A stretch of 33,396 bases of DNA from a virus. Taxonomy: Duplodnaviria; Caudoviricetes. The position numbers were made by a program, and so were the translations under genes. The notes beneath the pieces were generated by a model. The model ran no database searches, was not told the DNA's origin, and saw only the letters and a program-made list of their open reading frames with translations. The stretch spans positions 1 through 33,396 of the IMG/VR virus record IMGVR_UViG_3300005837_000440; one strand, written 5' to 3'. Below, one piece after another: positions 1 through 33,396 of the stretch; positions within the stretch are counted from its first letter, which is position 1, and each line of letters begins with the position of its first letter.

Positions 1-44
1 CTACGGGTGCTACGGGTGCTACGGGTCCCGCAGGTCCCGCAGGG
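1..44 (+). repeat. 9-bp tandem repeats encoding collagen Gly-X-Y triplets
   Basis: (CTACGGGTG) about x3, then (GGTCCCGCA) x2. Confidence 0.85.
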
Positions 45-566
45 GCGGCGGCTCCCCTTCCCGATGTTTTCATGGTGGGTATGTTACCTCCGGGTAGCGC
101 AAATATCGCAAGTGCGGCTTCTTACGATGTTGAAATAGGCGACGCCTCGATATTTGCTGTTACGGCACAGCGCGGAAGTTCAATTACCCTTGCAAGTGCG
201 TCGGGTGGTGCTACGAACAAAGTTGATTTAACGCCGGGATTGTATCAAATCACATTCAACGGTTGGGTCCAACTAAACGCAAACATAAGTGGGAGTCTTG
301 ATTATCAATTAAAAATATCAGAAGACCCTACATTCACCGCTTCCAACATTTCGTTTGATAGGAACATACAGTTCTTCGGCACAAGCGCAACAGTTACACC
401 TATTATCGACCCGTCACACAGCGTTATGTTCAACACTCAAAATCCAACGTCAATTTACATACGAATACATTGTGTGTCGGGTAACGCGCAGACGTGGTTT
501 TTACGAGGGGATGCGGCAAGTCAATTGACGAACATTTCAATTTTGAGGGTTAGCGACCCGGTATGA
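1..566 (+). CDS. Collagen-repeat fibre/spike protein, C-terminal part (5' truncated by window)
   Basis: The frame of ORF 72..566 stays open to position 3 and reads TGATGATGPAGPAG (Gly-X-Y repeats), followed by a beta-rich S/T/N-rich globular C-terminal domain. Confidence 0.75.
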   Translation, partial: TGATGATGPAGPAGAAAPLPDVFMVGMLPPGSANIASAASYDVEIGDASIFAVTAQRGSSITLASASGGATNKVDLTPGLYQITFNGWVQLNANISGSLDYQLKISEDPTFTASNISFDRNIQFFGTSATVTPIIDPSHSVMFNTQNPTSIYIRIHCVSGNAQTWFLRGDAASQLTNISILRVSDPV

Positions 567-572
567 GGTGAT

Positions 573-728
573 ATGATGATATGGTTATGGGCTTTGTTGG
601 CGTTTTGCGCGGGTTTTGTTTTAACATGGATGGCGACGATTGATTCAAAAGATTCGTTTATCATCTTTGAATCGGATGAGGAATTGCAACAAGCGTGTTG
701 GGAAGGACTACGAAAGGGTGTGAAGTGA
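573..728 (+). CDS. Small membrane protein (51 aa), not in ORF track
   Basis: GAGGTGA RBS at 565-571. Reads MMIWLWALLAFCAGFVLTWMATIDSKD... with one N-terminal TM helix. Its TGA overlaps the next ATG. Confidence 0.65.
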   Translation: MMIWLWALLAFCAGFVLTWMATIDSKDSFIIFESDEELQQACWEGLRKGVK

Positions 729-934
729 TGGGTAAACTGAAAGAACGCTTAAGTCAAACTTGCGCGGGGTGTAAAGATAAAGTTCTTGCGCGCCGCATAG
801 AGGGTCGCTATGTTAATGAACGAGAAACGCGCGTACTGATTTGGGAGTGTCCTACATGTCATCATCTTTGGCGCGAATCAAACCTCGCTACGCCAAAATT
901 CAAACAACATAAAGTGAGTGATTTGAATGTCTAA
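728..934 (+). CDS. Zn-ribbon protein
   Basis: CAGC...CPTC motifs; ATG at 728 is coupled to the upstream stop (TGATG). Confidence 0.7.
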   Translation: MGKLKERLSQTCAGCKDKVLARRIEGRYVNERETRVLIWECPTCHHLWRESNLATPKFKQHKVSDLNV

Positions 935-2342
935 AAATAAAGAAAATGTCATGAAGCCGAATAAGGAACAGAAGGGTAAGAACGCTGTTCTGATTATTGC
1001 TGTTGGTAAACATCCAAAGATGGGTCCGGGTGAGCGCAAATACAAGAAAGGCGTCAAAAAGGCATTCAATGTTCTCAAGCGAGATGACCCGCGAAAGATT
1101 GCACGAAAGCGCGCTGAACGAAAAGCAAAGTACGAAGCGCGTTTGAAACGCCGTCAAGCAAGAGAAGGTGGAGAAGGGGTCAAGAAACCTGCTCCGAAGC
1201 GTGTTGAAAACGCACCGCCAAGTGAACCACGAACGGGTGGTAGTGTCGCAGTTAGGCGAACACCGTCGAAGAAATTTGATTCAAAGGAACTACCGAAGAT
1301 TGTCGAGCGATTTTCGTTGGGAGATTCCGACAATCCATCTGAACTATCCGAAAGAAATAAGCGCGATTTAGCAAGAGTATTAAGGATAAATCCCAACCAA
1401 ATTGAGGTTGGTAACCCTGCTCTTGAGAACTCAAACGCTTTCAAGGCTCTTGAAAACATGGGTCGAATGCGTTTCAAAGAGCGAGATTTAGAACGCGATA
1501 AATTCACAGAAATGATGAGAGATGGCGAAAGAGAAGAGGGTAGACTCGGTACAGGTGTAGAAGCCGGCCTTGACGCAATGGCAAATAGATTCCCTAAGAG
1601 TGGTGGACGAAGCAAACCCGAAGCCGGCGGAGAAGAAGAGCGCGAGGCTAAATTCATGCAACGACTGCGACAGGCTCGTTCAACAAGCGACATAGAAGAC
1701 CGCGCGGATAAAAGGCGTCGTACTATTGACGAAGAGAATGAACCCAAAACCGGTGGTCTTACGCGAGAACCCGCGTTTAACATGCAACCGTTCGGTCACA
1801 CAGGCGCAAGTTTAGGTGGTTTTGCGGGGGGAGATACAGACAAACCTCTCGGTTTCAGACCTCCGCGTGTACCACCTAAACTCTCATCCCCACAAGAAGA
1901 GGAAGAAGAACCGGACTTACCGGAGTACCCTCAATTTGCAACAGGCGCACCTATGGACTTAGCATTCCGTATGCTAAAGATGTCGAAGGGCAACCCAAGC
2001 ATGGCGACTTACGAAGACGAAGGAACTATCCACCCTGCGGCTATGAATTATGCGCGCTTAGTTGATAATCCGGCAAAATATGATGACCGATTTTATGGTA
2101 GCGACACACCAAATGAAATTATAGATGCAATCACCGCCCAACCTACGGGAACTGAATTCAGCGACGCGCTTGATAAATTAACTCCTGAACAAAAGAAAGA
2201 GATGCTTGACAGGTATCGCAGGTCTGCAAAGGACGAAACGAGCCGTCAAATGAAACGAATCATGCCTCTTGATGAAGGCGAAAGAGAAGATGCGCATGAA
2301 GCGCGACATGTTCAACGGATGCCTCGACCCGGAGATGAGTAA
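927..2342 (+). CDS. Highly charged, low-complexity modular protein (putative virion internal protein)
   Basis: 471-aa ORF, K/R/E-rich; contains VKKAFNVLK and TGAPMDLAFRMLK motifs. Confidence 0.7.
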   Translation: MSKNKENVMKPNKEQKGKNAVLIIAVGKHPKMGPGERKYKKGVKKAFNVLKRDDPRKIARKRAERKAKYEARLKRRQAREGGEGVKKPAPKRVENAPPSEPRTGGSVAVRRTPSKKFDSKELPKIVERFSLGDSDNPSELSERNKRDLARVLRINPNQIEVGNPALENSNAFKALENMGRMRFKERDLERDKFTEMMRDGEREEGRLGTGVEAGLDAMANRFPKSGGRSKPEAGGEEEREAKFMQRLRQARSTSDIEDRADKRRRTIDEENEPKTGGLTREPAFNMQPFGHTGASLGGFAGGDTDKPLGFRPPRVPPKLSSPQEEEEEPDLPEYPQFATGAPMDLAFRMLKMSKGNPSMATYEDEGTIHPAAMNYARLVDNPAKYDDRFYGSDTPNEIIDAITAQPTGTEFSDALDKLTPEQKKEMLDRYRRSAKDETSRQMKRIMPLDEGEREDAHEARHVQRMPRPGDE

Positions 2343-2760
2343 GGTGAGCGAATACGAATACATCATGCACGAACCCATCACGGCGGAAGAACTCGCTATG
2401 ATGAGTGATGAAGAAATTGCGAAGGAAGTCACCTTCTGTGATTGCTGTTCACCGTTCCAAAAAGCAACTGCTGTGCTGAAAGCAAAAAAAAAGCGAAGTA
2501 AACCATTTCACGGCTACAACCCAAACAAGCATAGCCGTAAAGGTGGATTGAATGCGAAAGGTCGAGCCGCCGCGAAGCGAAAAAGCGGTGCGAATCTCAA
2601 ACCACCTGTGACAACCAAACCAAGCAAACTCAAACCCGGTGGTAAGAAGGCCAAACGCCGTAAATCGTTTTGCGCGAGAATGGGTGGCGTCAAAGGCCCA
2701 ACAAGTAAAGGAGGTAAACTTACTCCGAAAGGCGCGGCTCTTAAGAGGTGGAACTGTTGA
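2335..2760 (+). CDS. Basic protein with DUF6321-like domain
   Basis: KGGLNAKGRAA...NLKPPVT...KRRKSFCARM...LKRWNC resembles the DUF6321 marine-virus family (recognised from memory). Acidic leader ends in CDCC-PFQKATAVLK. The start at 2335 overlaps the upstream stop. Confidence 0.7.
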   Translation: MSKVSEYEYIMHEPITAEELAMMSDEEIAKEVTFCDCCSPFQKATAVLKAKKKRSKPFHGYNPNKHSRKGGLNAKGRAAAKRKSGANLKPPVTTKPSKLKPGGKKAKRRKSFCARMGGVKGPTSKGGKLTPKGAALKRWNC

Positions 2761-2948
2761 GTCAATGCGATTGCCAACATTGTTCATGCCTCAACAAAGC
2801 ATGGGATTCTATAGAAAAGAAATTATGTCCCGCAGGTAAAGCGGCGGCGAAGCGCAAATTCAAAGTGTACCCAAGCGCATATGCGAATGGGTGGGCTGTT
2901 CAATACTGTCGCGGTAAATTCAAAGGAAAGAAGGGGAAGAAGAAATGA
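2757..2948 (+). CDS. Small basic protein with YPSAYANGWAVQ motif
   Basis: TTG start overlapping the upstream TGA, GAGGTGG RBS. LCPAGKAAAKRKFKVYPSAYANGWAVQYC matches a recurrent small marine-virus protein type. Confidence 0.7.
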   Translation: MSQCDCQHCSCLNKAWDSIEKKLCPAGKAAAKRKFKVYPSAYANGWAVQYCRGKFKGKKGKKK

Positions 2949-2960
2949 TGGTGAGGATGT

Positions 2961-3131
2961 ATGAGCAACAAATTTGAATGGCTAAGGAAGCGATGCGATG
3001 AGCGTCAGTACCCCTTTTGTGGGCTTTGCTATTTAAACGGCCATACCGAACAACCACATTGCGATGAGTGTCACCCGAAGGCTGTTATTCACGAAGTCAA
3101 TTGGAGGAAGAAGTATGCGGTTAATGGATGA
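2961..3131 (+). CDS. Small Zn-finger protein (56 aa), not in ORF track
   Basis: GGTGAGG RBS. Reads MSNKFEWLRKRCDERQYPFCGLC...HCDECH.... Fills the gap and overlaps the next start. Confidence 0.6.
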   Translation: MSNKFEWLRKRCDERQYPFCGLCYLNGHTEQPHCDECHPKAVIHEVNWRKKYAVNG

Positions 3132-4791
3132 ACTGATGCTTTTAGGCGCTTTCGATAAGGCCGAACTTTCACCTTCTGCAAAGAAGCACAAAAAGGAGTA
3201 CGATACAAAGTACGAGTCTACACCCGCGCGGAAGAAATATCGCAGGGAGTTGGAGGCCGAGCGTCGTAAGCGTGGTGTCGATGGTAAGGGTGGTAAAGAC
3301 ATGAGCCACACAGCAAGAGGTACAATCGTTCCCGAAGACGTGCATGCGAATCGCGCGAGGCATTTCAAATCAAAAGGCACGTTGAAGAAAATCTATGCTC
3401 CCGATGATAGACCGAAAAAGAAGGACGGAGAAGATGACGATACACCTCCACCTGCCAAGCCTCGCACAGATTTTCGAGCAGAATATGAAGAATTGATGGA
3501 GAACCGTGACCATCCTGTTTTCAACATCCCTATCTTTTACGACGAAAAAGGAAACCCAATACCTCCTAAATACGAACCACAGGCCATAGACATAGGAGGC
3601 CCTTGTAGGTTTGAATGTGGAGGTAAGAAGGTTCATAGACACGATTCCGCGATTGGTTGCACTAACTCATGGTGCGCCGCTAATACGCCGGAAGAAATGA
3701 TGGAGTCGTCAGAAGGGCGTCCACAAGGAGAACAAGATTGGACAACTTCTCGTAAGGTAGGCGACGTTTTTGTGACACGACCCGAAGTCACAAGGGTGGA
3801 CCCCAATCCTCCGGAAGATTCTCTTGAAGCCAAAGTTGCGCGCATGGCTAATCGCCCTAACGCACCCAAACAAGACCCTCATTATCAGTTTTCTTTCAAG
3901 GATGAGGATATTTACCAAAGACTAAATGCACAAGGTAACCCTCCATCAACTTATGTGGGTATGAACCATCCCGACCTCCGAACAGGAGAGCCGATGGACA
4001 TAGCCATGCGCTTGTTGAAAGCACCACAAATGAATCTAAGCGGTCATTCTGCTGAATGCGAACTATGTGGTGCGATGATGAATGCTCAAGAAGCGTCTGT
4101 GTCTAATCAACAAATGGGTGTATCAGTATGCACACCATGTCTAATGCGGGAGCAACAAGAAATCAATCAACAAAGGGACGACGATATGATGTATCGTTCC
4201 GAATCCGTTATTGTCAATAAAAATCTCAACCGATGGTTCAAAGAGAAGTGGGTTGATGTTTCGCGCACAGGAAAAGATGGCAAACATCCTCCGTGTGGTC
4301 GAAGCAAAGCAAAGAAGTCATCGAAAGGATACCCAAAGTGCCGACCAAGTGTGAAGGTATCGAGCAAGACACCAAAAACTTCCGGCTCTATGACCTCCGG
4401 TCAGAAGCGCGCGGCTACAAAACGTAAGCGTAGTAAGAAGCAGGGTGTTGGTGGCAAACCCACCATCGTTAAGATACTCAAGAACGAAGACCCGAATCAA
4501 AGACGCTTGTTTGTTCAAGGACAGAAGACACTCGACGGACAACCCGCTTTCTCACCTACAGACTTTGCCGCACAGCAACAACGTAGAGAAGAGGCTAAGA
4601 AAGAGGCCGAAGCAAAACAAGCAAGAGCCAACGCTCAAATTGCACATGAAGCCATGACCAACGAAGAACGCAATGCGGCATTTCAAGCCAAACAAGCGCG
4701 AGCCAAACAAGCGCGAGAAGCAAATAGAAAACGTGTTGCTGTCAAAAACAAAATGCCTATTGGATTCTTCAAGCCAACAGAAGAAGAGTGA
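3115..4791 (+). CDS. Multi-module basic protein: HNH-like module, two Cys4 Zn modules, DUF5872-like module, coiled tail
   Basis: Modules: KDMSHT...EDVHANRARH (HNH-like); CRFEC..CTNSWC; CELC..CTPC; NLNRWFKEKWVD..PCGR..YPKCRP (DUF5872-like). GGAGG at 3103-3107 favours a start at 3115 or 3124 over 3064. Confidence 0.7.
   Translation: MRLMDELMLLGAFDKAELSPSAKKHKKEYDTKYESTPARKKYRRELEAERRKRGVDGKGGKDMSHTARGTIVPEDVHANRARHFKSKGTLKKIYAPDDRPKKKDGEDDDTPPPAKPRTDFRAEYEELMENRDHPVFNIPIFYDEKGNPIPPKYEPQAIDIGGPCRFECGGKKVHRHDSAIGCTNSWCAANTPEEMMESSEGRPQGEQDWTTSRKVGDVFVTRPEVTRVDPNPPEDSLEAKVARMANRPNAPKQDPHYQFSFKDEDIYQRLNAQGNPPSTYVGMNHPDLRTGEPMDIAMRLLKAPQMNLSGHSAECELCGAMMNAQEASVSNQQMGVSVCTPCLMREQQEINQQRDDDMMYRSESVIVNKNLNRWFKEKWVDVSRTGKDGKHPPCGRSKAKKSSKGYPKCRPSVKVSSKTPKTSGSMTSGQKRAATKRKRSKKQGVGGKPTIVKILKNEDPNQRRLFVQGQKTLDGQPAFSPTDFAAQQQRREEAKKEAEAKQARANAQIAHEAMTNEERNAAFQAKQARAKQAREANRKRVAVKNKMPIGFFKPTEEE
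4686..4717 (+). repeat. 15-bp in-frame tandem duplication (AKQAR x2)
   Basis: AGCCAAACAAGCGCG twice, head to tail. Confidence 0.8.
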
Positions 4792-4923
4792 TTATTCCTC
4801 TTCCAACGTTTCCATTTCACCGACTAAGTTGTTCGCTTTGTGGACAATGAAATCCATCACTCGATACAACACTTCCATCGCAATGATAACAATAGCGATG
4901 TAAACAAGAAAATCTCTCATCAT
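4792..4923 (-). CDS. Small membrane protein (43 aa), not in ORF track
   Basis: MMRDFLVYIAIVIIAMEVLYRVMDF...; start coupled to the thermosome stop. Confidence 0.6.
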   Translation of the reverse strand: MMRDFLVYIAIVIIAMEVLYRVMDFIVHKANNLVGEMETLEEE

Positions 4924-6422
4924 CACTTCCTCGCTACAATATCGTCTATGCGTAGAATTGCTGTTGCAACTTCTGTCGCGCTTGTGATAATTTGTCGTAC
5001 AAGTTTCGCGGGTTCCATGACATCGTAGTCCGACGTTTTGCAGACCTTACCGACTCCTTCGTCATCAATGTACAATCCCCAACGAGCCGGACAAGAACGC
5101 AACTCCATAACCACATCAAGTGGGTCCATACCTGCGTTAGCCGCAATAGCCGCAGGGATAATCTCAAGTGAATCAGCGTATGCTTCAAGACACATACGTT
5201 CTCTCGCGCTTAGTCCACTTTCGTTTTGAGCATAGTTACGAACTACAGTAGACGCCCTTGAAAGGGCCGCACCGCCACCGGCAAAAGCACCATCGCCTTC
5301 ATCTTCAAGATGAAGACAAACGACACCAAGAGCATCATCGAAGGCTCGCTCATATTCATCGAGTGTTTGACGTGTAGCGCCACGAACAACCATTGTAACA
5401 ACTGTTGATTCGGGAACGGTGACGCTTACATAGTCAAGGTCGCCGATACGCTCCTTTTTGATTGCTGAATCATGAACCTTCAAGTCTTCATCTGTGACGT
5501 CTGTAAAACGATGAAAACAAGGTAATCCTGTAATCCGAGTTAGTGCGTTCATGTCTGATTGTTGAAGTCTTGACACAACACCTATACCCTTAGCATCGAG
5601 ATATTTGACGACGGCTTCATGCACACCATCGCGAACCAAAAGAACATCACACATCGTTGATATTTCTTGTGCCGCATGTCCGAGCATTTGCATCTGTTGT
5701 TCTTCGATTTGTTGCAACTGCGCGGGGTCGCTTACCTGCATTTGCACCTCGCTTAAATCAAATCCTTCCAAACCACCATCGAGAAGTAAAATTCGCGCGT
5801 CTGCAAAAATTGTATCTGTTGGGATTGCGAAGTCTTTGCTCAACACCAATCCTTTATCGTAGTAGGAATCCCACATCGAACCACCTGCTTGTGTGATGAT
5901 TCGCAGTCTATCCATGTCGCCATCAATAGCCTTTGCAACTTCAACACAAAGGTCAGCCGCGCCTTGTAAATCACTTTCAGCCGCTTTTCCTCGTAGCGCT
6001 GTTTTAGCAATCGCATGCGGTTGTCCTTGTATAGCATCTCCTTCCATCCCATCCAAAGCAATTTTGCTCGCACGATTAAACGCACGAACGATTGTCTGTG
6101 GGTGAATACCTCTCAGTAGCAGTCCTTCGCTCAAAGCAAGCATTTGTCCACCGAGAACAACGACACTCGTTGTGCCGTCTTTGCATACTTGTTCTTGTGT
6201 TTGGCTGATGCCAACCATCATTTTAGCGCCGGGGTGCGCTGTGTCTAATTCTCGCAATATGGTAACACCGTCGTTTGTAACAATGGTGTGTCCTTGTTCA
6301 TCGACAAGCATCTTGTCCATTCCCGCAGGTCCGAGTGTGGACCTTACGGTTTCCGCTATGTTTACGGCGGCGCGTATATTGCTAATTTGGGCTTCTCTTC
6401 CGTTCTTTCTTTCGTCTGTCAT
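4923..6422 (-). CDS. ths: Group II chaperonin (thermosome subunit), viral
   Basis: STLGPAGMDKML, TNDGVTIL, DGTT, GGGA, EIIP..A.NAG.D and ILRIDD motifs plus a helical-protrusion segment. GGAGG RBS precedes the ATG at 6422. Confidence 0.95.
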   Translation of the reverse strand: MTDERKNGREAQISNIRAAVNIAETVRSTLGPAGMDKMLVDEQGHTIVTNDGVTILRELDTAHPGAKMMVGISQTQEQVCKDGTTSVVVLGGQMLALSEGLLLRGIHPQTIVRAFNRASKIALDGMEGDAIQGQPHAIAKTALRGKAAESDLQGAADLCVEVAKAIDGDMDRLRIITQAGGSMWDSYYDKGLVLSKDFAIPTDTIFADARILLLDGGLEGFDLSEVQMQVSDPAQLQQIEEQQMQMLGHAAQEISTMCDVLLVRDGVHEAVVKYLDAKGIGVVSRLQQSDMNALTRITGLPCFHRFTDVTDEDLKVHDSAIKKERIGDLDYVSVTVPESTVVTMVVRGATRQTLDEYERAFDDALGVVCLHLEDEGDGAFAGGGAALSRASTVVRNYAQNESGLSARERMCLEAYADSLEIIPAAIAANAGMDPLDVVMELRSCPARWGLYIDDEGVGKVCKTSDYDVMEPAKLVRQIITSATEVATAILRIDDIVARK

Positions 6423-6433
6423 TTCATAACCTC

Positions 6434-7042
6434 CTATTTCCAAAGCACCTCGTAATCTTCGATGATGCCGGAATCTGTGTGTCGCGCCTTTACAACGCCA
6501 TTTTTTCTACCATGCATGTACAAGTCGTAATTCAACTTGCAATCAGCCAAGCAGTATTTCATTACTGCACCGTACTTTCGCTCTTTCCAAGCGACGGGTG
6601 CATCTTCTGAATGCATGATTGTCTTACCCTTACCGAGTGTGTGTTTGCATACCTCATCGAGAGGGATGGCTACACCTGCTACACTACGCAATGTCCATGA
6701 TGTATCAACAACATGCTCATTCGCTTTATTGAGAAGTACACCTGCATAATGCATATCAAGCGCATCACGCAAAACAGGTAAATCAAATCCGCGAATGTTA
6801 TGTCCAACAATAACGCCACCCGCGTCTACATGCTTTTTCAAATGCTCTCCGATGGTACGAGGATGTAGTGAATGCACATGGGCGTTTGGGATTTCTATGT
6901 GGTCTTGTTTCGTAAAGATGTGTGCTTCTTCACCATCCCATGTTGCAACCACCGTTGGTTCAAACAAGTGTGTCTTATCCCAACCGCCAATCTCATGCGA
7001 GTAGTTTGCTGTTTCAATATCCAATGCCATTATTTTGCTCAC
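6434..7042 (-). CDS. DEDDy/RNase H-like 3'-5' exonuclease
   Basis: ExoI LDIET, ExoII GHNIRGFD, ExoIII YCLAD. Confidence 0.85.
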   Translation of the reverse strand: MSKIMALDIETANYSHEIGGWDKTHLFEPTVVATWDGEEAHIFTKQDHIEIPNAHVHSLHPRTIGEHLKKHVDAGGVIVGHNIRGFDLPVLRDALDMHYAGVLLNKANEHVVDTSWTLRSVAGVAIPLDEVCKHTLGKGKTIMHSEDAPVAWKERKYGAVMKYCLADCKLNYDLYMHGRKNGVVKARHTDSGIIEDYEVLWK

Positions 7043-7293
7043 TTCAATACCCCCTTGTCTTCTTGCTCACGACGGTCATATACAGCATCTACTTTTCTGT
7101 GTAGCGCGTCTATTAACTCTCTTGTTGCCACAAGATTTTTCTTAGCATTACCTGCAATGTCTGCTATAATGCGGATTGTTGTTACCGCACTCGGCATGTC
7201 TTCTAAGTCGAGAGCAACATCTCCGCCTTCAAGCACATCAAGCACATTGTTCAGTATTCTTTTGTAGTGTTCTTCTTGTTCTCTTGTGTCCAT
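7039..7293 (-). CDS. Hypothetical helical protein
   Basis: 84-aa ORF, operon-coupled, GGAGG upstream. Confidence 0.7.
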   Translation of the reverse strand: MDTREQEEHYKRILNNVLDVLEGGDVALDLEDMPSAVTTIRIIADIAGNAKKNLVATRELIDALHRKVDAVYDRREQEDKGVLK

Positions 7294-7295
7294 AT

Positions 7296-8720
7296 TTATT
7301 CCTCCTTTGGTCGAATGTATTTTGAGTTTTTCAATGTCGTTGTTTGGAATTTGTCAGCCACAGACTTGAATCGTTCATAGGTCGCGGTTTGACTGCGACC
7401 CTGTTGGCTTTGATACCGACTCATCATTTCGCTTTTTAGAATCCATCCTTCTCCACGTCCTTCAATTTCAACAGCCTTACACGTCTTGTATGCTTTCATC
7501 CATCCTTCGATACGAGCCATCTTCTCAGCCGCCTTAGCGCCGACCTCAACCTCAGACTCAAGCCATAGTACAAGTTGTTCATAGATGTCGTAAATGATTT
7601 CAGTTGCCATCTCAACATCGTCGCCGGTGACAGTCCATTCATCTTCAATGTGGATGTTGTCACGCATGATTCTTAGCATAGCAATGTGGGTTGCAAAGAC
7701 AACCGTGTACGAAAGAACGTTCGGAATAAAAGAACAAACAACATCGCTCATGTGCTTATCCATACCACGAACCAATGTGTAGTACGCGTCTACAGAAGAC
7801 ATCAATTGCGGTTCAAAATCCGGAGCAGGTGTAAACATGTGGTCCATCATTGCTCGCGCTACTTCTTCTTTCTGTGCAGGGCCTAATCCACCCCACTCTT
7901 CATGAGTCAAACCTGCTTTTAACAACAGTCTTGACCTTACCTTTTCGCGCAACTGTACAAAGTGTACAGCAATGTCATCAAGCGACATAACGTCATCTAA
8001 TTTGTTTTTGAAGACGCCACTCATTCTTCGTTCCGATACCATCTGTCGCATGTCGTCGCTCCACGGCCTGTACAAAATCAGAACACGTTGGAACAGACCC
8101 TTTGTCAAGACATACTCTTTAACACCGGCAGGTGGGAATGATGTAATCCAAAACGATACGCGCGATTCTGTTTCGACCTTACCGTTTTTCATGTGTTTTG
8201 TCAATGTGTTACTGTGACTACCGATAGGGTTCATCGCTTGTTGTAGATACAGAATGACTTCTGAAAAGAATTGCTTTGGGTTGGCTTGAAGAAGGATTGA
8301 ACCTTCATCAAAATTCAAGCACTTCTTACCTGCAAGCAATCCCGGTTTTTCTACTGTGATGTATCCACCGTCATCATCGGGTATCGAGTCAATTGAACCA
8401 ATCAACGCGCTGTCCGTTCCACTTGTGAACATGTCAATCTCGATGTTGGCTAATTTGGCTACTTCTCCTGTAAACTCCCACGCAATCGACTTACCCGACC
8501 TTGTTGCTTGAATCCAAAATACATGTACGCGAGGGTCAAGTGCGCTCGCCCATACAGGTATTCTTACTTCATCGGCAACTGTTTGGCCTTGTAGGTAAAA
8601 GAAGGATATTAGACCGGGTACTTCGTTGAAAAACGAAGTCGTTCTAAACCGTTCAAGGTAATCCTTCACGATGGGGTATTCTTTCATTATGCTGTACTGA
8701 TTCCATTGTCTTTGGGGCAT
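7296..8720 (-). CDS. MCM-like AAA+ ATPase / putative replicative helicase
   Basis: Walker A-like QATRSGKS; TSGTDSALIG...KPGLL segment (MCM-like); Walker B LNFDEG; LQQAM; Arg-finger GLFQR; DVEMA helix; possible C-terminal wHTH. Confidence 0.7.
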   Translation of the reverse strand: MPQRQWNQYSIMKEYPIVKDYLERFRTTSFFNEVPGLISFFYLQGQTVADEVRIPVWASALDPRVHVFWIQATRSGKSIAWEFTGEVAKLANIEIDMFTSGTDSALIGSIDSIPDDDGGYITVEKPGLLAGKKCLNFDEGSILLQANPKQFFSEVILYLQQAMNPIGSHSNTLTKHMKNGKVETESRVSFWITSFPPAGVKEYVLTKGLFQRVLILYRPWSDDMRQMVSERRMSGVFKNKLDDVMSLDDIAVHFVQLREKVRSRLLLKAGLTHEEWGGLGPAQKEEVARAMMDHMFTPAPDFEPQLMSSVDAYYTLVRGMDKHMSDVVCSFIPNVLSYTVVFATHIAMLRIMRDNIHIEDEWTVTGDDVEMATEIIYDIYEQLVLWLESEVEVGAKAAEKMARIEGWMKAYKTCKAVEIEGRGEGWILKSEMMSRYQSQQGRSQTATYERFKSVADKFQTTTLKNSKYIRPKEE

Positions 8721-8834
8721 TTCTCTTTCTCCATGTGGTGTCGATTATGAGGGGCCGACGACTCCCTCTTGGTACAAGACACTCTATAACCATTTCCGCT
8801 TTTTCGGTTTCCTTCCTGTAAATAGAAAGATAAA
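8721..8834 (-). promoter_or_regulatory. Upstream region of the MCM-like gene: candidate promoter (CCCCTCATAAT) and conserved TTTTTCGGTTT box
   Basis: AT box about 24 nt before the ATG, preceded by CCCC as in the RFC promoter. 8789-8834 is similar to 19378-19421. Confidence 0.5.
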
Positions 8835-9527
8835 TCATTTCTTCTCAACCCTCACTTCGTCTTCACTTGTAAGGACTTCAATGACACGATTCCGTAGTGT
8901 TTTACCCATGCGCGGAACATTTCTCAAACACTCTCCACAAGCGGCTTCTTCTATAGAACCGCATGCGTCTACGATAGCATCGGCCATTTCAGCACCGATA
9001 CCCGGAATTGTAAGCAACATATCCACACGAACATCATTCGTGCTTACACGCTTTACTGCTTGAGCGCCGTGTCTACTCGCTCTTTTGTACGTTTTTTCAT
9101 GTAGCGCGACCATAAAAGCCGCCGCCTCACTTACGTTGGGCGCTCGGTACAACAAGCACCCAAAGTCTGCAACAATACGACCAAGAAAACCTGTCATCTG
9201 TTTCAAAGCCATACTGTGTGTAATAGTGGCCCCTCGCCCTTTAGCGCGAGCCACATAATCATTCAGATTCCCCCAAACAACGAGTCCGAAGTTACCTGCA
9301 TTCGCATCCATATTATCGAGTTGCCTCATCAAATGGCCGTTTCTCATAGACTGCATCAAATCATCAACGCTTTTGGCTTCAATTAACCAATCACCGCAAT
9401 GATAATCACCGTTTACCAAATTCTGCCGTAAAATGTTCACTCTCGGTGAGCGTGAATTAGCGCGTCGTTCAATTGCGTCCGGTAACTGACCTCTTTCGTT
9501 GGTGTCAATAATCAAAGGGTTGCTCAT
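8835..9527 (-). CDS. ERCC4/XPF-family structure-specific endonuclease with HhH
   Basis: IIDTNE, GDY, IEAKSVDDL nuclease motifs; LLTIPGIG and VPRMG HhH pair. Confidence 0.9.
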   Translation of the reverse strand: MSNPLIIDTNERGQLPDAIERRANSRSPRVNILRQNLVNGDYHCGDWLIEAKSVDDLMQSMRNGHLMRQLDNMDANAGNFGLVVWGNLNDYVARAKGRGATITHSMALKQMTGFLGRIVADFGCLLYRAPNVSEAAAFMVALHEKTYKRASRHGAQAVKRVSTNDVRVDMLLTIPGIGAEMADAIVDACGSIEEAACGECLRNVPRMGKTLRNRVIEVLTSEDEVRVEKK

Positions 9528-9754
9528 TCGTTTTCCTCCTTCGGTTTATGATTGAAGCAATAGTCGTCTGATGTTACTTGACGACAAGGTTTACCGCTTG
9601 ATGTCGTACCTTTGCAAAAGTATTTTTCTGGTAGCGCGTCTGTGTTTTGTTTACAAAGACTGCACAACTGTGTTTTGATTTTGCGTCGATTTCTTCGGCT
9701 TGTTGCTTTTCCACACAATTCACAGAAGTTTCCATTTATTGTATGCTTAACCAT
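9524..9754 (-). CDS. Cys-rich Zn-finger protein
   Basis: CELC..CSLC and CKG...GKPC...YCFNH; likely start MVKH at 9754. Confidence 0.65.
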   Translation of the reverse strand: MVKHTINGNFCELCGKATSRRNRRKIKTQLCSLCKQNTDALPEKYFCKGTTSSGKPCRQVTSDDYCFNHKPKEENE

Positions 9755-9872
9755 CAAATGCCACCTTGTAGATGTAATGCAACGGTATGAGGAACAGCAA
9801 CAATATGGGTAGAACGATAATGGAGATGATAGCAACGATAACTTCCGTCCATCTAACCACCTTCTTCCCCAT
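9747..9872 (-). CDS. Small membrane protein
   Basis: MGKKVVRWTEVIVAIISIIVLPILLLFLIPL...; overlaps its neighbours in operon fashion. Confidence 0.55.
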   Translation of the reverse strand: MGKKVVRWTEVIVAIISIIVLPILLLFLIPLHYIYKVAFDG

Positions 9873-10941
9873 CGTGTTCACCTGTTCCATCCCATAACTG
9901 ACACTTACCAATGCACAAGCCTTTACCAATCAAACTTGCGCATGATTCTTGATAACCACCCTCAACTATGGAGTCGGTATGATAGCGCGTTCTGTTTTCA
10001 TCGTAGTCCGCCCATTGCAAACTCTCGATAAATTCAGTAATGGTAAGTGTATGCTTACTTCGCATTTGTGTTGTGGTTTTCTCAATCGGTAGAAAGTTTC
10101 TCAGCCTCGCGGCAAGATACATTACAAGACTTGCGCGACTTACATGTGGAGGGTTGCTTCCAACTTGACAAGCGGCTTCAACCAAGCATGGTAGTATCTT
10201 GATTTTACCCATGTTCACCGTATCGAACTGAACAGGTTCACCATCGACAACTCGGAAGTTGCTCTTCTTCACTTCTTCAAGAGGTAGCGACATACCATGC
10301 GTACCGTAATAGAAAGAGGTGTTGTTTGGCTTCTGTGCCATTTCGCAAATCTCATCCCAACTCAAACTCAAGAGTTCTGTTGTCATTGGTATGCTCCATC
10401 TTAAGACATGCTCCTTTGCGTTGTACGAATTAGGTATTCGTATCATTCGCGCTAAATCAAAAGGTACTGCGGGGTCCATGCAGTACAGACCCATTGATTC
10501 TTTCAAGCCATTGATAACCTTTCGACCCGCCGCTTTAATGTGTGATACATCTCTTCCACAGGAGGGTAGATGCGTTCTATCAAGCGCTATCCAAATGTGA
10601 AAACCGTTTCCGCTAAACCAAACAGCATGTGATATGTCCTGTTCTAACAGAAAAAGATGAAGACGCTCTACTTGTTCTACAACCTCATCACCTTCAACCT
10701 CGACCATCTCACTCCCCTTCCGATACTTCTTATCGAAGTCCAAAACGAAGTTGCGAACGATGGCGGTATTGTATTCCGCGCGAGTTCCTTTTGGTTTTAA
10801 TGCTCGGAATGAATACACAGACATGTAAGCGCATTGACTGTTTCTCAATGTCGCCCAATACTTCTCAAACTCACCTTGATTGTGTACAACCTTACGAAAC
10901 AATCCAACCTCTTTGGGATAACCCAACTTAAGCGGTTTCAT
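9853..10941 (-). CDS. Archaeo-eukaryotic primase: PriS catalytic domain fused to PriL-like Cys4 C-terminal domain
   Basis: LDFD (motif I), FSGNGFHIW (motif II), DLARMIRIPNS (motif III); C-terminal LPC..H..R...SC..L...GLC...C. Confidence 0.85.
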   Translation of the reverse strand: MKPLKLGYPKEVGLFRKVVHNQGEFEKYWATLRNSQCAYMSVYSFRALKPKGTRAEYNTAIVRNFVLDFDKKYRKGSEMVEVEGDEVVEQVERLHLFLLEQDISHAVWFSGNGFHIWIALDRTHLPSCGRDVSHIKAAGRKVINGLKESMGLYCMDPAVPFDLARMIRIPNSYNAKEHVLRWSIPMTTELLSLSWDEICEMAQKPNNTSFYYGTHGMSLPLEEVKKSNFRVVDGEPVQFDTVNMGKIKILPCLVEAACQVGSNPPHVSRASLVMYLAARLRNFLPIEKTTTQMRSKHTLTITEFIESLQWADYDENRTRYHTDSIVEGGYQESCASLIGKGLCIGKCQLWDGTGEHDGEEGG

Positions 10942-11857
10942 TTGAACCACCCATAGGTATCGCATACTTCGGGCATAGTTCAATCACTTGACACCATCCA
11001 CACTTGAAGTCTTGGTCTGTTGTAGGAAAGTGTTCATCAAGATACATCTTGATAAGGTCGCGCATCAGTTTCATCATGCTTCGTTCGCTCACGGTTTTCA
11101 CCTTTTCAATCGTCCAATGGTCGGCGGCTGAATAGCGCCATCCCCAATGTGTAACGGGTCTGTCGATGTTGTTTTCTTTGAGGAATTCGCTATCGCTGTT
11201 GTCGATGAGGAATTTGTAATACGCCATTTCTTTGCGCATGTTGGACATTTTGTTATCCTTCCACTTACCGGTTTTCAATTCAAACAACAGAAGGCCACCA
11301 TCGTCCGCTTCAAACACACGGTCAATGATTCCGACAAACTGCACAGGTATTGTGCCATAGCCGGGTACTTCTACTTCGCGCTTAACTTCGATACGAACCT
11401 CATTGGCTAATGGTTGCGCTGTTTCACTTATACTCATACGCGCTGATTCATATTTCATCAACCAATCCATGTTTCTTTCGTAGTCCTCGTCATAGAATGG
11501 AAATTCCTTGTTCTCCTTTCGTCGGTTGTTTACAATCTCAGTCGGTGTTGGGATGTAACGTTTCAACGACTTAGAGATGTCGATACCTTTCTGTGCGGCG
11601 ATATGCAATGTATGTAAATCTCCACTATCACGCAGTTTGTCATAGAACATCTCCAACCCATTGTGGATGTCATCACCAACAACAAGGTGTTTCACCAATT
11701 CCTGTTTGCGCGGATAATTCTGTTCAATCCACATCTGTTGTGCGCACCATAGTGGCGAAGTAAGTGTGGACTTACTCATGCGAATAACCACACCTTCCTC
11801 TCCCATTTCTGTCGTCCATGCATAACTTGAGCCATCTTCGTAAATCTTTACCATCAT
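10928..11857 (-). CDS. Cas4-like/RecB-family PD-(D/E)xK exonuclease
   Basis: N-terminal Cys, G..IH, GIIDRV, FELKTG, EMAYY and C-terminal CGWC.....C. Confidence 0.85.
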   Translation of the reverse strand: MMVKIYEDGSSYAWTTEMGEEGVVIRMSKSTLTSPLWCAQQMWIEQNYPRKQELVKHLVVGDDIHNGLEMFYDKLRDSGDLHTLHIAAQKGIDISKSLKRYIPTPTEIVNNRRKENKEFPFYDEDYERNMDWLMKYESARMSISETAQPLANEVRIEVKREVEVPGYGTIPVQFVGIIDRVFEADDGGLLLFELKTGKWKDNKMSNMRKEMAYYKFLIDNSDSEFLKENNIDRPVTHWGWRYSAADHWTIEKVKTVSERSMMKLMRDLIKMYLDEHFPTTDQDFKCGWCQVIELCPKYAIPMGGSNETA

Positions 11858-12000
11858 TCTTCCTCCGCTAAAATCTCAAGGCAATGCTCGCAGGGTGCAT
11901 TGAGTTCGGGGTCTGTACTTAGACGCACATCGCATCGAGGACAGTAGCAATCGCAACCATCCGATTCAACGTGTCCGCAAATCAACTTTGCATCAAGCAT
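11854..12000 (-). CDS. Small Cys-rich protein (48 aa), not in ORF track
   Basis: MLDAKLICGH...CDCYCPRC...CEHC; start and stop are coupled to both neighbours. Confidence 0.55.
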   Translation of the reverse strand: MLDAKLICGHVESDGCDCYCPRCDVRLSTDPELNAPCEHCLEILAEEE

Positions 12001-12233
12001 CACTTCATTCCCACCATTGTCGGAGCGTCAATCTTGTTGATAAGGTAAAGGTCGGGCATCTTTCGCTGTAGTTCTTCTTGTAGTTCACATACTGCTCGCG
12101 CTAATTTTGTAGCGTTGTGAAGGTCTTCCTCAAGAGCATCAATGCGCGCACTTGCTTCCGCATCGAGGTCTTTCAACTTCTTTTGTAGTTCGTCTATTCG
12201 GGCTTCTAATTGTTTTACTTTTTCGTTTGTCAT
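12000..12233 (-). CDS. Coiled-coil protein
   Basis: Heptad LEARIDEL...ARIDALEEDL. Confidence 0.7.
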   Translation of the reverse strand: MTNEKVKQLEARIDELQKKLKDLDAEASARIDALEEDLHNATKLARAVCELQEELQRKMPDLYLINKIDAPTMVGMK

Positions 12234-12237
12234 GGTA

Positions 12238-14622
12238 TCACCAATATACTGCGGGTCGGGGTTCTCCTGTTGCCGCGCCCAAATCCCAACCCAAGATTTC
12301 GTACACGTTTTTCAGTTTGTTCACGATTGCCTTTTGGAGAATCTTTGTGGCATCGAGATTAAATCCTTCCATCTCCTTTTCATCGCGGTACGCTACAACA
12401 TCAGTTGATGGCATACCTGCCGGAACGGAATTCACATACACCCACTTAACAGAATCACCTGCTTCAAATGGGTCGTCATCAACCATCACGGAATTGTAAT
12501 AGTTGGCGGCTCTACTCGCAATTGTACCAAAGCGCATTGTACCGTTTACCATCTTTGCAACCGGCGCGCTCCCTATTCTTGTTTGCTGTGTCACTTCTTT
12601 GAGGACAACATCACCTTTTCGTACAGGGAGCGACAACTTCAACAATTCATCACGGACTTCGGCTTCATTCTTACCTTGACATATCATCGTCAAAGCAACA
12701 CGTTCAGCCTTTTTGGTAATCGGTGCTGTATTGCTACCTTTGAGGAAGTTCGCGGTCTTCATCTTCCCCTCGTCTTCGGGAGGGTAATTGACAATACCCG
12801 CGTACTTGTTTTTACCTGCCAACAACCAATAGTCATGGTACGCTTCAAGTTCAGCAAATAACTGCTTGTTGCCCGTAGCCGTCTGTATAGAATCAGTTAC
12901 GCGCTTCGCTAATGTTTCAGCCTCATCGAATGGTACTTGAATAAATGCGCTGTCCGTAAATCCATACAGTACATTGTATCCGAGTCTTGTTGCTGTGCTA
13001 TCAAGCAATCGAATGCAACGACGTCCTTCGGAAAGAATGGTTGTTGCAATGTCTACATCAGCCCATCCGTATCCAAGATGCGCGGTCATACCGTATAGGC
13101 TCGCCATGACGCGCTTTACTGCTGATTGTGTAGTGTCCCACGCGGCTCGTTCCTCTTTGGTTTTAGCGTTGCGCATGTTTTCTTTGCATGTTGCTCGGAA
13201 GTCGAAGAGGTAATCAACAACTTGTGGGAGAATACCCTTTGCTGATTGGTCCCAATACGAACCATTCTCAAGTTGAATGATACCTTCACCCGGACCATCT
13301 CGCTTTGTTGTGTAGCAAAGATTGAATCCTGTGATGAGTGATGGGTACAGTCCTTTGTAATCAATAACCGCTACACCCTCGTACAATCCGTCATCCGTGA
13401 TAATGAATTCAGCGCCTTTCAAATCAACCTTCTCACCTTTGTATCGAGAAGGTGCGATAAGATGTGTTCGACGTTGAATTAAGCCACGCGCAAAGTTTGT
13501 TACGTTGGTTGCTGATTGAATGGATACACCACACAATCGAACCATCTCAACAAAGAAGTCTGTGACGTTTCGCGCTTCATCAATACCACGAAGAAGAACG
13601 GTGTCGAGTAAACAGTAATCAACAAACTCTTCCCAATACTTGTACCATCCATTGTGGACGTCCATGCCCTCAATTTCTTCTGTGAGTTTTGAACCGAGTC
13701 CTAACTCTTCCGCGATAGTATTCAACTTGAGATTCGGTAGTTGTCCACCACCACTATCTTTCCAAACGCGTTCAAACCCTGTACCACTTCCCGCAGGTGC
13801 GGCAGTATCAAATTGCCATCGACCTGCGATTGGTTGGTCATCATGTCTGTAGCGCTCACCTTTCTTTGGACGTCGAATAACACCCAAAGGGCTTAACTTC
13901 GATGAGCCACCGTAACCGTAAATCTTGTCGAGGCGTTCAATCATGTGAGGTATGTCGAAGAATGTTCCCGCGTGAGCAATCATCATGTCAGGGTTGCGTT
14001 CGTTGAGAAAAGCAATGAAAGTATGATAGAGGCTTTCTTCAGAATTGAAGATATGAATATCAAAAGTAGTATCGCGAACGGTTCTATCCAAAACGCTATA
14101 CCCGCCTGTTAGATTATCAAGTTTGTCAAGATAGGGGCAGTTTGTTCTTTCATCAGCCCATGCGAAAACAACGGGTTTGTCAAGGTCGGAGTCGATGACA
14201 GCGATGACAGTTGTAAAGTTGTCGTCACCTGTGTTGCATTCAATGTCATACCACCATTTGCGCGGTTTCCATTTTGGCATTGCTGTGCATTCATTGATGA
14301 GATATTGGTCGATGAACGACATGTCACCCTCGTAGGTCTTTGGGAACATTTGACTCATCCGATATATGTCGAATGGATTGTGTGTTTCAACTCTATAGAG
14401 AAGTCCTCCATCAAGCGCTTCGTAGGTTTTGTCTTTGCACACCTTTGCTTTTGGATACGCTCGCTTCAATTGACTTATTGCAAAATTCGATGTCGAAGCG
14501 GGTATGTACATGTGAGGCTTGAAATCGTCCACCTGTTGCTCAACAAGTTTACCATCCTCATTTCTCCAACGTAGGTAGATTGTTGGTGCTTTGTCGTTGT
14601 GATAAATAGCATCAGCAATCAT
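12238..14622 (-). CDS. polB: Family B DNA polymerase with 3'-5' exonuclease
   Basis: YDIEC, FFDIP, YCLLD (exo); DYKGLYPS, KRVMASLYG, YGFTDS, KNKYAG (pol). Confidence 0.95.
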   Translation of the reverse strand: MIADAIYHNDKAPTIYLRWRNEDGKLVEQQVDDFKPHMYIPASTSNFAISQLKRAYPKAKVCKDKTYEALDGGLLYRVETHNPFDIYRMSQMFPKTYEGDMSFIDQYLINECTAMPKWKPRKWWYDIECNTGDDNFTTVIAVIDSDLDKPVVFAWADERTNCPYLDKLDNLTGGYSVLDRTVRDTTFDIHIFNSEESLYHTFIAFLNERNPDMMIAHAGTFFDIPHMIERLDKIYGYGGSSKLSPLGVIRRPKKGERYRHDDQPIAGRWQFDTAAPAGSGTGFERVWKDSGGGQLPNLKLNTIAEELGLGSKLTEEIEGMDVHNGWYKYWEEFVDYCLLDTVLLRGIDEARNVTDFFVEMVRLCGVSIQSATNVTNFARGLIQRRTHLIAPSRYKGEKVDLKGAEFIITDDGLYEGVAVIDYKGLYPSLITGFNLCYTTKRDGPGEGIIQLENGSYWDQSAKGILPQVVDYLFDFRATCKENMRNAKTKEERAAWDTTQSAVKRVMASLYGMTAHLGYGWADVDIATTILSEGRRCIRLLDSTATRLGYNVLYGFTDSAFIQVPFDEAETLAKRVTDSIQTATGNKQLFAELEAYHDYWLLAGKNKYAGIVNYPPEDEGKMKTANFLKGSNTAPITKKAERVALTMICQGKNEAEVRDELLKLSLPVRKGDVVLKEVTQQTRIGSAPVAKMVNGTMRFGTIASRAANYYNSVMVDDDPFEAGDSVKWVYVNSVPAGMPSTDVVAYRDEKEMEGFNLDATKILQKAIVNKLKNVYEILGWDLGAATGEPRPAVYW

Positions 14623-15392
14623 CAACTAACCCCCTGTTGGTGCTTGAGAACAAGCAGGTCATCATGCTCATGGTGCTGTAGTACGAGTGCCGCATTAGCG
14701 CCCATATGAAAATCAACCATACCATCGCTCATGCAAGCAAGCGTCTGCGGTAGATGAGAACCAAAGTGTGTTACTGATTCCTCCTTACCCGACACGTCAT
14801 TCAACTTGACGATACGGTTCACGTTCGCACCACCTACAACTTGACCTACTGTAACGACAAGTTCCTTATCCGTAGGGCATATCTTAACACGGCATGGTGC
14901 ATCCTTACCCGCAATCTTGACGGCTGTTGATAGTCCACGAATATCCTTCATGTTCAAATGTCCGTGAATATCCAACAGCGCCGGTCCAATCTTTGTAAAG
15001 TTCGCATCAACCATTGTCTTGATTGCAAAGTTAGCGCGCTCCAAACTTGCGGCTGAACGTATATGTGTGTGGCTCGGTAGGGTCAAAGAGTCCTTCTCTA
15101 ATTTCAAATTAAGAGAGCCGTCCCATTGGTTCACTATACATAAGTCTTGCGAAGATGCTTTAAGGAACGTTATAACCTTAGCAACGTCGCTGATGTATAT
15201 TTTACCGGGTCTGTACTTGATGTCAGCACTCAACATCACACTCATGCTCTTTGAGCAATAGTGCGTTGTAGTATCTACTGCACCATAGACGCGGTTGTCT
15301 TTTACATTCAACATGAGGTCTTCGATGTTGTTACCGAATCCGTCGATGAATGCTAAGAATTTCTTTCTGTCCACAATTACTTGTGCGGCCAT
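14622..15392 (-). CDS. PCNA-like sliding clamp (divergent)
   Basis: 256 aa with a two-domain beta-alpha-beta pattern; sits directly upstream of PolB in a module that also has RFC. No diagnostic motif. Confidence 0.55.
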   Translation of the reverse strand: MAAQVIVDRKKFLAFIDGFGNNIEDLMLNVKDNRVYGAVDTTTHYCSKSMSVMLSADIKYRPGKIYISDVAKVITFLKASSQDLCIVNQWDGSLNLKLEKDSLTLPSHTHIRSAASLERANFAIKTMVDANFTKIGPALLDIHGHLNMKDIRGLSTAVKIAGKDAPCRVKICPTDKELVVTVGQVVGGANVNRIVKLNDVSGKEESVTHFGSHLPQTLACMSDGMVDFHMGANAALVLQHHEHDDLLVLKHQQGVS

Positions 15393-15607
15393 TCAATAGC
15401 CTCCCCTGTAAGAGTGATATGCTTTGCGTGACATTTCTCGCAAAGTGGTCGTTGTTCGTGCCACCCATTGTAATTTACATCAAGCCATTTCAAGGATTGT
15501 TGCAACATGTCCATAGACGGTGTGTACTGTAGTTTGTCGCCGCATAGGTACAAGTGCGCGTTATCGGCTCGTATGTGTATCGGGTAATTTTTCGGTTTAT
15601 ATATCAT
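15377..15607 (-). CDS. Hypothetical protein with H/C Zn-binding residues
   Basis: HLYLCG...LCEKCH; probable start MIYKPK. Confidence 0.55.
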   Translation of the reverse strand: MIYKPKNYPIHIRADNAHLYLCGDKLQYTPSMDMLQQSLKWLDVNYNGWHEQRPLCEKCHAKHITLTGEAIEWPHK

Positions 15608-16007
15608 TTTCTTCACCTTCGTTCTTCGGGGCTTCCATTGGCACATATCTTAAACAGACGCAAGCGTAATGTGAGATAACCTTCTCACCGTCCGCCAAAT
15701 GAATCTCTTCAACTTCACCTGTACCACCACAGGCTCGACACTTCGGGTCGGCCTTAATGGTCATACGTTCAGCGAATATGCATTGGCATGGTTCGTTGTC
15801 AAAATCAACATCAACGCACTCACCTTCATGGTTCATAATGGCTCGTTGCGTCCATATCATACCCTCGCCACCACAGACCATGCATGCAGGGTCCGCTTCG
15901 TAGGAAGGGTATTTGTCGATGAGCGTGTCATGACTTCTTGGTCGCGCTTCGTTGTGTGCTTTTTCACCCGTTCTTGGAAAATCATTGTGTTCGTTTGTAT
16001 CCTTCAT
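15597..16007 (-). CDS. Protein with two CxxCxGxG...CxC Zn-finger repeats
   Basis: ADPACMVCGGEG..PCQC and ADPKCRACGGTG..ACVC. Confidence 0.7.
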   Translation of the reverse strand: MKDTNEHNDFPRTGEKAHNEARPRSHDTLIDKYPSYEADPACMVCGGEGMIWTQRAIMNHEGECVDVDFDNEPCQCIFAERMTIKADPKCRACGGTGEVEEIHLADGEKVISHYACVCLRYVPMEAPKNEGEENDI

Positions 16008-16987
16008 ATTCCGTCCTCTCGTAGTTCCGGAAGTCCAAACCATTCCGGTGCTTCTTCTTTCTTGGTCTTCATGATAATCCTTCGTTGGTCAAGAAGTTGA
16101 GGATTGGTTCGGCATTTAACGAATTCAACCTCGTAGTTCATTTGTCCTGTAGGAGCGCCGTTCTCATCTCGCACTTTGGTCTTGTGGAAGTAGATGATTT
16201 GATTCATGTGGTTAGCGGTTTGCTTCTCCCATGCAGGTTTCTTACCGATGATTGCACCGGTCTTATCCTGTAGTTCCTTGAAGTGTGTTTCCCAATAGAC
16301 GCGGACACCTAATCCCATCAACACTTTGCTGATTGCTGTCAATTGATGAAATCGAGTTGTGCGAATTTGCCAATTGAATCGCATACCAACTTGTTCATGA
16401 GGCTTTACCTTAGCACCAATACCGTCCGGCGCGGTTCCCAAATCTTCAATGAACATACAGTTCTTACAAACTTCATCCCATTGGTCCAAACCCGTTACTA
16501 ACAACGAATTCAGTTTTGGTTTGTTGCCCGGATTTCTCGCCCACTCAACAAGTGTTCTACCGATGTTCATGACTCTCGCATGTGTTGCGGGATAGTCGAA
16601 GGCATCTCTTGTATCACTTTGCATGACCCACGGTGACAGCACTCGGATGTTTCTTGAATGCGCGCGGTGGTGAGATGTGCGGATGGTTTGTCCGCCACCA
16701 TCAAAGTCGAGAACGAAGATGACTTCGCCGTCCTTGATTTCTTCATCTGTTAGACTGTCGAGAACGATACCCGTCTTACCTGCACCTTCTGCTCCAACCA
16801 ATGCGCATAGCGTTTGATTGTCCGGTAGGATGTCAGCCGACTCTTGAATCTCATCCCAAATGGATGCTCCAATTGGCGCTCCTGTCTTTTGTTCTTCTTC
16901 CAAAGATACCGGAGGAAACGTTGTTGCTTCGTCCAATGTCTTTGTTTCTTGTTCTGCTTGCTCTTGTAAATCCTTTAGATTTGCCAT
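16004..16987 (-). CDS. P-loop ATPase, RecA/Sak4 (AAA_24)-like recombination protein
   Basis: GAEGAGKT, VLDFDGG, WETH, KCR; lies next to the putative SSB. Confidence 0.7.
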   Translation of the reverse strand: MANLKDLQEQAEQETKTLDEATTFPPVSLEEEQKTGAPIGASIWDEIQESADILPDNQTLCALVGAEGAGKTGIVLDSLTDEEIKDGEVIFVLDFDGGGQTIRTSHHRAHSRNIRVLSPWVMQSDTRDAFDYPATHARVMNIGRTLVEWARNPGNKPKLNSLLVTGLDQWDEVCKNCMFIEDLGTAPDGIGAKVKPHEQVGMRFNWQIRTTRFHQLTAISKVLMGLGVRVYWETHFKELQDKTGAIIGKKPAWEKQTANHMNQIIYFHKTKVRDENGAPTGQMNYEVEFVKCRTNPQLLDQRRIIMKTKKEEAPEWFGLPELREDGI

Positions 16988-16992
16988 TCCTT

Positions 16993-18315
16993 TCACTCTC
17001 CATCTCCTTCAAATTGGTTGGAGTTGGTGTTACCACCCTCACCTGCGGGAATTGCATAGCGAGGTACTGCATGAATACCAACTGCGCTGATTTTAGGAGT
17101 GTCACCATCTTCTCTCTTGGTAAGACCGAGCCGACCATAGATGAAGACTGTGGATTTTACTGCGTATGGTTTCCAACCTTCTTCGGTTGCATACTCAAAC
17201 ACATGTCCGTTGTCGCCTAAGAAACCGTGAATGCTGATTCCAACATCACGTCGGTTGTCATCGCCAAATGTTCGCATCAAATCAAAGGAAGTGACGCGCA
17301 TGAAATATGTGTAACCACTTGGGTCATACTCATAGTCGCTCGGTTCTAAACGAAGGTCGCTAACTCGCGCCTTGATGAGTACCATAGGTCCAACAGGGTT
17401 CGGAATACCCGCAATCATTTCGCTCTTCGTTTCAAAGATTTCAGTCAATGTAGACAAGTCCTTGACGAAAGTTGTTGAGGTTGGTAGAAGGCGTTCCGGC
17501 TTAACTGCATCAGCGTACTGCTCTTCAACAATACCACCGTATGTGATAGCCGATGGGAACGGTAGTGTGTTCCACACGTCTTCCCATCCTTTGCTGACAT
17601 TCTTTCGCTCTCGGACACTCACAGTACATTCCGAAAACATCTGAGGTACATGCCACTCATTCGGGTCTTTGGATGTTACAGTAAGGCGCAAGTGGCTTTG
17701 TGCGTCCATGAAATTCTCCTTCTCGTTTCCGTAGAAATGGTAAGTGCGTTGCCATCGGTAAGGTGTGATAGGTTCACCGAAGCGACCCCAATCCGGATTG
17801 TTTTGTAGAATGGCGACTGATAGACCATGCTCTTCAAACAAGAACCACGGCTTTTCATCCGCGCTTTCTTCTGTTTTCTTGACACCATCTTTACCTTCAA
17901 GCATCCATACACCGTCTTGAGTAAAAGCGCGAGCAACAAGACCATTCTCAATTGCTTCACTCATATCATTAAGTGCGGCTGATACAGCCGGCGCTCTCTT
18001 TCGTTCTTGTGCATCTCGCACCTTGCTGTCGATACCAATAAAGTACCCTACAAGTTTAACTGCGTTCGACGCTGATGTGTTCGACATCACTCTTCGTTCT
18101 ACGATGAAGGATTCGGCGGCTTCGATTAGGAAGTCGTCATCTTCTTCACTTGGGTTACTAATTCCGAGGTCGGACGCAAGGTATTCTTCAAATGCGTCAT
18201 AAGATTCGGTCACCGTCTTGCTGTGCTTTTCAGCCCACCATTTCAATCGCTCTTCCACCTCCGAGTGAAAGGTTTGTTCGTTGTTGCTTGCTTCGTTTTG
18301 TTCGTTTAGGTTCAT
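16993..18315 (-). CDS. Putative ssDNA-binding/RPA-like protein
   Basis: Acidic 440-aa protein with aromatic beta-rich segments and an acidic tail, between RFC and the recombinase. Function is inferred from context only. Confidence 0.4.
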   Translation of the reverse strand: MNLNEQNEASNNEQTFHSEVEERLKWWAEKHSKTVTESYDAFEEYLASDLGISNPSEEDDDFLIEAAESFIVERRVMSNTSASNAVKLVGYFIGIDSKVRDAQERKRAPAVSAALNDMSEAIENGLVARAFTQDGVWMLEGKDGVKKTEESADEKPWFLFEEHGLSVAILQNNPDWGRFGEPITPYRWQRTYHFYGNEKENFMDAQSHLRLTVTSKDPNEWHVPQMFSECTVSVRERKNVSKGWEDVWNTLPFPSAITYGGIVEEQYADAVKPERLLPTSTTFVKDLSTLTEIFETKSEMIAGIPNPVGPMVLIKARVSDLRLEPSDYEYDPSGYTYFMRVTSFDLMRTFGDDNRRDVGISIHGFLGDNGHVFEYATEEGWKPYAVKSTVFIYGRLGLTKREDGDTPKISAVGIHAVPRYAIPAGEGGNTNSNQFEGDGE

Positions 18316-19241
18316 ACTTGTTCCTCCTTTTTGTTTGTTTCTTGTCTATACAGGGTTGCTATGAAGTAGTCCACGAAGGACCGACTCGATAGGGGCCATG
18401 TGTGCATTCGTAAAACGAAATCTCCCCACACAGACAAGAAGGTATATAATTGTTCTGCCTCAAAACCGACAGAAGTGGCATAATCATGGAGTTTTACCAT
18501 GACGCCGTGTATAGTTGCGTTGTTACTTGAAATCATTTCAAGCATAACTTTGTGAAGTTCTTCCCATTCACCCGCCGCAATCAACATCGCGGCCTTATCG
18601 AAGTCTGTTGAATTCGTTGGGAATGGTTTTCCACTCGTCAAGAAATTTTGCATTGCTCGCAAATCGTCACCGTAATGCAACTTAAGCAGTTTTGCATCTG
18701 CTTGAAGCATGCGTGGTGCGTCAATGATATTGTGGTCAAAGAGAAGTTGCACATAGGCGTCTATATCTTTTTCACTATAGTCACCGAACGTGAATTTCGT
18801 GCAACGTGATTGAAGCGCGGGGATGATTGCTGATATGTCATTGCATGTTAGAATGAAATTGACTTCGGATTTTTCCATGATTCGTCGTAGCGCTTCTTGT
18901 GCTTGTTTTGTTAGACCATCGGCCTCATCCAATAGAATCCATATCTGTCGCCAAAGAGGATTGCTTTGTGCTAACTCCTTGACCTTTGTTCTGATGTGGT
19001 CGATTCCGCGCTCATCAGAAGCGTTGAATTCGACAATCTCATGGTCGCATTCGTTAGCGATAACATAGGCGGCAGTCGTCTTACCCGTTCCGGGTGGACC
19101 TGCGAATAACATATGTCCTATGTCACGCTTGTTTTCTGTTTGCTTCCAATCGTCTACCCAATAGAAGGGTAGTTTCATACTATCTTTTCCGATGCACCAT
19201 TTGGCTCTTTTTGGTTTGTACATTTCGTTTTCACCACTCAT
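18312..19241 (-). CDS. rfcS: Replication factor C small subunit (clamp loader)
   Basis: GPPGTGKT, EFNASDERGID, LDEADGLT..AQEALRR, LQSRC. Confidence 0.92.
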   Translation of the reverse strand: MSGENEMYKPKRAKWCIGKDSMKLPFYWVDDWKQTENKRDIGHMLFAGPPGTGKTTAAYVIANECDHEIVEFNASDERGIDHIRTKVKELAQSNPLWRQIWILLDEADGLTKQAQEALRRIMEKSEVNFILTCNDISAIIPALQSRCTKFTFGDYSEKDIDAYVQLLFDHNIIDAPRMLQADAKLLKLHYGDDLRAMQNFLTSGKPFPTNSTDFDKAAMLIAAGEWEELHKVMLEMISSNNATIHGVMVKLHDYATSVGFEAEQLYTFLSVWGDFVLRMHTWPLSSRSFVDYFIATLYRQETNKKEEQV

Positions 19242-19276
19242 TAAGAAGAATCCAACGCGGGAGTATTTAAGGGGTC
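19242..19276 (-). promoter_or_regulatory. Archaeal TATA-like promoter of the RFC-PolB operon (probably leaderless)
   Basis: ACCCCTTAAATA on the minus strand; the box ends 22 nt before the ATG at 19241. Confidence 0.6.
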
Positions 19277-19293
19277 ATGCATGTTAGGGTGTT

Positions 19294-19390
19294 TGTAGGG
19301 AGAGGTAAGACGCTCTTTTTCCATGTGGCATTCCGACCTTCTCATCTTAATCAACTACGAGAAATGCCTCTCCCTACACCTTTTACGGTT
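19294..19390 (+). ncRNA. Candidate ~90-nt structured small RNA
   Basis: Perfect 12-bp terminal stem (TGTAGGGAGAGG 19294-19305 / CCTCTCCCTACA 19367-19378), TATTTAAG about 30 nt upstream, T-rich tract downstream. Strand and expression are inferred. Confidence 0.4.
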
Positions 19391-19467
19391 TTTCGGTTTT
19401 CCTACTGAAACAGTAAGTAAACTATTTTCTATTTCATTTTCGTGAGGGAAACAGGAAAACCGAAAAA
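19389..19467. repeat. Perfect 15-bp inverted repeat around a 49-bp AT-rich spacer (candidate origin/operator)
   Basis: TTTTTCGGTTTTCCT (19389-19403) and AGGAAAACCGAAAAA (19453-19467). Confidence 0.8.
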
Positions 19468-19498
19468 GGATTCACATAGAAGCGAAACGTCAAGTCTT

Positions 19499-19840
19499 CT
19501 ATTCAATCAATTCGATGGCGTCGATGATGTCTTGATACGTCGCCCGTCGTTTGTTCACCTCAAGTAAACGCAACATCTTCAACATCCCATCGGTGTCTTT
19601 GACGTACTGCTTGATAGGCGTCAATAGGCGTATCAGCATCATTATCTGTTCCTTGTCTTTGATGACCCTCGCAGTTATCCCCTGCGTCGATAACCACATA
19701 TTCAATTCGGGTTCGTCCTGTGGACTCACAATAACACGCCTCGCGATTCGATACCCGATTCGAGTTCGTGGTGCGAAATGGACGCTCGCTTGAAACCGAC
19801 ATTCTCTCGCCAACCACGCAAGGAAGAAGTCGTCATTCAT
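19499..19840 (-). CDS. Degenerate single-motif LAGLIDADG-like protein
   Basis: FLAWLARECRF...RIGYRIARRVIVSPQD...LIRLLTP resembles the YLAGFxDGEGxF...GYRV...VxQ pattern of LAGLIDADG homing endonucleases. Confidence 0.5.
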   Translation of the reverse strand: MNDDFFLAWLARECRFQASVHFAPRTRIGYRIARRVIVSPQDEPELNMWLSTQGITARVIKDKEQIMMLIRLLTPIKQYVKDTDGMLKMLRLLEVNKRRATYQDIIDAIELIE

Positions 19841-21161
19841 CGTTCGTCCTCTCCATCAAGTCACCGATTTGAATGGCGTCGTACATACCGAGTGTGGTAT
19901 CCAATCGAATTAAATAAGGCGCGCGAAGGATGTTCTTCTCTCTATCGAATTTCAAGGCATGGAAGATGCCGACAGTACCATCGTCGCATTCCCTGTACAC
20001 ATTCGACTCCATCATGTACGACAGCGAGTGAGGTAATGCATCTTCTGCGACAAAGGCGTATCCGATGGGGTATGGTTCAAACCCATCAAGCGCCCCTATC
20101 TTCATTCTCACGCCCTCACTATCACGCTTACCACCGAGTATCAGAAGCGGTAGGTCAAAGGTTCGACGTGGTACAATGAAACCACCCACAGCGCCACTAT
20201 GAAAGTACGGGCGGTCACCATCAATCAGACGCAACGTTTCGTATCGCTCCAACGATTCGACTAACGTGCGAAGATGTTTCTTCGATTCGACCACGCGCGA
20301 ATTAGTACATCTTTCTATACGGTTCGACCTCCACAAATCCGGCGCATCGTCGCGGTACAACCATTCAACCAACGTACCTTCCCCGTCTACCTCCGCAACA
20401 AAATCAAATTCTCCATCAATGTCGCATTCGACATGGGACACGTTCGCGCCCCTATCAAAACAAAATACCCTCCCGTTCTTCCGATGAACAAAGTGGTGTT
20501 GTGATTTGATTATCTCGTAATGTGTATTTGAAAATGGGAGTGACCAATACGGCCAACGCGAATACTTCGGTCCAATGAAAGCGAAGCATGGTTCGATTGT
20601 GTGGTTATCAGACAAATCGCCCATGAAGGCTTTGAGGATGACATCATGAGAAGGCATGATTGTTCGCGCGTTCATCAACCTATCTCTTGAATAGTCGGTC
20701 TTGGTACAGACGCCACCCATGATGTTCGTATAATTGATGAGCGTTCGACCAAAACAGAATCCCCAAAACACAGTAGCGGCGATTCGACTCATGGACTTGA
20801 ATAGGATGTCAGCATTGACATTCTCTCCATCCACGATTGATTGTTTTAATTGACGCGCCTCTAAGAGTGTGAGTGATGATTCGACAACGGCGGGTGATTC
20901 ATCAGCGAGGATGAGTGGGAGTTCCTTTTCTTCCCACAGGTCATCGTACTCTTCGGGGAATATACCGTAGGTGGTGTTGATGAGCGTGAGGATGTGATTC
21001 GACTTCACACGGTCTTTCGGAGTGGCGCAAACAATTTTGATAATGTCTTCAAGATGATGAGGGTTAGCATACAGCATATCTCCTATGAGTTGATACTTCT
21101 CACTTTTCGTCCGCGCGGTTTGGACAGCCGCGACACAAGATGCTAAAGACTCAAGATTCAT
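19833..21161 (-). CDS. ATP-dependent DNA ligase-like protein, degenerate active site
   Basis: N-terminal helical DBD-like region (RTKSEK..LI), VHRKNGRVFCFDR, FDLPLLILGG, C-terminal LRAPYLIRLD (cf. LRFPRF.R.R.D). No KxDG. Confidence 0.6.
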   Translation of the reverse strand: MNLESLASCVAAVQTARTKSEKYQLIGDMLYANPHHLEDIIKIVCATPKDRVKSNHILTLINTTYGIFPEEYDDLWEEKELPLILADESPAVVESSLTLLEARQLKQSIVDGENVNADILFKSMSRIAATVFWGFCFGRTLINYTNIMGGVCTKTDYSRDRLMNARTIMPSHDVILKAFMGDLSDNHTIEPCFAFIGPKYSRWPYWSLPFSNTHYEIIKSQHHFVHRKNGRVFCFDRGANVSHVECDIDGEFDFVAEVDGEGTLVEWLYRDDAPDLWRSNRIERCTNSRVVESKKHLRTLVESLERYETLRLIDGDRPYFHSGAVGGFIVPRRTFDLPLLILGGKRDSEGVRMKIGALDGFEPYPIGYAFVAEDALPHSLSYMMESNVYRECDDGTVGIFHALKFDREKNILRAPYLIRLDTTLGMYDAIQIGDLMERTNDE

Positions 21162-21850
21162 TCTTCCTCATCCACGTCAAGATTGTTCAACGCGGACACT
21201 AACATGCCTCTCATGTGTGGTGGCACATCGGAATCCATATACTTGCTACCGAGTAGAATCACAGTTTCATTAACAATGTGATGTAGAAGCGAGTCGTTGT
21301 CTGACAATTCGATTGCCTCACCACGCTCGATGACACGAAGTCCGCGCCAATTGAAAAACAAATCATCACCCGCTATGAGATGGTAGTCCATCGGCGTCAT
21401 CAAGACCTCATGCACTTCACCTTCTTCTTCATCGTTCGGATGGGTTACACGCACAGTCCATTGGTCAATGATGACAGGCTCCCCGTTCTCATCTACGGAT
21501 GGTACAGCATGCATAGTCCATTCGGGGTTATCCAAATCAAAATTGATAAGCGGTATCCCCGATTCGGGATGCGCCCACGCTTCCGCCGCTTTTTGAGCCG
21601 CGCTGATTGGGTCTTCGATGAGTTCAGCACCTTCGATATTGAATTCGACTTGAATCTCATCACACACTTTCGATAGGCGTTCGACTGCCATAGCCGATTC
21701 GACAGGATATTGACGCAATGTCAATTCCTTTTCAGCAGTCTTTTCCAACAGCGCACCGCTAACAGACCATGTGTCACCAACGGCCATACTACTAAAGTGG
21801 TTATCTGTCCAATCTAAATCTTCTTTCTGTGGTTGCCAATCGTCAATCAA
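21158..21850 (-). CDS. Acidic hypothetical protein
   Basis: 230-aa ORF, overlap-coupled. Confidence 0.7.
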   Translation of the reverse strand: MIDDWQPQKEDLDWTDNHFSSMAVGDTWSVSGALLEKTAEKELTLRQYPVESAMAVERLSKVCDEIQVEFNIEGAELIEDPISAAQKAAEAWAHPESGIPLINFDLDNPEWTMHAVPSVDENGEPVIIDQWTVRVTHPNDEEEGEVHEVLMTPMDYHLIAGDDLFFNWRGLRVIERGEAIELSDNDSLLHHIVNETVILLGSKYMDSDVPPHMRGMLVSALNNLDVDEEE

Positions 21851-22178
21851 GTTCCATCACCTCTACTGTGTTTTCAAAGAAGACTGCGCTATCGCAACAT
21901 TTTGCAGGGTACAACGTGCTACCATCCTTCAACAAAAGACAGACGCTATCGGCACTAACGGCCTCACCACAAATACAATGCGCATCACCGAGAGCGATGA
22001 AAGCGTATTCGTAAGCGATGACATTGACGTACTCCCCATCTTTCTTGATGTTGAGTTTATCCATGCGCACTTTGCTACCATCGGGTCGTACAATCTCGCC
22101 TGTATCGCTGATGCTCTCAACTTTGAGTTTGTATTTGCGCATCACAAACAACCTTCTTCGTTCACCCGAAGTTGGCAT
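21843..22178 (-). CDS. Hypothetical protein with C-terminal Cys motifs
   Basis: HCICG...AKCC; GGAAAG upstream. Confidence 0.6.
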   Translation of the reverse strand: MPTSGERRRLFVMRKYKLKVESISDTGEIVRPDGSKVRMDKLNIKKDGEYVNVIAYEYAFIALGDAHCICGEAVSADSVCLLLKDGSTLYPAKCCDSAVFFENTVEVMELD

Positions 22179-22184
22179 AGGATA

Positions 22185-22391
22185 TTATCTTTCCTTCACC
22201 CACGCAGGGAGGAATACCATACTTGTATTCCAAACACCTGCACAGGTTTCGCAATGAATATCGGTATGGTCAAACACGCCTTCATGCGCTGTTCTGAATA
22301 TCATCATGTCAGCCAACGGTATGCATCCGTTCGGACATTGTGTCTTGAGAATCATCACATCAAGTGGTTCGGCTTCTACAGTCGCACTCAT
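22185..22391 (-). CDS. Small Zn-ribbon protein
   Basis: CPNGC...CETC. Confidence 0.6.
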   Translation of the reverse strand: MSATVEAEPLDVMILKTQCPNGCIPLADMMIFRTAHEGVFDHTDIHCETCAGVWNTSMVFLPAWVKER

Positions 22392-22546
22392 TCTTCTTCC
22401 TCCAATATCTTTTCAATCTCATCAGCGTGTGAGTCTATGATTTGCTTCTCTTCGTTACCGCAGTCCTTTCTCATACAGAATCGGAAACCTGCTCGTCGTG
22501 AATTAGTACAGTTGCGCTTGTGACATGGTTCTTGAAACAATCTCAT
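22388..22546 (-). CDS. Small Cys4 protein
   Basis: CHKRNC...FCMRKDC; start MRLF overlaps the helicase stop. Confidence 0.55.
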   Translation of the reverse strand: MRLFQEPCHKRNCTNSRRAGFRFCMRKDCGNEEKQIIDSHADEIEKILEEEE

Positions 22547-24507
22547 ATGATGCTCACCTTCCCTTCTTTCAATTTCTTCGTTAATTCCTTGACAACAGTA
22601 AAGCGCCAACCGCTTGAACCGTCGAGGGATTGCTTGACGATTCCCGCTTTCGCGGCAACCACCTCATCGAACATTGTGTCGATAGTATCCTTCGCGCTCA
22701 GTATAACTTGATGACATGTTGCACTCTCTTGTGTCATACGTCGCACTCTCGCCGCCGCCTGTTGCTCCCATGCGGGAACCCATTCGCGCTCAACGAAGAG
22801 TGTGGTGTTTGCTCGGTCAAGATTGACTCCTTCCTTCATAGCCATTATAGAACAGATGAGGAATTCAGAACCACCTGCTTGAAACTCATCAACGATGATT
22901 TGTCGTTCGTCGTGTGGTGTTTCGCCACAAATAACGCGGATGGTCTTGTGTTCATCATAGAACGTATCCAACTTCTCGTAGAGTATATCAAGAACGTCCA
23001 TGTGATGTGCGAAGATGACAAGCGGTCTACCTGTTTGGTCGTGGTAATCAGTCGCCCACTTGACCGCCGCTTCTGTTTTGAGTCGCCCTGCGATATGGCG
23101 TAGTTCAGTCATCATGTTGAGTGTGAACCCTGCGTCTGTCGTACCCCAATTTACCTTTTGCTTTTGCCACTCTTCCATCCATGAATTGTACTCAATCTTG
23201 TATGCCTTCTGTGCCTGTTCGGGTAGGTCAATCTCAATGATGGACTGTACCAAGTCGGGCATGTCTTTGCTGATGCGTGGGTCGTCCATCGAACGACGTA
23301 GCATGAAGTCACGGAGCAATGTGTTGAGAGGTGGTGTGCCATCAAGACTGTGTTCGATGTTGCTCGCGCCACTAAAATCCCAATGCCCGTAGTCTGTTCG
23401 ACGTGCATTACAGTAGCGCTGTGCAAATGTCCAAAAGTTTCCAAACTGCGCAGGTAACATCATGTTCAACGGAGTGAAGAATTCACTCGGTCTGTTGAGG
23501 ATAGGTGTTCCCGACAACGCAATGATGCCATCGACTCCCTTAGCGAGAGCGAGCGCGGCTTTGGTACGTTGCGACTTCTGATTCTTCAAGGCGTGAACCT
23601 CATCAAAGATGATGCAATCATAACCTTGTTCCATCAATTGTTCTTTGCGCTTATGCAAAATATCGTAGTTGATAATGTTGAATCGTGCCACGCTAATGAT
23701 ACCCTGCCATCCATTGATGATGAAGGTTGAACACGCGTTAGCCGTGTGATTCAACCACTTATCAATTTCGTTCGCCCAATTGTGTTTAACAATCGAAGGG
23801 CAAACAATCAAAACGCGTTTATGCTCACCCAATACAACAGAACCAAGCGCTTGAAGCGATTTACCAAGACCCATTTCATCTGAGATGAGAATACGTTTGC
23901 GTCCACCTGTCATATACATGACGGGCGCAACTCGTTGGTAAGGTCGCATACTGTTGAACGGTTCTTTGTCGGGCAACTCGACGTCTGTATCAACAGCGCT
24001 TGACAATTCGATTCGCTGAATCGTTTCGGCCTGTGCTGTGTGTACTTGAGGGCAAGCCTCGATAGCATCAGCAAGTGGTGCGTAGTGTGGTCGGATAGCA
24101 TTCGCTACTGCAACTGCGGTGTTTACAGGGATTGTCCACTTCTTCGTCTTACCATTGAAGCGAGCATTACCTGCCGCCGCTTGTTTCATACTCGCGTTGA
24201 TGTCCTTGTGGTTGGGTTGGTATCCCCATTTCATCACCAACTTGTCGGGATGTGCGAAGACAACTGTGATGTCACTCGCGCAATCCTCAGATGACAGACC
24301 ATCAATCGTCAATCCGTTGATGGTTAGTATCTGTATCGCCATGTCGATGACTTGTGGTACATCCTGTAGTGACCAATTCTTACCATCCCACTTCGTCTTA
24401 GGGAATGGCATCTCGGCTTTCAGTTCTTGACTTACGTTGAACGGGATTGTTGCGAGTCGTACTCGCCCACCCCAATCATCTTTGTATCGCGTCCATGTTA
24501 CGTTCAT
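22543..24507 (-). CDS. SNF2-family (SMARCAL1/HARP-like) SF2 helicase
   Basis: RPYQ, DEMGLGKS, DEVH, LSGTP, LRR, EGVNL, QAAARVRRMTQ; two N-terminal HARP-like (W/F)xG..W repeats. Confidence 0.9.
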   Translation of the reverse strand: MNVTWTRYKDDWGGRVRLATIPFNVSQELKAEMPFPKTKWDGKNWSLQDVPQVIDMAIQILTINGLTIDGLSSEDCASDITVVFAHPDKLVMKWGYQPNHKDINASMKQAAAGNARFNGKTKKWTIPVNTAVAVANAIRPHYAPLADAIEACPQVHTAQAETIQRIELSSAVDTDVELPDKEPFNSMRPYQRVAPVMYMTGGRKRILISDEMGLGKSLQALGSVVLGEHKRVLIVCPSIVKHNWANEIDKWLNHTANACSTFIINGWQGIISVARFNIINYDILHKRKEQLMEQGYDCIIFDEVHALKNQKSQRTKAALALAKGVDGIIALSGTPILNRPSEFFTPLNMMLPAQFGNFWTFAQRYCNARRTDYGHWDFSGASNIEHSLDGTPPLNTLLRDFMLRRSMDDPRISKDMPDLVQSIIEIDLPEQAQKAYKIEYNSWMEEWQKQKVNWGTTDAGFTLNMMTELRHIAGRLKTEAAVKWATDYHDQTGRPLVIFAHHMDVLDILYEKLDTFYDEHKTIRVICGETPHDERQIIVDEFQAGGSEFLICSIMAMKEGVNLDRANTTLFVEREWVPAWEQQAAARVRRMTQESATCHQVILSAKDTIDTMFDEVVAAKAGIVKQSLDGSSGWRFTVVKELTKKLKEGKVSII

Positions 24508-25097
24508 TCTTCCTCATCCTCCCCGTTGATAATATCCATGACTATCCATGCGTCATCAATATCCATACCACCGTTTTCCGCATGGTCGCGTATCTTGTTC
24601 AGTTTGATTGTTTCTGTCGTTCCTGTCGTAAGCATAGCGTAGTAATCATCCGACGTGCCTTCGGCGAGTATGTTACCATCGCCCCATTCATCAGTCTTGA
24701 AATTTGGATAGTGTGTGAGTTGCATGTGGAACACGTTCATCGGTGTTGTCCAAAACATCCAAGCCTCGCGGAGTGTAGGGAAGTAGTGCGATTGGTCAGA
24801 ACAACCAAGCGCGCCTCCTTCTTTGTACGCTTCGACATCTTCGGGTCCTTCTGTCCATATGTCGATGGCGAATTCGTTACCCACTTCTTCTTCGATTGGT
24901 CCACAAATCATTTCTTCAATATCACGCATTCGTTCAAGAACAAGTGTAGGCCATCCTCCACCATGAATGGTTTTGGATTGATTAAACATCTGCGTCTGTA
25001 GCATATCCCAACATTGCTCGTATCGAGTCATGGCTGTTTCGCGTAAATGCGGTGTTTCAATCTCAATGTGGTTCTCTATGTAATCATCGGGCATCAT
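24504..25097 (-). CDS. Acidic hypothetical protein
   Basis: 197-aa ORF, ATGA-coupled. Confidence 0.65.
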   Translation of the reverse strand: MMPDDYIENHIEIETPHLRETAMTRYEQCWDMLQTQMFNQSKTIHGGGWPTLVLERMRDIEEMICGPIEEEVGNEFAIDIWTEGPEDVEAYKEGGALGCSDQSHYFPTLREAWMFWTTPMNVFHMQLTHYPNFKTDEWGDGNILAEGTSDDYYAMLTTGTTETIKLNKIRDHAENGGMDIDDAWIVMDIINGEDEEE

Positions 25098-25429
25098 TCT
25101 TCCTCCCTCCCGTTGAGAAAATCCTCGACGCTTATGCGTCCTTCATTCTCAAATCCAAGTGTTAAGTATATCTTCTTGAAGTCGCTGTTCACAAAGGCGT
25201 GGCACTTCGTACAACTCATTTGTATAGAATCTTTTAATCGAAACAGATTATGCTTCGGTTGGTTAAGCAGTTGCCAATGGTGACCATTGACCTCGCATTC
25301 CTCCAACAGTTTGATGACAGACAGACGCGCTTCGATTGCTCGCGCTTTGTCCATCATCTCCGTTTGTATGTGGTTCATTTCATCGTTCAGTTTCTTCAAT
25401 TGTTTTGCTGTGTGTTCGTTCAGTTTCAT
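25094..25429 (-). CDS. Coiled-coil plus Zn-finger hypothetical protein
   Basis: CEVNGHHW...CTKC. Confidence 0.65.
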   Translation of the reverse strand: MKLNEHTAKQLKKLNDEMNHIQTEMMDKARAIEARLSVIKLLEECEVNGHHWQLLNQPKHNLFRLKDSIQMSCTKCHAFVNSDFKKIYLTLGFENEGRISVEDFLNGREEE

Positions 25430-25995
25430 ATTGTCATCTCCATTTGTTCTTGTTTTGTTTCGGGTAATTTGAAATTAGGATTCCACCATGAAGGCGGGTC
25501 TGTTCCGTGATTCCATGTAGCAAACCTGCGCTTGTCTAACATGTAGAATACTCGATAAGCAATGACCGTGTTCGGGAACACTTCGGTGTCAAGCAAATCG
25601 GGATAGGTTTCTTTCTTGATAGCGCGAGCGAAAGGTGTCAATTCGCCTTCGGGTATCTTGTCCATCAATCCACATAGGTGTATGATTTTGGGGGCGCATG
25701 AATGCGCCTTACCGTATCGTTGGTAAAATTCTTCGGACAAAGCAATAGCATGCCAACATAGCCATTCGTAATTAGCGCGAGTATCACCCGCCCATACTGT
25801 ACAGGGGTGCTTGTGATAACCACCCTTGTACGGTTTACCTTTGTCGGTTAGTGGTAGTTCGTTCGGTTGAGCGCCATGTCGAATGACAGCACTCGCAAGC
25901 ATCTGTGTCGCTTCCAACGTCATCTTACTTGCATGCACGTCACATACGGACTGCGCCGCAATGACGGGGTTTCTGTGTAAAGCAAATATGTTCAT
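25426..25995 (-). CDS. Pyrimidine-dimer DNA glycosylase (T4 endonuclease V/DenV-like family)
   Basis: MNIFAL...AA...CD.H..KM.LE..QML, HKHPCTVW, NYEWL, EF..RYGK.H, AYR.FY, P.WW. Confidence 0.8.
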   Translation of the reverse strand: MNIFALHRNPVIAAQSVCDVHASKMTLEATQMLASAVIRHGAQPNELPLTDKGKPYKGGYHKHPCTVWAGDTRANYEWLCWHAIALSEEFYQRYGKAHSCAPKIIHLCGLMDKIPEGELTPFARAIKKETYPDLLDTEVFPNTVIAYRVFYMLDKRRFATWNHGTDPPSWWNPNFKLPETKQEQMEMTI

Positions 25996-26004
25996 TGTAT
26001 CATC

Positions 26005-26250
26005 TCATTGGTGGTCTACAACCCATTGTTCTTCTGTATCAGCGAGGCAACTGCCATCACCTTCATCTGTAATGTGTACTCTTTGGTTCGCACCCCATAG
26101 ATTAAGCGCGAAATACAAACCACAAGCAGGGCAATGGAATTCAATGACCGATTCTATAGACATCAGTTCACCCGATAGTTCGGGTGCATCGAAGTTATGG
26201 TGTTGTCCGTGTATGTACATGAAATCATCCTTACTCATGTCAGTCATCAC
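26005..26250 (-). CDS. Small hypothetical protein
   Basis: HCPACG; ATGA-coupled. Confidence 0.55.
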   Translation of the reverse strand: MMTDMSKDDFMYIHGQHHNFDAPELSGELMSIESVIEFHCPACGLYFALNLWGANQRVHITDEGDGSCLADTEEQWVVDHQ

Positions 26251-26684
26251 TCATCGCCTCCGAACATTTCATAGTAGAAACTTTTCAACGACGCGGGTTG
26301 GTAATCAAACACATCGCAGTAGCGCTGTAACCCTGCTTGCAAATCGTCAAAGTCACCATCGCTTGAGATGATGGCTTCGGGTACATGGTTCTTGAGTGAA
26401 AGATAACATGCAACAATGTATTCATCGTAATCCATCTGTCTTGTTTTGGTGAAGATAAGCGTTCTACCTTTACCTTGTTCATAATCTCGACCTTGAGGAT
26501 TGCGTTCAACTTCAAACCATTCATAAGGGCCTTGCACTTGAATCAAATTGTCATCGAGCCATGCCTGTTTATTCATCCATTCACCCGATTCACAGATGAC
26601 TTGTATGTCTTCTTTGAGGTCTTCCCATGCATGTTTTTCGATTGGCGCTAACGGGACATATGCGTAATGCGTGTAACCCATCAA
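26247..26684 (-). CDS. Conserved phage-type hypothetical protein
   Basis: MGYTHY...FTKT....YD...SSDG pattern recurs in phage early regions (recognised from memory). Confidence 0.65.
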   Translation of the reverse strand: MMGYTHYAYVPLAPIEKHAWEDLKEDIQVICESGEWMNKQAWLDDNLIQVQGPYEWFEVERNPQGRDYEQGKGRTLIFTKTRQMDYDEYIVACYLSLKNHVPEAIISSDGDFDDLQAGLQRYCDVFDYQPASLKSFYYEMFGGDE

Positions 26685-26956
26685 GCATCAACTCCGTACA
26701 GTTTGTCGAACAATCCTTCGTTTTCATGTCGAGGCGCGAGTAGTGTTCGCTTCAATTCTTCGTAGTTGTGCATCCAATTCGCTACAATTTTTACTGAAGC
26801 CCTGCTTCCTATGTTATCGAAAGCGTCTTGTAGATAGGCGGGAGAACCAAACATGTTGGTAACTCCGCTTTCTCGTAGGTCTTCTAAGAATATGTAGTAT
26901 TCTTTCCATTCGTGCTTTATTGGTTTTTCATTGTCAGTCATTGTATCAATCTCCAT
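26681..26956 (-). CDS. Hypothetical protein (DUF5049-like LRESGVTNMF motif)
   Basis: FLEDLRESGVTNMFG. Confidence 0.55.
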   Translation of the reverse strand: MEIDTMTDNEKPIKHEWKEYYIFLEDLRESGVTNMFGSPAYLQDAFDNIGSRASVKIVANWMHNYEELKRTLLAPRHENEGLFDKLYGVDA

Positions 26957-27255
26957 TGGTTTGTCTTTCCTTGTTGTTTTCTTTTTTGTTTATCGACTCG
27001 TTCAAAGTCGGGGCTTTTCCTTAGCACATAGTTTAATTTGTACTTGTTAGGAATAGATGCGCGTCTACCTGTTCTTGTTGGTACACCCGCAATCCATTCA
27101 CATGCTGTCTTAGCATGGAATGGTTGGGTCAAATCTTGACCGCAGTTCTTCAAAGCGTTAAGCCATTGTCGCTCAACACTCGTAATCGTTACACTTCGGG
27201 TCGCGCCCATCCTGTGTCCGTATTGGAAGTAGAGTGATGTAGACATCATTCCCAC
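26938..27255 (-). CDS. Basic, possibly winged-helix DNA-binding protein
   Basis: Basic 105 aa, IPNKYKLNYVLRKSPDFERV; fold is a guess. Confidence 0.5.
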   Translation of the reverse strand: MGMMSTSLYFQYGHRMGATRSVTITSVERQWLNALKNCGQDLTQPFHAKTACEWIAGVPTRTGRRASIPNKYKLNYVLRKSPDFERVDKQKRKQQGKTNQWRLIQ

Positions 27256-27968
27256 TCTCCCGTAACAGGATTGAACGTCGGTTCTTCATCGGTCATTTCA
27301 AAGTCAATAACGTCGAAGTCGTCATCGAAATCCTCGATGTCATCATCGTCGCTCATTGCTTCAACGATGTTATCAACAACGGCGTCTATGATTTCAAACT
27401 CTTCATCGGGTACTTCCTCCCAAATGTCATCACGGAACAACGGTGGTAGCAACGTGAATTCGTTCTCCAACGCTTCGATTGAAGGGATTGTTTCATCTTG
27501 CTCTACCATCGGCGCAACGATGTAAAACCATTCATCTTTGACGCTCAATAGGACAGGTGCGTTCTCAGTAAATTCATCGTCATGCTTCACACATAGACCG
27601 TAGATGTGTACGCGGTCATTTACACGCTGAAATTGGCGCAAGAACCATTGAATGTATGTGACATCGTAGGCCGTTCTTGAAATGAAGACCTTCTTGAGTT
27701 TTTCATATCCATTCTCCTTCCATTGCTTCTTTGTATCATTGATGCGTTGGTTCTCATCCTTTGGTGAAATGAAACCGAGATGTTCCCATTTTCGATTGTA
27801 GACAAGCGCTTCGATTGCATGCCATTGGTCTTGCTTTGGTTTGTTATCATCACGATTCAACTTTGAAGTGAATGGATGTAGACAAGCGACATGTGATTGA
27901 GAAACATGCGCATCACTTATCTTCACAGGTAGAAACTTGTTGATTTTATCACGACTTGGGCGACTCAT
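27246..27968 (-). CDS. Hypothetical protein with acidic DFD tail and FNPVTGEWE terminus
   Basis: 240-aa ORF. Confidence 0.7.
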   Translation of the reverse strand: MSRPSRDKINKFLPVKISDAHVSQSHVACLHPFTSKLNRDDNKPKQDQWHAIEALVYNRKWEHLGFISPKDENQRINDTKKQWKENGYEKLKKVFISRTAYDVTYIQWFLRQFQRVNDRVHIYGLCVKHDDEFTENAPVLLSVKDEWFYIVAPMVEQDETIPSIEALENEFTLLPPLFRDDIWEEVPDEEFEIIDAVVDNIVEAMSDDDDIEDFDDDFDVIDFEMTDEEPTFNPVTGEWE

Positions 27969-28345
27969 TCTAAATCCTCCAACTGTTCATAGAGTGATGC
28001 GAGGGTTCTCAAGTCATGTGAACCATAACCTGTATGCTCCATGCTGTCCTTGAGTGCGTCGATTTGACTTCGCAATTCACTCTTCTTGTGTTCCTTGCTG
28101 ACAAACTCAACAACGACACCATCATTTGACCATGTGAATTCATGTCCTGTTTCAAGTAGTTCGTTGAATTTTTCTATGTCATGTTCAGTAATCATAAACG
28201 AGATGTCTTTTAATTTCGGCATCCTTTCATCTTGTAGTCTTTCGATTACACTTTTCTGTGTGCGACAGTAAAGTAACAAGTCGTTGATGTCGCTACTACC
28301 ACACATTTCAATCATTTCTTGTTCGATTATTCCGTCTTCATTCAT
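27965..28345 (-). CDS. Hypothetical protein
   Basis: 126 aa, GGAGG RBS, ATGA-coupled. Confidence 0.65.
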   Translation of the reverse strand: MNEDGIIEQEMIEMCGSSDINDLLLYCRTQKSVIERLQDERMPKLKDISFMITEHDIEKFNELLETGHEFTWSNDGVVVEFVSKEHKKSELRSQIDALKDSMEHTGYGSHDLRTLASLYEQLEDLE

Positions 28346-28794
28346 TCAAAATCCTCCACGATGCTTTCTTCCTCTTCAGCCCATACATCTTTGCGCGCTT
28401 CTTCGGCTCGGTCAAGTGCGTTCTGACTCCATTCGGTTCGTGTTCGGTCTTCACCGCACGAAACCCAAATCCAAAAGCGACAGCGATTGAGTTCAACGTA
28501 GTGCTTTGCACCCTCTTCCCAATGCTCACTCGCTTCGGTTGGTTTGTTGTTGAAGTGTTCTCGCATCCATTTTTTGCATTGCGTCTTGTTGATGATAAGA
28601 GATGGTGCGCCCCAACCACCGCTAATGCGGATGATGTCTGTGCGTTCTTCTTTTTCATTCCACAACTTGACATTAGGATACTTTGCATTGTATCGCAAGT
28701 CCACCTCCAATTCATGTAGCGCATCGCTGATGCTATACACCTTCGTCTTTCGTTCTTCGTGCTTCTGTTCTTCCTTGTTTTGTTCTTGTATCAT
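28342..28794 (-). CDS. Hypothetical protein
   Basis: 150 aa, ATGA-coupled on both sides. Confidence 0.65.
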   Translation of the reverse strand: MIQEQNKEEQKHEERKTKVYSISDALHELEVDLRYNAKYPNVKLWNEKEERTDIIRISGGWGAPSLIINKTQCKKWMREHFNNKPTEASEHWEEGAKHYVELNRCRFWIWVSCGEDRTRTEWSQNALDRAEEARKDVWAEEEESIVEDFE

Positions 28795-29141
28795 TCAAAT
28801 TCCCCCGTTAGTGGATTAAATTCTTTCTCAATCTTTGTGACCATGTTTGCAGGTATCGTCCATGTAATCGTAACATGGTCGTCGTCACGCACCTTGAGTT
28901 TGGTGCGCCCTTTACTGATGATTACGCCTGTAAGAGTTTCCCCGTAGCGCTTATCTTTCTTGCGATTGTTCTCCCACGATACGCGGTCACCAACCTTAAA
29001 CTCGAAAATCTTGTTCATGTTGTTGGTCATTCGCTTGTGTTTGATGAGGTCACAGCAATGTGAGTTAATAATCACAAGAGCGCCTTCATCACATTCGTCA
29101 AGCGCTTTTAAAATTTCATCGACAGTAGTGAAGTCACTCAT
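28791..29141 (-). CDS. Hypothetical protein with SH3/KOW-like segment
   Basis: FKVGDRVSW...TGVIISKGRTKLKV; ends in FNPLTGEFE. Confidence 0.6.
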   Translation of the reverse strand: MSDFTTVDEILKALDECDEGALVIINSHCCDLIKHKRMTNNMNKIFEFKVGDRVSWENNRKKDKRYGETLTGVIISKGRTKLKVRDDDHVTITWTIPANMVTKIEKEFNPLTGEFE

Positions 29142-29716
29142 TCGTCCACCGCCCATTCGCCACCTGTTGAGCGTCCTTCGGAAACAGACATCTGAAGTTT
29201 AGCAAGCGTCTGTTTGTCCAACTTTGTGAGTGCGTTACCCCACTCAAACTTCTCGTACCGTCCCGAATTCCATTCATCGACATTGACACCGATAGGCGGT
29301 GGGCTGTTGATGCCACCCGTTGCAGGGTCAAAGGTAACTTGGTCGAATTTTTCACACACGACAGCCATCATACCACCACGATGTCCACTCATGTTCAAAT
29401 CTCTCGTTACTATCGTCCATCCCCATGCATCACGGCATGCTGAACCACCACAAGGGCAGTCGCCTACGGTGAATACCAATGGCAATCCGTTCTTGTCAAA
29501 GCCATCACAAACATCAAGTTGTGATATGCGCTCTTCCCAACCTTCAATACTCTTGAGAGTTATGTCAATCATCGGGTGTCCTTCGGGTATGTCGGGTAGT
29601 GTTTCTTCGATGAAGATACGTCGAACCTCATCGACGCTCTTCCCTTTCAATACCACCTTTCGTATTACTTTCAATCTGCTTTTATCTGCTGTATTTTTGT
29701 TACTCATTGCACTCAT
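29138..29716 (-). CDS. Hypothetical protein with Cys cluster
   Basis: CPCGGSAC; GGAGG RBS. Confidence 0.65.
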   Translation of the reverse strand: MSAMSNKNTADKSRLKVIRKVVLKGKSVDEVRRIFIEETLPDIPEGHPMIDITLKSIEGWEERISQLDVCDGFDKNGLPLVFTVGDCPCGGSACRDAWGWTIVTRDLNMSGHRGGMMAVVCEKFDQVTFDPATGGINSPPPIGVNVDEWNSGRYEKFEWGNALTKLDKQTLAKLQMSVSEGRSTGGEWAVDE

Positions 29717-29862
29717 TGTTCTACCTCCACTTTCTCAAATGGAATCATTACATTGCTTGAACCGCATCGCTTATCGCATGCGTCCATCAACATGTGTGTG
29801 CCGACCCTCGCATGAGGACGGATGTTCATGTGTCCACACTTGCAACGCCAACCGACGCTCAA
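29713..29862 (-). CDS. Small Zn-ribbon protein (49 aa, TTG start), not in ORF track
   Basis: WRCKCG...CDKRCGS; GAGGTGA RBS; coupled to both neighbours. Confidence 0.55.
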   Translation of the reverse strand: MSVGWRCKCGHMNIRPHARVGTHMLMDACDKRCGSSNVMIPFEKVEVEQ

Positions 29863-30437
29863 ATCTTCACCTCATAGACCATGTTGCCTTCGTCATCTCG
29901 ACTCCATGAGCCACCGACGCCGATTGAATCTCCGATTGCATCAAGTACACGCTCATACAATTGAGCATCCAAACGATGTAGGTTCTCAACAAACGAATCA
30001 GCGTCCATTGTAACTGTGACAAGACCTGTGATTGTTGGGCGCTCTTTGCGGGAAGCCTCAATTGCATCATCTTCTAACTGTAGAGGGCGCTCATCAATCC
30101 AATCGTGGACGATGGCTTGCACCTCTTCCTTTCGTTCATCTTCGGGCATGATGCCCTCGTAGATGTTCGCGGCTTGTAGTGGCGTGATGTTGCTGTAGTA
30201 CACAATACGCTTGTAGTGTACATCGCGCTTTTGAAAAACGCCCCCATTTGCAACGGCACTCTTCAAGGCGTTTCGCATCTGTACTTCTGTTGGTTTCCAT
30301 GTGCGCTTATGTACACGGTCAATTGCCATGCGAAGAGTCAATGGCTCTTCGGCATAGTCAATTAAGCGCGTGACAAACGCTACATTGGTTTCCTTCGGTT
30401 CTTTCTTCATTTTTCTTTGTTGGGTATTATTTAACAT
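29859..30437 (-). CDS. Putative winged-helix DNA-binding protein
   Basis: EPLTLRMAIDRV...PTEVQMRNALK...VFQK...VYY pattern; GGAGG RBS before MLNN at 30437. Confidence 0.5.
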   Translation of the reverse strand: MLNNTQQRKMKKEPKETNVAFVTRLIDYAEEPLTLRMAIDRVHKRTWKPTEVQMRNALKSAVANGGVFQKRDVHYKRIVYYSNITPLQAANIYEGIMPEDERKEEVQAIVHDWIDERPLQLEDDAIEASRKERPTITGLVTVTMDADSFVENLHRLDAQLYERVLDAIGDSIGVGGSWSRDDEGNMVYEVKI

Positions 30438-30531
30438 TCTTTTACCTCCGTTTTGGTGGTGACGTTGCACCATTCTTGTCGTAGCGCTTACGCTGTAAGC
30501 AACTTCAATCAAGGGTGTATTGTCAAAGGGT

Positions 30532-30572
30532 GGAGGGGGATGTGGGGCATGGGAAAAAGCACATCCCCCTCC
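30532..30572. terminator. Perfect 13-bp GC-rich hairpin downstream of the 697-aa gene (terminator, stabiliser or sRNA)
   Basis: GGAGGGGGATGTG (30532-30544) / CACATCCCCCTCC (30560-30572), 15-nt loop; further small stems at 30576-30642. Confidence 0.55.
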
Positions 30573-30649
30573 TAAGAGAGTGTAGTCGCACTTTCGGTGA
30601 CGACAAGACCTTGTTACTCGTTACGACTGTGTAGTAAACAGTTACTTAC

Positions 30650-32743
30650 TCAATTGTTTTGAACGATGAGTGTTTTCTTCCATGTATCTTGATACAATGG
30701 AATGTCTTCGATGGAAGTGAGTTCGCTCTTCTTTGCGTTCTTCGTAGCCTTCATTGGTACTTTGAGCGCCGATGGGTTCTCTTCAAAGAATTGTCGGAAG
30801 TGCGCCATGTCTTCAATTTCATCAACATCGAAGTGTTCGCAGTATGATGCAACAGCGCTGTGAGCAATGTCTTCAAAGAAGTTGGTTGCTTTTCCACTCT
30901 TACGCATGAAGTTGTCCATCTTCTCACCTGTACCTGTCATTGGCTTGTTGGTGTTACCATCAACAAAGATAGGCTTGTGCGTGAGATAACCCGATACAAC
31001 ATTGTAGGCGTGGCTGAGTGTACCAACCGCATCACCCTCGACCTTAACGAAGTCCAAGTCGGGGTCAATCCAACCATTGTTCATGGCCTTCCAAGCGTGT
31101 CCGTGTGTCACCTTGCTGATGTTCTCCAATGCCTTGACAGGGATGTTTGGTAGTGGGTTGCCCTCTTTGTCAAACACCTTGTCATAGTTCGCCATATCGA
31201 CCTTGACACTCGGTTGAGTTACCAAGCCTTGTCGGTCAAATGCTGTGAGTAGACGGTCAAAGGTTTGCATTTCGATTGGAAGGTTGCGTAGAACACCCAT
31301 ACAAAGCAAGTGCTGTTGCGCTTCAAGGAAAGCGGCTCGCAACTTCTGTGCGATGTCGCCGACATCGAAAGCGGCCATTGAACCACTCATGTGTCGTACC
31401 TTGAACATCAATTCGTTTGAACCGCGCATAGCCAAATTCTTACAGTAGGTGCGCATAACAGTCAAGTAACCTGCAAGAGCGCCCTTTCCATCGTTCTGAT
31501 TGACGATTGTAACACCACATCGGTGACCACCGTTCTCTTCTGCGAGGAAGGCTTCTCTTGTATTCGCATTGAGGTTGAGATAACCTGTCAAACTTTCAGC
31601 CGCATCCTTTCGATACTTTGTTGCCATGTCGCTGATGTCAATGGTCAAGGAAGCCTTAGCGCCCTTGTCGTATGATACAGCATCCCACACTACACCTTCG
31701 ATGTCATCGACTGCTTCAACGATAGGGATGATGAGGTCGGGGTGGTCGAGGTGTTGGAAGTTTGGACCCATAGCGCGGTTGAGAACAGCACCATAGACAG
31801 GATGCTTTGGGCTGTTCGGCGCTTGTGTCATCGGCTTACCTGCGAGAGTTGGGTTGGTCAAGATGCTTACACGCTCATTACCTTGTGCGTCACGCATAGG
31901 AATGTGAGTGTTCACCTGTGGTAGAATAGCGTTGAGTTCTGCTACAAGAGCATCAACCTTACCTTCACCAACGTAATCGGCGCAAATCTGAGCAACTTCG
32001 TTCTCAAGTTCTTGTTGGGCTTCGGGGTTGGGGTAACGAACATCGACAGGAAGTCGGAGAGCGCGGTAATTCCACGGCCCAAAGTCCTTGTCACGCTTAC
32101 CACGAAGCATCGAGGCGGCGATGTCTGTTTTGAGTCCCAATTCCTTCGACTTGTCTTCGACTTGAGCGTAGAGTTTTTCACGCAGTTTGGCGGCATCCTT
32201 AGCGGCTTTCTCCTTTGCGCTTATCTTCTTGCTGTCATCGCTGTCGTCACCGTCGTTTGGTAGAGTGGTGACTGCGCTTGTGGTAGACAATTCGATTCCG
32301 TTTTCTACGACAGGTACGCTGTCATCAAAGTCTTCAATGTCGTCATCAAAGTCTTCAACACCGTCGTCGGATTCGACTACATCGAAGTCATCAAAGTCTA
32401 CGATGTCGTCAGATTCGACAACAGGTGGGAAGATGTCTGCAACAGCCTGTCCTTCCTTCCATGCATCTGAAATGTCCTGTTGGACGCTACCTTCGATAGC
32501 GCATTGGTAGACATCGGCGACATTGATATTAGCGCCTTTCAGTTGCACAGACTTCAGAAGAAAAGCGATGTTGCCATCGCTCAACTCTTCGGTGTGTTCA
32601 ATCATCTCCTGTAGGATGAAGCGTTCAACTGTACCCTTGTTGGGGTCGTTGAAGGTCACCTTCACCTTTGGGTCTTCCATGTTGCTTTCTTCGGTCAATT
32701 GACCGAAAACAACAGTTCGTGCTTGCTTGTTTTCTTTCGGCAT
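30650..32743 (-). CDS. Large protein with acidic linker and DUF932/DUF945-like C-terminal domain
   Basis: GVTIVNQNDGKGAL...MRTYCKN...KVRH resembles the DUF932 N.hDG...R..C.N...H signature; GGAGG RBS. Confidence 0.65.
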   Translation of the reverse strand: MPKENKQARTVVFGQLTEESNMEDPKVKVTFNDPNKGTVERFILQEMIEHTEELSDGNIAFLLKSVQLKGANINVADVYQCAIEGSVQQDISDAWKEGQAVADIFPPVVESDDIVDFDDFDVVESDDGVEDFDDDIEDFDDSVPVVENGIELSTTSAVTTLPNDGDDSDDSKKISAKEKAAKDAAKLREKLYAQVEDKSKELGLKTDIAASMLRGKRDKDFGPWNYRALRLPVDVRYPNPEAQQELENEVAQICADYVGEGKVDALVAELNAILPQVNTHIPMRDAQGNERVSILTNPTLAGKPMTQAPNSPKHPVYGAVLNRAMGPNFQHLDHPDLIIPIVEAVDDIEGVVWDAVSYDKGAKASLTIDISDMATKYRKDAAESLTGYLNLNANTREAFLAEENGGHRCGVTIVNQNDGKGALAGYLTVMRTYCKNLAMRGSNELMFKVRHMSGSMAAFDVGDIAQKLRAAFLEAQQHLLCMGVLRNLPIEMQTFDRLLTAFDRQGLVTQPSVKVDMANYDKVFDKEGNPLPNIPVKALENISKVTHGHAWKAMNNGWIDPDLDFVKVEGDAVGTLSHAYNVVSGYLTHKPIFVDGNTNKPMTGTGEKMDNFMRKSGKATNFFEDIAHSAVASYCEHFDVDEIEDMAHFRQFFEENPSALKVPMKATKNAKKSELTSIEDIPLYQDTWKKTLIVQNN
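32321..32422. repeat. Imperfect repeats encoding (V/I)(E/V)DFDD
   Basis: GTCATCAAAGTCTTCAA at 32321 and 32342; GTCATCAAAGTCT at 32387. Confidence 0.75.
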
Positions 32744-32745
32744 AC

Positions 32746-32916
32746 TTATTTTCCTCCTTGTTTTTTGTGTCCTGTGGACTGTGTTGTGCGAGATTTCAAG
32801 TTCTCGCAGTATATCTCAATGACTTTCTTGAAGTCCTTGAGTCGTTGTTGTCGTCGTTCTTCTTCATCATCAACGATGATGTAAACGTGGGATTGTAGAT
32901 AAGGTTGAGTCGTCAT
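32746..32916 (-). CDS. Small hypothetical protein (56 aa), not in ORF track
   Basis: MTTQPYLQSHVYIIVDDEEERRQQRLKDFKK...; fills the operon gap. Confidence 0.5.
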   Translation of the reverse strand: MTTQPYLQSHVYIIVDDEEERRQQRLKDFKKVIEIYCENLKSRTTQSTGHKKQGGK

Positions 32917-33032
32917 TCCGCATCACTCTTGTAACAGTTGTAACATGTCCAACCTTCTTTTTTCAAATCGTCATCCATTAGATGACAATTGCATACCAAT
33001 TTTTCTCCATTAGCATCTCTTCTCTTAGTCAT
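32913..33032 (-). CDS. Small Cys4 protein (39 aa), not in ORF track
   Basis: CNCH...WTCYNC; ATGA-coupled. Confidence 0.5.
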   Translation of the reverse strand: MTKRRDANGEKLVCNCHLMDDDLKKEGWTCYNCYKSDAE

Positions 33033-33391
33033 TCAGATTCCTCCAAATCGAAATCCAATACGTCTGAATCGTCATCATCGAAATCCAATACGTCTGAATC
33101 GTCCCAATCGAAGTCTTGTATTTCTGACACGCGCTTATCTCCTGTATTATCCTGTGTTGTAGGAGGTATATTAAGATTAGCGCCTATTTGATTTGATTCG
33201 ATGAATGTGTGGCATCCATCTGTTGAGCATTCCTTCATACCTTGAGCATGATTCCACCAATAACCATCGGTGCATCGAGGGCATTCGATTAGATTAGCGC
33301 TGACTCCACCGTATGTCAAGTGCTTTCCACCGTGTAGAACATCAACTGAGTTCTTCCACAAGTAAACGTGCGTCGATGGTGTGTTCACCAT
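33029..33391 (-). CDS. Zn-ribbon protein with acidic repeat tail (may extend beyond window)
   Basis: CPRC...CSTDGC; tail DFDWDDSDVLDFDDDDSDVLDFD. Confidence 0.6.
   Translation of the reverse strand: MVNTPSTHVYLWKNSVDVLHGGKHLTYGGVSANLIECPRCTDGYWWNHAQGMKECSTDGCHTFIESNQIGANLNIPPTTQDNTGDKRVSEIQDFDWDDSDVLDFDDDDSDVLDFDLEESE
33047..33103. repeat. Perfect 27-bp direct repeat, 30-bp period
   Basis: ATCGAAATCCAATACGTCTGAATCGTC at 33047 and 33077. Confidence 0.9.
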
Positions 33392-33396
33392 CTCTC

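Follow-up and report, generated by a model that had tools for sequence, protein, structure and literature searches.

The window, as the whole stretch of DNA analysed here is called, comprises 33,396 nucleotides (IMG/VR record IMGVR_UViG_3300005837_000440) and is, by its gene content, the replication module of a group A magrovirus. Its - strand carries replication genes for a thermosome, an ERCC4 nuclease, a primase, an unsplit PolB, a clamp loader (RFC), and an SNF2 helicase. This set, together with an MCM-like gene that is also present here, is that of the group A magroviruses (Magrovirales) of Marine Group II archaea, as given in the texts on these viruses (PMC5434244, PMC10768690). The MCM-like helicase gene (474 aa, 7296 to 8720, - strand, ATG at 8720) is named from its predicted fold. 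Sequence searches of Pfam, PHROG, and PDB with the 474-aa protein give no match, and nearly all top fold matches of its low-confidence model (pLDDT 65) are MCM subunits (E 0.01-0.2, TM approximately 0.3). Judged from this model, the name MCM-like is fairly justified, with MCM identity unproven. The promoter of the gene (8784 to 8821, - strand) consists of a repeat array (8821 to 8789) followed by a TATA-like hexamer (8789 to 8784), and its leader contains a small G-C hairpin (8745 to 8770, - strand) that is found at the same place in most close relatives. Elsewhere in the window, short acidic (Asp-rich) coding repeats are common to three genes (32318 to 32416, 33041 to 33103, and 27318 to 27350). 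The PolB match of one relative (L013, 5823 to 8182) is not readable in one frame, and this PolB reference was left out of the alignment for want of a clean translation.

The element of interest lies in a gap of 257 nt between a 113-aa gene (19499 to 19840, - strand) and the RFC gene (18312 to 19241, - strand), from which the predicted RNA diverges. As the first-pass annotation had described, a TATA-like box (TATTTAAG, 19264 to 19271) stands 30 nt ahead of a perfect 12-bp stem, whose 5' arm (19294 to 19305) and 3' arm (19367 to 19378) on the + strand are exact reverse complements. The arms enclose a loop of 61 nt (19306 to 19366), and a T-rich tract follows, with TTTT at 19381 to 19384. Within the loop, the segment from 19313 to 19328 is identical at 15 of 16 positions to 8723 to 8738, and the odd position becomes a G-U pair when a + strand RNA is laid on the leader of the MCM-like gene. 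These features outline a predicted small RNA of approximately 90 nt (19294 to 19384, + strand) with a terminal stem, an open pyrimidine-rich loop, and a short U tail, the 5' end of which is predicted at 19294 or 19295. The hairpin folds modestly better than shuffled sequences (z -1.8 on the + strand and -2.6 on the - strand). A CGCG-type word (19255 to 19262) lies a few bases past the RFC TATA box in most relatives, whether the stem is present or not.

On its far side the stem adjoins an A-rich repeat array (19378 to 19410, - strand) and an AT-rich inverted repeat (19380 to 19470) that folds better than shuffles with z -3.2 and -3.6. Relatives without the stem have such an inverted repeat too, and it is a candidate protein-binding site, replication origin, or shared regulator site. 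The T-rich tract past the stem is at once the start of the 33-nt array motif and part of one arm of this repeat, and the first-pass annotation had overlooked both. The 113-aa gene is the upstream neighbour at every locus examined and encodes a protein with a predicted single LAGLIDADG-type fold: its model (pLDDT 88) matches LAGLIDADG homing endonucleases with TM up to 0.78 and E of approximately 0.006-0.06. By eye, the acidic catalytic residue of the LAGLIDADG motif is absent. The modelled protein, encoded beside the inverted repeat, may be a domesticated DNA-binding regulator or an origin-binding protein.

The stem and the predicted transcript

Scans of viral and metagenome contigs yielded 56 distinct intergenic regions between the 113-aa gene and RFC, the window included; one further contig scan added no carrier of the stem, a search with RFC alone as the query gave no locus, and no relative was found in a genome-contig collection or a phage collection. 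A G-C-rich stem (5-9 G-C pairs) is present in 17 of the 56 regions, while the other 39 have 0-4 such pairs. The carriers form one side of a single branch (SH-aLRT 94) in a quick tree of the 113-aa gene and RFC with 65 rows, 17 of them carrier rows with near-copies included and L145, L182, and L223 left out. Among carriers the stem is 11-14 bp long and the element measures 46-90 nt from stem end to stem end, with one copy per searched locus and always at the same site.

The sequences of the arms are replaced between lineages and their pairing is kept. In 16 of 17 genomes a 5' arm pairs best, or joint best, with the 3' arm of its own genome, and no equally good pairing arises in 100000 permutations over 11 lineages. 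When all 17 copies were aligned with MAFFT, the arms came out of register; pair counts were therefore taken from nine well-registered copies or from pairing within each genome. In the nine copies 95.7% of cells pair (42-54% in slid controls), and four of 13 pairs are altered on both sides, the mark of compensatory change. A covariance model built from these nine copies together with their TATA and T-run flanks was applied to 46 sources, where it recovers seven of eight held-out copies on the same strand (the L110 copy at E 0.059; the L145 copy is missed) and has no match at E<1 among 30 non-carrier loci, where its single match has E 4.9. By these comparisons the stem is a conserved, clade-specific element in one branch of the group A magroviruses.

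Which strand folds can be read from the wobble pairs. Across stem positions 3-11 (L183 being taken only up to its bulge), the non-Watson-Crick pairs comprise 14 that are G-U on the + strand, none that is G-U on the - strand, and one of another kind. Since internal wobbles are G-U on the + strand, this is the strand that folds, and the asymmetry holds over nine distinct contexts (p 0.004). Single-stranded + strand DNA gives the same bias as RNA through G-T wobbles. In 16 of 17 carriers the stem begins 26-30 nt past the TATA core, although the intervening spacers are unrelated, and an archaeal start site is expected 26-30 nt past a TATA box. A TTT run begins 3-4 nt past the stem, again in 16 of 17. 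The exception is L145, in which the RFC TATA box is 45 nt away, a second A/T box lies approximately 29 nt upstream, and there is no T-run. In non-carriers the repeat array often ends approximately 25 or approximately 35 nt from the same TATA box, and the stem-to-TATA distance may thus have been inherited.

The first-pass annotation had proposed a divergent + strand RNA beginning approximately 30 nt from the RFC TATA box, and comparison of stem, wobbles, and spacing favours it. Because the stem co-varies, the wobbles fall on the + strand, and the TATA box and T-run keep their spacing, it is likely that a + strand RNA of 46-90 nt is made. In most loci the RFC TATA box also lies 33-47 nt before the RFC start codon, which makes its use in both directions plausible. 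When three RNA runs of the same study were compared with window positions 7000 to 21500 and with L125, they gave only chance pieces of 18-45 nt; these runs do not cover the virus and speak neither for nor against the RNA. A scan for bacterial promoters and terminators found nothing, as expected for archaeal signals. The element is probably a small RNA gene of the virus that has so far been undescribed.

The loop and the MCM-like leader

Across the 17 carriers the loop is 22-65 nt long, 59-78% pyrimidine, G-poor, and not alignable between lineages. No invariant protein-binding motif is found in the loops of the carrier copies. A CCUUC, CCUCC, or CACCU word stands at loop positions 3-6 in ten of the 17, and these words are complementary to GAAGG, GGAGG, and GGUG as they occur in the ribosome-binding sites of the viruses; once dinucleotide composition is allowed for, start-region words are only marginally enriched (p 0.056, 12 lineages). 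No conserved reading frame exists in the loop on either strand: sense-strand frames from loop ATGs encode 1-45 aa and differ between near-identical copies, and a small protein-coding gene was rejected. The predicted RNA is thus best treated as a non-coding gene of its own, intergenic and 10.6 kb from the MCM-like leader. Known RNA classes fit poorly. By the usual motif definitions, a C or D box occurs on the RNA strand in none of the 17 carriers, and the ACA that ends the stem in five of 17 is paired, with no conserved free ACA, which speaks against box C/D and box H/ACA guide RNAs. ARAGORN finds no tRNA, and no Rfam family reaches its gathering score (22 weak generic matches all fall far below it). 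A miniature inverted-repeat mobile element is disfavoured by the single copy per locus, the constant site, and the diverged ends in the partial genomes searched.

The candidate target proposed in the first-pass annotation is the leader of the MCM-like gene from -18 to -3 (8723 to 8738, - strand), including its GGAGA ribosome-binding site. In this genome the complementary 16-nt segment is accessible (mean unpaired probability 0.68), and the predicted helix of 16 bp with the translation-initiation region has an energy of -20.0 kcal/mol after opening costs, against -11.9 kcal/mol for the next of 18 start regions. It is the longest helix that this loop can form in the window. Sixteen-mers with one mismatch recur in the window (55 overlapping pairs at approximately 22 places). 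Among dinucleotide shuffles of the 61-nt loop, 16 of 2000 reach a helix of at least 16 nt anywhere in the window, a figure that overstates the strength of the 16-mer because the match was found after the fact; start regions make up 2.7% of both-strand positions in the window.

The 16-nt match is found in this genome only. The relatives with both the element and the MCM-like leader on one contig are L002, L003, L006/L007, and L070, and long helices are absent from all of them, exact matches to the leader of the same genome reaching at most 8, 6, 8, and 10 nt. An 8-nt word of the matching segment also occurs in the L070 and L223 loops and is absent from the L070 MCM-like leader. The target search covered approximately 8-33 kb of each relative genome and no host genome. 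Within this scope, loops match their own MCM-like leader better than shuffled loops do (p 0.018), with the ERCC4 (0.022) and PolB (0.047) leaders close behind. The MCM-like leader ranks first of 18 start regions in this genome, first of 18 in L002, third of 15 in L003, first of 16 in L006/L007, and second of 18 in L070. In a second ranking over 13-14 start regions the five genomes give ranks of 1, 1, 2, 1, and 1 as opposed to a cross-genome median of 4, and among 24 assignments the own-genome one comes out first (1/24 permutations, this genome left out). The leader also ranks first or second for foreign loops in seven of 20 cross pairs and in seven of 25 pairs with non-carriers.

Two out-of-sample pairs, built by matching overlapping contigs, fail: pairing L110/L192 with L004 (98.9% identical) puts the leader eighth of 13, and pairing L188 with L001, a proxy at 95%, puts it fifth of 12. 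Once these pairs are counted, the MCM-like leader is first or second in four of six relatives, and the permutation of own against cross pairs, this genome left out, stands at 30/720, or 2/120 without the proxy. There is no fixed seed position, as the pairing segment shifts within the loop, and tests of a fixed 5', middle, or 3' segment fail (275, 297, and 456 of 720); other genes reach 2/720 and 3/120 by chance among 39 fixed-segment tests. Across all called start regions of 14 genomes no own-genome preference is detected (p 0.34), and duplex scans run over whole loci without restriction gave too much noise for targets to be ranked.

The proposal of the MCM-like leader as the target has therefore fared unevenly. 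It is the best target here, and own pairing slightly exceeds cross pairing in relatives (30/720). The 16-nt match remains private, neither out-of-sample pair supports the proposal, and the three fixed-segment tests all fail. Loss of the complementarity in relatives, which the first-pass annotation had taken as counting against its proposal, is half borne out: relatives have lost the 16-mer and keep a weak tendency. From these comparisons it is conceivable, and on balance doubtful, that the MCM-like leader is the true target. The broader idea, of a loop that works through pairing with mRNA leaders, comes just short of an even chance.

The shared promoter array and the origin of the element

A second block of similarity between the two places, which the first-pass annotation had missed, matches 19378 to 19410 with 8789 to 8821, directly upstream of the MCM-like TATA box, at 26 of 33 positions. 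The array beside the stem agrees with the MCM-like promoter array of the same genome at 20-22 of 26 positions in all five carriers tested, whereas the same comparison gives 13-16 of 26 in 13 non-carriers. In L003 the inverted-repeat arm and the MCM-like promoter array are identical over 20 nt, and in the carrier clade one arm of the inverted repeat co-varies with that array. The distance from the 16-mer to the array is 49 nt at the element and 50 nt at the MCM-like gene, and the sequence between them is unrelated at the two places (p 0.85). No helical phasing of the array and the TATA box was found, the matrix having misplaced the array in three carriers and in most non-carriers.

An array shared with the MCM-like promoter at a near-equal spacing suggests that the element arose from a duplication of promoter and leader. 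The simplest history would be that the MCM-like promoter-leader was duplicated into the RFC gap in an ancestor of the clade. Such a copy, read backwards from the RFC TATA box, would be antisense to the MCM-like leader from birth, and duplication and antisense function are thus compatible. The 16-mer may be a selected, a converted, or a lucky survivor. Two relatives carry other stem-closed inserts, unrelated in sequence to the stem element, in the stretch that separates the ERCC4 gene from the MCM-like promoter (L004, 9925 to 10172; L059, 7684 to 7882).

The first-pass annotation had offered a duplicated regulatory element as its alternative, and this holds as an account of origin and fails as an account of a functionless remnant, the stem being under selection for pairing. 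It is very improbable that the element is a functionless remnant of a duplicated MCM-like promoter-leader or a small inverted-repeat mobile element. The likeness of carrier arrays to their own MCM-like promoter arrays and the near-equal distances of the 16-mer from the array are what one would expect of a remnant, but the 50 nt that separate the two shared blocks have no similarity, the stem displays compensatory changes and a wobble biased to one strand, and each searched locus has a single copy. Duplication accounts for the origin, and perhaps for the 16-mer, but not for maintenance.

Mechanism, alternatives, and known systems

The favoured reading, held tentatively and at somewhat less than an even chance, is that the stem-closed element encodes a + strand RNA that damps translation through pairing of its loop with purine-rich ribosome-binding regions. 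The RFC promoter would fire in both directions, and its + strand product would be an RNA of 46-90 nt with ends paired into a clamp of 11-14 bp, a pairing supported by covariation. The clamp would protect both ends of the RNA, which would terminate in U-runs at the putative protein-binding array, and the open loop would pair with purine-rich leaders and lower their translation. In this genome the leader of the MCM-like helicase is the predicted best target. An extended form, in which a family of trans-acting small RNA (sRNA) genes was born from the promoter-leader of its target and switching on the replisome also throttles the viral MCM helicase, is unlikely as a whole.

Other roles for the element can be weighed against translational damping. 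The RNA may be real and act at the AT-rich inverted repeat or through a protein, as an origin-associated transcript, an R-loop, or a decoy for a pyrimidine-binding protein, the MCM match being incidental. This is an unlikely reading and one with some appeal, since the RNA would run towards and end at an AT-rich inverted repeat in a replication module, a LAGLIDADG-fold gene adjoins, the clamp, spacing, and loop composition are all that is conserved, and covariation with the target is weak. However, the region persists without the stem in 39 of 56 relatives, so that the stem is dispensable for any shared origin; the loop has no invariant protein-binding motif, and in this genome chance would seldom give a 16-nt helix at a start region. 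A further reading, quite improbable, dispenses with an RNA gene and has the hairpin form on single-stranded + strand DNA, for example at an origin. The G-T wobble would favour one strand there too, the 25-nt distance to the TATA box resembles the array-to-TATA distance of non-carriers, and the AT-rich inverted repeat is adjacent. The layout is nevertheless that of a small RNA gene: a stem of 11-14 bp closes an open loop of 22-65 nt, begins where a TATA-directed start is expected, and for 16 of 17 carriers ends at a T-run. The second A/T box in L145 agrees with this.

The RNA may instead be an antisense regulator of host mRNAs, or of genes in the other two thirds of the viral genome, with the loop tracking its targets. 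Loops turn over fully between lineages yet keep words complementary to ribosome-binding sites, and phage sRNAs acting on host replication genes are known, such as PreS on dnaN (PMC12197685). The top match of this loop in the window is nonetheless the MCM-like leader, and targets outside the searched module are rather improbable.

Translational damping by an anti-ribosome-binding-site loop, the favoured reading, has its closest relatives among sRNAs of Methanosarcina mazei. PMC5867862 describes sRNA41, sRNA154, and sRNA162 as intergenic RNAs with a loop proposed to mask the ribosome-binding sites of distant mRNAs, as would be the case here. These sRNAs are cellular and experimentally tested, whereas the element described here is viral and predicted from sequence; unlike them it has a single terminal stem that closes a loop of unconserved sequence, and it matches no Rfam family. 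Among phage RNAs, lambda OOP (77 nt), P22 sar (68-69 nt), lambda PreS (approximately 88 nt), and VP882 VpdS are of similar size and, as summarised in PMC12197685, tune translation or replication by base pairing. The phage sRNAs work in bacteria, OOP is classed there as cis-acting, and PreS and VpdS depend on Hfq (PMC12197685). Furthermore, the target of PreS is a host gene, while the target proposed here is the helicase-like gene of the virus itself, 10.6 kb away.

In archaeal viruses, the halovirus phiH1 makes an antisense RNA, as is proposed here. In PMC6210493 the phiH1 antisense RNA is described as a counter-transcript that mediates processing, and in this it differs from a stem-closed gene of its own with a distant leader as target. 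The halovirus HF2 has AT-rich motifs that recur between its genes and serve as promoters, a bidirectional promoter region among them, and no stem-closed RNA is described in the part of PMC8707807 available. Of the systems compared, these HF2 repeats offer the closest analogy to the array that the element has in common with the MCM-like promoter. The open-licence main texts on magroviruses (PMC5434244, PMC10160649, PMC10768690) do not mention non-coding RNA in the portions available, and no description of a trans-acting sRNA gene of an archaeal virus was found in the open-licence literature. By comparison of its copies the element is real, clade-specific, and structured, and it is so far undescribed. 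It is a candidate member of the class of trans-encoded antisense sRNAs, with masking of ribosome-binding sites its most likely mode.

Magroviruses are abundant and uncultured, and no work on how their nearly complete replisome is regulated was found among open-licence papers. The 17 natural variants, with their fixed clamp and free loop, make the question of regulation testable, and they may show how an sRNA arises from a duplicated leader. If the proposed reading is true, a conserved small RNA gene would be a first handle on post-transcriptional control in magroviruses.
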